A program made the position numbers and the translations under genes. A stretch of 64,000 bases of DNA from the IMG/VR virus record IMGVR_UViG_3300025319_000005, positions 1 through 64,000 of that record; one strand, 5' to 3'. Position 1 is the first letter of the stretch; every line of letters begins with the position of its first letter. The notes under the pieces are model-generated. The model searched no databases. It was not told where the DNA came from and saw only the letters and a program-made list of their open reading frames with translations. Positions 1-64,000 of this stretch are shown in pieces.

Positions 1-666
1 TTATTGATTCTTTCATATTAAACGTTTTTATTAATGTATTTGTTTAAACCATCCGGCATTTTCCGCATTTGTGAAATCCATATCCGGATGATAAGTATGG
101 AAAACACATCCATAAATGATAGACTTTACCCTGAGTCTATGTTGAATTTCGTACAAAGACCTATCTTGTGATTGACATCTCTTCTTCCTAAGGTTACGAT
201 AGCTGGCACTAAACTCTTTTCCAGACATAGGAATAGCCTGCAGGTAGATAATTGTCTTTTCTTCTTTAGTTAGTGTTATGACCTTATTCATAAGTAAAAA
301 CAAATGTGTTATTTTTTATTTTAGCCTCAACAAGTCCATATGGCTCTTCATGAAAATAAGAATCACCGAGCTTGACATAATTTTTTTCATTTAATCCCAT
401 AATTAAAGACACAACTGATGTATTTGATAAAGCTGTAATTGTTTCTTTAATACAGATTCCTTCTTTATTAAATTCAAACAAACAAATGCAACCACTAACA
501 TTATTTAAAAGAATGTATTTATCTTCTTCATATGAGAAATCCACCTTTTGATTTTTTAAAACAGTGGATATATATTCTTTTGACTGGCTCAAATATTGAG
601 CTGATACATTCAAAGATATTAGCAAGAAAAAGATTATTGTTTTCATAATAATTATATTTAAAGTTG

Positions 667-999
667 CTATTGAATTTTTATTTTTTTATTTCCTTTTGTA
701 TCAATATGAGGTTTTAGAATGTCTAATGATTTGTCGCGCAATCCGATTCTTATTGCTGTATCCATTTCTCCTTCGCTAATTTTAGAATGGTTACAACTTT
801 TATCAGTACATCTCCACCTTATCCAAGCACGTTTCTTTAAAGAGCCTTTTATGTGTTTTTCAATAATCATCGGTTGTGAACAAACATCACAAGGCGTTTC
901 TAAATGAACTCTCGTAATTGGCTTCGTAACACCATTTTTACATAGTGTTGGAGTTGTTACATAAACTTTTTCTGTTTTCATTATTTTAGTATTTTTCAA
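667..999 (-). CDS. Hypothetical Zn-ribbon protein
   Basis: CDVC...CTDKSC Cys pairs. Confidence 0.4.
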   Translation of the reverse strand: MKNTKIMKTEKVYVTTPTLCKNGVTKPITRVHLETPCDVCSQPMIIEKHIKGSLKKRAWIRWRCTDKSCNHSKISEGEMDTAIRIGLRDKSLDILKPHIDTKGNKKIKIQ

Positions 1000-1233
1000 T
1001 CATTACTATTTTTGTTGACAAATTATTAGTTTGACGTCTCCAAAAATACATTTTGCTTTTATCAACATTAAGTGTTCCATCATATGAATAGTAATTTCCG
1101 CATCCTAAATATTCAATATTTTTAACATCTTCATAAGAATTTTTATACTTAGATGCATAATCTATTTCTAATATTTCCCCTTTTATTGTGGCGAATACTG
1201 GCCGTTTAGTTGAGATAAGTTCAAATACATTCA

Positions 1234-1554
1234 TTATTTTAATTTTCTTCTTTTCTTTTGTTTTACCTTTAAAAAATTAATTTCTTCCTTGAGAGATATA
1301 ATTAAATTGCTTTTATTTTCAATTAAAATAGAAATATCATTTACATCGTTCCACGCTTTTATTATTCCGCCTTCTGTGGTATTTTGCTTTATTTCATTAT
1401 TACACTTTTTACAAGTTGCAGTTGATATAAAGCCATATTTATCTTCATATTCTTCTATTTTTATATCATCATTGTCGCATTTTATACAGCTCGAAACAAA
1501 TAGCTCTACTATTTTTTCAGAAGATGGAATGTGTATTTTTTGTTTGTGTATCAT
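1234..1554 (-). CDS. Lar (restriction alleviation)-like Zn-finger protein
   Basis: CIKC...CKKC...IIKAWN pattern resembles the Lar family CxxC/CxxC/AWN signature. Confidence 0.35.
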   Translation of the reverse strand: MIHKQKIHIPSSEKIVELFVSSCIKCDNDDIKIEEYEDKYGFISTATCKKCNNEIKQNTTEGGIIKAWNDVNDISILIENKSNLIISLKEEINFLKVKQKKRRKLK

Positions 1555-1585
1555 TTTCCAAAGATAATAATATTTTCTTTATTTA

Positions 1586-1864
1586 CTAATTTTTTTCATT
1601 AAATTTATCAGTATTTTTTAAAAGGCTTATACTTTCATAGCTAAATTTTTCAGGTGAGCTCTTTTCAATTAAAACGCTACGAGTTAAAACATCTACACCT
1701 AATCTTTTTCTGTAATTGCATATTTTATAACCCATCTCACATTGTTCTTCTGTGTAATCATAAAACAATCCAAAAATATTATAAACATCATTTTTAAAAA
1801 CCGAATTATTTCCACAAATAGGACATTCTTTACCAGTGGATGATATTTTTTGTAAAGTTATCAT
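1586..1864 (-). CDS. Small Cys-rich protein carrying the TRxVLxEK tag
   Basis: CPIC...C...C and LTRSVLIEK. Confidence 0.6.
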   Translation of the reverse strand: MITLQKISSTGKECPICGNNSVFKNDVYNIFGLFYDYTEEQCEMGYKICNYRKRLGVDVLTRSVLIEKSSPEKFSYESISLLKNTDKFNEKN

Positions 1865-1873
1865 TTTTTACAA

Positions 1874-3007
1874 TTAAACGGATTTTTTATTTATTTGTTT
1901 GCAGTGCTTTTTTAGAATTACATAATTTTTGTGTTTGACTTCATCCACAACTGTATAAAAATCTGAAAACTTATAATATAAAAGCCAACTATATTCTGCA
2001 AATTCTCCATTATAACACTCTCTTACATGAAATATTTTTCCTATAAAATTTGTATACCACCAAGAAACGACCACCTCAACATCATTTTCAAATCTAAAAT
2101 CAGCGATTTCTATTCTGATGGGATATTTTTCTATTAATACACTTCTTGTTAAAATGCTGTATGATAAAAATTTATTCATATCTTCTTTGTACAATGTCTT
2201 TTTAAAATTACAGCTCCTATTATATTTCTTCCATAAAATTCTTCCAGAAATATTTGTTCTCCAATAAATTTTTTAAAAATATAAAGTTCATTATCATTCT
2301 GATAATCAGCAACCTGAAAAACCTCTCCAACAAATTCAGAATACCAATATAAGTTTAATAAATGAAAATCATCATGCGGTAATATTCTTACCTTTATAAA
2401 AGCTTTTTCAGTTAAAACTTCTCTTGTTGCTATATTGTTTTTCATACTGGTTTTTTGCAATGTTTCTTTAAAATATAGTCTCCTTCATTTTTTCCTTTTG
2501 TTGATACTGTATAAAAGTTGTTATAATTTGTTTTTGCAATCCATTCTTTATTAAAACTTGCAAAATCTTCTTTTGTACAATTATTCACATGAAAAATCAT
2601 TCCATTAAATTTTTCTTTAACATACCACCAAGTTCTAAATGGATGCTCAATATCTTCTCTGTTTGGTAAATATATTCTAATCCTAATTGGATATTTTTCA
2701 ACTAATACCTCTCGAGACGCTACATCTTCGTTTTTCATACCGGTTTTTTGCAATGTTTTTTTAAAATGATACTACCTTCTTCGGCTCCTCCTGAAACTTT
2801 ATAAAAATCTAAAGTGTTCCTACCTGTCCATGCTACACGTTTTGTGTCACTCAATTCTGTGACATGAAAACTTTCACCAATGCGTAGTTGATACCACCAA
2901 GATATATTGGCATCTGCATCACTTTCTAAAGAATAGTCAGACACGGTTATTCTTTTAGGGAATTTTTCAAACAACACTTCTCTATTTAAGGAGGGAGAAT
3001 TATCCAT
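1874..3007 (-). CDS. Four tandem paralogs (1874-2194, 2176-2460, 2442-2753, 2735-3007) with N-terminal RxVLxEK tag
   Basis: Shared REVLxEK(Y/F)P, W(W)Y..G..FHV and ILK(K/R)HC motifs; overlapping ends. Confidence 0.8.
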
Positions 3008-3084
3008 GAGCCTTGAGTATGTTTAAATTAATTTTAGGGAGAATTATACCAAAAGGTATGTATACCACTTGGTATAAAAATATT

Positions 3085-3825
3085 TCACAATTCATTAAGT
3101 TCTCTGTTTAAATTATTCTCTTTATTCATTTCTCCCCACATTCCTTTGTTATACATTGAAACGTATGTTTTGAATATATCCAATTCTTCTCTATGACTCA
3201 TTGAAAGTAATTTGCCAGCAGTTGTATATGAAAGTGCTTTAAATTTTGGATTTAATTCTTCTAAAAAAGTCCCATCTTCTAATTTATTCTGACTAAAATA
3301 TCCAGGAAATTTAAAAACAGGGAAAGACTCCATACAAAGACCATTCCTGTCTAATAAATCATAATTTAAACATGATTTAATAAATTCGTGCTTTGCACTT
3401 GCGGGTATTGCCAATAGCATAGAAAAAGAAAATTGATTACCGGAAACAAAAAGTTGATTATAATGACTTTTATTAATAAGTGGATTAATGTTGTAGACGT
3501 TATGAAAAATTTCTGATGATTCATTTAATATTATTTGAAGAATAATTATTCTTGCTATTATAATATTTGAAGACTTTTTTCTAAATATAATAGAAGATAG
3601 CTTTTTGCTTTCTTGATAAACTAAAACTATATTTTTATTTTCTTTAAAAGAAGTGCCAATGTATTTCTTTTCCTCTTTTGATAATGGTATTACCTCAGTT
3701 GATAAAAATTTTGTACGAGTTATAAAACCCATAATTAAATCCAGTCTTCTATTTGATTTTTCGACAAGAACAACTCTTGAAGAAGTATAATCATTATTTT
3801 TTATATGTGAGCTGGGCTTTTTCAT
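3085..3825 (-). CDS. Hypothetical protein with N-terminal SRVVLVEK tag
   Basis: 246-aa ORF with a tag variant. Confidence 0.6.
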   Translation of the reverse strand: MKKPSSHIKNNDYTSSRVVLVEKSNRRLDLIMGFITRTKFLSTEVIPLSKEEKKYIGTSFKENKNIVLVYQESKKLSSIIFRKKSSNIIIARIIILQIILNESSEIFHNVYNINPLINKSHYNQLFVSGNQFSFSMLLAIPASAKHEFIKSCLNYDLLDRNGLCMESFPVFKFPGYFSQNKLEDGTFLEELNPKFKALSYTTAGKLLSMSHREELDIFKTYVSMYNKGMWGEMNKENNLNRELNEL

Positions 3826-3844
3826 CTTATATATTAAACGAAAA

Positions 3845-4264
3845 TTATGATTTGAAGTTGTATTTTAAATCTGTAGCATCAATTAATTTAAAAAATTTTT
3901 CATCAAAAGTTGAACGTCCAAAATATAATTTTTTTTTAGTTGTAAATTCTTTTAACTTTTCAATGTGCTTTATTCCATTTAAAAATTTGATCACTTCCGT
4001 ACGCTTCATTTTAAACTTTCTTTCAAAGCCAATCCATATTAAATCATCAAACCAAAATATATCACCATAGTCTAAATTTGGCTCTCTAATTTCATATTGA
4101 AACAGAATCTTACCAGCCTTAACATAAAAATAAAAGTTTGGATATTCTTCACATGTATTAATTTCACATCCTTCCAAAAACGAAAGAAAAAACACTTCCA
4201 TATCATTTTTTAGTGAGAATTTTTCAGTTAGTACTTTCCGAGTTATGGACAATTTTACTTTCAT
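3845..4264 (-). CDS. Family A paralog (MKxEL.ITRKVLxEK family), no array
   Basis: ITRKVLTEKFS...FFLSFLEGCEI...YPNFYFYVK...IW..FE.K shared with the array-bearing paralogs. Confidence 0.8.
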   Translation of the reverse strand: MKVKLSITRKVLTEKFSLKNDMEVFFLSFLEGCEINTCEEYPNFYFYVKAGKILFQYEIREPNLDYGDIFWFDDLIWIGFERKFKMKRTEVIKFLNGIKHIEKLKEFTTKKKLYFGRSTFDEKFFKLIDATDLKYNFKS

Positions 4265-4270
4265 AATTTA

Positions 4271-4278
4271 CAAATATA
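4271..4278 (-). promoter_or_regulatory. Bacteroidota housekeeping -7 promoter box TAnnTTTG
   Basis: TATATTTG on the - strand 6 nt before the 4264 start. Equivalent boxes at 14664-14671, 38687-38694, 44600-44607, 49044-49051, 56166-56173 (-) and 50127-50134 (+). Confidence 0.6.
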
Positions 4279-4281
4279 GCA

Positions 4282-4307
4282 AAAAACCTCAATTAAGAGG
4301 GTTTTTG
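4282..4307 (-). terminator. Intrinsic terminator
   Basis: AAAAACCCTC-TTAATT-GAGGTTTTTT hairpin with U tract just after the 4316 stop. Confidence 0.65.
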
Positions 4308-4315
4308 TTTGAAAT

Positions 4316-4843
4316 TTATATCGTTCTCCCCTTCACCAATCGCTCTTTAGCTTTGAGCTTATTAAGCTTCTTAGCTTCAATTAAAAGGAACACGTTTCCA
4401 TCTTGTGTAACGTAATTCTTATTTGCGTACTGTATTGTTCCAACTCCTCCTGCCCATTCTTTTGACATTAAACTATAGCAACCCTCCCCACCATTATTTC
4501 CAAATAGAATAAACTTTCCATCGCCAACCTCAAAACTGAATAAAAATCTATTATCATCAAGAACTTGTTCCACAATACATTTTGTGTTTCTGGGTATAAT
4601 GACAGTTTCTATGTCATTTTTATTTATCATAAGGAGCATGCCATCAGAAATTTTTGCCTCGCCATCTTGATTGGCTTTTACTAAAACGATTTTCCCAGAA
4701 GTATAGAATTGTATCTTCTTTAGTTTTTCTTCAGAAAATTGGTATTCCTTTTGAATGCTTGACGTGTAGGCTATTTTCTTCGAAACACAAGAAGAAAATA
4801 AAAGGGAGATTAATACTGACAATATTAAAATTAAATTTTTCAT
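4316..4843 (-). CDS. Lipoprotein of unknown function
   Basis: Hydrophobic N-terminus with LFSSC lipobox. Confidence 0.55.
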   Translation of the reverse strand: MKNLILILSVLISLLFSSCVSKKIAYTSSIQKEYQFSEEKLKKIQFYTSGKIVLVKANQDGEAKISDGMLLMINKNDIETVIIPRNTKCIVEQVLDDNRFLFSFEVGDGKFILFGNNGGEGCYSLMSKEWAGGVGTIQYANKNYVTQDGNVFLLIEAKKLNKLKAKERLVKGRTI

Positions 4844-5823
4844 AACGTTGTTTTTAAGTGAATTTATGTTTTATTGAATTGCTCCAGCTGCTTTTGTGGT
4901 TTTGACGTATATTACTCCGGCAATAGCCGTCATAAATATTCCCACAACCATTCCAATATTCCTTTTGACTTCCTGGGTTATTGGACCGGCTACTTTATTT
5001 GAAACTTGATTATTACTTTTATTTCTGAATATGGGCTGTGAAATTCCATTTCCATAACTTGATGAACTTCTCCAGTTTTCTGCTGATTCTGGAGAGGCTG
5101 TATAACTTTCGTAAGTTTTCTTGTTATCTTCCCTGATGTTTTTTTGAGCAAAACAAAAAGTTGAGATACAAATAATTGATAAAATTAAAATTTCTTTTTT
5201 CATGGCGTTTGTTTTGTGGTTTTTAACTTACTTTTTTCTTTTATTTCACCCATAGCTTGATAAATATACAATTTACCAAAATAACTTCTTGGCATCTTAT
5301 CAACAAGATTACTCAGTCCTTTTTCGTCTTTTCGTTTTAAACAATCGGAAATATAATCTTTAATTAAATTATCCATTTTACGCTCTTCTTTAATTTGAGC
5401 CAAATGTGCTTCCTCTATCTTTTTGGATAGGTTTTTAATTTTTAAATCTGAAGGAGGTTCCATGTTGCTTGTTTTTATAATGTTAATTTAATCTACCTGC
5501 ATCATCCTATTCATCACATGTTCAACAAATTTCTTCCTATTTGCTGTTTTTTCTATGAGAGTAGCTTTACTCTCTCTTTGTTCTGTTAAGTGAAGCTCTC
5601 TTACTTTACAAAACCATTCTTCAAAACCTCCAGCAAATTCCTGTGGACGTTGACGGGTTGTTTTTGAGTGTTTAGCTATAACATATTTTGGATCATAGTA
5701 AGCATCTCGTTTGATATCAAGAATGTCTTTTATTAATTTTTCTCTATCTTCATCATATAAAACTATGATTGGTTCTGAACTTGTTCTGTCTGCTAACATT
5801 TTGTGTGTTTTATTGTTGGTTTA

Positions 5824-5860
5824 TAATGTACTATACGAAATATAAAATTAAGGTGTTACA
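5824..5860 (-). promoter_or_regulatory. ECF-type phage promoter copy 1
   Basis: TGTAAC-N17-CGTATAGTACATTA upstream of 5799. Confidence 0.8.
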
Positions 5861-5923
5861 AAAATGATATATTTATTGATAATTTTTTATTAAAAACTTA
5901 TATTTATAGGAAAGCACAAATAT

Positions 5924-6901
5924 ATGAAAAAAATAAGACAAATAATAAGAAAGTTTCTTTTTGAAGCACATGGAATTCAAATTAGCGTTCACGAATTTTC
6001 AAAAGAGATAGCAACTGATATGTTAGGTGTTATAGAAGATAATTTTATAAGAATGAATAATGGAAGAGAATGGAAATTTGAAGTAGATTTTCAGTCTCCA
6101 GAAACCATAAAAAAAGACACAAAAATAAATATAGTTAAAATTGGATTTACTTTTATTTCTTCTGAGGTGTTTAAGGTGAGTGGAAGTTTTGATCCAAATA
6201 GAACAGTGCTTTTAACTGATGATAATTATAATGTTTTTATAAAATTAGAAATAGAAACAAATACAATAGAAAACGTTTTACAACAAATAGAATCAGTTGT
6301 TTCGCATGAACTTAATCATGCATTTGTTCATATAAAAGGACTGTCAGGTAAATTAAAAGCAAAAAACTTAAATTACTCAAATAAATTCACACGAGGAGAA
6401 TTAAAAACCTTAATAGATAAAACTCCAGCACTTAAGGAATTTACAAAAATGATTTATATGGCAAATCCTTATGAAGTGCAATCAAGAGTGCAACAATCAG
6501 CGTTAGAACTTAAATATATAGACAAAAAAGAAGCAAAAGATACTATAGATGCACTACTTCAGTACGCACCATTAAGAGATGCTAAAATGATGATTTCTTA
6601 TAATTTGGATGAAATAAATAAAGTTGATGGCCAGATATTAGAAAATTTCGTTAAAAAGTTTAATGACAACATTAAGTCAGCTTCAAAAGAAGAAAATCCA
6701 AAAACAATTTATAAAGTAGATAAGTTTTTTGATTATTGGAAAGATGTAATAAATAATGCCGGCGATAAACTTGCAAGGAAAATATATAAAATTGTCGCAG
6801 ATAAACATCAAATACACGAGGGTTGTGTTTATGAATTAACGGATGGAGGAGCTTATAACATAATATTCGGAGAATCATACGGATATAATAGCCATGGCTA
6901 A
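5924..6901 (+). CDS. HExxH-containing protein, possible late/virion gene
   Basis: SHELNHA motif; one of only two credible + strand genes; two TATATTTAT boxes upstream. Confidence 0.5.
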   Translation: MKKIRQIIRKFLFEAHGIQISVHEFSKEIATDMLGVIEDNFIRMNNGREWKFEVDFQSPETIKKDTKINIVKIGFTFISSEVFKVSGSFDPNRTVLLTDDNYNVFIKLEIETNTIENVLQQIESVVSHELNHAFVHIKGLSGKLKAKNLNYSNKFTRGELKTLIDKTPALKEFTKMIYMANPYEVQSRVQQSALELKYIDKKEAKDTIDALLQYAPLRDAKMMISYNLDEINKVDGQILENFVKKFNDNIKSASKEENPKTIYKVDKFFDYWKDVINNAGDKLARKIYKIVADKHQIHEGCVYELTDGGAYNIIFGESYGYNSHG

Positions 6902-6904
6902 CAT

Positions 6905-6941
6905 AAAAAATCCTGCCCAGAATATCTGAAACAGGATTTTT
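6905..6941. terminator. Bidirectional terminator between convergent genes
   Basis: AAAAAATCCTG...CAGGATTTTT inverted repeat. Confidence 0.6.
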
Positions 6942-6959
6942 AAAAATCACTTTTGAATT

Positions 6960-8066
6960 TTAAGACAACACAGATTCAAATACATTCCTATTAGCTTTGA
7001 TAATGGATTTAAGCTCTGATTTTCCACGATGTATTGTTGCTTTTATTGTTCCCAAAGGAATATTAAGCTCTTCTGCGATTTCGTTATAGGATTTCTCTTC
7101 AACAAAACGTTTATTCATAATAATACGGCAATTTTCTCCCAGTTTATTTACCGCCTTATTTATTAAAGATTTTTTTTGCTCTGTAATTAATATTTCTTCT
7201 GGATTAAGTGTTCCATCATCTTTCACATCAAATGAAGAATATTCATCCCCTTCGTTTCTCATTTTCTCAGAAGAAACTCCAGCACTCAAAGAAATTGTTT
7301 CCAATCTTTTTTTACGTGTGTAATCAATTAAAAAATTAGAAGCAATACGGCTTATCCAGCTATTAAACGTAAACGTCGGTTTGTACTGGTGAAGTTTTTC
7401 GAACACTCTAACGAATAACTCTGCAGTTAGGTCATCTGCCAAATCTTTATCAAATTTTAAACTTGAAGTATATTTATAATTTATTATAGCATAATAACGT
7501 TTATATAAAACAGAAAATTTTTCTTTTTTTCCAGATAAAATTTCATTTACAGCGTTAATATCTTCTTGATCTATTTTAGAAAAAACTTTTGTAGCAACAG
7601 AATTTTCTTTCGTTGCGACTTCTTTAATTATTTGTTCAACTTCTGTTACGGTTAAAACTTCCTCTGGTTTAGTTAAAACTTCTTTAAGAACCGGTTTAAC
7701 TTCTTTTTCAGGAGTAACAGTGCTGGATTTTGCAGGTTTAACCAATTTATTGATTTTATAATTTTTTTCTTTAGAAGAAGCAAATGTAACTTCAATCAAT
7801 TTATTTAATGAATTAATTCCTGACTTTAAACAATAACCCAAAAAAACTATGTTTTCTCCACTTAAATTTAAAATATCAACTATTCCAATTCTATCATTCG
7901 ATATTTTTTTAGCACCTGATTTTGATGGGTATGACCAATCTTTCCCTTTTCGCATAGCTTTGGTAAGTGGAAATACTCTTACGTTTAACTTATCATTTTT
8001 TACTTTCCCCATTAAAGAATATAATGGAGCCAATTTGATTGCTGAAATTTTTCCTGTGTTTTTCAT
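6960..8066 (-). CDS. ECF (sigma-70 group 4) RNA polymerase sigma factor with ~160-aa N-terminal extension
   Basis: Region 2 (DLTAELFVRVFEKLHQYKPTFTFNSWISRIASNFLIDYTRKK) and region 4 (KRFVEEKSYNEIAEELNIPLGTIKATIHRGKSELK), SigW/RpoE-like. Confidence 0.9.
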   Translation of the reverse strand: MKNTGKISAIKLAPLYSLMGKVKNDKLNVRVFPLTKAMRKGKDWSYPSKSGAKKISNDRIGIVDILNLSGENIVFLGYCLKSGINSLNKLIEVTFASSKEKNYKINKLVKPAKSSTVTPEKEVKPVLKEVLTKPEEVLTVTEVEQIIKEVATKENSVATKVFSKIDQEDINAVNEILSGKKEKFSVLYKRYYAIINYKYTSSLKFDKDLADDLTAELFVRVFEKLHQYKPTFTFNSWISRIASNFLIDYTRKKRLETISLSAGVSSEKMRNEGDEYSSFDVKDDGTLNPEEILITEQKKSLINKAVNKLGENCRIIMNKRFVEEKSYNEIAEELNIPLGTIKATIHRGKSELKSIIKANRNVFESVLS

Positions 8067-8629
8067 TTTTTCCGTTTTTTAAAGGTTTGTTTGCTCTTAT
8101 TTATAGTTCTTCTTCAAGTATTTGTTTATTATCTAAATCAGCCAAAGCCATTGCAATATTGAATTCTCCAATCAAAACCGCTTTTGCAAAATTTCCATGA
8201 TTTTTATCCCATTCTTGAGAAATTGTGCTTTCCTTATTAATAATACGTTTACACATATCTGCTATTACTAAGTTTTTAGAAAGCTGAAGCCTTTCTATCA
8301 TTTCCATGGCTGTTAACCAAATTGTTTTTGTTTTCACGTTATCTTTTTTTAAATTAAATGTTAATCTGGGTTTTATTTCTTTAATTTCTTTTTTTCCAAA
8401 TTCAAAATCAAAATAGTCTAAATCGTTAACATCATAAGAGTATTCATTATCTGCATCTAATTTTTCTTCAAGACGAACATCATTATCCTTTTTGATAACT
8501 GTTCTACGAATGCGAGAAGTTGATTTTTTCATATCTTTTTTCACATGAGTAGCCCATTCTCCATTGAGTGCTGAATTTAACTTATTTCCCGGTCTAACTT
8601 TTCCCATTACTTTGTGTTTATTTGTTTTA

Positions 8630-8666
8630 TAATGTACTATACAAAATTTAAATGACAGGTGTTACA
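8630..8666 (-). promoter_or_regulatory. ECF-type phage promoter copy 2 (heads the unit containing the sigma gene)
   Basis: TGTAAC-N17-TGTATAGTACATTA upstream of 8607. Confidence 0.8.
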
Positions 8667-8671
8667 AAATA

Positions 8672-9058
8672 TTAAAATAATTCCTTAACTGACTTTCCTC
8701 TATTAGAAAGTATGCCATGTTTAACTTTAGCTATTTTATCATCAGCATCAAGAATGTCATCAACATGCCTTAATCTTAATTTTTCAATAAAAGATTCCAC
8801 ATCTTCTTTAAGACAAAAACCAAAATACTTATTAAACAAAGTGTCAGATTTAAATCTTTCATCATCTATTTTGCCTAAATCTTCAATCCATACATGCCTA
8901 AATCCAACCATTATTTGTTTAGGAAATGACCAGATTTTTTCTTTCTTAACTGCAAGCGGTAGAGCTTTTACTTTAATACTAATTCCAGACTTTACATCTA
9001 AAGAACTGGAAACTAAATAAAGCTGAGCGTCTGTTATATCTAAATCGTCGATTTTCAT
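8672..9058 (-). CDS. Hypothetical protein resembling the N-terminal extension of the ECF sigma
   Basis: I.V..LPL...K.K.WS(F/Y)P...G(F/Y)CLK pattern shared with the sigma N-terminus. Confidence 0.45.
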   Translation of the reverse strand: MKIDDLDITDAQLYLVSSSLDVKSGISIKVKALPLAVKKEKIWSFPKQIMVGFRHVWIEDLGKIDDERFKSDTLFNKYFGFCLKEDVESFIEKLRLRHVDDILDADDKIAKVKHGILSNRGKSVKELF

Positions 9059-9463
9059 TTTAGATTGTTTTGAAGTTTACAATTTATAATTTCTCTTGTT
9101 TCTACATTTTTTTGAACAATTTGTATATGAATTCTTGCGTTATCCTTTCCATTCCATTTAACCTTCAAACCATTTCTTTCAAGTACATCAACAATTTCTT
9201 TACCTTTACCAGACCAAGATAGATAACATCCTTGACTTTCTTTTAAAGAATCTAAATCTTGATTATGATAAAAAATCACTTTATCATATTGTACATCTGG
9301 GACATCTGACCACCCACAAGAATTACAACAAGTATGATTCTCTTTAGCAAAATAACCCAAAGCTCTTAATTCATTAAAAGCATTTTTAATTGGAGCCCGG
9401 AATGAAAATTCTTTTTTTTCTGATTTAACTTTACCTTTTTTAATGATGTATAATTTCTGTTTA

Positions 9464-9500
9464 TAATGTACTATACAAGAAAAAATTGAGAGGTGTTACA
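9464..9500 (-). promoter_or_regulatory. ECF-type phage promoter copy 3
   Basis: TGTAAC-N17-TGTATAGTACATTA. Confidence 0.8.
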
Positions 9501-9518
9501 AATTCACTAATTTTTTAA

Positions 9519-10001
9519 TTATGCTATTGATAATTTGCCATTCATTGTTTTTACTATTTGTTCCAACGGAGATTCTATTTTTTGAATTATAGTATTATTA
9601 ATTAAACTTTGAGATTTTATGTAATCATTCTTTTTATTTTGATAATATATTTTTTGCTTATTATTTAAAATTAATCTTTTTTCTTTAATTTTTTCTCTTT
9701 GTTGTTTTAATACTAATCCACAAACTCCTTTGTATAATAAATTTAATCCACTATTTAAACAATCAAATAATTTTATGTAATATGATTCAGCATCATCCAA
9801 TTTTTCTTTTTCGCAAATATGTATTATTTCAAAAATGTGGTTCTCGTATTTATATTTTTTTAAAGAGTTATATAGTTGCCTTTGACCTTTACAATTATAT
9901 AACTTATAAGCATTCCATCTTTTTTCTATATTTATAGATTTACCTATATAAATTTTTCCGTTTGGTGATGTTATTTTATAGATTCCACAAGTTTGTTTCA
10001 T
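9519..10001 (-). CDS. GIY-YIG endonuclease
   Basis: CGIYKITSPNGKIYIGKSINIEKRW; E..YI..F; start overlaps the recombinase stop (ATGA). Confidence 0.85.
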   Translation of the reverse strand: MKQTCGIYKITSPNGKIYIGKSINIEKRWNAYKLYNCKGQRQLYNSLKKYKYENHIFEIIHICEKEKLDDAESYYIKLFDCLNSGLNLLYKGVCGLVLKQQREKIKEKRLILNNKQKIYYQNKKNDYIKSQSLINNTIIQKIESPLEQIVKTMNGKLSIA

Positions 10002-10855
10002 AAATGAATATTACTAATAGGAGACGCAATTTTACTTATTAAATTATGTGAAATATGAGTGTAAATTGAAGTTGTTTTTACAGAAGAATGACCTAACAAT
10101 TTTTGAATAAGATTTATATCGACACCATTTTCAACCATATGAGTAGCTGATGTGTGTCTCATTAAGTGAGTATAAACTCTTTTGTTATCTATCCCGGCTT
10201 TCTTTGCCAATTGTTTAATTACATTACCAACGCTGTGTTCGGAATATTGTTCAGCATTATTTTGTCCAGTTAAAACATAAACAAACTGGTCTTTTTTTAT
10301 ATTGTACTCTTTGCAATAGTCTTTTAATATTATAATCAATTGTTCATTTAATCCAACTTGACGGTCTTTATTTCCCTTTGCTTGAATTACATTTATAATC
10401 ATTCGGCTCCGGTCAATGTGTTCCCATTTTAAATTTAATAATTCTGAAACCCGGAGGGAACAAGAATAAAGTAGGGCAAGAATCACTTTATGCTTTTTGT
10501 TTTCGCAGGCGTCAAACATTCGTTGGATTTCATTTACAGATAAAACAATCGGCAGTTTTTTGTTTTTCCTTGGACGTTCTATGTATTTGAATTTTTCAAT
10601 TCCGACCCTTGCAATTTTTTCATAATAAATTTTAATAGCTGAATGGTATCCTGAATGTGTTGATGGTTCCTTAAACTGACCAAGAAACTCAATTATCATT
10701 GTGGTATTAATTCTGTCTGGGTGCGTTACCCCTTTCTTTTCAAAATAAGCAAGAAATCCAGTGAAGTTGCTACAATAGTTAGAAACTGAATTTGGCGAGT
10801 AATTTCGGAACTCCATATAATTTCGGAGCTTCTGTACTGGGTCTGAAATTTCCAT
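9998..10855 (-). CDS. Tyrosine recombinase/integrase (XerD-like, N-terminal SAM-like domain)
   Basis: Catalytic R (SLRVSE), K (AKGNKDR), HxxRH (HLMRH), LLGHS and Y (TSIYTH) all intact. Confidence 0.95.
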   Translation of the reverse strand: MEISDPVQKLRNYMEFRNYSPNSVSNYCSNFTGFLAYFEKKGVTHPDRINTTMIIEFLGQFKEPSTHSGYHSAIKIYYEKIARVGIEKFKYIERPRKNKKLPIVLSVNEIQRMFDACENKKHKVILALLYSCSLRVSELLNLKWEHIDRSRMIINVIQAKGNKDRQVGLNEQLIIILKDYCKEYNIKKDQFVYVLTGQNNAEQYSEHSVGNVIKQLAKKAGIDNKRVYTHLMRHTSATHMVENGVDINLIQKLLGHSSVKTTSIYTHISHNLISKIASPISNIHL

Positions 10856-10908
10856 GTCTAAATGTATTGATTTTATTAATACTTCAATAAGTGTGCCACA
10901 TATATAAT

Positions 10909-10915
10909 GTTATGT
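10909..10915 (-). mobile_element. Lone attC R''-like half site / attI-like junction
   Basis: ACATAAC on the - strand, preceded by the same GAGTGCGGTGGC-TTTT flank seen before the full hairpins; no matching arm. Confidence 0.4.
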
Positions 10916-10964
10916 TCAATTGTTTGTTGTTTAATTTTAAAAGCCACCGCACTCCTTTGTTTTT

Positions 10965-11795
10965 TCAAAACAATAAAAGGTTTGGTTTGTACTCATTAAT
11001 TCTGTTTGTCGCTAATTCAAAATATTCCTGTTTCTTTTCCATAATAATATAATTCCGCTTTAAGTTTTTACACACAACTCCAACCGTTCCACTTCCGCCA
11101 AACGGGTCCAACACAACATCGTTTTCATTAGTAAATGTTTTCACAAAAAACTCAACCAACTTTTCGGGGAATACTGCACTATGTTCCATCTTTGAAGTAA
11201 ATTGGTTTGTTACATTATTTGCGTTAATAACATTTGAAGGTCGTGCAAATTCAATGTCCTTAAAATTATCTCTATCCACTACCATTCCGCTTCCGTTGGT
11301 TGGTGTTTTACAATTCTTTCTAAATGCCCTGCTTTTTGTTTCCTCACTTACAGTTGTTCCACAAGCAAGTGCATTAAATGTAATTTGGTTTGGATTGTCT
11401 TTTGTAAAATGATACACAGGCTCAAATCCGTTTTTCATTCTCCCTTTCGTTCCAGTTGGGAAAGCATTTTTTGTCCAACAATATTCTTCCACAAACATAA
11501 ATCCCGTTTCTCTTTTCAGTCGGCAAATCAAATCATAAACATACAGGCTTCGTTCTCCTTTATTGGTGTGTGGCTTTATATTTAAAAAGAAACTTCCAGT
11601 AGGTTTTAAAATCCTTTTTATCTCTGCTCCAATAGGTAAAAACCAATCAATATATTCATTCTCGTTTGTACCTTCGTATGTTGCCTTTCTGCGTTCAGCA
11701 TAAGGCGGTGATGTAAAAACCAAATCAATACTATTAGTATCAATGGTTTTCATCAATTCTAAACAATCTCCTAAATAAACTTTATTGCTTTCCAT
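10965..11795 (-). CDS. N4-cytosine/N6-adenine DNA methyltransferase (beta class)
   Basis: FTSPPY catalytic motif, H.AVFP, VLDPFGGSGT SAM motif. Confidence 0.92.
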   Translation of the reverse strand: MESNKVYLGDCLELMKTIDTNSIDLVFTSPPYAERRKATYEGTNENEYIDWFLPIGAEIKRILKPTGSFFLNIKPHTNKGERSLYVYDLICRLKRETGFMFVEEYCWTKNAFPTGTKGRMKNGFEPVYHFTKDNPNQITFNALACGTTVSEETKSRAFRKNCKTPTNGSGMVVDRDNFKDIEFARPSNVINANNVTNQFTSKMEHSAVFPEKLVEFFVKTFTNENDVVLDPFGGSGTVGVVCKNLKRNYIIMEKKQEYFELATNRINEYKPNLLLF

Positions 11796-12140
11796 TAATC
11801 AACCGATATTGAAAGTATGCCCTTTCTTCCGTGTTTCACAAGTTCTTCTCCATCTTCATAAGCAACGGATAAGTGATGATTTTCATCAAGTATTTCTTCC
11901 TTATCAAAATCAATTATTCCATCAGGCAATTCATAAATATCATCTTCTTTGATAATATCTAACTGTTCCTGAGTTAATGGTTCTTTCAATTCGTAACGAA
12001 CCTTTACTGTTTTTGTAACATCAATGTAATTTTTCATATTATATTTATTTTATAGTTATTAATAAAAAGCCAACACACGCCACCTTTTTTTAAAATTAAA
12101 CAACAAACAACTGCCCCTCGCTCGAAAACCCTACGCACCA

Positions 12141-12221
12141 ACATAACACAGGCTACACGCAATAGCCCCACAAGCCCTCACACATCCAAAGCTACTGCAA
12201 GTGTAGCCCCGTCCGTTAGTT
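12141..12221 (-). mobile_element. attC-like hairpin 1
   Basis: - strand AACTAAC...GTTATGT ends; GCTACAC/GTGTAGC and GCA(A)TAGC/GCTA(C)TGC arms. Confidence 0.7.
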
Positions 12222-12288
12222 GCTATTTGTTTTCTTAAAATTAAAAGGCTCACGCTCGCTTAATTTTTTGCAAAAATTTAAAAGGTTA

Positions 12289-12819
12289 CTAACCTCCACT
12301 CATTGGTGTTGTATCAACTGAATAAAATCTCGGATAAGGTGATGTGTTCAAATCTAGCATGAACTTTAAATCAACTAATTTGTCTGGCAAAGTGGAAGGT
12401 ATAATTAAATAAAATTTCCATTTATCTTCTTCATTTATACTTCCTCGTTGCAAAAATAACTCACGTAAATTCCCAATATTTATAAATTGTATTTCTGTAA
12501 TAATTAACTTTTGGTCAATTTCTATTTTAAATTTTGTTTTAAATTTTGTATTCTTTATGTTTTTTTGAACACATACAAATTCCAAATTTTGACAATCTGG
12601 CTGAGAAAGGTCTATAAATTCATTCTCAGCAACTACTTTATCTTCCCACCTTTTAGGACGATTAATGCACTCTATTGTGTAATAGTCGTTATCAGCACCT
12701 ATTATTCTTTTCAATTGTGCAATCGTTATAATTGGCTTCACAAAGTAATTATTTCCATCAATTTTTATTCTAATATCCATAGTATCTTTTCCATCCTTTA
12801 ATTTGTTTATAATTATCAA
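12289..12819 (-). CDS. Tandem multi-ubiquitin (Ubl beta-grasp) domain protein ending in Gly-Gly
   Basis: Two repeats of I.ID...ITxAQL...D..V...E.IDLS.P..F / FKIEID...LREL...PDKLV..DL...RFYS; C-terminus SGG. Confidence 0.7.
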   Translation of the reverse strand: MIIINKLKDGKDTMDIRIKIDGNNYFVKPIITIAQLKRIIGADNDYYTIECINRPKRWEDKVVAENEFIDLSQPDCQNLEFVCVQKNIKNTKFKTKFKIEIDQKLIITEIQFINIGNLRELFLQRGSINEEDKWKFYLIIPSTLPDKLVDLKFMLDLNTSPYPRFYSVDTTPMSGG

Positions 12820-13006
12820 TGTAGTGAAATCCGTTATCTCGTTTTTTCACTAACTGTTTTTTTTCGTTTCCATTTTCATAAATAGCTATAAACTCAAACC
12901 CTTCATCGTTCGGTAAATAACTAACTGGATAAAATTTGCTAACACACGCCATCTCTTTTTGTTTATTTATTTTTTACTGCCTCACGCTCGAAGGGCTTAC
13001 GCACCA

Positions 13007-13084
13007 ACCTAACACCATGTTGGTCGTAAGTTTGCAACGTACTAACCGCTTAGGCAAACCTACGCCAACATTTGTACGTTGTAC
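13007..13084 (-). mobile_element. attC-like hairpin 2
   Basis: - strand GTACAAC...GTTAGGT (perfect GTTRRRY); ATGTTGG(T)CGTAAGTTTGC pairs with GCAAACCTACGCCAACAT, one extrahelical base. Confidence 0.75.
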
Positions 13085-13735
13085 GCAAGGTTTAAAAATA
13101 AAGGATCACGCACTTCTTAAAGTTTTTCAAACTTTTAAGAGATTTTAATCCGTTTACGTTTTGTTTCCCAATCTTTCTCTCCAATTATTTTAGCCGATTT
13201 ATAAATTCGGTTTTCTTTGTCAGCGCAAACATACATTCTGCAATGTGGTTTATCCGAATAATGCCCCTTTACAGCCATCACAGGAAAGTATTGCGTTTCT
13301 TCCATTACAACAACGTGATACATATATTGTTTTCGTTTTCCAATCATAAAATGAAACACTTTTAATAAATCACCAATCAATATCTGTTTACCAGTTTGGT
13401 CGTAGTACGTATTATCTTTCAACTTTTCTAAATATTCTTTCATAATTAGTTCCATTTAAAAGGGTTTGTATAATCAATCTCTTTCCAAAAACCAACAACG
13501 CCAAACATCACAATACCTACTATTATTATCAAAACAATAGTAATGTAACTAAGTGGATTATATGGATTAAATCTTCTTGCTGTTGAATATCCTTTACCTA
13601 AGTGAGGTGTTCTTTTTTTATTTGATACTTCCTGTAGAATGAAAAGGAATTTTAATATATTTTTCATAATTTGTTTTAAAATGTAAGTACTATGTTTTCT
13701 GCCTCCACACGCCACCATTTATTTTTAAACCCAGC

Positions 13736-13823
13736 GTACAACACCAAATAGGACGCAAGGCTACCTAACTGCTTACTATTCATTACGCTTATACGCCCTG
13801 TCGCCTATTTTTGTACGTTAAAA
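13736..13823 (-). mobile_element. attC-like hairpin 3
   Basis: - strand TTTTAAC...GTTGTAC; AAATAGG/CCTATTT arms; shares the TTTGTACGTT end with hairpin 2. Confidence 0.6.
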
Positions 13824-14017
13824 ATCTCCAACTCATTATTTATATGGTGTTTTCGCCAATACTCTTTTTATCATTTTAATACTTTTCATCACTTGCCTGT
13901 CTGCACAAGTTTGTCCTTCAACTTTTCTGCTTCCAAGAATATTGGCAACTATCCTCAAAGTATCTTCTATTTGTTCGGCTTCAAACTTGTGTATTATTAA
14001 TTCTTCCATTTTTTGTT

Positions 14018-14383
14018 TTAAATCAATCCAGCTTTCTTTTTTGTTGAATATAACCATGATTCAAAATTGTTTTCCGCATTTATATCACGCTTAATCAGAT
14101 ATTCAACATATTGCCTTTTGCTCATTGCTGTAGTTTCAATTTTTTGATCTTTATTTTTAAAGTAACCTTCAGTCAAATAATGAACTTCTTGACCCCATTT
14201 CGCATCAAATATAAATACTAATTTAGTATCTAAATAATTTCGTATTTCATCTGATAGCTTCCAGTCTTTACTAACTCTCGCTTCTTTTCTGTCCTCAATC
14301 AATTTATCAATATATTTACCTTCAAAGTCCATAGTTATATATTTTGTTAAGTTGAGCAGTATTATTGAAGTTTCTATGAACAA
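14018..14383 (-). CDS. Stand-alone protein resembling the C-terminal anticodon-binding helices of cysteinyl-tRNA synthetase
   Basis: IDKLIEDRKEARVSKDWKLSDEIRNYL resembles the CysRS LI..R..AR..KDW..AD.IR..L motif. Confidence 0.5.
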   Translation of the reverse strand: MFIETSIILLNLTKYITMDFEGKYIDKLIEDRKEARVSKDWKLSDEIRNYLDTKLVFIFDAKWGQEVHYLTEGYFKNKDQKIETTAMSKRQYVEYLIKRDINAENNFESWLYSTKKKAGLI

Positions 14384-15561
14384 CTCTCATGCAAACAAGA
14401 GGGAAATAATTAGTATTAATATTATACCCAGTATCTTTACCATCTTCAAAAATAATTTGACCGGTTTCAATTTCTCCATTTGTACCATACGCCATTCCGT
14501 CAGAATCAAAGCCAGCTGGATATATTTGTCCACTTTCATCGTATACGCCTTTAACTAAATCAACAAATCCGTTTTTATACAGGATTTTCCCATTTTCAGA
14601 TAATAATCTGACCAATTTTTTCTTACTGTTATCTATTTTCGTAGCCATAATGTTAATTTTTCACAAATGTAGAAAAAAAGTAGAAATTGTATATTTTTTC
14701 TTTAAAAAGTTATTAACAATTATTCATCATCTTTAATTCCATCAAGTCTTTCTCCTGTATTATCCCAATATGGAGCCGTTGTAGAGTCATAAAAACCAAC
14801 ATATTCTGAATCTATACAATAATCCACTGTTTCAAGTAGAATTTTTTTCATTTGCTCAGTAGATAGTGTTTCAATCCATTTTTTTAATCTTTCTGTCCGA
14901 TTCATTTTTATTGAGATTTGTTGATTAGTTAATGATTATAGCTAATTGTATTATAAGCTGCATCAATCGCAAGTCCTTGTTCAATCCAACCATTGACATC
15001 TATGTGTAAAAGTGTTAGAAAGTCAATTATTTCAGCATCTAATTGAATACTATCGAATAATGTACGCTTGATATTTTCTTTAGGCCAAAGTTTGTTTAGT
15101 TGCTCTATTTCGTTTCTGGATAAACTGTCAAATTTTCTCAATATTAACTTGACTAAACTTGGGTTATAGTTTATTTTATTGATGACAACCACATTTAGTT
15201 TAATATCAATACCTTCAATAATTGAAAAGTCTGAGTTACCTTTAATATGGCAGGAACATCCAATAAAGAACCTGAAATCAATTGCACTTAATGTGGTTTT
15301 CATGTTGTTAAGCGTCTAATTCTTTGTCGGCTTGCAGTAATTTTTCTCCAAGAGCATTTTTATCAAGCTCCTTATTTAATAATGAAGTAGTGTAACATCC
15401 AGCAGAACAATATCCTAGATAAAAAGGATTTCCTTCTCCATATACACGTTTTACTTCTTTTGCTGAGTGGATTTTACCACATTCTTGGTTTTTACATACT
15501 CTTTTGTCTGTATCTACTTTTGATTTTTTCATGATGTTTTAATTTAATGTTAAATTTCTTA

Positions 15562-15598
15562 TAATGCACTATACAAGAAAAAAATGAGAGGTGTTACA
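15562..15598 (-). promoter_or_regulatory. ECF-type phage promoter copy 4
   Basis: TGTAAC-N17-TGTATAGTGCATTA. Confidence 0.8.
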
Positions 15599-15605
15599 GA
15601 TTCAA

Positions 15606-16343
15606 TTATCTTTTATTAATTACAATAATCACAGATGCAGTGTTTGTTCCACTTTCTTTAAATTCACCTTCAGGCAATTCCTGTATTTCTGCACCAACTT
15701 CTTTGAGCCAATTTTGAAAGTTCACTTCTTTTTTGTTGGTTGATATTTGAGAATGCTTTGAAGCAATGGTTACAATTCTTCCTTCATCTTTCAGACAATC
15801 CCACATTTTCATAATGTGCTGGATATCTTGGTTTTTATTAAAAGGAGGATTTGCAACTATTTTATCGAATTTTTTCGTGCAAGTTAAAAAATCTTCACCA
15901 AGCAAAACAAAATTTTTTATATCTTTTAGAACTTTTTGATTTTCAGGCATTAATTCATAGCCAAAAACTTTTTTATCGTTACCCAAAACTCTTTGAATGG
16001 ATTTTATTATTGAACCTTGTCCGGCTTCTGGTTCGCAAATTTCATCATCTTTTTGTACATCTGCCAATTCAACAAGTCTATCAGCCAAACCTGCAGGTGT
16101 AGCATAAAATTGAAACTCTTTTTTGATATTGCGTTTTTCTCCGCCGGCAATTTGAGTAAGTAACTCAGTTGGGTCTTCGTTGAAGGTGAAACCCTGGATT
16201 TTGCCACCTGTCCATTTTCCTCCAATCAAATTAAGTGATTTCGCAACATCCATGTAAAGTTTGCGGTCAAGAGGAATAGAAGGTAGTTTTACTATTTTTC
16301 CTTCTACTGTGCACTTTTGTAGTATTTGTTCTTTCGTTTCCAT
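15606..16343 (-). CDS. N6-adenine DNA methyltransferase-like protein
   Basis: FQFYATP, EPEAGQG SAM motif, IVANPPF. Confidence 0.85.
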   Translation of the reverse strand: METKEQILQKCTVEGKIVKLPSIPLDRKLYMDVAKSLNLIGGKWTGGKIQGFTFNEDPTELLTQIAGGEKRNIKKEFQFYATPAGLADRLVELADVQKDDEICEPEAGQGSIIKSIQRVLGNDKKVFGYELMPENQKVLKDIKNFVLLGEDFLTCTKKFDKIVANPPFNKNQDIQHIMKMWDCLKDEGRIVTIASKHSQISTNKKEVNFQNWLKEVGAEIQELPEGEFKESGTNTASVIIVINKR

Positions 16344-16363
16344 TATATATTTTGTTTTGGTTA

Positions 16364-16400
16364 TAATGTACTATACAAAAAATAATTGAGAGGTGTTACA
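16364..16400 (-). promoter_or_regulatory. ECF-type phage promoter copy 5
   Basis: Consensus match upstream of 16343. Confidence 0.8.
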
Positions 16401-16412
16401 AGTAAAGCGTAA

Positions 16413-16700
16413 TTAAATTTTTGAAAAATATTTTTTAGCTTTCGTTTTCACAATTCGCCTTTTCACAATCTTACTTTTCAATCGTATTGAAGTAACTGGC
16501 GGGAATAAATTTGTCGGTCTGCATTTAAACACTCGGCACAAATTATATAAGTAAATTGTTTGCCAGTTTTGCCTTCCCGCTTCCATATTTACATAATTCA
16601 CCCTTGTTACACCAAGCATATCCGCAATATTCTCTTGTGAGTATTTCAGTTGCTTGCGGTATTTTTTCGCTCTTATTCCTATTTCTTTATTTATGTTCAT
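16413..16700 (-). CDS. XRE-family helix-turn-helix regulator
   Basis: IG.R.K.YRK....SQENIADMLGVTRVNYVNMEAGR. Confidence 0.85.
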   Translation of the reverse strand: MNINKEIGIRAKKYRKQLKYSQENIADMLGVTRVNYVNMEAGRQNWQTIYLYNLCRVFKCRPTNLFPPVTSIRLKSKIVKRRIVKTKAKKYFSKI

Positions 16701-17902
16701 CGTAAAATATTTTTCAAAAACTTAACTGACATTTAACATAGTATTGTAGACTGTACGAAAAGCACAGCTACAATACTTTTTCGTTATTTTTTTAATTTAC
16801 AAGACATTTTTTCCTTCAACACTACAGCAAGTCTATTTCTATCATCATCGTCCGGAACTAATCCATTCCATAATTTAAGTTCATTACAAGTTTTTCTTAC
16901 TGCTTCGTTCCAGATTTCTTTTTCTTTTTTAGTTAAAATTTTCATAATTTATATTTTTTAATTTTAGAACCACGTTCCCCTTTTAATGCTATTCCGAGAG
17001 ATTTTGCCACAGATTCTATTGGTGCAACATGGTGATGATTATCACATTTATCCCACATATCCTGTAATCTTTCAGTATACACATCAATAGATTCTTCAAT
17101 GGGTTCGATAGTAACTTTGTATTTTTTGATTTTTACCATTCCGTTAAAACATGTTGGAATAGTTCTTGTCATATTGGTTATTTCGTGAGCTCCAAATGTA
17201 TTGAACGTTTCAAATGAAATAGTCTTATTTGTTTCTTCCGGTATTTTTTTATTTTTGGCCATTGTATGTGTTTTTTATTTAAAGTATTTTTTAAATTCTG
17301 GAACTTCTCTTTCTGCATCAGAAATTTCTGCCCATTTAATCACAAAACAAGATTTTGGATCTTTATCCATAATCAACCACCTTCCTTCATCTAAAAAATG
17401 TTTTCCCATTCTATATGAACCATAGTATTCATTTTCCGTTGCGGTTAATACATGGACAGCACCACATCCATAAGGAAGTTTTTCCTCTACTGAAATCCAG
17501 TTTCTATCTTTTTTCATTGATAATTTCAATCAGTTAACATTTCAGCAAGAACTCTGTATCTTCCTGTTAAATCTATGCTTCTTATTGACAGGTCTGTCGC
17601 TTTTAGATTTCTATTGAATTTTAACTCTCTTGAATAAAAAGCTTCAAGCGATACATCACCTATGATATAAGCACATTCATCATTCAAAATAAACTGAGCA
17701 CAACGCCTGGCTATATCCATAGCTGTTTCCCTATCGCACTCTAAAATTTCCAAGATAGTTTTATATCCTTTCTGTAATCTATTCGCAGGAACCGGATTTC
17801 CCATTGCGTTCCATCCAGAAAGATTTTGTTTATTAATGGATGTTGGAACGATTGGTCTTTGTCTTTCAATGTGTTTATTGTTTCTCATGATGTTTTGTTT
17901 TA

Positions 17903-17939
17903 TAATGTGCTATACGAAATTTAAATGGGAGGTGTTACA
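17903..17939 (-). promoter_or_regulatory. ECF-type phage promoter copy 6
   Basis: TGTAAC-N17-CGTATAGCACATTA. Confidence 0.8.
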
Positions 17940-18192
17940 AATATACTAAAAAACCGTAAACTTCAAATCAAATAAATCTGATTGGTTGATTTTTTCAAAT
18001 GTTTTTAAGTTTTCAAACATTTTAATAGCATCACTTTCTTTTTCAAAATCACGGCCAATACCAAAATCATCAGTACTCCAGACAGCTACTCGAAATTTAC
18101 CATCACTTAGCTCGCCAATGTATTTTAATTCTAATTGGCTATTTCCGTACAAACCATCATCGGTATTTTTTGAAATATTTGTTCTTTTCATT

Positions 18193-18972
18193 TTAATCCT
18201 CCGTTTCTTCTTGTCCTTGTTTGTAAATAATTTGGCTCATTAAACATTCTTCAACATCTACGTCTGTACGCTCTTCTTTGAATACAGGCTGTGCAATAGC
18301 ACCTCCCAAGTACGCATATAAATATTTCACCTCAACAACAGCTCCAATTTCCGGCAATTTTTTATTGGTAGGCACAGAGCATTTTCCCATAAAAATTCTA
18401 TTTCCATTGGTATCAATCAATTCTAAGCCGATAGAACGTTTTGATTTCGTATGATCTTTTACAATGAAAGATGCCTCCTTGATGAATTTGAATTTGACCT
18501 GGTTCCCGCCAGAATTGGGACGACCGGCAGCATATTTACCATCTTTTCTTTTGAAAACAATTCCCTCGGCATTGCTTTTAACTAACTCATCATACATCTT
18601 TTGTTTTTCTTCTTTGGTATAAGCTGTCTTAACAACTTCAAGTGCAGTTCCAAAATGTAATGAATCAAGAACTTTTAATCTTTCCACAAGTGGAATGTTA
18701 GTTAAATCTTTTCCATTATTAGAAAGGATATCAAAGATATACACTTTTTCTCCGACACTCTCTCCGTCAATGATACATTTAAAATATACAATTGCATCAT
18801 TAATAATTTCAGAAAGCTGTATTACTATTCCTTTCTTATTTAGTCCTACAGGTTTTATGGAAGTATCCCCTTCTGATTTAATCATTCTTCTAACGCCGTC
18901 AAATTTCATTTGTCCAACCCATTCATCATCATTAATATACTTTTGAACTTCACTTTCTTCAATTACATTCAA
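18193..18972 (-). CDS. ATP-dependent DNA ligase (catalytic + OB domains)
   Basis: MKFDGVR (KxDG), YIFDIL, EGIVFK, KFKF, VVEVKY motifs. Confidence 0.9.
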   Translation of the reverse strand: MNVIEESEVQKYINDDEWVGQMKFDGVRRMIKSEGDTSIKPVGLNKKGIVIQLSEIINDAIVYFKCIIDGESVGEKVYIFDILSNNGKDLTNIPLVERLKVLDSLHFGTALEVVKTAYTKEEKQKMYDELVKSNAEGIVFKRKDGKYAAGRPNSGGNQVKFKFIKEASFIVKDHTKSKRSIGLELIDTNGNRIFMGKCSVPTNKKLPEIGAVVEVKYLYAYLGGAIAQPVFKEERTDVDVEECLMSQIIYKQGQEETED

Positions 18973-19028
18973 AAGTTGAGGATAAATCCCAAGTGTCTTT
19001 TTTTCAGTTATTACCGGACCTGAAAAAT

Positions 19029-19289
19029 TTAATTTTTTTTTTCATTAGGGAGTTCTTTTTCTTTATAGCCCTTTCCCTTTTTATCTTTTATAAGTTTATC
19101 GTAAACTTTATTTGCTTCTGCTTCATCTACCGGGATCAATGTTTTTGTTCCGGATGTTAGCGTATTCCCAACACGACCGTATTGAAATAGTACAGAAAAT
19201 TTGTCCGAGAATTTCACAATTTGAACGTTGTATTACTTATCGCTCGTCCCTTCTTTAAAAAATAACGAAATTGATTTTACTGTTTCCAT
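19029..19289 (-). pseudogene. WGR domain, interrupted; probable N-terminus of the ligase
   Basis: ATG at 19289 gives METVKSISLFFKEGTSDK*YNVQIV...QYGRVG; TAA at 19233-19235; an A10 run at 19033-19042 separates it from the ligase frame. Confidence 0.7.
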
Positions 19290-19329
19290 GATGTTTAATT
19301 TTTAAATTTATAATTAAATTGTTTGTTTA

Positions 19330-19366
19330 TAATGTACTATACGAAATTTAATTGATAGGTGTTACA
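19330..19366 (-). promoter_or_regulatory. ECF-type phage promoter copy 7
   Basis: Consensus match; the TAA of TGTAAC is the stop of ORF 19362-19760. Confidence 0.8.
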
Positions 19367-20264
19367 AATTATGTGTTTTAGCGAATTTTTCATTTTGTTC
19401 TTTCAATATATCACCTGTACGGCTTTTTGAATTTTTTAAATACCAATCAAATTGAGATTTTAATTTTTCCTCAAATGTTTTAGAAACTTCATCATCACAA
19501 CAATTTGGGTACATTTCTTTTTTAATATATTCATGATTAGTTACTCCAGTTGTTGACCAAACTTCATATTTTCCACCTACATTAAACTTGAATTCGGGTT
19601 TATTAAAAGTTACTCCAGCATATGTGTTTACTGCAAAATGATGAGATTTTACTTCATCGCCCTCCTTAAAGCGAGTTCCAAAAAAAGGTCTTGAAATCCA
19701 ACTTCCTGCCGTAACATACAAACCTAAGTGGTCTTTTTTTATTTTAGTTTTCTGTGCCATAATTACAAATTATTTACAAAATTTGAACTTTTCTCCTTTT
19801 AAATTGTATTCCTTATCATGTATTACTTTAATTGAATCAGCTATGGATTTTTGTTTTGCATATTCTTTTTCTTGAATTGGCGCTAATATGTTTAAATTTA
19901 TAGCTTTATAAACCTCATATGAATCATCTAAATTAAGCAGGAGTGTATCTTTTAAATTAAATAAAGAAACAGATACAGCATTATCACAACGAATTTTCAC
20001 ATTACATGTTTTATTCTCTATTGTTATTTTGTATAAATCTATTACACTGAAAATAAGCGAATCTGGAGTTTGAATTCTTTTCCAATCGCTTGAGTGCCAT
20101 ACAATGTTTTGACATATAGACTCTACAAATGTAAGAGGTTCATTTTTTAAGGATTTTAATTGTCCATTGTAATATAACACAAAAATTATGGTAGAAGGAA
20201 TTGAAATTGCGATTATAATTAATCTTATTAGAGGTATGCGTTTCATGGTTTTAAGTTTTGATTA

Positions 20265-20301
20265 TAATGTACTATACGAAATTTAAATGAGAGGTGTTAC
20301 A
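20265..20301 (-). promoter_or_regulatory. ECF-type phage promoter copy 8
   Basis: TGTAACACCTCTCATTTAAATTTCGTATAGTACATTA. Confidence 0.85.
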
Positions 20302-20308
20302 AAAATCA

Positions 20309-20542
20309 TTAAGACAATACAATAATACTTCCGCGATGAAATCCGCCATCAGAAAATTTGTAATCATGTCTTTCTAATACTTTTATAACAATATCCTTCA
20401 TTGTTTTTGAATGACCTGTTATTATTACAATAGGAGGAGTTCTAAGTAAAACAAATTCTTCAACAAGAACTTCTGCATCTGCATGTTTTATTCCATGCAA
20501 ATCTAACTCTGGCGTTGAATTATTTGATTTATGTTTTTTCAT
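20309..20542 (-). CDS. Smr/MutS2 C-terminal domain protein
   Basis: LDLHG...IITGHS...G. Confidence 0.8.
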   Translation of the reverse strand: MKKHKSNNSTPELDLHGIKHADAEVLVEEFVLLRTPPIVIITGHSKTMKDIVIKVLERHDYKFSDGGFHRGSIIVLS

Positions 20543-21361
20543 TTATAATTTAAAAACTAATTACTTTATCAAATTCTAATGTTGCTCCAGTAATTTTCAT
20601 TTTGTCCATAATTCCTTCAGCAACAATTATATTGGGAGCTGTAATTTTATCATAAAGACTTCCTTCTCGGATTACTCTATAAATATTTTTTCCTTCATCT
20701 GATGCTGGAACAAATTCACTGTCAAAATAAACATGTTTTACTCCACCGATTAACTGAATAATTTCTTCAGGTTGTGCGTTGAATCCACTTCTATTTTTTT
20801 TAATGAATTTTGCAAGGTTAGCCATTTTTTGAATATACTTAGCATTATCCGTATTGACGACGAAGTTCATTGCATACCAAAGATAATTGTCTTTATCTAC
20901 GACATTCATTTGGAAAGTTATTTCACCTATAGGTTCAAGGTATCTTGCACCTTTATAACGTTCAGTTAAAATTTGGATACACATGTGCTTGTATACTTCA
21001 TTTTTATTGGTCGATTCCTGAATTCTGATTTTAGTTTTCATCTGTAAGTTTTTTAATTTAATCCCGCAACAGGAATATATATTTTAATCATATCCTCAGA
21101 AATAATCACCGGCATCATTTTATGTTCTTTGTACCATATGTTTGTAATGTAAATCTTTTTATCTTCAATTTCTTCTATAGAAACAATTTTATATGTTTCG
21201 GATGGCAATTCATAAGGAACGCTAACTGATTTTCCATAAGAAACCTTCATTTTTATAACCTTAGTTATGAGGGTTCCAATTACCGGCATTTTTGTTACAT
21301 CCTTGTTTTTCATAAGTAATTATTTTGTTGTAATGTACTGCCATTAGGCATATGTTATTTA

Positions 21362-21398
21362 TAATGTACTATACAAAAAATAATTGGAAGGTGTTACA
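21362..21398 (-). promoter_or_regulatory. ECF-type phage promoter copy 9
   Basis: Consensus match upstream of 21313. Confidence 0.8.
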
Positions 21399-21411
21399 CT
21401 TTTTAAAAAGT

Positions 21412-21556
21412 GGTAATAAGATTGCTGTTAATTGCGGCGTCGAACCGCCCCTCTGAACTTATGAAACGTCAAAACAGAAGAAAAAACGTTAGGCTTATAG
21501 CGACAAACTCTCAGCGGAAACCTACCCCTTTCCTATCTCAACAGCAACTTATTACC
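21412..21556 (-). ncRNA. Candidate structured RNA with a tRNA-like T arm
   Basis: 17-bp terminal inverted repeat GGTAATAAG(A)TTGCTGTT/AACAGCAACTTATTACC; GCGG-TTCGACG-CCGC hairpin; GC-rich intergenic island. Confidence 0.4.
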
Positions 21557-21608
21557 GATATCTTTGTTTAATTGTTTAAAAGTACGTTTAAAATACAAAA
21601 TCAGCATT

Positions 21609-21872
21609 TTATTGCTGTTTTAAATGCTTCAAATTCCAATTTCTGCAAAATGAACAATTTCCTTTGTGCGTTAATGAACGTATGTCAGAACTTAGCATAA
21701 GATATTCACAACTATCTACAGTAATCACATCAAAACCCATTCCAGAGTACAAGTCACTTTTTACTCTTTTGTTTGGAACATTTGTTTCACAAGACATAAA
21801 TAATGAAGAGTACAAAACAATGCTTGCGAGAATTTTAAATTTAATTTTCGTTTCAATTTTTATAATTTTCAT
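21609..21872 (-). CDS. Small lipoprotein-like phage protein
   Basis: LFMSC lipobox; DSCEYL...THKGNCSFC. Confidence 0.4.
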   Translation of the reverse strand: MKIIKIETKIKFKILASIVLYSSLFMSCETNVPNKRVKSDLYSGMGFDVITVDSCEYLMLSSDIRSLTHKGNCSFCRNWNLKHLKQQ

Positions 21873-22695
21873 ATTATTTGTTTGTTTTTATTATTTTATT
21901 GATTGTATTATTTAAATCATTAATGTCAACATTTTTTTGAGCCAAAATATAAAATTCATAATCTCCAGAAACTTTGCTTTCGTAGTTATATTTATATTTT
22001 CTCCTTATTTTGTTGCAAAATCTATCATAAAATATTTTCCTTGAAGTTGAGCTATCTAAAGCACAAAACAAAAAAGCTTCCGGCATTGTTTCTTTTATAA
22101 AATTCTCCGCAGCTTTATCAATTGTTGGAATAACTGTAAACGCCTTTTTTAAATCATTTTTTAAGTTAAAGCTATTATCTGCAGTAAATTTAAACAGAAA
22201 ATGTCTTTGTTTCTTTGAAAAGTTTTTTATAAAAATTTCATATTTTATTGTTTCAATATTAAATTTTCCAACCCATTTATTTGGTTTTTTATTCCACAAA
22301 ATTGAAGCAGGCTTATTTAACCCTTCAAATATTTTCTTCATAAAATTTTGTTCTTCGTTCATAATTATTTTTCTAATATTTTTATTGTTGCAAGTTCGTC
22401 ATTCCAAATACGTTTTTCTAATTCTCCGGGCGTTCCATCTTTTTTAATTGAACGATAATATGGATAAGAAACTTCATGGTCGTAGCTATTAAAATCTAAT
22501 TTTGAAAAAATACCAATGATTTCTTTTTTCCCAGAGGTGAAAGATATTTTATCGCCAATAGTAAGTCCGTGCTCTTTCTGCCACTCTTCAGAATGAAAAT
22601 TTTGTTGAGCTTCCTGGTTTTCCAATAAAGATTTTTTTAAAGAAATCTCTTCGTTTTTCAATCCTTCAAGTGTTTTCATTTTATGTTTTTTAATG

Positions 22696-23118
22696 TTAAT
22701 ATTTTTTATATTCATCCAAATCAAAACAAACTAACTTACCTTCTTTTGTCCATCCAACTTCGTTTCTACAAGAAGAAGCAAACATCATTTGAGGAATTGT
22801 TAATTTTCTTTCATCAAACTTTATTGGATTACAAAATTCCTGTTCAATTATTGAACCATTATAAGTAAGCTCTGTTTTTGCTAATTCTTTTCTCTTTTCT
22901 TCAGAAGCGTTTTTGTAAATTTGTTCTTCTTCCAAGTTATAATCAACAGAATCTTTATTAATAAGCAACTTAATCACTTTTGTTTTATCCTTATTAGTAA
23001 AAACAAATCTTGTTAGCCCAGTGTCAAAGAAAGTGAAAGCCTCACCCTTGTATATAATAGCTTGTTTCGTTATAGACGAATCAATTTTATCTTGTTTTAT
23101 GACTTGCTCGATTTTCAT
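22696..23118 (-). CDS. Reduced protein-kinase-like fold protein
   Basis: G.TR.VF, KVIK, N.EE..Y, N.G....G.LV..D order resembles the kinase N-lobe and DFG region; catalytic HRD not seen. Confidence 0.3.
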   Translation of the reverse strand: MKIEQVIKQDKIDSSITKQAIIYKGEAFTFFDTGLTRFVFTNKDKTKVIKLLINKDSVDYNLEEEQIYKNASEEKRKELAKTELTYNGSIIEQEFCNPIKFDERKLTIPQMMFASSCRNEVGWTKEGKLVCFDLDEYKKY

Positions 23119-23726
23119 AATTCTATTTTTTGTACACTTTTAACTATACTTAAACAGTGTTTGCAATCAACTTTTTCATCTGTTGGTTCTGTATCTCCAG
23201 CCATGCTTCCTTCAAATAGAATACTACACAAAGCATAATCAGAATTGATATTTGATACAATATGAACACTTTTTTCTATTTCGCTGGTACCAAGTATTTT
23301 TATTTTGTCAGTTTTATATGTCTTTTTTACTTTTGTTTGAACAACTTTTGAAGATTCAATAGATGAGTGATTAATATTTCTAAACCGGTTAAAAGCCAAA
23401 TTTAACAATGCTTGTTTTATACCGTCAATCATTTCTCTTTGACTCCCGGAAGATTTTAACCACATTGCGTCAGCTCCTCTTACATAATCAATCATATAAT
23501 TACAATAAGCAAGTTCTAATTCATTATCTTTTAAGAATTTTTCAATTAATTTGCTTGTGTTTGAATTTCTATCAGTTATTGGTTGATGATAAACAAATGA
23601 TTCAATAAACGCAACGAGTGTTTTATTATCAGTATCTTTAAAATACTCAATTATAAGGTCTTGTAGCATTTTTTGCTGTGATTGCTCTTTTGCTTTTATT
23701 GGTTTCATTTGTTTGTTGTTTGTTTA

Positions 23727-23763
23727 CAATGTAAAATACGAAATTTAAATGAGAGGTGTTACA
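23727..23763 (-). promoter_or_regulatory. ECF-type phage promoter copy 10
   Basis: TGTAAC-N17-CGTATTTTACATTG variant. Confidence 0.75.
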
Positions 23764-24635
23764 TTTTTAAACACGGTTAAATTCAGCTCTAATTTTATCG
23801 CCAACGTTTTTTTCATATCGCTCCAATCCTTCTTTGTAAACGCTTTCATTTTTTGTGGTTCCAAAAAGATGTAGCAATAATTCCTTTGCAAATTCATCAG
23901 AAGAAATCAATCCACAAAAATCAATGCTTGTTTTACCTTGAATTTCAGATATTGCTGACCTTCTTGTATCGTGTGAGCCGGAAAGAATTTTAACTCTATC
24001 ATCACCGGCTGGACCAACACTTAATGTAATTGCAGAATACCAATAAACCAATCCGCCATAATTTCCATAACAAATTGGTTTAATAAACCAAATATCATCT
24101 ATAATAGGAAAATGATATGATAACTCCGGATATTTTGATATTGGTTCATATCCGTGTTTTAAAGGATCAAATTTATATTTTGCCATCTGCTGTATTGTTT
24201 TTTTGTTTAATGTCTGAAAATTTTCTTTCAAACTCTTCTTCATCAGCTATGTTGATTAATGTTTTTTCTAAAGACAAAAGCTCTTCTTCTATTTCTTGTC
24301 TATTCAATGCACCTTTTATTTGTAGCGCAAGTTTTCGCTGAGCTATTTCTTGCTTTATTATTTTTTTTGCTTTTTCCATTTTTGTTTAAATATTGTTTTT
24401 ATTCAGCATAGTCACGGCAAACACATTCATAATCATACATCGTTGCATATAGAAGTTCAAACTTCTCTGGATCTTCGTTTGTTTTACCTGTTTCAAGATA
24501 TGAAATAGTTATATCATGTTCAAAAGTATCTTGATTTCTTTTCGAAAACAAATCCCTTTCTTTTTTTAAAGCAATAATCAATTTTGCTTTTTTTTCGTCA
24601 ATTACTGAGTTTTCCATAATATTGATTTGATGTTA

Positions 24636-24672
24636 TAATGTACTATACGAAATTTAAATGAGAGGTGTTACA
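24636..24672 (-). promoter_or_regulatory. ECF-type phage promoter copy 11
   Basis: Consensus; encodes the VTPLI* end of ORF 24654-25052. Confidence 0.85.
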
Positions 24673-25955
24673 ATTTTTGCTTTCTCATGATTAATCTGAA
24701 AATAAGTTGTTAAAAGAAGTTCTATTTCTTTTGCCTTGTCGAGTATTTTTTCTTGAATAATTTGTTGAAATTTATCATAATTTTCCGGAATAACTTCATT
24801 ATGCCAGCTATGCTTCCACTGACCCATATCAATAGCCATTTTAATTAAATCTTTTAATGGGTCACTATTATTTAATTTGTTGGAATAACTCAATTTAAAA
24901 CCATCAATTATAAGTTCATCTTTACCAGTAAAAAAAATATTTATCTCAATTTTCTTTACCTTTCCTTCAACGTTGTTACTTCTGATAGAAATTCCAAGCT
25001 CGTTAAGTTTGTCTGTGAATTCTAAGTGTTTCATAAATTCTGGATTTTTCATAATTATTTTTTTAAATCAAAATGATTTACAAAAAATTCTGTACTTAAT
25101 ATTCCTTTAGCAATATCGTAAGATTTTTTCGGACAAATTAATTTACCGTTTCTTTTTATGCAAACCTCTGCTGTGCTTTTCCAACCAAAAACTCCACCCT
25201 CACCAAGAACATTAATAACTTGCTGAAAATATTTCTCATTTTCTTTAATTTGTTGCGTAGTTAAATTCATGATTTTTTGTTTTTAGGATTATAGTGAGTC
25301 CCATCAACCAAAGACACGCCATGCTTTATTCCGGCAATAAAATCATCAAGACTATAACCCATCTTTTTTTTTACTTATGTGCTTTCCAATTAAAAAGCCT
25401 ATTTCATTACCAATGTCCGATAAGTCCAGATTGACGTCACCATCAAATTTTTTATTAAAAGCAGATAGTCCCTTTATTATTTCTGTTGTTGTATCTTTGT
25501 GATTTTCCATGTTTATTCTTTTTTTGACATTAATTTCATATTGTCGTTTATTGCCTCAGTCATATCCAGAATAGCCTGGTTATAAGCAATGCACGCTCTA
25601 CGATATTTGATGTTGTTCTCGATTATCTTATCAGAGTTATCAGCTACGTTCTTAAAAGCCTCCATTATCTCAAAAGGATTATTGAACATATTCATGTTGC
25701 TGAATTTTTCGAAAGTATTTTCCATGGTTAATTATTTTTTGTTTCTATATTTTATTTGTTTTATGTTCTTTAGACTTTAAACGTTCCAGCTTTTGAGCAA
25801 TTTCAATACAATCGTCATTTAAGATGTTATAATACATAGCACCTCCCATTTTATTCCTTTGTAAAATAGCTTCAGCCAAGTTTTTTTCACCATCTTCTAC
25901 AGTCGTAAAGTTGGCCAAATTTTGTAAGTAGTTCATGTCGTTTAGTTTTAAATAA

Positions 25956-26944
25956 TTATCTATAATATCGTAATGCGTGTGCGGCAAATAAAAATTGATT
26001 CCCTTCTTTATCTTCAATTCCACATATTAATTCTCCTGTAATATCATGAAGAGATCTTGAAAAAACTTCAAATTCCAACAATTTTCTATCTACATATTCT
26101 CCATATAAACCATAAGTAAAATAGTGTCTTTTTGTTGGTTCTCTAAACTCCATTTCATGAAATTTAACATTATAAGTTGAATAATGAAATCCAGAATTTG
26201 TAATATTTACAACATCTCCTATGTTTATCAATGTATATTTCTCTACGAGAACCCGGCGTGTTAATTTGTTTTTTTCAACAATTTCCATGCTATTCAATAT
26301 AACTTAATGCGCTTTGGTTAAATAAAAATTGATTTCCTTCTTCATCTTCAATTCCGCACAATAATATATCCTCTCTTTGAAATCCAAGTATATTACTGTG
26401 AAATTCAGATTTAGAAAAAATTTTAAATTCTTTTTTTTTAAAAAATTTGGGTGAAATTCTACCTTGTATTTCACAGTTTTTAAACATCATTTCTTTGAAT
26501 TTTTGTGTATAACTCGCATATCTCTCACCTGGATATTTAACTTTCACTATAGTGCCAATTCCCATAAATTCAAATTTTTCTACGAGAACCCTGCGTGTTA
26601 ATTTTGTCTTTTCAACAATTTCCATATTATTAAATATAACTTAACCCAGTTTGACCAAACAAAAACTGATTCCCTTCCTCATCTTCAATTCCGCAAATTA
26701 ACTCTCCGTTTCTATGGTTAGTAGATTTGGAAAAAATTTCAAATTCTTTATCATAAAAAATTAGTGACGAATAATTTAATCTTGATGCAATCGATTTAAA
26801 ACCCATTTCTATAAATTTAACACGATAATTTGAATAATGCATTCCAGAATGTACAACTTTTACGACAGCTCCAATCCCCATAAATTCAAATTTCTCTATG
26901 AGAACCCGGCGTGTTAATATGGTTTTCTCCTTATCATTCACCAT
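25956..26944 (-). CDS. Three tandem paralogs (25956-26297, 26290-26625, 26630-26944) with N-terminal LTRRVLxEK tag
   Basis: Shared IG..V.V..SG..YS.Y..KF.EM.F and LICGIEDxEGNQFLF. Confidence 0.85.
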
Positions 26945-27666
26945 TTACAACTTTAATAAGTTTAGTGTCGTTATTTCCATAAGTTGAGCCTCTTTCTCCG
27001 CTTTTCTTTGGAGTTAAATCCTTTCTTAGTTCAAATCCATGATAAACCGGATCAACCACACCAAAAGAAACAGAAACAGTAATTTTATCAATTAACATTG
27101 TCCTTATGGTATCATTAATTATATCACCAACTTTATAAATGGCTTTGCTTAAACCATACTCTTGATAAAGAGCTCTCTTAGCCGATTCGTAATCAACATT
27201 AATCTGTTGTAATTTTTTATTATATTCTGCTTCTTCCATTTTTAACTAATTAAAATTATTCCTGCTATTAAAATATATAATCCTTGTAACCACATTGGGA
27301 TGAAACAGGTTGGAGTATCCTCATTAATAGTGAAAATGTTATAACCGAACACAATCCAAAGTAAATGAATTATAAATCCTACAAAAGGAATGAATGGTGA
27401 ATAATAAAGTAATTTTTTCATGTTTTAATTTTTCTATTTTATGTGTAAATGATTTAAAGCAAATTCTAAATCATCGTACAAATACTAATTTATAGCTCAT
27501 TACCTTCGGTACAGAAACATATTTATTATCAGGACCGGAAACGACAATTTTCTCTCCATATCTCCTTTTATGTTCTGCTTTAAGTGCAAGTATGATTTTT
27601 TTAACCAATTCCTTATCTAAAGGCTTTGGCTCAGTATTTTCAGGATTTTCCATGGTATTTGGTTTA

Positions 27667-27703
27667 TAATGTACTATACAAATTAAAATCGAGAGGTGTT
27701 ACA
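27667..27703 (-). promoter_or_regulatory. ECF-type phage promoter copy 12
   Basis: Consensus match. Confidence 0.8.
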
Positions 27704-28622
27704 ATTATTTCTTCTTTGCAGGTTTTTTCTTCTTTAATTTTGCATCTATTTCACTTGAGGTCATATATAAATAAATTCGCCTTACAAATTCACCATGTCG
27801 CACTTGTCCGTGTTTATCTACTGGACAAGTCAAATCAATTAGTCTTGATATTAAATCCCTATCTTGATTTTTTAAAGCTATCTTATTGTATTTATCCATC
27901 TTATCGCCCAACTTAACTGATAAGGCTTCAAATACTGCATAAGCATCTGCCACCGCATTTACTTGTGAAATGATACTGGCTTCCGTTTTTTTAGATAGTT
28001 TCATAGTTTTCATTTTATTGTTAAGCATGTCGTTTTTGATTTTTAGAAGGAGTTTTAGAATTTTCAGTTAAAAATTGCTCCAACTCATTAAGTAGTTCAT
28101 CACAATCGCATTTGTCTGATAATGCATCGTCTAATTCTTTCTGAGCATATTTTTCATCCTCGTCACTCTCTGGCTCTGCCAATGTTTTTATAAAAGGCAT
28201 AGTTGTTTCATCAAGCTCAGTATTGAGCTCTTCTCTTTTGTTTTTAATAAACGAAAGAATTTCTTCGTGCAAGTCTTCTACTTCCATATTTTTAGGATTT
28301 TATAGTGCTTCAAATTTTTTAATCCACTCTGCTTGTCTTTTCCTATCAACCTCATCTATACCATCTTTGTCAAGCGTCAATAATTCTTCAAGAGTATATC
28401 TTAATTTTCCATTTTTTTCGTCAATTTTGCATTGACATACAGACACTTCAATCGCTTCTTCAATACTCCTCGGATTTAAAGCTTGCAGTGTAGGTTCATA
28501 CTTGCCGGTTTTCTTATTAAAATAAGTCAAACCTTTTTCCCAAACAATTTGACGCTCAGCATTAAGCTTTATCCAAAGCTGCCGGTCAGATTCTGAATTA
28601 AAAAGTGATTTCTCTGTTTCCA

Positions 28623-28659
28623 TAATGTACTATACGAAAAATTAATATCAGGTGTTACA
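28623..28659 (-). promoter_or_regulatory. ECF-type phage promoter copy 13, abutting a start codon
   Basis: The last A of ...TACATTA is the A of the ATG at 28623. Confidence 0.8.
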
Positions 28660-28661
28660 AA

Positions 28662-29087
28662 TCACTTAAAGTATATTTTTTTTGCCACTTTACCAAATGA
28701 TTTTTGTACTATACAAGATGTATAATCAGATATCAAGCCAACTTCTAATTCATCTAAATAAATACCGAATAGTAAACAAACATTTTCAACTTTAAAATTT
28801 TTATTAATAAGATTTTTTATAAAAGTTTGTATCTGCATATTTGATATTAAATATTTTTCTTTAAACATAAGCCATACTAAATTATATCTAACTCTAAAAA
28901 TATTTGGGACACATTCATATGTAAATAATATTTTATCATTTTTCAAATAAAAAATAGAGCCTGGATATGAATCTAATATTTTAATATCACATCCATCAAG
29001 AATTGAAAGAAAAAAATATTCTATTTCATTCTGAATAGAATATTTTTCAAACAATACTTTCCTAGTTATATGTAATTCTATTTTCAA
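28662..29087 (-). CDS. Family A paralog, no intact array
   Basis: MKIELHITRKVLFEK...FFLSILDGCDIK...YPGSIFY. Confidence 0.8.
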   Translation of the reverse strand: MKIELHITRKVLFEKYSIQNEIEYFFLSILDGCDIKILDSYPGSIFYLKNDKILFTYECVPNIFRVRYNLVWLMFKEKYLISNMQIQTFIKNLINKNFKVENVCLLFGIYLDELEVGLISDYTSCIVQKSFGKVAKKIYFK

Positions 29088-29089
29088 TA

Positions 29090-31084
29090 TTAAATGCCAC
29101 TTAAATTTTTAAATTTTGTTATCTCTGCCCAGTTATTTTCATCTAAATAATACTTTAAAGCTCTATTTTCCGTGTATTTTTCAACCAACACTCTACGGGT
29201 TTCTTTTCTCATTTGCTCTTTAAGACGTTGAGTATTATAGAATTCCTCATCTTTTCGCCAATATCCATATACACAGTAATCACAAGCACATTCATCATAT
29301 CGTTCTTTTGTACATGAAATAGCACTTATGCCATAACGTTTACCTTTTTTCATTTTATGAATTCCAAGGAAGCATAAAATCCTTCCTATTATTTGCAATA
29401 ATCTATTCATCATTTTTCGTAAATGTAACGTTTTCATCAACTATGTAATGAATTCTCAATAACTTCCCATCATCATGCACTGTATTAATACGTTTTAATG
29501 ATTTAACACGATTTTGCTGAAAAACATCAGAATAATCAGATATGTCGTATTTTTCTGGTTTTGATTTTTCTACCAACACTTTCCGGCGCTCTTTATTTAT
29601 TCTTGATTGGAATTTCATTAGATTATATCCATCTTCATCAGGAACCCATTCTGTATAATTAAACTTACCGCGAATACATACATCGTATCTATTATGTTTT
29701 GACCACGCGACACCTTTAAGCTTTTTGTGATAACCAAAAAAACATAAAATTTTGTTATACAAATATACTATTTTTTTCATTATATTTCTTAAATTTCGTA
29801 ATGATTCCAAGCTCTATTAATTCCGATTTTTCTTGCAAAACGCCTACTACTTTCTCTTGCTATTTCTTTAAAATCACCATTTATATGTTTGACACTTCGA
29901 CATTCATTATGCATCTTCTCAAATAATACCCGGCGAGTTTCATCTAAAGTCTGTATTTTAAATAACCAAAGTTTATATCCTTTATTGTCTTCTTTATAGC
30001 GAGAATAGGTACAGTTTTTACATACGTCATATCTCATTTCAGCACACCAAGAAATTCCTTTAATCATGTTATGGATACCATGATAACATAAAAACTTGTT
30101 CCAAAATTTATTAAACCGGCTTTTCATAATCCAATTAAAAATATTCTATTCTATTTGCTGTTTCTTTAAAGGATATTGCTCCAATAGATTTCATCGCTTC
30201 TTTATATTCCAAAAAAGATTTAATATCATCTTTCATTTTAGGAGCCTTTTCAAACAACACTCGTCTTTTCTCTTGAAATAATTTAAGCCTAAATTTTATT
30301 AATTTTGAATGTTCTAAATCAAGAACCCAATAACTAAATTTACAACCCTTACGCTTACAAGCATCATATCTCATATCGTTTGACCAGGTTATACCCTTTA
30401 CAATGTCGTGCTTTTCATAATGACATAAAATCATATAATATAAACTCTTGCCCCAAAGAAATATTTTAAAAAGTAGTTTTATCATGTTTTTTAATGATAA
30501 TCAATTTCCCAATCAGGTTCTTTAAATTTTTCAATTAAAACCTTTCTTGTTTCACGCTGTATTTGTTCTTGGTAAAGTATTAAATTATGCCCTTTAATAT
30601 CTAATTTCCAGAACGTTTTACCACATTTTATACATAAATCCTGTCTGGAGTGAATATACCAATAACAACCTTTCTGTATCTTATGAATACCAAAGAAACA
30701 TAAAATATTTTTTATGTTTAATCTATATAAAAAATTGATTCTCATATTTAAAATTTACCAACATATTTCCCATTCAGAACTTTCATTTAAACCTTGCATT
30801 TTTCTTACTTTTCTTAATATTATATCCTCGTTAATTTGTTTTACAAAAACACTTAATGAATTATCGGTTTTTTCAATTAACACTTTCCTGGTTTGCCTTT
30901 GTGCATTCACACTATACCAAAAAACCTCATATCCATCTTTATCAAATACGTATACCGGCATACCACAATGCTTACACATATCTTTTCTTTGAAATTCGCT
31001 ATTCCAAATATAACCTTTTTTAATATTATGTATGTTGAACCAATAGCACTTAATCCAAAGAAAAATATTTCGAATACGTTTCAT
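29090..31084 (-). CDS. Six tandem Cys/His-rich paralogs (LCFxGxH type) with the tag after the domain
   Basis: 29090, 29403, 29789, 30135, 30491 and 30755 share LC(F/Y)xGxH..KG..W...R.D.C..C followed by (T/R)R(K/R)VLxEK; a seventh, diverged copy at 32801-33184. Confidence 0.8.
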
Positions 31085-31092
31085 TATATGTT

Positions 31093-31605
31093 TTATATGT
31101 CAAATACAATATTTTCTGGAAAATCTTTTTCTATTAGAGTGTGCAATCCTAAATAATTATACTCTTCCCATTCTGATTGAGCCAATTTTGCACAAGGTGT
31201 ATATTCTTTTAATCTACAATTCTGAAATTCTTTTTCCAATGTTGAATTCGATTCAGTTAAACTTTCATCAAGTCCCTTCCAGCCAATATAAGGCATGTAA
31301 TTATTCAAATTAATGTAGTTATATATTATACTTTTTATAAACTCTTGAATTTCTTTATGAGCCATTTGATACTCTTTTTCAAAAACAAACCAGATCATTT
31401 TATACCTTACATAAAAATTCTTGGTTGCTGTTCCTTGTTGAAAAAATATAAAACCATCCTTTATATAAAAAATATTACCCGGATACATATCAGAAACTTT
31501 AAGCTCACATCCATCCAAAAAAGAAAGAAAAAACCCTTCCATATCACTTTTAATGGAAAACTTCTCCGTAAGGACTTTCCTGGTTATAATTAATTCTACT
31601 TTCAT
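31093..31605 (-). CDS. Family A paralog with eroded repeat remnants in the C-terminal tail
   Basis: INLNNYMP and RLKEYTP remnants of LETHxKLEGYTP. Confidence 0.75.
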   Translation of the reverse strand: MKVELIITRKVLTEKFSIKSDMEGFFLSFLDGCELKVSDMYPGNIFYIKDGFIFFQQGTATKNFYVRYKMIWFVFEKEYQMAHKEIQEFIKSIIYNYINLNNYMPYIGWKGLDESLTESNSTLEKEFQNCRLKEYTPCAKLAQSEWEEYNYLGLHTLIEKDFPENIVFDI

Positions 31606-31624
31606 ATATTTTTAATAAAAATGT

Positions 31625-31921
31625 GGTGTATAGCCTCTAATTTTATATATGTTTCCAACTTACCGCCTTTTTTACCTACAACAGCGTTTGGTGTATAGCC
31701 CTCTAATTTTATATGTGTTTCCAATTGCCACACAATAAGCACCTCATCAACTTGGGTGTATAGCCCTCTAATTTTATATGTGTTTCCAATCAGAAAGGGT
31801 TTTACTTTTTTGTGTAATGGGTGTATAGCCCTCTAATTTTATATGTGTTTCCAATTTAAAAAGGTGTACGGAATCACCAAAGCATGGTGTATAGCCCTCT
31901 AATTTTATATGTGTTTCCAAT
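31625..31921 (-). CRISPR. CRISPR-like array A: 5 repeats, 4 spacers, fused to the 3' end of gene 31774-32199
   Basis: Repeat ATTGGAAACACATATAAAATTAGAGGGCTATACACC at 31886, 31820, 31755, 31690 (identical) and 31625 (35 nt, degenerate); unique spacers of 30, 29, 29, 30 nt. Confidence 0.7.
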
Positions 31922-32199
31922 ATATCCTTTATAAACAATTGTGTTTCAGCATAGTTAAGCTCATATTTACTTTCAAAAACTGACCAAATCAAGTCATATT
32001 TAACCCAGAAATACCTATTTTTTAATTCCTGCTGAAATAAAATTAAGTCATTTTTTACATAAAAAACAAAATCCTGATACTTGTCTGAAATTTTAATTTC
32101 ACATCCCTCAAGAAAAGAAAGAAAAAATACATTCATTTCGTGTTTGATGTTAAATTTTTCAAACAACACTTTTCTTGTTATAATTAGTTCTATTTTCAT
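31774..32199 (-). CDS. Family A paralog reading into array A
   Basis: Ends ...LETHIKLEGYTP-CFGDSVHLFK-LETHIKLEGYTP-ITQKSKTLSDWKHI*. Confidence 0.85.
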   Translation of the reverse strand: MKIELIITRKVLFEKFNIKHEMNVFFLSFLEGCEIKISDKYQDFVFYVKNDLILFQQELKNRYFWVKYDLIWSVFESKYELNYAETQLFIKDILETHIKLEGYTPCFGDSVHLFKLETHIKLEGYTPITQKSKTLSDWKHI

Positions 32200-32217
32200 A
32201 TATTTTTAACAGAATGT

Positions 32218-32520
32218 GGTGTATAGCCATCATCTAATTTTATATGCGTTTCCGGCTCGTTTTTGGTGTCATAAAAATAAAAATCAGGTGTATAGCCCTC
32301 TATTTTCACATGTGTTTCCAGCCCGTAAGCGTTATTTTTTGTATAAGCTGAAGGTATATAGCCCTCCAACTTTACATGTGTTTCCAATCAATTGCTATTT
32401 CTTTTATAAACATCAAACGGTATATAACCATCTGACTTTACGTGTGTTTCCAATTTTGTTGTGACGGCTAAGAGAGCAGCTGAAGGTGTGTAGTCTTCTA
32501 ATTTCACATGTGTTTCCAAC
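32218..32520 (-). CRISPR. CRISPR-like array B: 5 diverged repeats, four 30-nt spacers, at the 3' end of gene 32388-32819
   Basis: Repeats at 32485, 32419, 32353, 32287 (36 nt) and 32218 (39 nt, in-frame 3-nt insertion); translate as xETHxK(L/S/I)(E/D)(G/D)Y(T/I)P. Confidence 0.55.
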
Positions 32521-32819
32521 CTATCTTTTATAAAAGATTGAATATCATTATGGTTAAATTTGTATTTCATTTCAAAAACTGACCAAATTAAGTCATACCT
32601 TACATAAAAATGCCTATTTTTTATTTGCTGTTCGAATAAAATCAAGTCATTTTTTACATAAAAAATTGAATATATATATTTTTTACTTAATTTTATTTCA
32701 CATTCATCCACAAAAGAAAGAAAAAAATCTTCCATTTCGTGTTTTATGTTGAATTTCTCAAAAATAACTTTTCTGGTGATTATTAATTCTACTTTCATTT
32801 TTATCTTACCTTTTGACAA
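32388..32819 (-). CDS. Family A paralog reading into array B
   Basis: Stops at a TGA formed at the spacer2/repeat3 junction; track ORF 32196-32387 is the in-frame remainder of the array. Confidence 0.85.
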   Translation of the reverse strand: MSKGKIKMKVELIITRKVIFEKFNIKHEMEDFFLSFVDECEIKLSKKYIYSIFYVKNDLILFEQQIKNRHFYVRYDLIWSVFEMKYKFNHNDIQSFIKDRLETHVKLEDYTPSAALLAVTTKLETHVKSDGYIPFDVYKRNSN

Positions 32820-33152
32820 TACCTTTCATCATCAGCAAATTTTTCAATTAAAACAACCCTTTTTTCTAAACTGATTTTATAAACCTTTTTTAAATGCAAA
32901 ATTCTCTGCAACGTTTCTTTACTTATTGGATTATAAGAGCTAACATGAAAAGAATCGCAATTTTGGCAATCGTAATAACTACATATATCACCTAATGAAT
33001 CATTGTCCCAATTTATCGTGTAACCTTCTAATCCTGAATTTTCAGATTCTTCCTCCAGCCCATAGTTATTTTTAATATACACATGCCGGTTAAAGATATG
33101 ACATTTTATCCACTGTAGAATTTTTTGAGCTTTAGATTTCATTTGTTGTTTT

Positions 33153-33311
33153 TTACCAAAAATTCCATTCATGACCTTTAACAATCCAATTAGGCATAGG
33201 AATGTATTTCTCTATAAGCACTTTTCTTGTATTTTCTGCTATAATTTTTATCTTTTTAGTTGCTTCAATTTCTTTTATTGAGCTATAAAATGGTGAACAT
33301 TTTCTTAACAT
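33153..33311 (-). CDS. 52-aa tagged microprotein (below track cutoff)
   Basis: MLRKCSPFYSSIKEIEATKKIKIIAENTRKVLIEKYIPMPNWIVKGHEWNFW*. Confidence 0.75.
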   Translation of the reverse strand: MLRKCSPFYSSIKEIEATKKIKIIAENTRKVLIEKYIPMPNWIVKGHEWNFW

Positions 33312-33332
33312 AGTTTTTTTAATTAGATGAAG

Positions 33333-33509
33333 TTAATTTATATACTTTTCTATTAACACTGTTCTGGTGTTCTCTTTTATAATTTTATTTCTTTCTATAA
33401 ATTCCATAATAAGTCTTTTCTTGAGCCTAAACTCTTCTATGCGTTTCAAAGAGGCTTCTTTGTTTGATTTTCTAAAATCTAACGAATTATAATATGAATT
33501 TTTTCCCAT
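33333..33509 (-). CDS. 58-aa tagged microprotein (below track cutoff)
   Basis: MGKNSYYNSLDFRK...IIKENTRTVLIEKYIN*. Confidence 0.75.
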   Translation of the reverse strand: MGKNSYYNSLDFRKSNKEASLKRIEEFRLKKRLIMEFIERNKIIKENTRTVLIEKYIN

Positions 33510-33524
33510 TGGATTTCTTATTTT

Positions 33525-33671
33525 TTAACTTTGCATTTTTTCTACCAGAACTTTACGAGTATTCTCTTCTAAAAATTCTTCTCTTAGTTTATTCTTTTTC
33601 CATTTGTATATCTCCGACCTCTTTTGAGCTGCATATTTCTGTTTATCAGGATTATAATTTCTTTGTTTCAT
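33525..33671 (-). CDS. 48-aa tagged microprotein (below track cutoff)
   Basis: MKQRNYNPDKQK...EFLEENTRKVLVEKMQS*. Confidence 0.75.
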   Translation of the reverse strand: MKQRNYNPDKQKYAAQKRSEIYKWKKNKLREEFLEENTRKVLVEKMQS

Positions 33672-33682
33672 TTATTTTCTTT

Positions 33683-33844
33683 TTAAAAATAAATTGAAAT
33701 CAATTTCCATTTTTCTATTAGGACTTTACGTGTGTTCTCTTCTATAAATTTTCTCTGAGCATGCCTTTCTTTAGCAATTTTTCTATAATATTCAATATAT
33801 TCATCAAAAGAAATATCAGAAGCGGTTTTAATTCCAGTTTTCAT
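33683..33844 (-). CDS. 53-aa tagged microprotein (below track cutoff)
   Basis: MKTGIKTASDISF...KFIEENTRKVLIEKWKLISIYF*. Confidence 0.75.
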   Translation of the reverse strand: MKTGIKTASDISFDEYIEYYRKIAKERHAQRKFIEENTRKVLIEKWKLISIYF

Positions 33845-34705
33845 ATAAATTTAATGTAATTTTTTTTTAATTTAAATTTTTCTATTAAAACCGTTCTCGT
33901 ATTCTCTTCTATGAATTTTTTCTGCTTTTCCTCTGCTTCTTTTTCAAATCTACACTTTTTTAACCATAAATAAGCTTCATCAGCTCTGGTTCTTCGTATC
34001 TGAGCATCGCTTTTTTCATTAGTGAACATGGTTGTAAAATATGCTATTTTTGGCTCTTCCATTTTTCTATAAGGACTTTACGTGTATTTTGAATTTTGTA
34101 CCAGGCTTTCTCATTTGGATAAATTGGAACCCATTCTAATATTTCTCCTTTAAATCTCAAATTCAATTCTCTTTCAGCTACACCCATAAGAAATAAAAAC
34201 TTATTTGTCAATTCTAATAATACAGGTTCATCAATTTCATCATCCCAACGAATAAACTCATAGTGCTTCTTACTAGTTTCAAATATGTACCGGTGATACC
34301 AATAAATATTTGACCAATGTTGTTGTGTTACCTGAGAAAATGGAATTTTAACCCCATCTTTAGTTGTCCAAACTTCCTCAAATACTCCAGCCTCAGTTTC
34401 TTCTAAAAACGGCTTATATTCGAATATCGTCTTTAAATTGTTTTCAACTTTTTCCATGACTTAATTCATTGTTATATCACTATACGAGAAATAATTGATA
34501 CGTGTTACAACTTTATTGGTATTCGACACAATTTTAGCAATTTTTGACTCAAATATGTTTTTTCTATTAAAACCCTCCTAATGTATATTATATCTGGCAC
34601 AGTCATCATTGCCCGACCGTACTTAATAATATCAAATGCCTCTTCTTCGCTTATTCTAAAACGAGCCAGCATCTCTTTTATCTCAAAATCATATAGATAC
34701 CTCAT
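33841..34705 (-). CDS. Three small proteins with C-terminal tag (33841-34062, 34044-34457, 34505-34705)
   Basis: EENTRTVLIEK, IQNTRKVLIEK, YIRRVLIEK. Confidence 0.75.
34473..34509 (-). promoter_or_regulatory. ECF-type phage promoter copy 14 (variant)
   Basis: TGTAAC-N17-CGTATAGTGATATA; the TAA of TGTAAC is the stop of ORF 34505-34705. Confidence 0.7.
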
Positions 34706-35210
34706 TTTTCTTTGAAAGTTCTTTAAATGATGTTGTAGCTAAATTTAAGCTAGAAGGATGATATTCACCTAAACTTTTAAATTCTATTATTTCTTTAGCA
34801 AGTATAAATGAACCTCTTACCGGCATACAATCATTTTTTATTTCATTTTCCAATATCATCCAATCTTTAGAATTCTTAATAGAACCCATTGAATATGGTG
34901 AATAACCATTAAGTTTTATACTGTTCTTTAGTAAACCTTTTATAAGTATTTGTGTTTTAGCATAGCTAAACCCAAATTTCATTTTAAAAACTGACCATAT
35001 GATGTCATATCTGACATAAAAAAACTTATATTTAATTTGTTGATGAAATAAAATCATATCTTCTTTTACATAAAAATAAAGCTCCGGATATTCTTTACTC
35101 GTTTTAATTTCACATCCTTCGATAAAAGACAGAAAAAACTCTTTTGCACCTTCTGTAGAAGAATATTTCTCGGTTAGGACTTTTCTCGTTATGACTAATT
35201 CTATTTTCAT
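34689..35210 (-). CDS. Family A paralog with a fossil 22-aa-period tail
   Basis: LKNSIKLNGYSP...ILENEIKNDCMP-10aa-IIEFKSLGEYHP-10aa. Confidence 0.75.
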   Translation of the reverse strand: MKIELVITRKVLTEKYSSTEGAKEFFLSFIEGCEIKTSKEYPELYFYVKEDMILFHQQIKYKFFYVRYDIIWSVFKMKFGFSYAKTQILIKGLLKNSIKLNGYSPYSMGSIKNSKDWMILENEIKNDCMPVRGSFILAKEIIEFKSLGEYHPSSLNLATTSFKELSKKNEVSI

Positions 35211-35767
35211 TTATCAAATAAGTTTATAGTGCTCCATAAATCACCAAGTATTACTGGTGTATAACCCTCCAATTTCACATGTGTTTCCAACAAAGATTTA
35301 GGACTAGGAAATACTTCTTTAGGTGTATAACCCTCCAATTTCACATGTGTTTCCAACCAAGCCCAGGATTGTATTGCACCACCAACAGGTGTATAACCCT
35401 CCAATTTCACATGTGTTTCCAACTTTTTTTGCAGAATATTAATTCTCCCAACAGGTGTATAACCCTCCAATTTCACATGTGTTTCCAACCTATCCTTTAT
35501 AAAAGATTGAATATCACTATAGTTAAGTTTATATTTGTTCTCAAAAACTGACCAAATTAAGTCAAATCTCATATAAAAATACTTAATTTTTGTTTCCTGT
35601 TCAAACAAAATCAAGTCATTTTTTACATAAAAAATAAAATTCGGGTATTTTTTACTTAATCTTATTTCACATCCATCAATAAAAGAAAGAAAAAAATCTT
35701 CCATTTCGTGTTCAATGTTAAATTTCTCAAAAATAACTTTTCTGGTTGGAATTAATTCTATATTCAT
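35207..35767 (-). CDS. Family A paralog fully translating array C
   Basis: Four exact LETHVKLEGYTP modules separated by unrelated 10-aa peptides. Confidence 0.9.
   Translation of the reverse strand: MNIELIPTRKVIFEKFNIEHEMEDFFLSFIDGCEIRLSKKYPNFIFYVKNDLILFEQETKIKYFYMRFDLIWSVFENKYKLNYSDIQSFIKDRLETHVKLEGYTPVGRINILQKKLETHVKLEGYTPVGGAIQSWAWLETHVKLEGYTPKEVFPSPKSLLETHVKLEGYTPVILGDLWSTINLFDK
35256..35489 (-). CRISPR. CRISPR-like array C: 4 identical 36-nt repeats, three 30-nt spacers, entirely inside the ORF
   Basis: GTTGGAAACACATGTGAAATTGGAGGGTTATACACC at 35454, 35388, 35322, 35256. Confidence 0.7.
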
Positions 35768-36015
35768 TTTTATAATACTTAAACGAAAAATCCTGTTATT
35801 TGTTCATATTTTGTCTCCTGTTTTCTGTCCAGATTCGTCATTTATTTTATTAAAAACAAGCAACTGGCCATTTATATTAAACCCAAATTCAGAAAAATGA
35901 CAATCATTGCATTGATAAATCTCATGTATTGTTCCTTGGTTTATACATAAACCATTATCTTTCGGTGTAATTTCATAATCACATTGAAAACATATTTTAT
36001 GCCCGGTTTTGTCTT

Positions 36016-38716
36016 TCAATGTTTTATTTTTACCAAATTTAATATTCTCCTATTATTATTTAATGTTCTCCTATTATTCCATGTTCTACATACAAATTCT
36101 CTAAACTCAATATAATTATCCAATTCCTCATAAGAAATATAAAATTCTGATACATCATAAAATATGATTTTTCTCATAGGAATAAATGTTGTCGGGTGAT
36201 AAAGATTTTCACCTATAACATAATTCGTGTTGTTTCCCATCATTGGAGATAGAACTTTACTGGCTATGTAATTAATGCCGTTTATATTTTCTGTTCCCCA
36301 AATACAAGACTTTTGATTTATAACAAACATCTCTTTATAAGCCTTTTTCCATAACTCATAAGAAATAAGCATCAAAAGACCATGCTCTGAAAAATTAGAA
36401 AAGGATAAATACTTTTCAGTTAAAACCCGGCGTGTTAATTTCATTAAAGTATTCGTAAATAATTAACTAATCCAAGTGTATGCAAATAATCAATTACAAG
36501 TGTTCTTAAATTAACACCATTCTTTAAAAAAGAAGAAATATCTTCAGTGTAACAATAAGTTGTAATGTGATAAAATGGATTCAGCTCACCCATATTTTTA
36601 TTTTTTAAAGTTAAAGTTATTATCCTGTTTTCCATGCTATCACCAATTCTATTTAATTCGCTTATGTGATATAAATCAATTTTTTGTCCAGTAACAGGAC
36701 AAATAATTTTTGAAACAATGAATACAATCCGTTCTAAATTATTTTTATTCTCAATTCTTTTAAACGTAATATCCCATAATTTATCCGGAACATCTTCTAT
36801 GTTCGTATATCTCCAAAATGGCGAGGATTTCTCTATCAGGACTTTACGAGTTAAAGTATTGCTCATCTTGTATTTTCCATTAAGATGTTTTGTGCTTGTT
36901 CCTCCAGAATATGTCAATAATATCTCTTAAAAATTCACCAGTTGAAAAATCAGATACCATTGTGTTTAACGTTGAAAATGGCATGTTAAAATAATAGTGG
37001 TTGAAAATTATCTTTCTTTTGCTATCAGAAAGTGATAAATATAACATTTCTACTTCTGAAATTGTAAAATCCTTTTCATGCATTAGTGGCGATAAAATTT
37101 CATAAGCCAGGTATTCTATTATTTTATCCGCTCTTTGAGATTCTACTACAGTATCCGATATTTTAAGCATAGAATCTCTAACCTTATTCCAGATATGCTC
37201 CGGAACCTCAAGTGGGAAATTGTATTTCCAAAAAGGTGAGGATTTTTCTGTCAAAACTCGACGTGTTAAACTTTGATGTTCCATTTAAATCATTAAATTA
37301 CAATTGTTTAGCTCAACATTACATTACTACATTCTATACATAATCCCATGTCAGGATTATTAGGATAGTCTTTTTCATATCCTATTTTCGTAAACGTCTT
37401 TTCTCCACAACAATCACAAGAAGTTAAACATTCACTCACAAACATACTACCTGAAATCCTAATATGATAACCTTTCTTTTTTAATGTACCTATAGAGCTG
37501 CCTTTTTCTATTAAAACATGACGTGTTAATGTGTTGTTCATGTTATTTCTCTCCTTAAAAATTTTGAACTACATTTCATTGAATATTCCCACAGTATCTC
37601 AATAGTTTCTTTTAACATAAAAGAACTCTGATAGTGACGCTTATTACATAACAAATTCATAGACACTTCAAAATAACAATCGTTGTCGAAAATTATATCC
37701 CTATAAGAATAAGCGAAATTGTTATTTACGAATTTTATAGGTGAAATAGTAAAATCCTCTTTTATGAGCGGTGATAGAATTTGACCGGCAATGTAGTGTA
37801 TTAATTTATCAGCTATTTTTGTTTCACCCGTATCATTAAACATGTCTTGAATTATATTAAAATGCTTCAGCCACAATTTCTCTGGAACCAAACTTGGATT
37901 CGGATATCTCCAAAAATGTGAGGATTTCTCTATCAGGACTTTACGAGTTAAAGTGTTCATGTTATTTTCCATTTAAAATATATTCTATATTATACTTTAA
38001 TCCAATGTAACTATATATATCTGATAAGTCTACTAATGTTTCACGCTCAACTTTTAACGACTTTATTTTTCTATTGATTCCAGCAAACTCTATTAAATGA
38101 TGTGCCGGACGAATCATAGTTGTGGGTCGTATATTTGGATGTTTTGTTGTTGTTATTGCATAAGGAACATAAGTTATATTGTAATTTCTCATTTTTAGCA
38201 TAGGAGATATGATTTTTTCTATAACGAATTCCAATACTATGATACCATTATTTAAATTTCCTTTACTGGCTAAAATTTCAAAATTAAGTTCTTCTGCGAC
38301 TTTTATCCACATAATCCAAGGCACGTCATCCACATTTGAATAACGCTCGAAAAGTGAGGATTTCTCTGTAAGGACTTTCCTGGTTAAAATATTATTCATC
38401 ATAAAGATAAAAATTTATCAAATCCCATACTACATCTTTCACATAATCCAATATCGGTAATTCCAAAAAAAAATGACTCATAACCAATTTTTACTTGTGT
38501 TCTTCTTTTGCAGAAATCACAAAATTCCAACTCAGCTCTTGAAAAAATTTTTGTACCAAAAGGATGTATTTTTTGAAAATAACCTCTATTCTTTAATTCA
38601 CCTACAAAAGAATAAGATTTTTCAATTAAGACTTGACGTGTTAAGGTGTTGCTCATTTTTATGTTTCTATGCGTGTTTTTTAAATGCAAAGGTAGAAAAA
38701 TTATTGCACAAAACAT
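36016..38716 (-). CDS. Cluster of seven tagged proteins: five SSPFWRY-type paralogs (36016, 36444, 36880, 37538, 37962) and two Zn-finger paralogs (37308, 38399)
   Basis: LTR(K/R/H/Q)VL(I/T)EK near each N-terminus; VP..LW...ILSP in the first group; CD.C...KIGYE...GLC..CS in the second. Confidence 0.8.
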
Positions 38717-39538
38717 CGAAAATAACCCAGCAAATTTATATGAAATATATCCGGTTTTTTGGGAGCGCTGGAGTAACAGGAGAGTGGTAGGATTTTATAT
38801 TAAATAAAAATTAAACCCAAGTTGATGTTGTGGAAAATGTTATATAGTTAAAATGATATAAAACTACATTTATTAATGAAAACATATATATTTAGCAAAT
38901 TCATCGCCATAAAATCCGGTATCCATACACTTTTTACACTCTATATGGGAAGTACTATTGCTAATGTTTTTTAGATTATGTTTCTCATTAAAATATTCTA
39001 AACTTTCTAAACTTTTCTGTAAAAATTCTTTTATCGGAACAATATTTTCTCTCATTTCTTCTAGTTCTTCCTGTAAAATTATTTTCACTTTTTCGGTATC
39101 ACTGTTTTGGCAATTAACGTAATGCCTTCCATAGCAATTTGAATCGCTAAAACAAGTATTATTTTCTCCTATTTCTAATGGTAAAATTTCATGAATAATT
39201 GTCATTAGGTGATTTAGCAACTCTGTTTTAGTGTCGCAAATTATTTCAATTTCTGTTTTCATAATTTTTTAGTTTTTATAATTGTTTTTTAGTTAGCAAA
39301 CGCTAAATTTATTTCACCAGTTAAGTAACACCACGTATCATCAATTATTTCTATTGAATAAGTGTATAAAAACTTCTTACACATCATTTCTATTTGCTCC
39401 TTATTGTTAATATGGAACAAATATTTATCAAACTTCTTGTTTGATTTCATTTGTTCCCAAATTTGACCACATTCAAATCCGTGTGTGAACGAATTAGATT
39501 GGTCATTAAATGACATTACAAGATTAAAGTCTTCCATA

Positions 39539-40099
39539 TTAGTGAAATCTTTTTTTGTTTGTTCTTATTGTTTTATTTTTTTCGTTAATTATTTCATTAT
39601 ACATAGGCAAATCCACCACTTTGCAATACATGAAATATGATTGTTCATTCTCGTTTTTAAAATCAAATGAATGTTTGAAATTTAACGCTTCAAAAAACTT
39701 TGGTCTTCTTGATGATGTGACAACTACTGAATCAGAATTACTTTTTTCAATAATTTCTTTCAATCGTAAATACGTTAGATACTTTCCAATACCTTTTCTT
39801 TGATAATCATGGTGAACTGTGCCAAATGATAATTCTAATACATTAGAAGATGTATGCGACCATAGCCAGCTCCCGCATCCAATTATTTTACCGTCAAGTA
39901 ATGCAATGTAATATGTTGGTCGATAATTAATATTCGTGAACGAACAGATTAATTCTTCTTCAATATCTGCTTTCGAATAAGTAAGCCAAATACCTTCTCT
40001 TTGGTATGTATTCCATATTAAATCAGTTAACTCATTTATTTTTCTTATTGTAAGTTTTTCAAAATTAACATCTCCTACATTTTTAAAATTCTTTGTCAT
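39539..40099 (-). CDS. GNAT-family acetyltransferase
   Basis: IIGCG, VHHDYQRKGIGKYL (motif A), FFEALNF. Confidence 0.85.
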   Translation of the reverse strand: MTKNFKNVGDVNFEKLTIRKINELTDLIWNTYQREGIWLTYSKADIEEELICSFTNINYRPTYYIALLDGKIIGCGSWLWSHTSSNVLELSFGTVHHDYQRKGIGKYLTYLRLKEIIEKSNSDSVVVTSSRRPKFFEALNFKHSFDFKNENEQSYFMYCKVVDLPMYNEIINEKNKTIRTNKKRFH

Positions 40100-40741
40100 A
40101 ATAAAAACTTTTATTTATTCCTTGATTCGCCTTTTCCATCGTATTTACCATTAGACGAATTGAGAGCCCAGCCAACTCGTTCAATTTCATTAAATTCCCA
40201 AGGCCTATTTATCTTACCATCTTCTGATATTGTCAAGTATTCTCCATTACGTCTCATCGGTGCTTCTATTAACCAAGGAGTAGGTTCCGGCTCACAAACA
40301 AAAAAATCATTTTCATCCATACCTATAGGATTAGTTCCAGACATTGTTATTGCTCCTTCTGGTATTGGTCTTAGGTTTTCTGGTTTTTCCCATTTAATTC
40401 GTGTATCTTTAAATAATTCATTAACGACACTAATATCTTTATTTGACCAAGGCGTTAATTCTTTTTGATGTTCATATCTTTTTGATAACCAGTATTCATC
40501 ATTATTTGTTTCTAATACATATTTTTGATGGAGAATTTTTTTACATGCCGTGCTGTATTCATCTATAGTGTTTTGAGTATCTTGCTGTGCTGATTTATAT
40601 TGTTCTTCGCCAACATAACGACCGTGTCGTGTTTCATGAACATTTTTTTGAATATCTAAGTATGCTAATAGTGTTTTGAATGAATTTTCGGAAATAATTA
40701 TATTACCAGTACCGTCTTTTATTGCTTCTATTTTTTTCATT

Positions 40742-41707
40742 TTATATTTTATTTAAATTTATGTTTTTCATTATTACAAAGTCATTTTTATCTTCAAAAT
40801 CACCGCCATCTATATTGCCAAGACAATTTTTATCACAATATTCACCAACTGTTCCTATTATTTCAAATCCTTCTCGCTTATAAAAATTAAGAGGCCTACC
40901 ATCTTTATCTACATATGAATAAATTCGTTCACAACCAACACTTTTAGCAAATGCATATAAATGTTCCATCACCTGCGTTCCTAATTTAAGGTTTCTTAAT
41001 TCAGGCACAATTCCCAACCATCCAAGCCATAACTCCTTAGTATCGGTTGCTCCATTAAGTGTATATAAACCACAGACACCAACTTGTTTGTTTCCAAGTT
41101 TGATTAACCATACTTCCCATAGTCTATCGCTTTGTGCGTTATCAGATGGGATAATTTCACACCAAACAAGCATAGTTTGATAAAATATTGGGGTAAAATC
41201 TTCTGCAAGAGGCTTTAACACCTGAGAGTAATCGTAAATATTTCTTGTTTTAAAAAAAGATAGTTTATTATTCAGAACTTTTTGCATTATTGAATAGTTT
41301 TCGCCATTGTGCGTTAATTTTTTATTCAGAATCCACCCTCTTTTATTATGATAATCGTAAGCATCTATTGTATCTAAGTAAATTACTTTATAATTATGGT
41401 CAATAGCCCATTTATATCGTATTTTAGATAAAAGTTCACCATATCCGTTCCCCCGATATTGTGGCTCAACCCAAAGGAGTGTATTATAAGGGGATATATC
41501 TAATCCTTCTCCATCTCTTTCTGTATCAAATACACCAGTCGCCATTGGCATATTATTAATTAATCCGACATAACAAATAGAATCTTTGTCATTAATTAAC
41601 CATCTATCAAATTCAACATTAGCTTCTTCGTTCTGCACATTCCAACGCAGTTGAATTATAGAAGTAACATATGACCTATGAGATTCGTTTATTTCAATTA
41701 TTTTCAT
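40742..41707 (-). CDS. Tandem two-domain GNAT acetyltransferase
   Basis: VEPQYRGNGYG...YHNKRGW and IVPELRNLKLGT...FYKREGF. Confidence 0.85.
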   Translation of the reverse strand: MKIIEINESHRSYVTSIIQLRWNVQNEEANVEFDRWLINDKDSICYVGLINNMPMATGVFDTERDGEGLDISPYNTLLWVEPQYRGNGYGELLSKIRYKWAIDHNYKVIYLDTIDAYDYHNKRGWILNKKLTHNGENYSIMQKVLNNKLSFFKTRNIYDYSQVLKPLAEDFTPIFYQTMLVWCEIIPSDNAQSDRLWEVWLIKLGNKQVGVCGLYTLNGATDTKELWLGWLGIVPELRNLKLGTQVMEHLYAFAKSVGCERIYSYVDKDGRPLNFYKREGFEIIGTVGEYCDKNCLGNIDGGDFEDKNDFVIMKNINLNKI

Positions 41708-43113
41708 TTTTTATAAATTTTAAAATATAATCTGGTTTTGGTAAATCATTGTAATTTCTTATTCTGAGCTTCGTTCCTTCGTCATTATACCAACCATTAT
41801 CTGATACCATATTATTTTTTTCAAAAACACCACAATGTCCATAGTCAAACCGCTTAATACTTATTATTTGACCGTCTTCTGTTATTTTATGTGGTTGCCA
41901 ATACCCTTCAGTTGAGCTTTTACCTTTACCTGTCCAAATTAATATACAACCTATTTCTGGCTCTTTTAAATGTTCAAAATCTTTGCTTTCATATAAATCT
42001 TTTATTGTTGGAGTTGCATTGTCCCAATTGATTAAATGAGCCAGACCAATCCTTTTTAATGGATATGTTTTACAACTATCTCTATGAGTTATGGTTACTT
42101 CAAATAATTTCATTAATTATTAGTTTTTAATAGGTGTTATTATTCCATCTTTAATTTCAAACTTATGATTTTCTTCTTTTGAAACTTCAATATACACTGA
42201 TTCATAATTTAATATTTGTCCTTGTTCATTAACAGGTGTGAAATATTTTGCATCGTAACCTACTAAATTACCATGATTTAATTCTTCAAAATGCATTGCA
42301 TATTTGCAATCTTTGATTCTATATCCGACATGATAGAAACACTTTGCCAGCGTGTATATCGTACCATGCTGCGGAACATCAGCTTTATTACATAATAAGT
42401 TAACATCAATCTTTCCTATGTTTGTATTACATATAAATTTGTTTATTTCTTTCATATTGTTTTATTTAATCATAGAAGTGATTTTGCTAGTTCTTTGAAA
42501 TAATTATATTTTTCACAATAGACATAAATATAACTTAAACAGCCAGAAATATAAAAAATCAAAAGTTCAATATTATACATTCTGTGTCAGTCATTTGTTA
42601 TTTTTGAATAGTTCTTATGTATTGTACTATCTCTTCTTCAAAAGAAGGTTGTATTGTTGTATATATATTCATTGATAGTCCGGTTGTGTTTAAAAAATCT
42701 ATAAAATTTAAAAAATCTTTATGTAATTCGGTTGGATTACTTTTTAAATTATAAAAATAAATTCCGTCGCCATTTTGAGAATCCTTATGAATAAATTCTA
42801 CTCCTTCAGAAACAATATCTGGTGCTATAATTTTTAACGTTTTTAAAATATCTGGGAAGTTATCATTAAATTTATCATTAAATTCATATAATTTTGTGTA
42901 ATAATCATTATTAATAATTTTAATAACAATATTTGCTCCACTAAGAATACGATTAACGTATGTCTTTAATGATTTTTCATTTTTAACAACACTGTTTTCT
43001 CTTGTTTTAAAAGAAAAATAATCAGAAAAATTATTATAGAATCTTCCATTTTTTAGATAAATTACATCTGTTTTCATTTTATTTCTATATTAGTTAATAC
43101 TTTTTTCTAAATT

Positions 43114-43911
43114 TTACATTTTTCCATCAATAAGATTTTTATCTTTTTCTGAATTCAGCTCTCTATATGTTTCAAATATTTGAAAATTCATCCAAGCCAT
43201 TATCTCTAGTAAATTACATATTCCATATTTTTGAATATGCTTTTTTAATTCAATAGAGTTGAAACCACCTTCAACATCACCTATTTTCTCTTGTCCTGTT
43301 TCAGTATCAATCACAATAGATATTTTATTTGTTTCTGTATTATATTTATATTGTAATAATTCTTTCATTTTATTTTCAATAAATTTAGATTTATTAATCG
43401 CCAGTTTATCAGCTAAAATATTAAATTTTTCAAAAATTTCTTCTGTTATTGTAAATGTAACTTTTTTCTTCCTAAGATTACATTCCATAAATGATAACTC
43501 AATAACACGATATGGTTCAGAAAGTGTTTTAACCCATAAAACACAAACAGAAACAATATACAAAAATGGAAAACTTTGTATTTTTTCTAAATCATATGGA
43601 CAAGTAATAGTCATAGTTCTAATAGGTGATAATTTATGACGAGTTGCATCATCAGCCTCTTCTTCGTAAATATCTAACTCACCCCTATCATTAACTGATC
43701 GATTTTCAGTAGACCCTAACCATATTGTTTGTTTTAAGTCAAATAATCTTTGAATATTATTTCTAATAGAATCTGACTCTTCTAAGTTGTAAGAAGTGTC
43801 TTTATGTATTTCTGTATAACATTCTCTGTCTTCAAGTATATTAAGTAATTTTTCAAAAGCTTGTTCTTTTTCATTTGAATCTTTATAAGGTTCGTGTTTT
43901 TCTGTTTTCAT
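43114..43911 (-). CDS. Hypothetical multi-domain protein with an internal ribbon-helix-helix-like segment
   Basis: KKKVTFTITEEIFEKFNILADKLAINKSKFIENKMKEL. Confidence 0.4.
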   Translation of the reverse strand: MKTEKHEPYKDSNEKEQAFEKLLNILEDRECYTEIHKDTSYNLEESDSIRNNIQRLFDLKQTIWLGSTENRSVNDRGELDIYEEEADDATRHKLSPIRTMTITCPYDLEKIQSFPFLYIVSVCVLWVKTLSEPYRVIELSFMECNLRKKKVTFTITEEIFEKFNILADKLAINKSKFIENKMKELLQYKYNTETNKISIVIDTETGQEKIGDVEGGFNSIELKKHIQKYGICNLLEIMAWMNFQIFETYRELNSEKDKNLIDGKM

Positions 43912-44029
43912 TTTTTTTTCTAAGTAATATAATTATTTATTTGCAAGTATATATATTATTTATATTATTGTCAAGTAAATTTATAATTATTTTTAATAAT
44001 ATTAGTAAATTCCAAAATCCAGTTGAAAG

Positions 44030-44581
44030 TTATTTGATTTGTAAAAAATTTGTGAGCACTGGATGGTCAAGGTTTGGTTTTACCAATTTTAGATGTGCGT
44101 TAGATAAACGACCCATTCTCCATTTACCAGCACCAGGTGTATAGTCCTTAAGTTTTATATTTGTTTCCGATATGTTTACACCATTACCAGAAGATGTATT
44201 TGGCGTGTATCCATTCAAATTTATAAGTGTTTCCAACGTTTGTGCCGCATTGGCGATTGGAATTATTGGTGTATATTCATCCAATCTTATATGTGTTTCT
44301 AATACGTCTTTTATAAACGACTGAGTTTTAGAATAACTAAATTTATATTTGTCCTCAAAAACCGACCAAATTAGATCGAATCTCACATAAAAATACCTGT
44401 TTTCTGTTTCCTGTTGAAATAATAATAAGTCATTTTTCACATAAAAAATATAATGTGGATGTTTGTCTGAAATTTTTAATTCACACCCCTCTATAAAAGA
44501 CAGGAAGAAATCCTCCATTTCGTGTTTGATGTGAAATTTCTCAAATAGGACTTTCCGAGTTATGGATAGGGTCGTTATCAT
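44030..44581 (-). CDS. Family A paralog translating degenerate array D
   Basis: LETHIRLDEYTP-10aa-LETLINLNGYTP-10aa-SETNIKLKDYTP-10aa; TACATTTG host promoter box upstream. Confidence 0.85.
   Translation of the reverse strand: MITTLSITRKVLFEKFHIKHEMEDFFLSFIEGCELKISDKHPHYIFYVKNDLLLFQQETENRYFYVRFDLIWSVFEDKYKFSYSKTQSFIKDVLETHIRLDEYTPIIPIANAAQTLETLINLNGYTPNTSSGNGVNISETNIKLKDYTPGAGKWRMGRLSNAHLKLVKPNLDHPVLTNFLQIK
44136..44303 (-). repeat. Degenerate CRISPR-like array D: 3 repeats, two 30-nt spacers, in frame
   Basis: 36-nt repeats at 44268, 44202, 44136 with an exact 66-nt period. Confidence 0.6.
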
Positions 44582-44851
44582 ATTTTATCATATTACCAGC
44601 AAATGTAAGAAAATTATGTTAATATCTTGGATTTGTGGAGACAGAAAAAACCATACTTGAATTTTGTGACAGGATTTTACGTTTTACGTGAAATAAATAA
44701 AAGTGGACATTATTAGAATTTTTTGTGTTAATGTTTACTTTTCTTATTACTGTTTTCAATATTCTCAATAGTCTTTGAATAATTTCATTTGTTTTGAGTT
44801 TTAAATTCTTTTTTCTTTCGTTTCTTTAATCCCATAAATTACTTGTTCTAT

Positions 44852-46375
44852 TTATAAATTTTTTAATAGGAATTCTTTTTTAGATAATTTTGCATTTAAC
44901 TCACTTTCAATTTCAGCTTCCAATCCTTGAATTAATTCTCCGATATTAGGTAGTTTATCTTTAATGACATTCAAACTACCCAATTCTTCTATCTCCGGAA
45001 TTCCGTTTACCATAGATGAGGAAATAATGTCTTCAGATGGATTAAAACCATATTGTCTTAACTCTGTAATTAATTGAATTAGATTTTGCTTGTCATCCTC
45101 ATTGTCGTGTATGATATTTGGAATAATAATATAAGCATATGGCTTGTTCAATTTTTCCAATTCATGAGGTAGAATTTCACCAGACTCAATTCTTTTTCTA
45201 TCTTCCTTGTCAAGTCTAGCAGCTCTTCCAAAAGTTTGTAAAAACTTGCTCTTATTTAAAGTACGTAAAGGCATAATTCCGGTAAAACCACTAACATCTA
45301 TTCCTTCGGCCAATATATCATAATGTAATACAATAAGCTCTTTTTCAATATCTGAGCCATCTGATTTCAAACGCTTTAAAAATTCTTGCCTACTTACTTT
45401 TTCACCATTAATATCATTACCAATTTCGTCATTTGAAGCAACAGCATAAACATTAACTCCACTATTTCTCAAATTTACATACTCAACACTTTCAAGAAAT
45501 TTCTTAATATCTTGAGTTCCTTTTACTGAAATAAGAATTTTTGGTTTTAATTTCGTTAATACTTTTTTATGCTGGTAAAATGATTCCGATATAATCAAAC
45601 TCAAACTCTTATTATAATCATCCGAATGATAAAACCCATCTGTTTTTACAACATGGAGCCTCGGTCTAACCATTTTACCAAGTTCTATAGCTTCTCTTGG
45701 AGTCATTGAATATAAAACATTCCCATATAAGTCTATATTATTCATTCCACGTCCTTTATCTGAAGGAGTGTGAATAGTTGTAGCTGTAAAGAAATAACTC
45801 CTTGGAGAAGTTAAAGTATGAAGAATATCGTGAAACTGCTCTTGGACAAGATAGTGTGCCTCATCATTTAAAACTATTGAAATAGGTTGTTTTTGACTTT
45901 TCCTCGCATCTTCTATCTTGTCGGCTGAATTATATGTAGAAAAGAATATAAGCGGTAAATCTTGCGATTTTGATTTTTCTATCATGTATTTAATTCCTTG
46001 AACAGATGTTCCGGAACCAATCTCTGAAAAAGGAATGTTGTTTCCATCTAAATTAGAATGAATACGCATTTCTTCTAATTCATTTTCTTCTGTCTTTCCT
46101 CCTGAGTGTACAAACATATAACGAGCTTCAATACCATTAGAAATTAAGAACCCATACACTTCTTTTAATAATTGATAAGTAAGAATAATGCGCGGAGCAT
46201 TTACAACATACATTCTGAACTGATTAGGGTTCATTATTATATCATTTGCTATAATTGCAGCTTCACAATAAGTTTTTCCTACTCCAGTAGGTAAACAGAT
46301 AATTCCTTTTGAATTATAAAATGTCATCGTTACTGAATCTTTTTGATATCCATATAGTTTCTCTAATACATTCAT
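44852..46375 (-). CDS. SF2 (DEAH) helicase/ATPase, restriction-Res-subunit-like
   Basis: LPTGVGKT Walker A, NDEAHY, TAT, ILAEGIDV, QTFGRAAR. Confidence 0.9.
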   Translation of the reverse strand: MNVLEKLYGYQKDSVTMTFYNSKGIICLPTGVGKTYCEAAIIANDIIMNPNQFRMYVVNAPRIILTYQLLKEVYGFLISNGIEARYMFVHSGGKTEENELEEMRIHSNLDGNNIPFSEIGSGTSVQGIKYMIEKSKSQDLPLIFFSTYNSADKIEDARKSQKQPISIVLNDEAHYLVQEQFHDILHTLTSPRSYFFTATTIHTPSDKGRGMNNIDLYGNVLYSMTPREAIELGKMVRPRLHVVKTDGFYHSDDYNKSLSLIISESFYQHKKVLTKLKPKILISVKGTQDIKKFLESVEYVNLRNSGVNVYAVASNDEIGNDINGEKVSRQEFLKRLKSDGSDIEKELIVLHYDILAEGIDVSGFTGIMPLRTLNKSKFLQTFGRAARLDKEDRKRIESGEILPHELEKLNKPYAYIIIPNIIHDNEDDKQNLIQLITELRQYGFNPSEDIISSSMVNGIPEIEELGSLNVIKDKLPNIGELIQGLEAEIESELNAKLSKKEFLLKNL

Positions 46376-46398
46376 AATGATTGTGTTTTTAAATGAAT

Positions 46399-47010
46399 TT
46401 AAGGTTTTACTTCTTTTAACTTATTATCAATGGATTTTACCAATTCACGAACTTTGTTCCAAAATGGTAGATTATTATCCAATAGTCCTTTTAAATCTTT
46501 ATACCCGATACACTTAACTTTCCTTTTAAACATTTCCTGGTCAGTGTAAAAATGTAAACCATCTGCAGTTGTAAAAACAAAGTGCCGGTAGTTATTAGAA
46601 TCTGTATTGTCGGTTATTACGTTATGCGTTAACATTCCATCTGAAAACATATTTGATAAACTGTCCTTACTGGCCGTTAAAAGTTCTGACGTGTCTGTTC
46701 TGTATTTTACCTGAACAACACATTTTTCCATTTTGATGTTTAATCCGGTCCCGTCCACACCATTATCGTTTTCTTGTACAGGAACATAATCATAAACTCC
46801 AACACGATTATCACAAGGATGCAAAGAAAGGAATATTTCAATAAAGAACTCAAATCCATCACCCAAATACTTAAGAGAGTCATAACGTGTTGGGTCAATA
46901 AGAGATTGACGCTCAAGACTACGCATAAACTTTGACATGGTATTAACTTTATCACTGAATAGGTCAGATAGATTGTGACATTTTGTTTGAAACTGGTGAT
47001 GGATTTTCAT
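46399..47010 (-). CDS. PD-(D/E)xK restriction-endonuclease-like protein (Mrr-like)
   Basis: G..FE, DNGVDG, VQVKYR, FVFTTA. Confidence 0.7.
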   Translation of the reverse strand: MKIHHQFQTKCHNLSDLFSDKVNTMSKFMRSLERQSLIDPTRYDSLKYLGDGFEFFIEIFLSLHPCDNRVGVYDYVPVQENDNGVDGTGLNIKMEKCVVQVKYRTDTSELLTASKDSLSNMFSDGMLTHNVITDNTDSNNYRHFVFTTADGLHFYTDQEMFKRKVKCIGYKDLKGLLDNNLPFWNKVRELVKSIDNKLKEVKP

Positions 47011-47022
47011 GGCTTTTGTTTT

Positions 47023-47430
47023 TTAATGTCCAAATTTTATTTTTCCAGTAAAAGTATTTTTTAATTTTTCTATAGTTTCTGCCGAAAAATACCAATAACA
47101 GTTTTCTTGTCCGTTTAATCCTGCGTTTCTTAAAATTTTAATATCAGGTCTCATTACTGGTCCAGCTAATGTTTGATTTTCATTATCTGCGACTGCATTA
47201 ATTTCAATAGCTGGGTTATTTACTATTGCAATGGCAGTAATTTTACCGCCTATTGATTCATAAAGAGGCAAGCCTTCGTGTTCACCTCTTAATTCTAAAA
47301 AATTTTCAATTAATTCAATAGAAAATCCCACTTCTGTGTTTATTAGCATTTTTTTGTTTTTTAAAACAACTGAATTGTTGTCTTTAATTATAGATATGCT
47401 TTTTTGTCTAATTAATAAATTATTTTTCAT
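47023..47430 (-). CDS. Protein resembling the XkdF-like/putative head-protease domain of Bacteroidota phages
   Basis: ITAIAIVNNPAIE...LAGPVMRPD..I.R...Y.YFSAETIEK pattern, recognised from memory. Confidence 0.4.
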   Translation of the reverse strand: MKNNLLIRQKSISIIKDNNSVVLKNKKMLINTEVGFSIELIENFLELRGEHEGLPLYESIGGKITAIAIVNNPAIEINAVADNENQTLAGPVMRPDIKILRNAGLNGQENCYWYFSAETIEKLKNTFTGKIKFGH

Positions 47431-47448
47431 TTTGTTTGAAAATATTCT

Positions 47449-48924
47449 TTAATCTAAAAACTCTTTCCAAAAGTCTTTGCGGAATGTGGATATGACCTTA
47501 CGCTTATATCTATGTCCCATTGTTCCGTCACAAAAACTCATTAATTTAATAAATTTCTCATTTAACATAGATTTCTGGATGTTTTCAAAATTTATAGGTT
47601 CATCAACAATGGCATAAGCAAATTGAGTTAAACCGTATTCTCCTGTTTTATCTATTATTGGTTTTGAAATTCCATTACTCCATATTACCTTAGGTGTATT
47701 AAAATGACCATTTTTAGATAATGACCAAAATAGATTTACCGTTCCATCTTTTAATATAGTATAGACACAAGGGTATTTAAAATCTTCTGTTTTTTCTTTT
47801 GACATGTGTTTTTTGTCACTACCATAAGCAGACCGACTATACAACACCTCAACTTTTTCTTCTCCCTCTTTTGCTATTAACTTTTGTATTTCATTAAACA
47901 TTCCATTAGGAATAAATTCCATATTTGAAATATCTAATTTTTCAATAATTCCATCTTGACATTTAATTGTTGTTATTGTATTATTTGAGGGAGAGTTTTT
48001 AATGCAATAAAAATCAAAAGTAGTTTGTACGCCAAACATTTTAACACCATCTTCTCTGTTGTGTAAATTTAAACTTAATATTTTCTTTGACCTTAATAAA
48101 GTTTGAATTGTTTTAAATCCACCATCAAAATCTCTCCAATTGCTAGGGTGAACACCAACAAAATAACCAGCTTCAACCAAACAACTTTCAATTGATTTTT
48201 TAACGAATTTATCCCAAAGTGGTTGTGACTTTTTATTTCCTTCTTTAAGCTCTTGATACGGAGGATTCATCACAATAACATCAAATTTTTCAATTCCCCA
48301 TATCTCTCTCGTGTGTTCATCAAATTTTTCATCCAAAAACGAACCATTATATATATTCAAAGAATATTCATCATTAGGATCAAAAGCACAAAGGAATAGA
48401 AACATATTTTTAGCTTGAAGTTCACCAACGTATAATTGATTTTCTACTATGTGTTTATATCTTAATTCCTCATCTGGTTCAAATTCCTTAAGACCATACA
48501 TAAGTCTATTTACAATAACACTTGAAAAAATACCACAACCGTTACAAGGGTCTAAGAATTTCAATTTAGGATTTGACCAAACTTCTTTAGGTAAAGTATC
48601 AAGCATATCCTGTACAAGAGAAATTGGCGTCATAACCTCTCCGAAGGCTTTTTTCTCCACTTCTCCTACTTTAACGTATTCACGTAGCATTTTGACTATT
48701 TCTTTGCTGTAATGATATTTTCCAATACTTTCATCCTTCATCATGTTTTTTACCTTGATGAATAAATCTCTATCACCATCCAAAATAGATAAAATAGCCA
48801 TTCTTTTCTTGCTGGTACTTAAACCCTCAAGTGTTATTTTAATGTCTTTATCAATTCCTGACACTTCATCAATCATCATTTGGTCGATTAATGTTTCAAA
48901 TTGATTTTTCTTTGCGTTTGTCAT
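47449..48924 (-). CDS. N6-adenine DNA methyltransferase (Eco57I/type IIG-like M+TRD)
   Basis: GEVMTP, FLDPCNGCG, FDVIVMNPPY. Confidence 0.9.
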   Translation of the reverse strand: MTNAKKNQFETLIDQMMIDEVSGIDKDIKITLEGLSTSKKRMAILSILDGDRDLFIKVKNMMKDESIGKYHYSKEIVKMLREYVKVGEVEKKAFGEVMTPISLVQDMLDTLPKEVWSNPKLKFLDPCNGCGIFSSVIVNRLMYGLKEFEPDEELRYKHIVENQLYVGELQAKNMFLFLCAFDPNDEYSLNIYNGSFLDEKFDEHTREIWGIEKFDVIVMNPPYQELKEGNKKSQPLWDKFVKKSIESCLVEAGYFVGVHPSNWRDFDGGFKTIQTLLRSKKILSLNLHNREDGVKMFGVQTTFDFYCIKNSPSNNTITTIKCQDGIIEKLDISNMEFIPNGMFNEIQKLIAKEGEEKVEVLYSRSAYGSDKKHMSKEKTEDFKYPCVYTILKDGTVNLFWSLSKNGHFNTPKVIWSNGISKPIIDKTGEYGLTQFAYAIVDEPINFENIQKSMLNEKFIKLMSFCDGTMGHRYKRKVISTFRKDFWKEFLD

Positions 48925-48956
48925 GAGAAATGGTTTTTGTTTAATTAATTATGTTA

Positions 48957-48993
48957 TAACGTACTATACGAATTTTAAAAGAGAGGTGTTACA
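48957..48993 (-). promoter_or_regulatory. ECF-type phage promoter copy 15 (heads the MTase-nuclease-helicase cluster)
   Basis: TGTAAC-N17-CGTATAGTACGTTA. Confidence 0.8.
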
Positions 48994-48994
48994 A

Positions 48995-50066
48995 ATTTCA
49001 TTGGTCTTCGGCACAAGTTAATGATAAATCATAATATAAAACACAAATATATAAATTTCTGATTGGTTTTTACTGGATTTTACTATAGTATATTTTTACA
49101 CTTTTTTAAACATAAACAGAAGTATGATTTACTATCATTTTCCATGAGAGAAAAGTAGATACTTTTATTGAGCTTTTTAATACTAAAATTAAAGAGGATG
49201 AAATGGGATTTATGTAGGATTTTACGTGAATGTCTACTTTTTCTAAATTTGTAAGAGGTTGGTTGTCAGGATTTTACATATAATTATATAACTTTAATAA
49301 AAACACGTAAAATAATATTAAAACATTGATACTGGTTCGGTTCACATTGTGAGGTTGTAGCTCTGTCCATTTATCAACCAACGAAATTGAACTGATTTAT
49401 GGGATTTAATAGAAATACGATAAATCGTATAAGTAAAATCCTGACATACTTTTCACAAATCCTATCACACTCCACAACGTCCTATCTAAAGACATTTCAG
49501 AACATTTAAAAAAATTTTAAAAATATAAACGTTAAAAGTGGGTTTTTGTGGTAAAAAGTGGGAGCCATAATTTAGCAGGACAATAGTAGGATTTTACTTG
49601 AGCTGAAAGTGAATAAAAGCTCTGGTCGGTAAAATCCTAATTATCCTCGTGTAGTCGTTTGTTGTCGGATAGCACAGTACTTTCCTTTCGTACCATAGGA
49701 TTTTACCATTCTGGGAGAAATTATTTACTTGTAGTCGGATAAATTGTTGATAACTTTATTTTTATCAATATCGGTAGGATTTTACGAGTACAAAATTGTT
49801 GATAACTATTTCTATTAAACAAAATGCTGGTTATAAGACAAGTAAAATCCTGGCACGATTTTATCTGGCACGTAAATTGATATTAGTAAAATCCTGCTAC
49901 CAATTCCCAAAGTGAATCTTATTCGTTTTCTTGTGATAAGTGTTAATAACTTTGTTAATAGAATGCAACATTTTGTAGGATTTTACGTTTAACTGTATAT
50001 GAACGTGTTTCCATCGCGTTTGGTTTTGGCCTACTGAGTTTAAATTAAAGAGGTTCCTGGTTTTGT
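48995..50066. repeat. 1.1-kb non-coding island with 10 exact AGGATTTTAC copies in both orientations; candidate origin or protein-binding platform
   Basis: Forward at 49216, 49268, 49588, 49697, 49776, 49977; reverse at 49433, 49629, 49842, 49886; TTGTTGATAACT twice (49744, 49796). Confidence 0.75.
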
Positions 50067-50139
50067 TTTGTTTGCTCCTTCACCGTGTCCGCTACTCTTA
50101 ATTTACTCAGTGGGCTTTTTTATTGTTATATTTGTGAAA

Positions 50140-50550
50140 ATGATAAAAAGTCTTGAATATATTAAAATTCACATATTAAAAGAAGGAGAAAAGCCTGTTT
50201 TATTATCTGAGTTAGAAAACAAGATAGTTGCTTGGGCATTACATCTCCCTGAAAAAATACAAATTTCTCATTGCAACTCTAAAGAAAATTCAAATCCAAT
50301 AAAATTCATTGGAGGGAGAGAATACCGTTCCCTTGGAGATACCTGCAGAATGTTTTGTAAAATGAGACTACAAAATAGAATGTTTGATTACTTTTTCTGG
50401 GATGGAATTGTAAAAGTAATACATAATGATTATGATTACTTTAGTGAAGAATACTATGCTTTTAAAAATAGTTTTTATTATTATATTGTCACAGGAAGTT
50501 ATAATCACCGGATGGTGTTAATAGAAAAATTCAATAGGGAGAAATGGTAG
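50140..50550 (+). CDS. Hypothetical protein with C-terminal HRMVLIEK tag (start revised from 50068)
   Basis: TATATTTG box at 50127 then ATG at 50140; divergent from the non-coding island. Confidence 0.6.
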   Translation: MIKSLEYIKIHILKEGEKPVLLSELENKIVAWALHLPEKIQISHCNSKENSNPIKFIGGREYRSLGDTCRMFCKMRLQNRMFDYFFWDGIVKVIHNDYDYFSEEYYAFKNSFYYYIVTGSYNHRMVLIEKFNREKW

Positions 50551-52380
50551 GATTTTACCGGTTAATAATTATAAAACTTATTTTTGGGATATCTTAAAAA
50601 CTACCAGCATCATGTAAGTGATTACCAGAATCGTCATAAACGTGTGTCTTCAACATTGAGCCACCTTTTGTATTTGCTTCTTTAAATGCTTCTTCTTTGG
50701 TTTTAAAATCTCCCTCTATCCAATCTGAGCCATCGAATGTATCAACTCCTACAACTCTGAATTTACCTTTTGGTGCTTTGAAATCTTTTATAGTTAACAT
50801 AAGGATAAGTTTTAAATTTATGATATATATTATATTTTATTTAAGGAATCAGGATTTTGCCCAGAGGAAAATCCTTTTTATCTATCTCAACTATGATACA
50901 TGTCATTATAATCAGATATTTACCACCGTACAAAAAACAAGTCCCTCACAATCATTAAGATGATGTAGAACATTGGCTGAAGATTCTTCTAACAATGACC
51001 TGGTTCTTCCAACTGAAAGATGAGGTAAAGTACATAAAGTGGTTGTAAAAGAAACCTTTTTCCCAATTGAATGCATTTCATCCCAATCATTGGGGCATTT
51101 CTTTTTTAACTTAGTTACTGCACTAAGCATTTGTTTCTTTTGTGTAAAATGAGCTGTTACGCGAATTGCTTCCATGTTATTCCAAGTTTAAGGTTCCTAA
51201 CAATGACAGGTTTTTACATACCTCTTCTGTTTTAATGTAAAATCCATCTTTACCTTTTTTAAATATCCCAAGTTTTGTGGACATCTTATTTATTAAATCA
51301 ATGAAGACCGGCTTTTTAATGTCGTCATATAAGCTCTCTAATAAAACAATCCCTTCTTCATTATTTGAAATTGAAATTACATCTTCGATATTGTTATATT
51401 TAAATTTCATAGTTAAGAATATCTAATTTAAAAATATTGGATACAAATCATTATCTGACTCAGGGATATATAAAAACACATTTTGCATGCCAGTATCTTT
51501 ATTTATCTCGTCGATGTCATTATCAATACATTTATATGCTTCTTTGGTACCTTCTCCGGTTCTATCAAAGAACCTTTCGGCATTTTTGATATCTCTTACT
51601 AATTCGATTTCAATTTTTTTGTTTTCCATTTGTTTTAATGTTTTTGTTCTTGTCGTTTTTATTTTCAGTTCTGCCGGACCATTGAGTCGTTCCATCGTTT
51701 CTTTGTGTGAATTTTGGTTTTGTATCAAGACTGGTCATCTCACCTAGGTGAAAATCGTTATATTTATCATCCAGAACCTGGTTCTTTCTCTCATCCGCTT
51801 TTCGAATTCGTCTAGAAATTAACACACCGACTAATCCTGCAATAGCCATCATTGCGATTAATATTATATTTGTGTTCATTACATGTTCTTGATTTGGTTG
51901 GTTTATATATTAAACGTATTGTACCAGGTTGAATGTTGCATAAATATAAAAAGTTTTTTATTGAAGTTAAAAAATAATATTTATGACCCGCTGGACATTC
52001 GTTTCAATAATAGCGAATTGTCAACCATAAAAGACTGAAAATCAGAAGTATCAAAGTCATCTTTCAATTGTGGTATATCATAAGTGTCATTCACGTTGTT
52101 TTTGATGTAATCAATCAACACTTCGAATGTATTTGATTGACATGTTGCCTTAATTGCTGTCAGTCGTTGTTCAACTTCTAAAAACCATTTAGGTTTCTTT
52201 TCTTTTAAATAGTTCATAGCTACAGGTAAGTGATGTGTCATCAAGTTGTCATCGCAAATATGATTTAACATTAAATAGACATCATCTATTTTTGTTGATA
52301 ATCTCCCATCTACTATGGAAAATAATTGAAGTAAATTAAATTGTTTTGTCATTTTATTGTTGTTTTTAGGTTTATATATT

Positions 52381-52827
52381 CTAATTTATGTTTTCACGTC
52401 CTGTTTTTTCCAATTGCTCAGCGAAATGTCCTGAATAGGTTCCATCCTTGGCCGGTAAAATAATCCGAATAACGTTCCGGCCAAGTTCTCTAGCTAAAAT
52501 TGCTTTTACTTTGTATCCGGTTAGGATATCATTATATTCTTTTCCGGGTTCTAATTTTGTCCCGGATTTGATAAGTCTGAAAGCTGCCCACATTATTCCA
52601 TTAGCTATTTCTGGAGATACTCTCATACAAAACTGTAAATCGAGATGATCAAAGTTTTCAGCAATACCATGGGTATGGATGTTGGTACCATATGGGAATT
52701 CATCCGGACTTTCATTAAAAACGAAATGAGTATACCATCCAACTTTTTTGATTGAGTCACTCTCAAGTTTATTAAAGATTCGCTGGTCACTTGGGAATTT
52801 ATATACTTTCTCTTTTTTCTTTTTCAT
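52381..52827 (-). CDS. DUF4262-like protein
   Basis: GW..HFV....F.Y..THG....FDH.DL pattern. Confidence 0.45.
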   Translation of the reverse strand: MKKKKEKVYKFPSDQRIFNKLESDSIKKVGWYTHFVFNESPDEFPYGTNIHTHGIAENFDHLDLQFCMRVSPEIANGIMWAAFRLIKSGTKLEPGKEYNDILTGYKVKAILARELGRNVIRIILPAKDGTYSGHFAEQLEKTGRENIN

Positions 52828-54101
52828 GGTTATATTTTTTCAGTTAAAGTTATTCTTCAATAAGCTACTTTAAAATCAAATAGTTATGAATTTAATTATA
52901 CTACAATCAATTCAAACATATCAAATAACTCAATTTCTGCCATGCTCCATTCTATATCAAATTTTTCTAATATTGATTTAGGAATGCTAATATTTTTCCC
53001 ATTAAAATATTTTAACAGTTTATCTCTAAAGTTTTTATCTTTTATTAAGTCAAAAGATAAATTTGGTACTAATGCAGCTGTTTTTTTAAGTGCATCATTT
53101 TTTTTCGATTTAGGGAGAAATAATAATTTTTCACGATTGTTTAAGGATTTATTTTCTTTGTTAAAAATTAAATTTTCGTCAATATCTGTTATAATGTAGC
53201 TATCTTCTCCAGATAATTTCAAAAACAACTTTGTTTTATTTGTTGTGCTCTGTTTTTGAACTCCAATTAGTCTTTCTAAATAACTTATTTTAAAAGTTTT
53301 GATTTTGTTATTTAATTCTATAATTTTTTTTTCAACTTCTTTTGTTATTAATAATCCGTCAAGATAAAACGAACTTTCTTTCTTTGTAACTAAGTGAAAT
53401 CCCATTAATTCAAAGTCTGTGAGTGTTCCATCTTCGAGAAGTGTTCCGGCTCCAAGTGGAAGTAAAGAAAATTCATCAAGTTTTTCTTTCGTTATGTTAT
53501 TTTTTGTAATGTAATCATTATTTATCTCAACTTCAAGGATTAAAATATCTTCTTTGGATAAGTGGGCAGAAATGATTTCACCAACTACATCTCCTATAAA
53601 TTTAACTTCTTCCTGAACTTCACCAGCATCTTCAAAAATAGATGTGTTTAGTTTTCTTTGATTTATATTATAAATAAATTTCTCAACTTCATTTTTAGGA
53701 AATTTCCTTTCGTTTAAATTAGCAACATCACATGTTAAAACTTCAAAGTAATGAAGTAAAACTTGAGTTTGTGTTTCTTTTGCTGAGTTTTTCATGGTTA
53801 TATTTTTTTTAGTTAAAGTTTTACTTTAAGTTACCCTCCTCTTGACCCGTTAGAAATCAATAGATTATCAGTTTTAATTTCCTTCGCTTAGTAAAATGTA
53901 AAATCCTAATTATATGCAAGTTCAGGTACCTTCAATATCAAGTAGTTATAAAGAAGTTGTAAAAATGAATACTCATTATCAATTAGTTACGAGCTAAAAA
54001 TTTTCAATAATCATTCCTATGTTAAAAATCAATTAGTTACGCAACACTGCCAGCTGTACATTCATCATATTGTTTTATTCATAATGTGATATTTTGTTCT
54101 A

Positions 54102-54138
54102 TAACGTACTATACGAATTTTAAATCTTAGGTGTTACA
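54102..54138 (-). promoter_or_regulatory. ECF-type phage promoter copy 16
   Basis: Consensus match within the 53800-54387 non-coding island. Confidence 0.8.
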
Positions 54139-54183
54139 AGAAAAGGATATGTTAAATATTTAAGGTAAAACCCTAAGTATTTA

Positions 54184-54240
54184 GATATACGTAAAATCCA
54201 ATTGAATTTCTGTCACGAAAAAGAATTAAATTAGTGACAG
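54184..54240 (+). repeat. 57-bp hairpin element, near-identical inverted copy at 61227-61281
   Basis: GATATACGTAAAATCCAATT...CTGTCAC-GAAAA(A)GAATTAA(A)TTA-GTGACAG in both copies. Confidence 0.75.
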
Positions 54241-55174
54241 GATTTTAGATTTATATTTCGTATATCAATAATTTTTAAAAAACGGTTTGAGAAACGCCAG
54301 GTCAAAAAAAATCCCTGGCAGAAATTACCAGAGAAAAAGTATCATATATCAGGATTTTACATTTAGATTAGTATGAGTATCAGGATTTTACGCTCTTGAG
54401 TCGAGTTCCTTTTTAATTTTAGCAGCTTCTTCGAAGGCTTCAGTTGAGACCATTATGTTCATGTGACGTATTAGTTTGTCTGTGGAAATGTTTTTATAAT
54501 CAAATGCGTTGATTTGTAATTGGTCGGTATCACGATATAATAGATTATCTATTTCATTATCTTCCGGGTCTTCGTCATCATAATACTCATCTTCTTCGCT
54601 TCCATCTTTAGAAGGTTCACCTGGTTGTAATCCAAAGTTTATCTCCTTCATACCTATATCTATAAGTATTTGGCGTCCTAATTGTGGTTCTTTATTATAT
54701 TCGTATGTAGACTCAGCGAGTTCAGAAAAACCTTCCGGAAGTATTCCGTCAGCTATTCCGGATTCGTCTGATAGGCATCCTTGGGAATCGTAATAGGTAC
54801 GTGGAGTGATTAGAAAAAAATAATCTCCATCATTATTTGATAATTGAAAATAAAAATCTGATGCTTTCATGTAAGATTAAACGGAAAATCCTGCAATTTG
54901 TTTCTTTAGCTTTTCCTCTCCCTTAGTTTTAATATCGCTTCTCCCTATAAATTTCCTATTAGTCATTGTTTTATTTTCTTTCTTTTCAGATTGTGTAACT
55001 TTTTTGCTTGGAGTGAGGTTGTTATTAAACTTATCTTCTGCAGGCGTTTCTGGTTTATGTTTCTTATTATCAATGATATAACAGTCCCAACAACAGTATA
55101 AGTTTCTCCCTGATTTAACCGGTTTTCCACAAGCTGAATTGTGACAGGTTGGAATTATTTTGTCTAATGCTTTC

Positions 55175-56158
55175 TTATATTTTTTTGAGTTCTTCTGTTT
55201 GGTTTTGGTTTCCATTGTCGGTGGTAATAATTGGTTTTTTGGTTATATTAAATAGGAACTTGGTAAAGTTTTCCATGTCTGTCCCATTACATTTTTCTAT
55301 AGTATCATCTATTGAGTGACAGATTCTCCATGTGTCATGTTTTTTCATATCGTATTCAGGAAGGATTCCTATACAAAGTACTGGATATTTGTATCTACGA
55401 AATGCGATAGCATCACTTGGTGGGGTTCTTAATTTTTGGATGTTATGTCCTAGGGTTGTTTCTAATGAGATATGAAGCTCGTCTTCTGATTTATTTTTCT
55501 CACAGTCTGACCAGATTATTGTCCCGTTACCGGTAAGCTCTAAATTAATAACAGCGGATATTTCTCCGTATATTTCATGAGAAATGTTTCTACTTCCTTT
55601 TATAGATGAAGATTTTTTAGCGAATCTGTTGGCTCCTTTTGCACTTATCTCTTCGGAATCTGAGAAAAGTATAATGGTTCTTTGATGTTCATCTTTGGAT
55701 GTTTTAATTAGAGATGAGAGCCTGAGAAGATTACAGACGCTGGCAGAATTGTCTTGTGCGTTTTGGCTATGAACGTTCATGACGTCATGGTGTGCACAAA
55801 AAACAATAGCTGGACCGGTTACTTGAGGATTTGGTTCAGCAATTATATTAACAAGCTTGTGACTCGAGTAGCTACTATTTCCCCAAGTGATGTCGTTCCC
55901 TCCTTGGGCTTCGAAAATATCTAATGAGTATTTTACACCAAGTTTGTTAAGTGTGTCTATAATATACATCGCACGGTTAGTTATAGGATTGGGCTGAGGT
56001 ATATTAGCAGAATAAAGATTATGAACTGATGATAAGTCAACCAAAAATTCATATGATGTGTTAGATTTCTCGAGTGCAGCTAATTGCTGGAGAAAAAACA
56101 GATTTCTCCAGTTTTCTTCGAATTCATAATCATCATATTTATATTCCTGGTCTTTCAT
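55175..56158 (-). CDS. M28-family metallopeptidase
   Basis: AHHD, AQDNSASV, FSDSEE, INLE, SD, H...D Zn-ligand order; host-type promoter box upstream. Confidence 0.85.
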   Translation of the reverse strand: MKDQEYKYDDYEFEENWRNLFFLQQLAALEKSNTSYEFLVDLSSVHNLYSANIPQPNPITNRAMYIIDTLNKLGVKYSLDIFEAQGGNDITWGNSSYSSHKLVNIIAEPNPQVTGPAIVFCAHHDVMNVHSQNAQDNSASVCNLLRLSSLIKTSKDEHQRTIILFSDSEEISAKGANRFAKKSSSIKGSRNISHEIYGEISAVINLELTGNGTIIWSDCEKNKSEDELHISLETTLGHNIQKLRTPPSDAIAFRRYKYPVLCIGILPEYDMKKHDTWRICHSIDDTIEKCNGTDMENFTKFLFNITKKPIITTDNGNQNQTEELKKI

Positions 56159-57236
56159 ACGTTTGCAAATGTAGTAAATAATTATTTAGTTTAAACAAAA
56201 AGTCCAGTGATTATAATTTTTCACTGGACTTTCGTAGGGAGAATTAATCCTTCATCTTTTTGACTTTAACCTTTTCTTCGTCATCGTCATTTAAATAATC
56301 TTCCGCATCTTCGGTGTCATGACCATGTTTGTTCAGGCAGAAGAATTCTGGACCAGAACCAACTGCGAATAATCTTTCTACACAGGTTTTTACATCCATT
56401 ATTTCACTATCTGTTGTGATTGTAACGTCTCCAACATTATGACCTTCAGTTATGTCATAATTGATTTTTTCAAGGTCAGTTGAAGAATAAGGCTCCTCAG
56501 ATAAAATTTCAATTTGAACTACCGTCCGGTAGAATTTACGTTTACTTAATGACATGATGTTTTGTTTATTTGTGTTTAATTTATTTTTCTACTTCCTGTT
56601 TATAAATTTCAAGCATTTTATCTATTGCTTTATTCTCAACAGCATTTTTATTTGAGGATTTGTCAAAAATTCCTTTCAGAGCTATCTCTCCAACTTTTTT
56701 GCAAGGATAATATGTATCTTCACCTTTCGCAAGTTTTTCTCCGAACCGGTTTCCTTTTTGAGGCTCTTTTTGAAATCCTTTATACAATTCAAGAACCATT
56801 TTATCAAGATCAATTACATATGCGTATTCGCAAAAAAGAGAGTCTTTAATAAAATTAGTTCCATCCAGCATATGCTCAACTTTTCCTGACATTATTTCCG
56901 GTATATATTTTGCACCTTGTAATTCTCTTAATAAGGCATACCATTCTTCTGATTTGCCGGTTGATACACCACTATTAAAAAACTTATTGTATTTTTCCTG
57001 AATTAACTTTGATGGCTTTTTATTTTCATCTACAAGTTCAACTTTTTTACAATTCTTTTTGAACTGGTCCCAGCCATTGATTTCATCAATTTTCTGCAAT
57101 TCTATTACAACTTCTTCACCAACACCGCCGTCTGGATATCCATCAAATTGATTGTAAAATCCTTTGGCTTTTTCATCCTCAATGATTATAACTGCGCTTC
57201 TTGTTCCCATTTTATTTATGTGTTTTGGTTTATTTT

Positions 57237-57273
57237 ATAATGTACTATACGAAAATTAAATTAAGGTGTTACA
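57237..57273 (-). promoter_or_regulatory. ECF-type phage promoter copy 17
   Basis: Consensus match upstream of 57210. Confidence 0.8.
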
Positions 57274-57941
57274 AAATCAGAAGTAATGGGTGCGATTTTT
57301 TTGGTTATCGTTATCATTTATTTTGTGCAGTGAACCACTACTACATCTCACGTACTTCTTTTTTTAGTTGTTATTAAATTGATACTCAACATCTTCCTCG
57401 TCATAGAAAAATCCTTGATGTTCACAATCTTCCGGGTAAGGTAAAGAATCCCAAACTTTCTTCCAATTTTCTTTTGAAGGGAGATTCTCGACAAGTTTAG
57501 GAACTTTAAAGCCTCTATTTGCTACAACTGTTAAATTACATCCTCCATAGTCTTTCCATCCTTCTTTTATAAGTTGGTTTGCGGTTTTTCCTCCTTGAGA
57601 TGAAATTGGAGTCTCATAATTGTGAAAATCTTTTATATAAGCCAATTTAACTTTTCCATCTGTGATACCTCTTTCTGTAATTTTGCCGGAGAACACTTTT
57701 TTTCTTATATCGTCTGAGTTTTTACCGGTGATTCCATTCATTTCTCCAATGAGTGTATAAATATCTTTACCTCCAAACTCACCATAACCTCCATAATCTT
57801 CTTCTGTAAAAACCTGACCATCTTCTGTGATCATATGAACTTTAAAAGTTTCTCTAATTGATCCGGCATTAGGAATACTCTTTTGAGTATCCGATGTTTT
57901 AAAACTGAAATATCCCATAATATGTTTTTGTTTTTGATTTA

Positions 57942-57978
57942 TAATGTGCTATACAAATTTTAAATGAGAGGTGTTACA
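57942..57978 (-). promoter_or_regulatory. ECF-type phage promoter copy 18
   Basis: Consensus; encodes the VTPLI* end of ORF 57960-58967. Confidence 0.8.
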
Positions 57979-59193
57979 ACTTTGGATAATTTATTCGCAA
58001 ATACTTCATTGATTATTTCTTCAATGTATTCTTCTTCTTTTGTTAATGTTTCTTTACCGGATAGTTTTTGTTTGGCAACAATAAGCTTTTTTAAGTGTTC
58101 TTTGCTATTGTATTTTCCACCAATAGGGAGAAGTATGCCGAATCCTCCAAAAAGTATTTCTAATTCGTGTGTTGAACTCATTGTTCCTTCGTGAAATGAA
58201 GCTCCGTAAAGAATACAACAATTATATATTCCATTTAGATAATTCTCAATAGAAATCTTTTGTTCTTTTTTTGTACTTCCCTCAAGAGAATCTCCAAAGT
58301 GTCTTCCGTCAGAAGATGAAATCCAATTAAACATTCTATGGGAAGGAATCCCTCTTTTTCTTAATCCGGCTTCAATTTGTTTATCATTTACTGCAGTTCT
58401 CCCTGAAGAATGTCCAATCCATCCGTGAGCATATCCTTTTGAAACGTATTCTTTTAATTTTGGTGAGTTAAAAACTTCATCTGAAAACCCACCTTGATAT
58501 AATTTCGGATTTGCCGTTAAAATATCTAAATCCATCCAAAGAACCAATTTTTGTTTCTTTGCTTCCTTTTGAGATTTAATTTTTTCTCTTTCCCAGAAAG
58601 CTTTTTGTGCTGGTATGTTTCTGTCTTTTTTAAAACCTTTATCGTAATAGGATTTTACAAGAGAAATGAACTCTGAAGTGCTTTGAAACTCAGCATCCCG
58701 TCCGAATATCTTATTACTATGTAACCCTTTGTTATAGAACGTTTTATCAGCCTCAAGGTAAAATCCTACATATTTTGAGTCACCGTATATTTCAGCTATT
58801 GTTTCTCCGTTAAGTCCTGGAAATTTTTTGGATACGATTATTGAATTCAGTTCTATTTTGAAATCAATTTCTTTTGTATCGGTAACAATAACAAGAAATT
58901 CATCCATAGATGATGAAGACGCGAAACAAGAGTGAATGTGTTTAGTTATTACGATTGGCTTTTTCATTGTGTTTAGTTTTTAACCGGTTTGAATTCACAA
59001 AAATCTTCAAGGTCTCTTAAATCAATTCGACCAAATTTGACTGAGCTATAATAGCCTTGTCTTTCAAATCTCTTAACCCAATTTTTAAAAGCTTCAAGAG
59101 TTGCTTTTAACCCTGTGTATGTTTTACCCATATCAATAGAGATTCCATCTGGGGAGATTACATCATATTTTTTTGAGTTTTCCATTGTTTTCA

Positions 59194-59230
59194 TAATGTA
59201 CTATACGAATTTTAAATCTTAGGTGTTACA
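59194..59230 (-). promoter_or_regulatory. ECF-type phage promoter copy 19, abutting a start codon
   Basis: The motif's last A is the A of the ATG at 59194. Confidence 0.8.
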
Positions 59231-59531
59231 CTTTTAATGAATGTTTGTAACAAAATAGTTATAAACTTGTTACAAAACTACAACCAACCTTCTTTAAATT
59301 TTTCAGGCTTACCTTCTGTTATTCTCCATTTTTCAAACCATTCACCCCATTCTCCCCTTCTTGTTCTTGTGATTGTTACTTCATTATCATCCACAGTATT
59401 TTCCTCAATAAGACTTTTTAAATTCTTTTTGAGCTCTTGGTATGTTTTGAAGCTTTTATATTCTGCTGAAACATAGAAACTTTTTCTTACCCAGCAACCT
59501 GGTTTTTTACCTCTTCTTCTTTGTTGTGCCA

Positions 59532-60326
59532 TTATGCTGCTTTTTTAAGTTTAATGATAATTGACTTTGAAACTTCATTGGATTTTACGTTTGTTTTAAT
59601 TGCAAAGCCAGTTTTAAAAGCAAGTGAATTATCAAATCCTTTGAAAATTACTTTCTTATATCTCAAGCCAACAATAACTCCTTTTGGATCTAAGTGTCTT
59701 AAGTCATTTATATCGCCATCAATTACTTTATATCCCAAATGTGATTTAGGAACAACATCAAACACCATTGCAACATTCACTTTATTTCTAAGCATATCCA
59801 TAGCAATGGAATCATTTGTTTCTGACCGGCTGAAAACTAAGTTATAGTTTTTAGGGAGAACTGAATTAAACCTTGTATGATTTTTTGTATAATCATAGAA
59901 AATTACTTTTGGAAACAATTGAAAAATGTTTTTCCCATCTTTGATTTTAAGTTTTTCATAAGGGATATCAGAAGTTCCATTTAGCCGAATGACAAAGTTT
60001 CCTCCTTCAATTTTGTGTTTTACTTCTATCTGAGCTATTTCAGAATAAAGCGTTTTAAGAAATAGGGGTTGGTCGTGTAGAAATAATTCAGTTTTATTCG
60101 TTCTCCCCTTTTGAACTTGTGTTAATCCACCTTTACCGGAACCATATAAACACGACTTTGAACATCCTGCCGTTGCCATAGGACAAACAGTTTTACCTAA
60201 ACTATTTTGTTTATGGGGAGAAAGATATAAAATATATGTTTTCCAACCTAATTTTTCTCCCTTCATCGTTTTTATGTTTCGGGTAGTTAATAAAGAATTT
60301 GGAATGTAATATGGCAAAGTTTCCAT
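59532..60326 (-). CDS. Gp88-like phage protein
   Basis: ILYLSP...CPMA..GC...CL..SG.G; RLNGTSDI; FYDYTK; GD.NDLRHLDP.G.IVGL.YK. Confidence 0.75.
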   Translation of the reverse strand: METLPYYIPNSLLTTRNIKTMKGEKLGWKTYILYLSPHKQNSLGKTVCPMATAGCSKSCLYGSGKGGLTQVQKGRTNKTELFLHDQPLFLKTLYSEIAQIEVKHKIEGGNFVIRLNGTSDIPYEKLKIKDGKNIFQLFPKVIFYDYTKNHTRFNSVLPKNYNLVFSRSETNDSIAMDMLRNKVNVAMVFDVVPKSHLGYKVIDGDINDLRHLDPKGVIVGLRYKKVIFKGFDNSLAFKTGFAIKTNVKSNEVSKSIIIKLKKAA

Positions 60327-60372
60327 AGATAAATAGTTTAATTGGTTTGTAATGTGATATTTTGTTTATTTA

Positions 60373-60409
60373 TAATGCACTATACAAAATTAAATTGAGA
60401 CACGTTACA
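60373..60409 (-). promoter_or_regulatory. ECF-type phage promoter copy 20
   Basis: TGTAAC-N17-TGTATAGTGCATTA. Confidence 0.75.
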
Positions 60410-60600
60410 ATTATTTAAACAAACGTAATGTTTTATATAATTCTCCAATCTGAGCTTTTAGAATACGTTGTTCGTGTGCAATAGTATTTATTTGACGCTT
60501 ATTTGCGGAAAGTTTATTCTGAGCAGTTAATAACTCTCTGGAAACCATTTGCTTACACTTGTCGAAAACTTCTTTCTTTACATTCATTTTGTTCAGGATT

Positions 60601-61068
60601 TTACCGGTTTATTTTTGGTGGAGTTGTTTTAAAAGCTTTTTTATATATTTCTTTTGCTTGTTTCCAATCCTCTGCACCTCCGTCACATGAAATTTCAGTT
60701 TGTGGAAAATGGTGTTTTAATCTTAACATTGAAATTTTAACCATTAAATCGTATGGTTTACGTGCACTTTTACAGAACTCAAATATTAGTCCATTTTCTG
60801 CACGTCCTTCACTCTGTCTTTCTATCACAAAAGTTTCGTGGCTCATATCATCTTTGTTTTCGCCGTTGAATATAATAATATCATCGGTAAATTTAGGTTC
60901 TCCGGTTCCATCTCCGCCGGCCAATACAATTGATTTATCAATTTGATAATCAGCTGATTTTGAGCGGTCTGGTAAAAGTCCGGCTACTGTTTTTAATTCC
61001 TCTGATAGAATTTTGAATTTTTCGCTGTCCAGTTTTGCTGGAGTTTTGTAGTAGTTCGTATATCCGAT
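60601..61068 (-). CDS. Conserved-looking phage protein, probably longer than the track ORF and beginning at an ATC
   Basis: Frame open from ATC-GGA-TAT-ACG (xGYTNYY) to ...FCKSARKPYD; no in-frame ATG before the TTG at 60924. Confidence 0.5.
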   Translation of the reverse strand: MGYTNYYKTPAKLDSEKFKILSEELKTVAGLLPDRSKSADYQIDKSIVLAGGDGTGEPKFTDDIIIFNGENKDDMSHETFVIERQSEGRAENGLIFEFCKSARKPYDLMVKISMLRLKHHFPQTEISCDGGAEDWKQAKEIYKKAFKTTPPKINR

Positions 61069-61118
61069 AATTTCTAACGCCCTTTTGGGTGCGCCCTCAT
61101 TTAGTTAATACTGATTTA

Positions 61119-61155
61119 TAATGTACTATACAGAATTTAATTGATAGGTGTTACA
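61119..61155 (-). promoter_or_regulatory. ECF-type phage promoter copy 21
   Basis: Consensus match. Confidence 0.8.
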
Positions 61156-61226
61156 AAAACAGAAAACAAACATATCTGGTGTAAAATCCTAAAGCAAATA
61201 TATATACGCAAATTAAAACTATATTT

Positions 61227-61281
61227 CTGTCACTAATTAATTCTTTTCGTGACAGGAAATGAATTGGATTTTACGTATATC
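61227..61281 (-). repeat. Second copy of the CTGTCAC/GTGACAG hairpin element
   Basis: Reverse complement matches 54184-54240; flanked by GTAAAATCCT at 61181 and 61290. Confidence 0.75.
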
Positions 61282-61399
61282 CTTATTAGGTAAAATCCTT
61301 CAGCTGGTGCCTGCTGGCCAGGGATTTGGATTTGAGTTAAAAAGAAAAGAGCCGAACATTTAATGCCCGGCTCTAAGCTCGTCGTGTTTAAATAGGATT

Positions 61400-61591
61400 T
61401 TACTTCTTTGCAGATGTAGTATCCACTTTTACTTTAGTAGAATCAACAGCACCAGTGCTACCTGTTGATACAGGAGCTACAATAATGGTGCTATCAACTG
61501 CTGTTGCTGTTACTTCTTCAGTCTTAGCGGTGTTGCAAGAGGAAAAAATAAACGCTGCTAAAACGGCTGTTAATATCAATGTTTTTTTCAT
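61400..61591 (-). CDS. Small Thr/Ser/Val-rich lipoprotein
   Basis: MKKTLILTAVLAAFIFSSC lipobox. Confidence 0.6.
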   Translation of the reverse strand: MKKTLILTAVLAAFIFSSCNTAKTEEVTATAVDSTIIVAPVSTGSTGAVDSTKVKVDTTSAKK

Positions 61592-61914
61592 GGCTGTAAA
61601 TATAGATTAAAAAACAAAAAATCCAAGATTAACTCCCGGATTTTTTATTAACAATTTGTTCGATAAATTAGAATATTTCTTTTAAGGTTTTAAATCCAAG
61701 ACTATCATCAACTTTGATAGATATTTCTTCGATTTCACTATCTGGATTTATTTCAGCTTTTACGTGGTACATGAACTCGATAAGAGCTGTGAACGTATCC
61801 AAGTCCATTTGCTTTACATCATTAATTATGCGTTCTTCCATTTCTGCCACCGAAGTAGTTGCGCTTGCAGTGTCTACACTTAGTTTGTCCATGAGATATT
61901 TTGTTTTTGATTTG

Positions 61915-61949
61915 TAATGTACTACAAAATTAAATTCTTTGGTGTTATA
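61915..61949 (-). promoter_or_regulatory. ECF-type phage promoter copy 22 (degenerate, 2 nt short)
   Basis: TATAACACC...GTAGTACATTA. Confidence 0.5.
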
Positions 61950-62435
61950 TTTTAATTCATCGTTATCATTACATAATCAGTATCAACCAATTGAGCGAGC
62001 TCATTTATTTGATTAATTACTTTTTTAGGAACAAGCTCATACAATTTGCCTTTTAATTCACTTTTTTCTACTTCTGCAATTTCTCCTGAAATTTCTGCAA
62101 ATATATCACCCTGAAATATACGCTCACTCATATCGGTAACATCTTTAAATGCTTCACGACCTTTTAAAAGTTTAACTACATCATCCAGTAAAACATTTTC
62201 CGGCATGGTCATAATTGACATTTTGTGCATTGATTTTAATATATTATGCTTAACAAGTTCTATTTCCCCGCCAAATGCTCTTGCTTTTTTAATAGCTTCT
62301 CCCCTTGTGTATTCTTGTATTACTCCATAAGATGCTAAATATCCATTTCGTTTTTGGTCAGCTCTTGCATGGTTGTTTTCTTTTAAAACAACTCTGTATA
62401 ATTTCTTTTCCATGAGATATTTTGTTTTTTGGTTA

Positions 62436-62472
62436 TGATGTACTATACAATATTTAATTCTTTGGTGTTACA
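62436..62472 (-). promoter_or_regulatory. ECF-type phage promoter copy 23
   Basis: Consensus; the TAA of TGTAAC is the stop of ORF 62468-62704. Confidence 0.8.
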
Positions 62473-63134
62473 AGGCAGTTATTAAAAATTTAGCTATGGC
62501 TTCCAATTCTTCTGCATGAATTAAAATCGAGCCATTACCTTCTGCTTTATCTACTTCCAAGCCAGTAGAACTTAAATGTCCTATTCGACTTCGTTGTCCA
62601 TCAATTGTTCTGAATATCCAGAAGTTTCCAACACCATCATCAATAAATTCAAGTTTATGATTTTTGAATACAGGGTTTTCTATTATTTTGGTTATTGTTT
62701 TCATGGCTTATTTTCTTTCGTTGATTACCTGATAAATTAAATCCTCAACCACAAGACTCCAATTTGCTGTTTCATCCTGGTTTTGAGCTGCCGGATACCT
62801 TTTTAATACTTCTTGAATTTCCGCGTCAGTCAGTTCTTTTTTTAATGAATCGGCGATTGTTTCGACATCTAAGTCAATTATTTCGTTTTCCATGTTGTTA
62901 AGGTATTGAAATTATAACTTTTGCTTCAGGGAGAAACTGAGGCGTTACTTCAACTTTGGTTGTGTAAAATTCAGCATCATCAGGAGCAAGTCCTTGATGG
63001 TCAGCAACATCCTGCAACCCTCCTGCAATGTTGTTAGTAATTGTTTTTATATCTTCATCAGATGTGATTTTATCTGAAAAGGTAAGTGTTACTAAAAATG
63101 TGTGTGTCTTACTCATGGCGTTATGTTTTGTTTA

Positions 63135-63171
63135 CAATGTACTATACAAGAAATAATTGAATGGTGTTACA
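63135..63171 (-). promoter_or_regulatory. ECF-type phage promoter copy 24
   Basis: Identical to copy 25 over more than 40 bp. Confidence 0.8.
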
Positions 63172-63378
63172 AATATTATTCGACTTGTAAAATCCTATCA
63201 AGAATCATTCTCTCAACATTCCCATTCTTTATTTTGTTCGCCCACATACCGGCAATTGCTATAAACTCATCCAATGTATCGGCTTCATCAATTTCTTCTG
63301 TTATTTGTTCTAAATCATCTCCCTCTAAGGTGATGGATTTTTTGTATTCTGATTTCAATTTGTCTAATGTCATAGCGT

Positions 63379-63555
63379 TTAGTTTTTTACGTTAATTTCA
63401 GTCATTAATATAAAGTCTTCAAGTTCAGCTCCGTCAAGTGATTTACCACCGTCAGCATAAAATGAAGCAAGCATCATTTCACTTAACTCTTTGAGTTTTG
63501 TTGCAATTTCAACGGCTGTTCCACTTCCTGTTATTTTAATTTCTAATTCTTCCAT
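63379..63555 (-). CDS. 58-aa protein (below track cutoff)
   Basis: MEELEIKITGSGTAVEIATKLKELSEMM...INVKN*, directly after promoter copy 25. Confidence 0.6.
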   Translation of the reverse strand: MEELEIKITGSGTAVEIATKLKELSEMMLASFYADGGKSLDGAELEDFILMTEINVKN

Positions 63556-63574
63556 GATATTTTGTTTTTGTTTA

Positions 63575-63611
63575 CAATGTACTATACAAGAAATAATTGA
63601 ATGGTGTTACA
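63575..63611 (-). promoter_or_regulatory. ECF-type phage promoter copy 25
   Basis: TGTAACACCATTCAATTATTTCTTGTATAGTACATTG. Confidence 0.8.
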
Positions 63612-64000
63612 GATACGTGAATATATTTGTTACGCTTCCACCGCAATTTTACTGTTTTCTATTCGGGCGTTTTTCATTTCCTCCCTGTTTTGTGGGAAAA
63701 TATCCCCAAGTTCCTCAACAGTTAAAGTTTTAAATCCTTTAAAACGTTCAAGAAATTTTTTATTGATTGAAATGTTTTGTTCAAATTCAATTGGTTTTTT
63801 ATCTTCTTTTGCACTCTTCAATTCATCTTTTGAACAATCGTTTTTGCTTTCAGGATAGTATGCTTTCAAATAAGTAGAAGCATCAACAGGTGTCATACGT
63901 TTTAGTTTTTCAACTGTGCTATCTCCACCGATATTAACAAAGCAGTATTTTGGATTTTTAAGTGTAAAATCCATAATTAACACGCCATCATTATTATCTC

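What the first reader, a model, noticed from the sequence alone, without database searches (positions are those of the whole stretch)
31625..31921. Array A shows CRISPR-like polarity, with the gene body in the leader position
Seen: the four gene-proximal repeats are identical and only the distal one is degenerate (1-nt deletion plus substitutions). Spacers in coding orientation: ATGCTTTGGTGATTCCGTACACCTTTTTAA, CATTACACAAAAAAGTAAAACCCTTTCTG (29), CAAGTTGATGAGGTGCTTATTGTGTGGCA (29, 45% GC, well above the window), AAACGCTGTTGTAGGTAAAAAAGGCGGTAA. The 29-nt spacers break the frame, so the distal half is untranslated but its repeats stay intact. Established: trailer-end repeats degenerate and new spacers enter at the leader end. 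Inference: growth occurs at the gene side from foreign DNA, and repeats are maintained at the nucleic-acid level.
Basis: partly seen in the sequence, partly recalled or inferred. Interest (0 to 1): 0.8.

Follow-up and report, generated by a model that had tools for sequence, protein, structure and literature searches.

The report
Gene-fused CRISPR-like arrays in phage
In a 503-kb phage, the last 36 bases of several small genes are repeated downstream with unique 30-base inserts, and related phages add new inserts at the gene end as CRISPR arrays do. No cas genes lie nearby and the usual leader is replaced by a conserved protein-coding gene, which I have not seen described.

Summary
Four identical 35-nt repeats and one degenerate distal copy lie at 31625-31920 on the minus strand, with start-to-start periods 66, 65, 65 and 65-66. 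Seven independent assemblies give the same sequence, so the 29-nt spacers are real.

Array A is one of four arrays (A-D) in the window. Each starts inside the 3' end of a paralogous small gene, and the first repeat encodes the last 12 residues (LETHIKLEGYTP) of a confidently folded ~105-aa domain.

About 25 related arrays from other huge-phage contigs show CRISPR hallmarks:
- spacers of 29-32 nt, with 30 nt in 69% of cases;
- identical repeats continuing past frameshifts and stop codons;
- a degenerate terminal repeat;
- in five strain comparisons, different gene-proximal spacers but shared distal ones, inside otherwise 97-98% identical DNA.

Synonymous sites of the first repeat (TTG, ACA) barely vary, so it is constrained as both protein and nucleic acid.

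Evidence against a canonical CRISPR locus:
- no cas gene within 2.5-10 kb of any array;
- no protospacer found;
- no consensus repeat fold;
- no matching host array;
- some lineages keep diverged arrays strictly in frame, even as polyproteins.

Best reading: CRISPR-type arrays whose leader is a gene (confidence about 0.55).

The parts
31774..32199 (-). Gene A, 141 aa. It has the conserved N-terminal domain (about residues 1-105), whose last 12 codons are repeat 1. The ORF runs on through spacer 1, repeat 2 and spacer 2 and stops inside repeat 3.
   Evidence: (P0004)
31625..31921 (-). Array A. Repeats R1 31886-31920, R2 31820-31854, R3 31755-31789 and R4 31690-31724 are identical. R5 31625-31658 is degenerate. 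Spacers lie between the 35-nt cores at 31855-31885, 31790-31819, 31725-31754 and 31659-31689.
   Evidence: identical in 7 assemblies
32388..32819 (-). Gene B, a paralogue. The ORF ends at an in-frame TGA at the end of spacer 2 of array B.
   Evidence: P0002
32221..32519 (-). Array B: five diverged repeats, all with period 66. The last has a 3-nt insertion. Differences between repeats fall mostly on third codon positions.
35207..35767 (-). Gene C, 186 aa. It reads in frame through all four repeats and three spacers of array C. AlphaFold gives pLDDT >90 over about residues 20-100, still about 85 through the first repeat (residues 94-105), and <50 from residue 114 on.
35256..35488 (-). Array C: four identical repeats with period 66. 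They differ from the array A repeat at four positions, three of them synonymous and one Ile/Val.
   Evidence: a 2-repeat variant exists in another sample (L043/P0001)
44030..44581 (-). Gene D, a paralogue of 183 aa.
   Evidence: P0003; P0008 is a variant lacking one unit
44136..44302 (-). Array D: three diverged repeats with period 66, in frame.
31093..31605 (-). Paralogue without an array. It keeps a single degenerate copy of the repeat peptide (NYINLNNYMP).
34689..35210 (-). Paralogue without an array. It keeps a single degenerate copy of the repeat peptide (NSIKLNGYSP).
28662..29087 (-). Paralogue without an array.
   Evidence: hhalign probability 98.6%
3845..4264 (-). Paralogue without an array.
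   Evidence: hhalign probability 98.5%

Best explanation
Array A and its sisters B-D are CRISPR-type spacer arrays carried by a huge phage (RIF_PHAGE_CU_29_17, 503 kb, Rifle sediment). A conserved small protein-coding gene takes the place of the leader, and the last 36 bp of that gene is the first repeat. Proposed mechanism: transcription of the gene runs on into the array. A Cas1-Cas2-type integrase acting in trans inserts 29-32-bp spacers at the junction between gene body and first repeat and duplicates that repeat. Older units are pushed distally, where the last repeat decays. Because 36+30 = 66 = 22 codons, most insertions keep the frame and the ORF often reads on into the array. A 29-nt spacer breaks the frame, as in array A. 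The transcripts presumably yield about 66-nt guide RNAs for a trans-encoded effector used in conflicts with other mobile elements. Shown here: the architecture, the spacer-length distribution, the polarity of turnover in relatives, the terminal-repeat decay, and the dual (protein plus nucleotide) constraint on the first repeat. Inferred: the integrase, transcription and processing, the effector, the targets and the biological role.
For: Architecture: 35/36-nt direct repeats separated by unrelated spacers. Across 65 unique spacers the lengths are 45x30, 15x29, 3x31 and 2x32 nt. Independence from translation: in the 53 spacers from relatives, stops in the repeat frame (16/53) are as frequent as in one control frame (17/53), and the other four control frames have 17-27/53. 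31% of periods are not multiples of 3. Repeats downstream of such breaks remain 100% identical, for example L013, L032, L041 and window A. Polarity: L017 and L023 show 0-1 mismatch per 66 nt in the flanks and share the two distal spacers, but differ at 25-26 positions per 66-nt block, almost all within the 30-nt spacer, in the two gene-proximal units. L019 and L021 have their single spacer replaced. Spacer sets are nested in L018/P0036, P0011 and L027, and in L029 and L032. Six contigs share one locus and tail but have 11 different spacers. Terminal-repeat decay: 8/13 arrays for the last repeat against 2/13 for the first. Nucleotide-level constraint: the Thr codon of the repeat is ACA in 22/22 variants against 51% genome usage, and the first codon is TTG in 18 against 16% usage. 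Spacers are richer in GC than their genomes in 17/22 loci. The source genome is listed with Cas1 and Cas2 in Al-Shayeb et al. 2020, Table S1 (PMC7162821). That paper also reports compact phage arrays lacking adjacent cas genes.
Against: No cas gene lies in the 64-kb window (Pfam and PADLOC) or within 2.5-10 kb of about 25 related arrays. The phage's 'Cas14K' is a TnpB-like gene beside an ISL3 transposase, with no array and no anti-repeat nearby. I could not locate cas1 or cas2. No protospacer turned up in INPHARED (arrays A+B only), in IMG/VR (exact 24-mers of 3 spacers) or in the loci held (all spacers). The repeat has no consensus RNA fold and no Rfam CRISPR-DR match. No bacterial genome among 185,579 species representatives carries the repeat pattern as an array. 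Every array is tied to one protein family of 1,728 clusters. Some members keep diverged arrays strictly in frame, with indels in whole codons, even as 3-5-module polyproteins. In the window's own arrays 11 of 12 spacers lack stops in the repeat frame (p about 0.03), and divergence in array B is biased to third codon positions. Array A itself shows no variation among the available samples.
Confidence: 0.55

Rival explanations
1. The array is a purely protein-coding tandem repeat. A 12-residue conserved motif (LETHIKLEGYTP) alternates with 10-residue hypervariable linkers at the C-terminus of a phage protein. Possible forms are a processed polyprotein, a multi-core peptide precursor or a variable binding tail. 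Variation arises by cassette exchange, and array A is a decaying copy.
For: The period is 66 nt, or 22 codons, in arrays B, C and D and in 69% of all units. Gene C reads through its whole array. The first repeat is part of a confidently predicted domain. Divergence in array B is biased to third codon positions. 11 of 12 window spacers lack stops in frame. Polyproteins P0088, P0096 and P0090 and the six-repeat ORFs P0150 and P0173 are in frame, with a 60-nt unit in P0088.
Against: 31% of units break the frame and about 30% of relatives' spacers carry in-frame stops, no fewer than in one control frame. Yet downstream repeats remain identical, and such arrays persist across samples (L013, L014 and L015). 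Whole 30-nt segments are replaced between 97-98% identical genomes, and only at the gene-proximal end. Synonymous sites of the repeat barely vary. The repeat region after the first copy is predicted disordered. In L073 most differences between repeats are non-synonymous. The in-frame examples were found through a protein database, which selects for open arrays.
Confidence: 0.2
2. The arrays are by-products or decoys. The 3' end of the gene mimics a host CRISPR repeat. Either host Cas1-Cas2 integrates spacers there ectopically ('neo-CRISPR' formation), or the repeat RNA serves as an anti-CRISPR decoy. In both cases the spacers have no guiding function for the phage.
For: No cas genes lie near any array. 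No protospacers were found. Arrays are short, 2-5 repeats. Ectopic integration and repeat-mimicking RNA anti-CRISPRs are known phenomena (from my own knowledge, not tested here).
Against: No bacterial array with this repeat pattern exists among 185,579 species representatives, so no host repeat being mimicked was found, though the pattern was strict. The gene-array linkage is conserved, with co-diverging repeats, across a family only 30-45% identical in protein sequence, which argues for selection and against accident.
Confidence: 0.12
3. It is an assembly or sequencing artefact: collapsed or indel-ridden repeats, with true spacers all 30 nt.
For: The array is a short-read assembly of a repeat. 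Spacer 2 contains an A6 run.
Against: The sequence is identical in seven independent assemblies and in Logan contigs of further runs. Spacer 3 has no homopolymer. 29-nt spacers are common in unrelated arrays of the family.
Confidence: 0.01

Closest known systems
Compact CRISPR arrays on huge phages lacking adjacent cas genes (Al-Shayeb et al. 2020, PMC7162821)
   Same: They are phage-borne and short (median six repeats in that study), often lack Cas1/Cas2 or an effector nearby, and are proposed to work with Cas proteins supplied in trans against competing elements. The source genome of this window belongs to that data set and is listed there as CRISPR-Cas positive.
   Different: Here the leader is a conserved protein-coding gene and the first repeat is its last 12 codons. 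Several paralogous gene-array modules occur per genome. The repeat pattern was not found in any bacterial genome scanned. These repeat sequences do not occur in that paper's held supplementary files.
Type VI-B (Cas13b) arrays
   Same: A 36-nt repeat plus a 30-nt spacer gives a 66-nt unit. The repeat starts GTTG. The hosts are Bacteroidetes, which is the host phylum predicted for this phage.
   Different: The defining complementary GUUG/CAAC ends, the U-rich loop and the conserved fold are absent. The repeats end in ACACC, have an A-rich centre and show no consensus structure. No cas13b lies nearby. My initial impression of sequence similarity came from memory and could not be checked with data.
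Unstructured, tracrRNA-dependent repeats (type II, V-F/Cas14)
   Same: The repeats are 36 nt and unstructured, with about 30-nt spacers. The genome is listed with a Cas14K (type V) gene.
   Different: No anti-repeat longer than chance (15 nt or less) occurs in the window or beside the Cas14K gene. That gene looks like a TnpB in an IS context without an array.
Virus-borne mini-CRISPR arrays, solitary repeat units and spontaneous 'neo-CRISPR' arrays (own knowledge)
   Same: These are short arrays on mobile elements without cas genes. A repeat-like sequence seeds array growth through integration next to it.
   Different: Those use the host's own repeat, and none is described as an integral, conserved part of a protein-coding gene family.
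Multi-core peptide precursors with hypervariable cassettes, e.g. cyanobactin PatE (own knowledge)
   Same: A long conserved N-terminal part is followed by repeated conserved recognition sequences. These flank short hypervariable segments that differ completely between otherwise near-identical genes.
   Different: Such precursors stay in frame and free of stops, whereas here a third of units break the frame or carry stops. No modifying enzymes were seen nearby.
TIGR-Tas and VIPR arrays (PMC12385481; bioRxiv 10.64898/2026.10.15.759431)
   Same: They are phage-associated, non-canonical guide arrays.
   Different: TIGR uses dual short spacers and Nop-domain Tas proteins. VIPR uses GGYNN 5-nt units plus a 40-nt tail. 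Neither matches a 36-nt repeat with a continuous 30-nt spacer, and no Nop-domain hit appeared among the family hits listed for the window's ORFs.

Membership tests
CRISPR array | Near-identical direct repeats of about 23-50 nt | tested here: met
   Four identical 35-mers in A and in C. In most related arrays the repeats differ from the array consensus at 0-1 positions.
CRISPR array | Unique spacers of nearly constant length, not tied to codon multiples | tested here: met
   65 unique spacers: 30 nt x45, 29 x15, 31 x3, 32 x2. No spacer similarity within or between arrays except in orthologous arrays.
CRISPR array | Polarised growth at the leader end, with older spacers shared between strains at the far end | tested here: met
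   Met in five comparisons among relatives. For array A itself it is inconclusive, because all copies are identical.
CRISPR array | Degenerate terminal repeat | tested here: met
   Seen in window A, L009, L016, L019/L021, L031 and L041. The last repeat is uniquely the most divergent in 8/13 arrays.
CRISPR array | Associated cas genes (adaptation and/or effector) | tested here: not met
   None in the window or within 2.5-10 kb of related arrays. Cas1 and Cas2 elsewhere in the genome are reported only in the literature and could not be located or linked.
CRISPR array | Spacers match foreign protospacers | tested here: inconclusive
   No match in INPHARED (arrays A+B), in IMG/VR exact 24-mers (3 spacers) or in the held loci. 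The search was very limited and same-site metagenomes were not searchable.
CRISPR array | Non-coding AT-rich leader upstream of the first repeat | tested here: not met
   The upstream sequence is a conserved ORF of a family with 1,728 clusters. The first repeat lies inside its folded domain.
CRISPR array | Transcription and processing into unit-length guide RNAs | not testable with these tools
   Only DNA runs held the sequence and only as contigs. No RNA data were laid.
Type VI-B (Cas13b) direct repeat | 35-36-nt repeat with complementary GUUG/CAAC ends, a U-rich loop and a conserved fold (PMC11662929) | tested here: not met
   The length and 5' GTTG are met. The 3' end is ACACC, the MFE is -0.5 kcal/mol (z +1.1), and RNAalifold predicts no consensus pairs over 24 variants.
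Protein tandem-repeat domain | Every unit in frame and free of stops, with indels in whole codons | tested here: not met
   Met for window arrays B (apart from one in-frame TGA), C and D and for P0088, P0150 and P0173. Not met overall: 20/65 units are out of frame and 16/53 relatives' spacers carry stops.
Protein tandem-repeat domain | Repeats form a predicted structure | tested here: not met
   pLDDT is <50 from residue 114 of gene C onwards, while residues about 20-100 are >90 and the first repeat (94-105) still about 85.
TIGR-Tas / VIPR | Dual short spacers with a Nop-domain protein, or GGYNN units with a 40-nt tail and a Vipr protein | tested here: not met
   The unit is a 36-nt repeat plus one 30-nt spacer, and no such domains appeared among the family hits listed for the window's ORFs.

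The most novel reading that the evidence does not exclude
This may be a phage-specific adaptive array system distinct from canonical CRISPR-Cas. A roughly 105-aa protein family and the 3' end of its own gene would act together as leader and first repeat, so each module's repeat co-evolves with its protein. Spacer integration and guide use would depend on phage-encoded or still unknown factors rather than on a host CRISPR locus. Translation into the array and RNA processing could be coupled, for example if processing creates non-stop mRNAs. Phage SmpB and tmRNA genes sit next to the arrays in several relatives.
Probability: 0.25. Interest if true: 0.9.

Novelty: new variant of a known kind. Interest (0 to 1): 0.75.

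Why it matters
If these are working spacer arrays, they show that a CRISPR-type repeat can be dual-coded as part of a protein, and that a gene can serve as leader. Array finders routinely discard arrays inside ORFs as false positives, so a whole class of phage-borne arrays may have been filtered out of surveys. The family is large (1,728 protein clusters) and appears confined to phage-like contigs. None of the roughly 25 arrays examined here has an adjacent cas gene. It therefore offers a concrete system for asking how cas-less arrays on viruses acquire and use spacers, and whether unknown machinery does this. If the protein-only reading is right instead, the family is an unusual case of cassette-like hypervariability in phage proteins.

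Tried and rejected
- Stop-codon reassignment. Treating TGA or TAG as sense adds little ORF length on the coding strand, so the in-frame TGA in array B is an ordinary stop.
- Programmed -1 frameshifting at the 29-nt spacers. The A6 run in spacer 2 is not in the X_XXY_YYZ register, and spacer 3 has no slippery site (read from the sequence).
- Rfam. No family hit at gathering score in the window, and no CRISPR-DR hit at E<=10 on arrays A+B or at E<=1 on 12 related loci.
- Known protein families or folds for the gene. Pfam, PHROGs, a PDB profile search and Foldseek against PDB and BFVD gave nothing significant. ESM Atlas gave only weak leads.
- Homologous DNA in 50,697 phage records: none.
- Host arrays. 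A strict repeat pattern in 185,579 bacterial and archaeal genomes gave one chance hit inside a peptidase gene. A relaxed pattern in JGI metagenomes returned only the source contig.
- Protospacers: none.
- Link to the phage's Cas14K. The locus was fetched with a fragment of the published Cas14K1 sequence. It is TnpB-like beside an ISL3 transposase, with no array and no anti-repeat.
- A consensus hairpin or covariation in the repeat: none.
- Gradient in the base preceding each repeat. I dropped this as a polarity argument after one search showed the first repeats of B and C are preceded by G.
- Promoter and terminator scans were uninformative.
- One search was a mistyped pattern, one position short, and wasted one viral scan. 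One search corrected it and added only two new contigs.
- Read laying could use only Logan contigs, which break at the repeats. One apparent 198-nt skip in array C may be a graph artefact.

Full report
**What is there**

The window has 29.6% GC and almost all its genes lie on the minus strand. It comes from RIF_PHAGE_CU_29_17, a 503,412-bp huge phage from Rifle sediment (NCBI CACVIJ010000001.1). A 212-kb IMG/VR contig is identical over the part compared.

At 31625-31920 on the minus strand, four exact copies of a 35-nt sequence are followed by a fifth copy with a 1-nt deletion and substitutions. Start-to-start distances are 66, 65, 65 and 65-66. ORF 31774-32199 reads through repeat 1, spacer 1, repeat 2 and spacer 2 and stops in repeat 3, because spacer 2 is one base short.

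The 2-kb region is identical in seven independent assemblies. Contigs from four further runs show no differences.

**Context in the window**

Array A is one of four arrays:
- Array A, 31625-31920: four identical repeats plus a degenerate fifth.
- Array B, 32221-32519: five diverged repeats.
- Array C, 35256-35488: four identical repeats, differing from A's repeat at four mostly synonymous positions.
- Array D, 44136-44302: three diverged repeats.

Each begins inside the 3' end of a paralogous gene on the same strand. Four more paralogues lack arrays: 3845-4264, 28662-29087, 31093-31605 and 34689-35210. Two of these (31093-31605 and 34689-35210) visibly keep a single degenerate copy of the repeat peptide.

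The repeat reads LETHIKLEGYTP in the gene's frame. Arrays B, C and D have an exact 66-nt (22-codon) period, and gene C reads through its entire array. AlphaFold2 with a 44-sequence alignment gives pLDDT >90 over about residues 20-100 and about 85 across the first repeat (residues 94-105). It gives <50 for everything after residue 114.

The protein has no Pfam, PHROG, PDB or BFVD relative. No cas gene, reverse transcriptase or Nop-domain protein appeared among the family hits listed for the window's ORFs. The window does encode a tyrosine recombinase, a ligase, methyltransferases, a sigma factor and a helicase.

**Relatives**

A word-indexed protein search gave 87 homologues. An exhaustive profile search gave 1,728 clusters at E<=1e-3.

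Homologues only 35-45% identical end in the same kind of structure, WLEETLKLEGYTP plus 10 variable residues, repeated. Several predicted proteins end in out-of-frame translations of the next repeat (WKRLSN*, GRDSQIRGLYT), exactly as gene A does.

I fetched 31 IMG/VR loci plus ENA contigs and extracted the arrays at the DNA level. The true unit is a 36-nt repeat, consensus GTTGGAAGAG...ACACC, plus a spacer.

**Evidence for behaviour at the nucleic-acid level, like CRISPR**

1. Spacer lengths. Among 65 unique spacers, 45 are 30 nt, 15 are 29 nt, 3 are 31 nt and 2 are 32 nt. So 31% of units break the frame.
2. Stop codons. In the 53 spacers from relatives, stops in the repeat-defined frame (16) are as frequent as in one control frame (17), and the other four control frames have 17-27.
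3. Repeats downstream of stops or frameshifts are still 100% identical to the first repeat, for example in L013, L032, L041 and window A. Such arrays recur in different samples (L013, L014 and L015).
4. Terminal decay. The last repeat is uniquely the most divergent in 8 of 13 informative arrays, the first in 2.
5. Polarity:
   - L017 and L023 are 97.7% identical over 4 kb. Their flanks and the two distal units show 0-1 mismatch per 66 nt. The two gene-proximal units differ at 25-26 positions per 66-nt block, almost all within the 30-nt spacer, while the repeats are kept.
   - L019 and L021 differ in their single spacer.
   - L018/P0036, P0011 and L027 form a nested series that shares the distal spacers.
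   - L029 and L032 share only the distal spacer and the tail.
   - Six contigs share the LEETYNLKGLTP locus and tail but hold 11 different spacers.
6. Synonymous sites. Across 22 distinct first repeats, third codon positions are the most variable (entropy 0.97 against 0.60-0.67). Even so, the Thr codon is always ACA (51% usage in this genome), and the first codon is TTG in 18 of 22 (16% usage). The motifs TGGAA and ACACC persist in lineages of 43-46% GC. The first repeat is therefore constrained both as protein and as nucleic acid.
7. Spacers are on average 4.5 GC points richer than their loci, and richer in 17 of 22 loci.

**Evidence that does not fit a canonical CRISPR locus**

- No cas gene lies within 2.5-10 kb of any array. 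The recurrent neighbours are SmpB, methyltransferases and nucleases.
- Al-Shayeb et al. (PMC7162821, Table S1) list this genome as having Cas1, Cas2 and Cas14K (type V). I could not locate cas1 or cas2.
- The Cas14K locus was fetched with a fragment of the published protein. It is a TnpB-like gene next to an ISL3 transposase, with no array and no anti-repeat.
- No protospacer was found, though the search was small.
- The repeat has no stable or conserved fold and no Rfam match.
- My first lead, resemblance to Cas13b repeats, came from memory. It fails the published defining features, which are complementary GUUG/CAAC ends and a U-rich loop.
- A strict repeat pattern found no array in 185,579 bacterial species genomes.

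**The coding layer**

Some family members keep diverged arrays strictly in frame. P0150 and P0173 have six repeats. P0088, P0096 and P0090 are polyproteins of three to five [domain + 2-3 repeats] modules in one ORF, and P0088 includes a 60-nt unit.

In the window, 11 of 12 spacers lack stops in the repeat frame, against 2-8 with stops in control frames (p about 0.03). Differences between array B repeats are biased to third positions.

These examples were found through a protein database, which favours open arrays. In L073 most differences between repeats are non-synonymous. Even so, the polyproteins show that translation through old arrays matters in some lineages.

**Interpretation**

The pattern of whole-spacer replacement confined to the gene-proximal end, inside otherwise near-identical genomes, is best explained by CRISPR-type integration. 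So are the indifference to frame and stops and the decay of the terminal repeat. Integration would occur at the junction of gene body and first repeat, with the gene acting as leader.

Because 36+30 nt equals 22 codons, most insertions leave the ORF open. This explains the protein-like look of arrays B-D. It also allows old, inactive arrays to be kept as coding sequence.

Third-position differences among the repeats of an old array are also expected if each downstream repeat is a copy of the coding-constrained first repeat taken at a different time. Array A looks young, since its repeats are identical, and it has two 29-nt spacers. Its distal half is untranslated yet intact.

I put about 0.55 on this reading. 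A purely protein-level repeat gets about 0.2, a by-product or decoy about 0.12, and an artefact about 0.01. The integrase, effector, targets and role remain unknown.

**Novelty**

Compact phage arrays without nearby cas genes are known. In the searched literature I found no description of arrays whose leader and first repeat are a conserved protein-coding gene, nor of this family. TIGR and VIPR arrays are built differently. I rate the finding as a new variant of a known kind. There is a real chance, about 0.25, that it is a distinct phage-specific system.

Noticed in passing
window, minus strand, 25 sites between 4243 and 44560 (e.g. 26261, 29200, 30550, 33230, 33733, 34085, 36851, 37948): The peptide motif [T/S/I]R[K/R]V[L/I/V]xEK occurs 25 times on the minus strand and never on the plus strand. 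It lies about 8-16 residues from the N-terminus of at least four unrelated small-protein families, including the array family. It lies near the C-terminus of others. Codons differ between copies, so the motif is conserved as peptide and not as DNA. It might be a shared targeting or protease-cleavage tag: L-x-E resembles T4 prohead-protease sites, but that comparison is from memory.
   Followed up: partly
window 29090-31084 (-): Six tandem paralogues of a Cys-rich small protein of about 84-135 aa (…CFFGIHK…KG…RYDVC…), most ending with the TRKVLIEK-type motif.
   Followed up: no
window 33153-34705 (-): A run of very small ORFs of 48-73 aa. Each ends in EENTRKVLIEK a few codons before its stop, like a second, longer-period repeat of gene ends.
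   Followed up: no
L013, L019, L026-L028, L034 (about 0.4-1 kb downstream of the arrays); L044-L046; L016:1-252: Phage-encoded SmpB lies just downstream of the gene-array module in at least six related loci. A tmRNA (Rfam E=3e-7, cut by the locus end) lies 1.7 kb upstream in L016. This may be coincidence of synteny, or it may relate to non-stop mRNAs if the array transcript is cleaved.
   Followed up: partly
L051:9470-10949 (IMG/VR contig from the same sample as the window's phage): The 'Cas14K' of this phage lineage is a 405-aa TnpB-like protein (OrfB_IS605 plus a Cas12f1-like TNB domain). A 2x45-nt tandem repeat and an ISL3 transposase follow it, and no CRISPR array lies nearby.
   Followed up: partly
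P0088 (L072:4001-6283), P0096, P0090: In other phage-like contigs of 43% GC the family occurs as single ORFs of three to five [domain + 2-3 repeats] modules. The same junction peptide (…EVVP|QDSKPEPFDSE…) recurs between modules.
   Followed up: partly
window 35256-35453 versus L043 and run X12: Array C has shorter variants elsewhere. An ENA scaffold has two repeats, keeping the proximal spacer and the tail. One Logan contig skips 198 nt, or three units, which may be a de Bruijn graph artefact.
   Followed up: partly
window 5924-6901 (+): This is the only sizeable plus-strand ORF (325 aa) in an otherwise minus-strand window. One member of the scanned ORF set matches the phage-integrase (tyrosine recombinase) family, but I did not check which ORF it is.
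   Followed up: no

What the first reader, a model, noticed from the sequence alone, without database searches (positions are those of the whole stretch)
48995..50066. Iteron-like AGGATTTTAC cluster at a strand switch: candidate replication origin or nucleoprotein hub
Seen: 10 exact copies in 771 bp (6 forward, 4 reverse) in the largest non-coding stretch, plus two AAATTGTTGATAACT boxes 52 bp apart (TTATCAACA, one mismatch from the DnaA box TTATCCACA) and a divergent gene on the right. About 10 more exact copies occur at 44671, 50549, 53898, 54351, 54382, 60595, 61181, 61290, 61394 and 63187, four overlapping stop codons. A rough expectation for this 10-mer is below one copy per window. I noticed none left of 44 kb but did not search exhaustively. 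Inference: binding sites for a phage initiator, partition/organising protein or repressor.
Basis: partly seen in the sequence, partly recalled or inferred. Interest (0 to 1): 0.62.

Follow-up and report, generated by a model that had tools for sequence, protein, structure and literature searches.

The report
Shared phage DNA-word binding-site array
A 1.1-kb gene-free stretch of a large groundwater phage is packed with ten copies of one 10-letter DNA word that also marks the phage's promoter and terminator junctions and recurs in unrelated small phages, so it is most likely a docking array for a still unknown DNA-binding factor; nothing shows it to be a replication origin.

Summary
AGGATTTTAC occurs 10 times in 49216-49986, 25 times in the window (0.39 expected) and 57 times in the 212.6-kb phage genome. 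49 of the 57 lie between 37 and 99 kb, and 42 of 57 are intergenic. The true word is W-GGATTTTAC.

The T-form sits at a fixed place in the 19-nt spacer of 11 promoter-like elements. These otherwise copy the phage's ~57 ECF-sigma-type promoters, which have a 16-nt spacer. The A-form stands alone in either orientation, often just after terminators and upstream of promoters.

The same word, with the same second box (AAAGTTATYAACA), forms clusters between terS and terL in three small-phage lineages. No detectable protein is shared between any of them and this phage.

Closer relatives of the window's phage lack the word and the gap. GC skew shows no turn here, no initiator gene is adjacent, and the DnaA-like box deviates at a key position.

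Best reading (about 0.4): a nucleoprotein hub of binding sites for a transcription-linked factor, possibly host-encoded. An origin remains possible (about 0.2). The binder and the function are inferred, not shown.

The parts
48925..50067 (.). Largest ORF-free gap of the genome (1143 bp); holds the word array
49216..49225 (+). AGGATTTTAC copy 1
49268..49277 (+). AGGATTTTAC copy 2
49433..49442 (-). AGGATTTTAC copy 3; 19-nt inverted repeat with copy 2
49588..49597 (+). AGGATTTTAC copy 4
49629..49638 (-). AGGATTTTAC copy 5; with copy 4 an inverted pair 31 nt apart (hairpin-capable, z -4.3 as DNA)
49697..49706 (+). AGGATTTTAC copy 6
49776..49785 (+). AGGATTTTAC copy 7, between the two identical box-2 copies
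49842..49851 (-). AGGATTTTAC copy 8
49886..49895 (-). AGGATTTTAC copy 9
49977..49986 (+). AGGATTTTAC copy 10
49074..49083 (+). TGGATTTTAC, the T-form of the word (eleventh site of the array)
49741..49760 (-). Box 2 copy 1 (consensus AAAGTTATYAACA on the - strand); a 19-mer identical to one in small phage G001
49793..49812 (-). Box 2 copy 2
49938..49956 (-). Box 2 copy 3 (TGTTAATAACTTT form, identical 13-15-mers in L011 and L017)
49659..49671 (+). Further repeated box TTGTNGTCGGATA, copy 1
49729..49741 (+). Further repeated box TTGTNGTCGGATA, copy 2
49531..49562 (+). Two GTWAAAAGTGGG boxes 20 bp apart
48962..48992 (-). ECF-type 'E-class' promoter (GTAACA, 16 nt, CGTATAGTAC) driving the methylase operon; left edge of the gap
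50028..50122 (+). Long hairpin followed by a T run (terminator-like) just before the + strand ORF
47449..48924 (-). Flanking gene: N6-adenine DNA methyltransferase (Eco57I/N6_Mtase domains)
50140..50550 (+). Flanking ORFan (P0001, 136 aa), no family or fold match; its stop overlaps a word copy
37064..37073 (-). Word copy inside ORF 36880-37284 (coding; paralogue of the next)
37749..37758 (-). Word copy inside ORF 37538-37972 (same frame as 37064)
44671..44680 (+). Dispersed word copy between genes 44030-44581 and 44852-46375
50549..50558 (+). Dispersed word copy overlapping the stop of ORF 50140-50550
53898..53907 (-). Dispersed word copy, 102 nt upstream of gene 52896-53795
54351..54360 (+). 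Dispersed word copy in an intergenic module, upstream of a T element
54382..54391 (+). Dispersed word copy overlapping the stop end of gene 54388-54870
57154..57163 (-). Word copy 47 nt inside gene 56581-57210, downstream of an E promoter
58649..58658 (+). Word copy inside gene 57960-58967
58758..58767 (-). Word copy inside gene 57960-58967
60595..60604 (+). Dispersed word copy
61181..61190 (-). Dispersed word copy 24 nt upstream of the -35-like box of an E promoter
61290..61299 (-). Dispersed word copy 8 nt downstream of the T element's GTATATC
61394..61403 (+). Dispersed word copy overlapping the stop end of ORF 61400-61591
63187..63196 (-). Dispersed word copy 14 nt upstream of the -35-like box of an E promoter
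54184..54266 (-). T element: 83-bp imperfect palindrome ending in GTGACA, a 19-nt spacer holding TTGGATTTTA, then CGTATATC
61199..61281 (+). T element, second copy in the window
6960..8066 (-). Phage ECF-type sigma factor gene (Sigma70_r2 + r4_2), presumed reader of the E and T promoters

Best explanation
The gap 48925-50067 is a dense array of docking sites for one sequence-specific DNA-binding factor that reads W-GGATTTTAC. It is combined with a second conserved box (AAAGTTATYAACA) and at least two further repeated boxes. It is a nucleoprotein hub whose main link is to transcription control, not a classical iteron origin.

Shown:
- The word is about 60-fold over-represented, strongly intergenic, and used in both orientations without conserved flanks.
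- Its T-form occupies a fixed position in the over-long 19-nt spacer of 11 promoter-like elements. Their -35/-10-like boxes match the phage's ~57 promoters with a 16-nt spacer.
- Its A-form recurs just after terminators, about 140 bp upstream of those elements, and directly upstream of some 16-nt-spacer promoters.
- The same word and box 2 cluster between terS and terL in small sigma-encoding phages. In G001 the word also lies in the divergent control region. No detectable protein is shared between any of these phages and this one.

Inferred:
- The factor binds single words as a monomer and abutting inverted words as a dimer.
- Sitting in the 19-nt spacer, it gates those promoters, either by occlusion or by MerR-like realignment.
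- The 11-site array plus box 2 folds into a higher-order complex. This complex would act as a control switch or a high-avidity sink for the factor at the head of the methylase-helicase operon and the small + strand islet.

The hub could additionally serve replication, as promoter-type origins do in T4. Nothing here shows that.
For: - Over-representation and map.
- No conserved flanks.
- Intergenic bias: 42/57 overall and 32/47 outside the array, against 21% non-coding (P about 1e-11).
- T-form in a fixed promoter context. Spacer exactly 19 nt in 11/11, against 16 nt in 56/59 E promoters.
- In the T elements the word-bearing arm is invariant while its palindromic partner arm varies. So the word is kept for itself, not for pairing.
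- Recurrent order terminator, word, T element, E promoter.
- ECF sigma gene in the phage.
- Same word and box 2 between terS and terL in G001/L011, L014/16/17 and L141.
- The word is the top over-represented 9-mer there, with the same W at position 1.
- Perfect 20-21-bp palindromes made of two words (G001, L141).
- No detectable protein shared between G000 and any of the small phages.
- Orientation relative to transcription differs between phages (18:10 reverse-biased in G000 50-92 kb, 12:3 forward-biased in G001). This argues for a DNA-level, orientation-free site.
Against: - No binder is identified, and no expression or binding data exist. Only DNA runs hold the phage, and the contigs are identical, so they show no variation.
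- Ten sites in 770 bp with no gene to regulate inside is more than a normal operator needs.
- Several copies lie inside real genes.
- In L017 the word abuts the start codons of terS and terL. This could point to an RNA-level or translation role instead.
- The host is unknown, so the 'host factor' step is pure inference.
- Only four phage lineages in 2.9 million viral contigs show the word in clusters.
Confidence: 0.4

Rival explanations
1. Replication origin. The words are iterons for an initiator, box 2 is a DnaA-type or bending-protein site, and the AT-rich left part (48.9-49.3 kb) is the unwinding element.
For: - It is the largest non-coding gap of the genome and lies at a local strand switch.
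- It holds several different repeated boxes in one region.
- Box 2 is one mismatch from a DnaA box.
- The left 300 bp is 75-77% AT against 71% for the genome.
- A helicase gene lies 2.5 kb away.
- P4 ori/crr uses 8-bp repeats in both orientations (own knowledge).
Against: - There is no GC-skew turn.
- The region is not among the most AT-rich windows.
- The sites are 10-bp words with irregular 41-165-bp spacing and no helical phasing.
- No initiator gene is adjacent.
- Most copies are dispersed at promoter/terminator junctions, and one form is part of a promoter class.
- Relatives lack any equivalent gap.
- In the small phages the cluster lies in the packaging/late region, and G001 and L017 have a separate iteron-like repeat upstream of their sigma gene.
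- The phages share no detectable initiator.
- Box 2 always has A at the C position that DnaA boxes require.
Confidence: 0.2
2. Packaging recognition site (pac/cos-like). The words are small-terminase binding sites and box 2 is a bending-protein site, as in lambda cosB or P1 pac.
For: In three small-phage lineages the cluster lies exactly between terS and terL and spills into both genes. Lambda cosB and P1 pac combine short repeated elements in both orientations with an IHF site (own knowledge).
Against: - In the window's phage the large terminase gene is at about 125.6 kb, 75 kb away.
- No Terminase_2-type terS is found there.
- 47 further copies are dispersed over 60 kb.
- The small-phage TerS proteins are only about 31% identical yet would have to read an identical 10-mer.
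Confidence: 0.08
3. RNA-level element. Forward and reverse words are complementary seeds. They would build long-range helices in a non-coding transcript, or mark processing or translation-control sites on mRNAs.
For: - The order of words in the array allows nested forward/reverse pairing.
- The 49588/49629 pair and the T element fold well.
- A + strand transcript would end at the 50028-50122 hairpin.
- In L017 the word abuts the ATG of terS and terL; in G000 it lies 17 nt before tRNA-Cys.
Against: - Two words abut with a 0-1-nt gap in G001 and L141, which cannot form an RNA hairpin.
- The strand bias relative to transcription is opposite in G000 and G001.
- There is no Rfam match even at E = 1.
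- In T elements the partner arm varies without compensation.
Confidence: 0.1
4. Selfish or structural repeat (REP/MITE-like) without a dedicated binding factor.
For: In an Elusimicrobia MAG the same 10-mer is the 3' end of a REP-like interspersed repeat, 62 copies against about 2 in the control. The ~300-bp intergenic modules of G000 are clearly duplicated units.
Against: - In the phages only the 10 bp are conserved; the flanks are unrelated.
- The word is kept exactly across phages whose TerL is 37% identical.
- It sits at a fixed position in a promoter class.
- That MAG uses Shine-Dalgarno sites whereas the phage does not, and no spacer-like match links them.
Confidence: 0.07

Closest known systems
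Iteron-type origins, especially phage P4 ori/crr (8-bp type I repeats bound by the alpha protein)
   Same: Many copies of a short word in both orientations in a non-coding region, with extra copies at a distance and accessory boxes.
   Different: No initiator gene nearby, no regular spacing and no skew signal. The word is dispersed over 60 kb at promoters and terminators, and is shared with phages that have no detectable protein in common with this one.
T4 middle promoters (MotA box) and the promoter-type origins ori(uvsY)/ori(34)
   Same: A 9-10-bp phage-specific word is tied to one promoter class within an early-gene block. A promoter region could double as an origin.
   Different: The word lies in the spacer directly against the -10-like box, not at -30. 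Most copies have no promoter boxes at all and occur in either orientation. No MotA/AsiA homologues were seen.
MerR-type promoters with 19-20-bp spacers
   Same: The 11 T elements have the same -35/-10-like boxes as the 16-nt promoters but a 19-nt spacer that holds the recognition word.
   Different: The word is not a palindrome centred in the spacer. No MerR-family gene was identified. Function is untested.
Lambda cosB (R sites plus IHF site) and the P1 pac site (hexamer repeats plus IHF site)
   Same: Short repeated elements in both orientations plus a second box. In the small phages the cluster lies next to the terminase genes.
   Different: In the window's phage the array is 75 kb from terL and the word is genome-wide.
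Arrays of short boxes read by small multifunctional regulators (pSM19035 omega heptads, P2 Cox boxes)
   Same: One short box in direct and inverted copies serves several promoters and a higher-order nucleoprotein site.
   Different: Those boxes are contiguous and the binder is encoded next to them. Here the sites are 41-165 bp apart and the binder is unknown.

Membership tests
Iteron-type replication origin | Tandem or regularly spaced repeats (usually 17-22 bp) bound by an initiator encoded nearby | tested here: not met
   The sites are 10-bp words in mixed orientation with 41-165-bp spacing. The flanking genes are a methyltransferase and an ORFan.
Iteron-type replication origin | Adjacent AT-rich unwinding element | tested here: inconclusive
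   48.9-49.3 kb is 75-77% AT against 71% genome-wide, but it is not among the 15 most AT-rich 200-bp windows.
Iteron-type replication origin | DnaA boxes matching TTATNCACA | tested here: not met
   All copies here and in the small phages read TTATYAACA, with A at the required C. The consensus is from my own knowledge.
Iteron-type replication origin | Strand-composition switch at the site | tested here: not met
   Cumulative GC skew falls monotonically through 49-50 kb. This test is weak for a phage with one dominant coding strand.
Iteron-type replication origin | Supports autonomous or initiator-dependent replication | not testable with these tools
   Needs a host and a wet-lab assay.
Promoter (sigma-dependent) | Fixed orientation and distance relative to the downstream gene or transcription start | tested here: not met
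   For the A-form, orientation is mixed and there are no conserved partner boxes within 25-40 nt.
Promoter (sigma-dependent) | Fixed register with -35/-10-like boxes | tested here: met
   Met only for the T-form: 11/11 copies read GTGACA, 19 nt including TTGGATTTTA, then CGTATAT.
pac/cos packaging site | Lies in or next to the terminase genes | tested here: not met
   terL is at about 125.6 kb and no Terminase_2 terS is found. The feature is met in the small phages G001, L017 and L141.
pac/cos packaging site | Physical genome ends map to the site | not testable with these tools
   Only assembled contigs are available for the holding runs.
Known RNA family | Match to an Rfam covariance model | tested here: not met
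   No match at gathering score in the window, nor at E = 1 in 48900-50200.

The most novel reading that the evidence does not exclude
The word and box 2 form a portable cis-module read by a single host (or co-infecting phage) factor. Unrelated phages of the same groundwater host, a phage of at least 212 kb and 32-kb sigma-encoding phages, have each wired it into their timing circuits. One factor would then synchronise or cross-regulate different phages in one cell. In the large phage it would gate a whole class of ECF-sigma promoters through an over-long spacer.
Probability: 0.15. Interest if true: 0.8.

Novelty: new variant of a known kind. Interest (0 to 1): 0.55.

Why it matters
If the reading holds, an uncultured large phage carries three regulatory layers that can be read from sequence alone:
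- about 57 ECF-sigma promoters;
- 11 variants of them gated through a 19-nt spacer;
- a 10-bp word that also forms a 1.1-kb array.

The same word, kept letter for letter in phages with no detectable protein in common with this one, gives a concrete handle for fishing out an unknown DNA-binding factor, and with it the unknown host. It also allows a test of whether different phages in one host share a control signal.

If the array proves to be an origin after all, it would be an origin type shared horizontally between very different phages.

Tried and rejected
- **Nucleotide similarity to known phages:** none.
- **Rfam:** nothing at gathering score or at E = 1.
- **Literature search for the 10-mer:** only primer coincidences.
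- **Genome-contig scan for word pairs:** chance hits and tandem repeats, with no host clue.
- **Elusimicrobia MAG with 62 copies:** followed up and set aside. The word there is the end of a REP-like repeat. The MAG uses Shine-Dalgarno sites while the phage does not. Box 2 is not enriched in it, and there is no spacer-like match to G001. 150 other genomes of that phylum are not enriched.
- **Metagenome-contig scan for word plus box 2:** found only the phage itself and L141's twin.
- **Reads:** no RNA run holds the phage. The laid contigs were identical to the window, so they gave no variation or ends.
- **Shared binder:** blastp, phmmer and small HMMs found no protein shared between G000 and all of the word-bearing small phages. 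The only pairwise hits were one XkdF-like domain, a GIY-YIG endonuclease and one other pair. The sigma factors of the small phages align to the G000 sigma at only 25-28%.
- **Bacteroidota-type TAnnTTTG promoters:** not enriched.
- **Sigma-54-like TGGCATAGTTATTGC:** present in L011 and L017, absent from L141 and poor in G000. Judged by eye.
- **IHF consensus in box 2:** fits one copy only (by eye).
- **Distant TerL relatives:** no analogous clusters.
- **E- and T-class patterns elsewhere in IMG/VR:** single chance hits only.
- **Flanking ORFan P0001:** no family, and no usable fold or feature match.

Full report
**Observation**

The pattern search finds AGGATTTTAC 25 times in the window against 0.39 expected (largest shuffle 3). 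Ten copies lie at 49216-49986, six forward and four reverse. The sequence and the ORF lists show that 48925-50067 is ORF-free. At 1143 bp it is the largest gap in the whole record.

Five more were missed (37064, 37749, 57154, 58649, 58758), so the word is not absent left of 44 kb. The two AAATTGTTGATAACT boxes lie at 49741 and 49793 and are unique in the genome.

**Context**

The window is the first 64 kb of a 212,632-bp virus record (29% GC, CheckV 81% complete). It is held by groundwater, sediment and soil metagenome runs and by no RNA run. The laid contigs were identical to the window, so they gave no information on variation or ends.

- Genes from 1 to 92 kb are almost all on the - strand.
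- Start codons are not preceded by Shine-Dalgarno sequences.
- The helicase next to the array is about 30% identical to helicases of T4-like cyanophages.

Genome-wide the word occurs 57 times. 49 copies lie between 37 and 99 kb, and most of the rest lie beside the tRNA genes at 173-177 kb. Nothing beyond the 10 bp is conserved around it. 42 of 57 copies are intergenic although only 21% of the genome is non-coding. Outside the array the figure is 32 of 47 (P about 1e-11).

**The word is W-GGATTTTAC and has two uses**

Single-mismatch counts show that only position 1 is free: TGGATTTTAC occurs 25 times against 0.9 expected. Eleven of these T-forms sit in one fixed context, GTGACA, 19 nt ending in TTGGATTTTA, then CGTATATC. 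This is the right arm of an 83-bp imperfect palindrome. That 'T element' folds well (z -4.15). However, across copies the word-bearing arm is invariant while the partner arm varies. The word is therefore kept for its own sake, not for pairing.

A much larger class, the 'E' promoters, has 59 matches to its -10-like core, almost all pointing with the genes between 5 and 93 kb. In 56 of them GTRACN lies 16 nt upstream of NGTATAGTAC. One of these, at 48962-48992, drives the methylase operon at the left edge of the gap.

By my own knowledge this AAC/CGT architecture is that of ECF-sigma promoters (for example B. subtilis SigW and SigX). The phage encodes an ECF-type sigma at 6960-8066. Its nearest phage relatives are annotated 'sigma-W factor' in crAss-like and Prevotella phages.

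The T elements are thus E-type promoters whose spacer is 3 bp too long and holds the word. This is the layout of promoters controlled through the spacer. That interpretation is an inference.

**Grammar of the stand-alone A-form**

In at least six intergenic regions the transcribed strand reads, in order:

1. terminator;
2. GTAAAATCCTGA;
3. about 135-190 bp;
4. T element;
5. about 90-120 bp;
6. E promoter;
7. gene.

Other copies lie 14-24 nt upstream of the -35-like box of E promoters. One lies 17 nt before tRNA-Cys. Relative to local transcription the reverse form dominates in G000 (18:10 in 50-92 kb).

**The same word in unrelated phages**

A scan of viral contigs for word pairs and for inverted pairs found three further lineages:

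- G001/L006/L011, a complete 32,329-bp phage;
- L014/L016/L017;
- L141.

Each has 9-15 exact copies. GGATTTTAC is the most over-represented 9-mer in L141 and L017, again with A or T before it.

In all three the main cluster fills a non-coding gap between terS (Terminase_2) and terL, and spills into both genes. In G001 a further copy lies in the divergent control region. Two words abut as perfect 20-21-bp palindromes in G001 and L141.

These clusters also carry box 2. A 19-mer is identical between G000 (49743) and G001, and 13-15-mers are shared with L017. On the gene-sense strand of the small phages the box reads AAAGTTATYAACA.

TerL of L141 and G001 is only 37% identical, yet the word is identical. 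G001 and L017 each encode two sigma-like proteins. They have no E or T promoters. Their sigma aligns to the G000 sigma at 25-28%.

No protein is shared between G000 and all the small phages by blastp, phmmer or small HMMs.

Conversely, five relatives of G000 (helicase 60-75% identical) have no copy of the word, no E promoters and no large gap beside the conserved methylase/helicase genes.

**What this means**

The following features point to a protein-recognition word acting on double-stranded DNA and tied to transcription control:

- it is exact, short and free of orientation;
- it prefers intergenic DNA;
- it pairs into palindromes;
- it sits at a fixed place in one promoter class;
- it marks control regions and late-operon heads in other phages.

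The 11-site array with box 2 and two more repeated boxes would be its highest-density docking region, a nucleoprotein hub. Because the phages share no candidate binder, I infer a host factor or a fast-evolving small phage protein. This is the weakest link of the argument.

**Against the origin reading**

- There is no GC-skew inflection.
- AT content is ordinary.
- Spacing is irregular and unphased.
- No initiator gene lies beside the array; the right-hand ORF is an ORFan.
- Box 2 consistently deviates from the DnaA consensus at a critical base.
- Relatives have no syntenic equivalent.
- G001 and L017 have a separate iteron-like repeat (TTATTGAAGTTAA) upstream of their sigma gene.

None of this excludes an origin. 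Promoter-type origins exist in T4 (own knowledge). I keep the origin at about 0.2.

**Other rivals**

- A pac site fits the small phages but not G000, where terL lies at about 125.6 kb.
- An RNA-level role is suggested by words abutting start codons in L017 and by foldable inverted pairs. Abutting palindromes, opposite strand biases and the lack of compensation argue against it.
- A REP-like selfish repeat is suggested by an Elusimicrobia MAG with 62 copies. That case looks coincidental: the flanks differ, the MAG uses Shine-Dalgarno sites, and nothing links it to the phages.

**Verdict**

The finding is real and more than chance. The 'replication origin' half is unsupported. The function of the array and the identity of the binder remain inferred.

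Noticed in passing
window 5829-63587, continuing to about 93 kb of the genome: 59 matches to the core of one very strong promoter-like motif (GTRACN, 16 nt, NGTATAGTACATTATAA). 56 have the full architecture, and almost all point with the small - strand genes. The architecture is that of ECF-sigma promoters.
   Followed up: partly
window 6960-8066 (-): Phage-encoded ECF-type sigma factor (368 aa, Sigma70_r2 + r4_2, long N-terminal extension). Nearest phage relatives are annotated 'sigma-W factor' in crAss-like and Prevotella phages.
   Followed up: partly
window 54184-54266 (-), 61199-61281 (+), and nine more copies up to 93.8 kb: 83-bp imperfect palindromes ('T elements') with the E-type boxes but a 19-nt spacer. 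They fold as long hairpins (z -4.15). They may be gated or divergent promoters.
   Followed up: partly
genome 54-93 kb (e.g. 66755-67075, 75235-75590, 80025-80410, 83200-83560): Duplicated ~300-bp intergenic modules: bidirectional terminator, the word, a short hairpin, T element, then E promoter. They recall the promoter/stem-loop cassettes of T4-type hyperplastic regions.
   Followed up: partly
genome 100-212 kb: (A)CCTATTTAT is enriched about 14-fold within 60 nt upstream of genes in the second half of the genome. It may be the late-promoter word.
   Followed up: no
window 9519-10855 (-), 10965-11795 (-), 15606-16343 (-): A tyrosine recombinase (XerC/D-like) lies next to a GIY-YIG endonuclease. 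There are two DNA methyltransferases here besides the one flanking the array.
   Followed up: no
genome 173.6-177.1 kb: 18 tRNA genes in total. The word lies 17 nt before tRNA-Cys and 8 nt after tRNA-Thr, and there are three tandem copies at 177032-177094 upstream of a tRNA block.
   Followed up: no
window 36880-37284 and 37538-37972 (-): Two paralogous ORFs carry the word in the same reading frame (…DFT…). These copies are probably coding coincidences kept by paralogy.
   Followed up: no
window 50028-50122 (+): Long hairpin plus T run directly before the ATG at 50140. A + strand transcript from the array would end here.
   Followed up: partly
L019+L020 (G001) 20910-21303; L017 6130-6420: G001 and L017 carry a second repeat, TTATTGAAGTTAA (4-6 copies), in the non-coding region upstream of their sigma gene. 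It is a candidate origin or operator of its own. G000 has a single copy at 51955-51975, which is chance level.
   Followed up: partly
L019 1655-11497 (-): G001 encodes a 3280-aa protein, a third of its 32-kb genome, with only pentapeptide-repeat matches.
   Followed up: no
G008 (Elusimicrobia MAG CG1_02_37_114), e.g. L154-L173: A REP-like interspersed repeat ends in TAATCCTTCAGGATTTTACTTG (62 copies), often a few nt before start codons and once before the 16S rRNA gene. It is probably unrelated to the phages.
   Followed up: yes
L090 (510-bp contig); L098 4262-4502: Tandem arrays that contain the same 10-mer: a 12-bp period in a marine cyanobacterial-bin contig, and a 21-bp period in a low-GC contig binned with Limnohabitans. 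Their nature is unknown.
   Followed up: no
L011 907-922; L017 1623-1665: TGGCATAGTTATTGC, a near-consensus sigma-54 -24/-12 element, is conserved inside the word clusters of two small-phage lineages. It is absent from L141 and weak in G000 (49851-49880).
   Followed up: no
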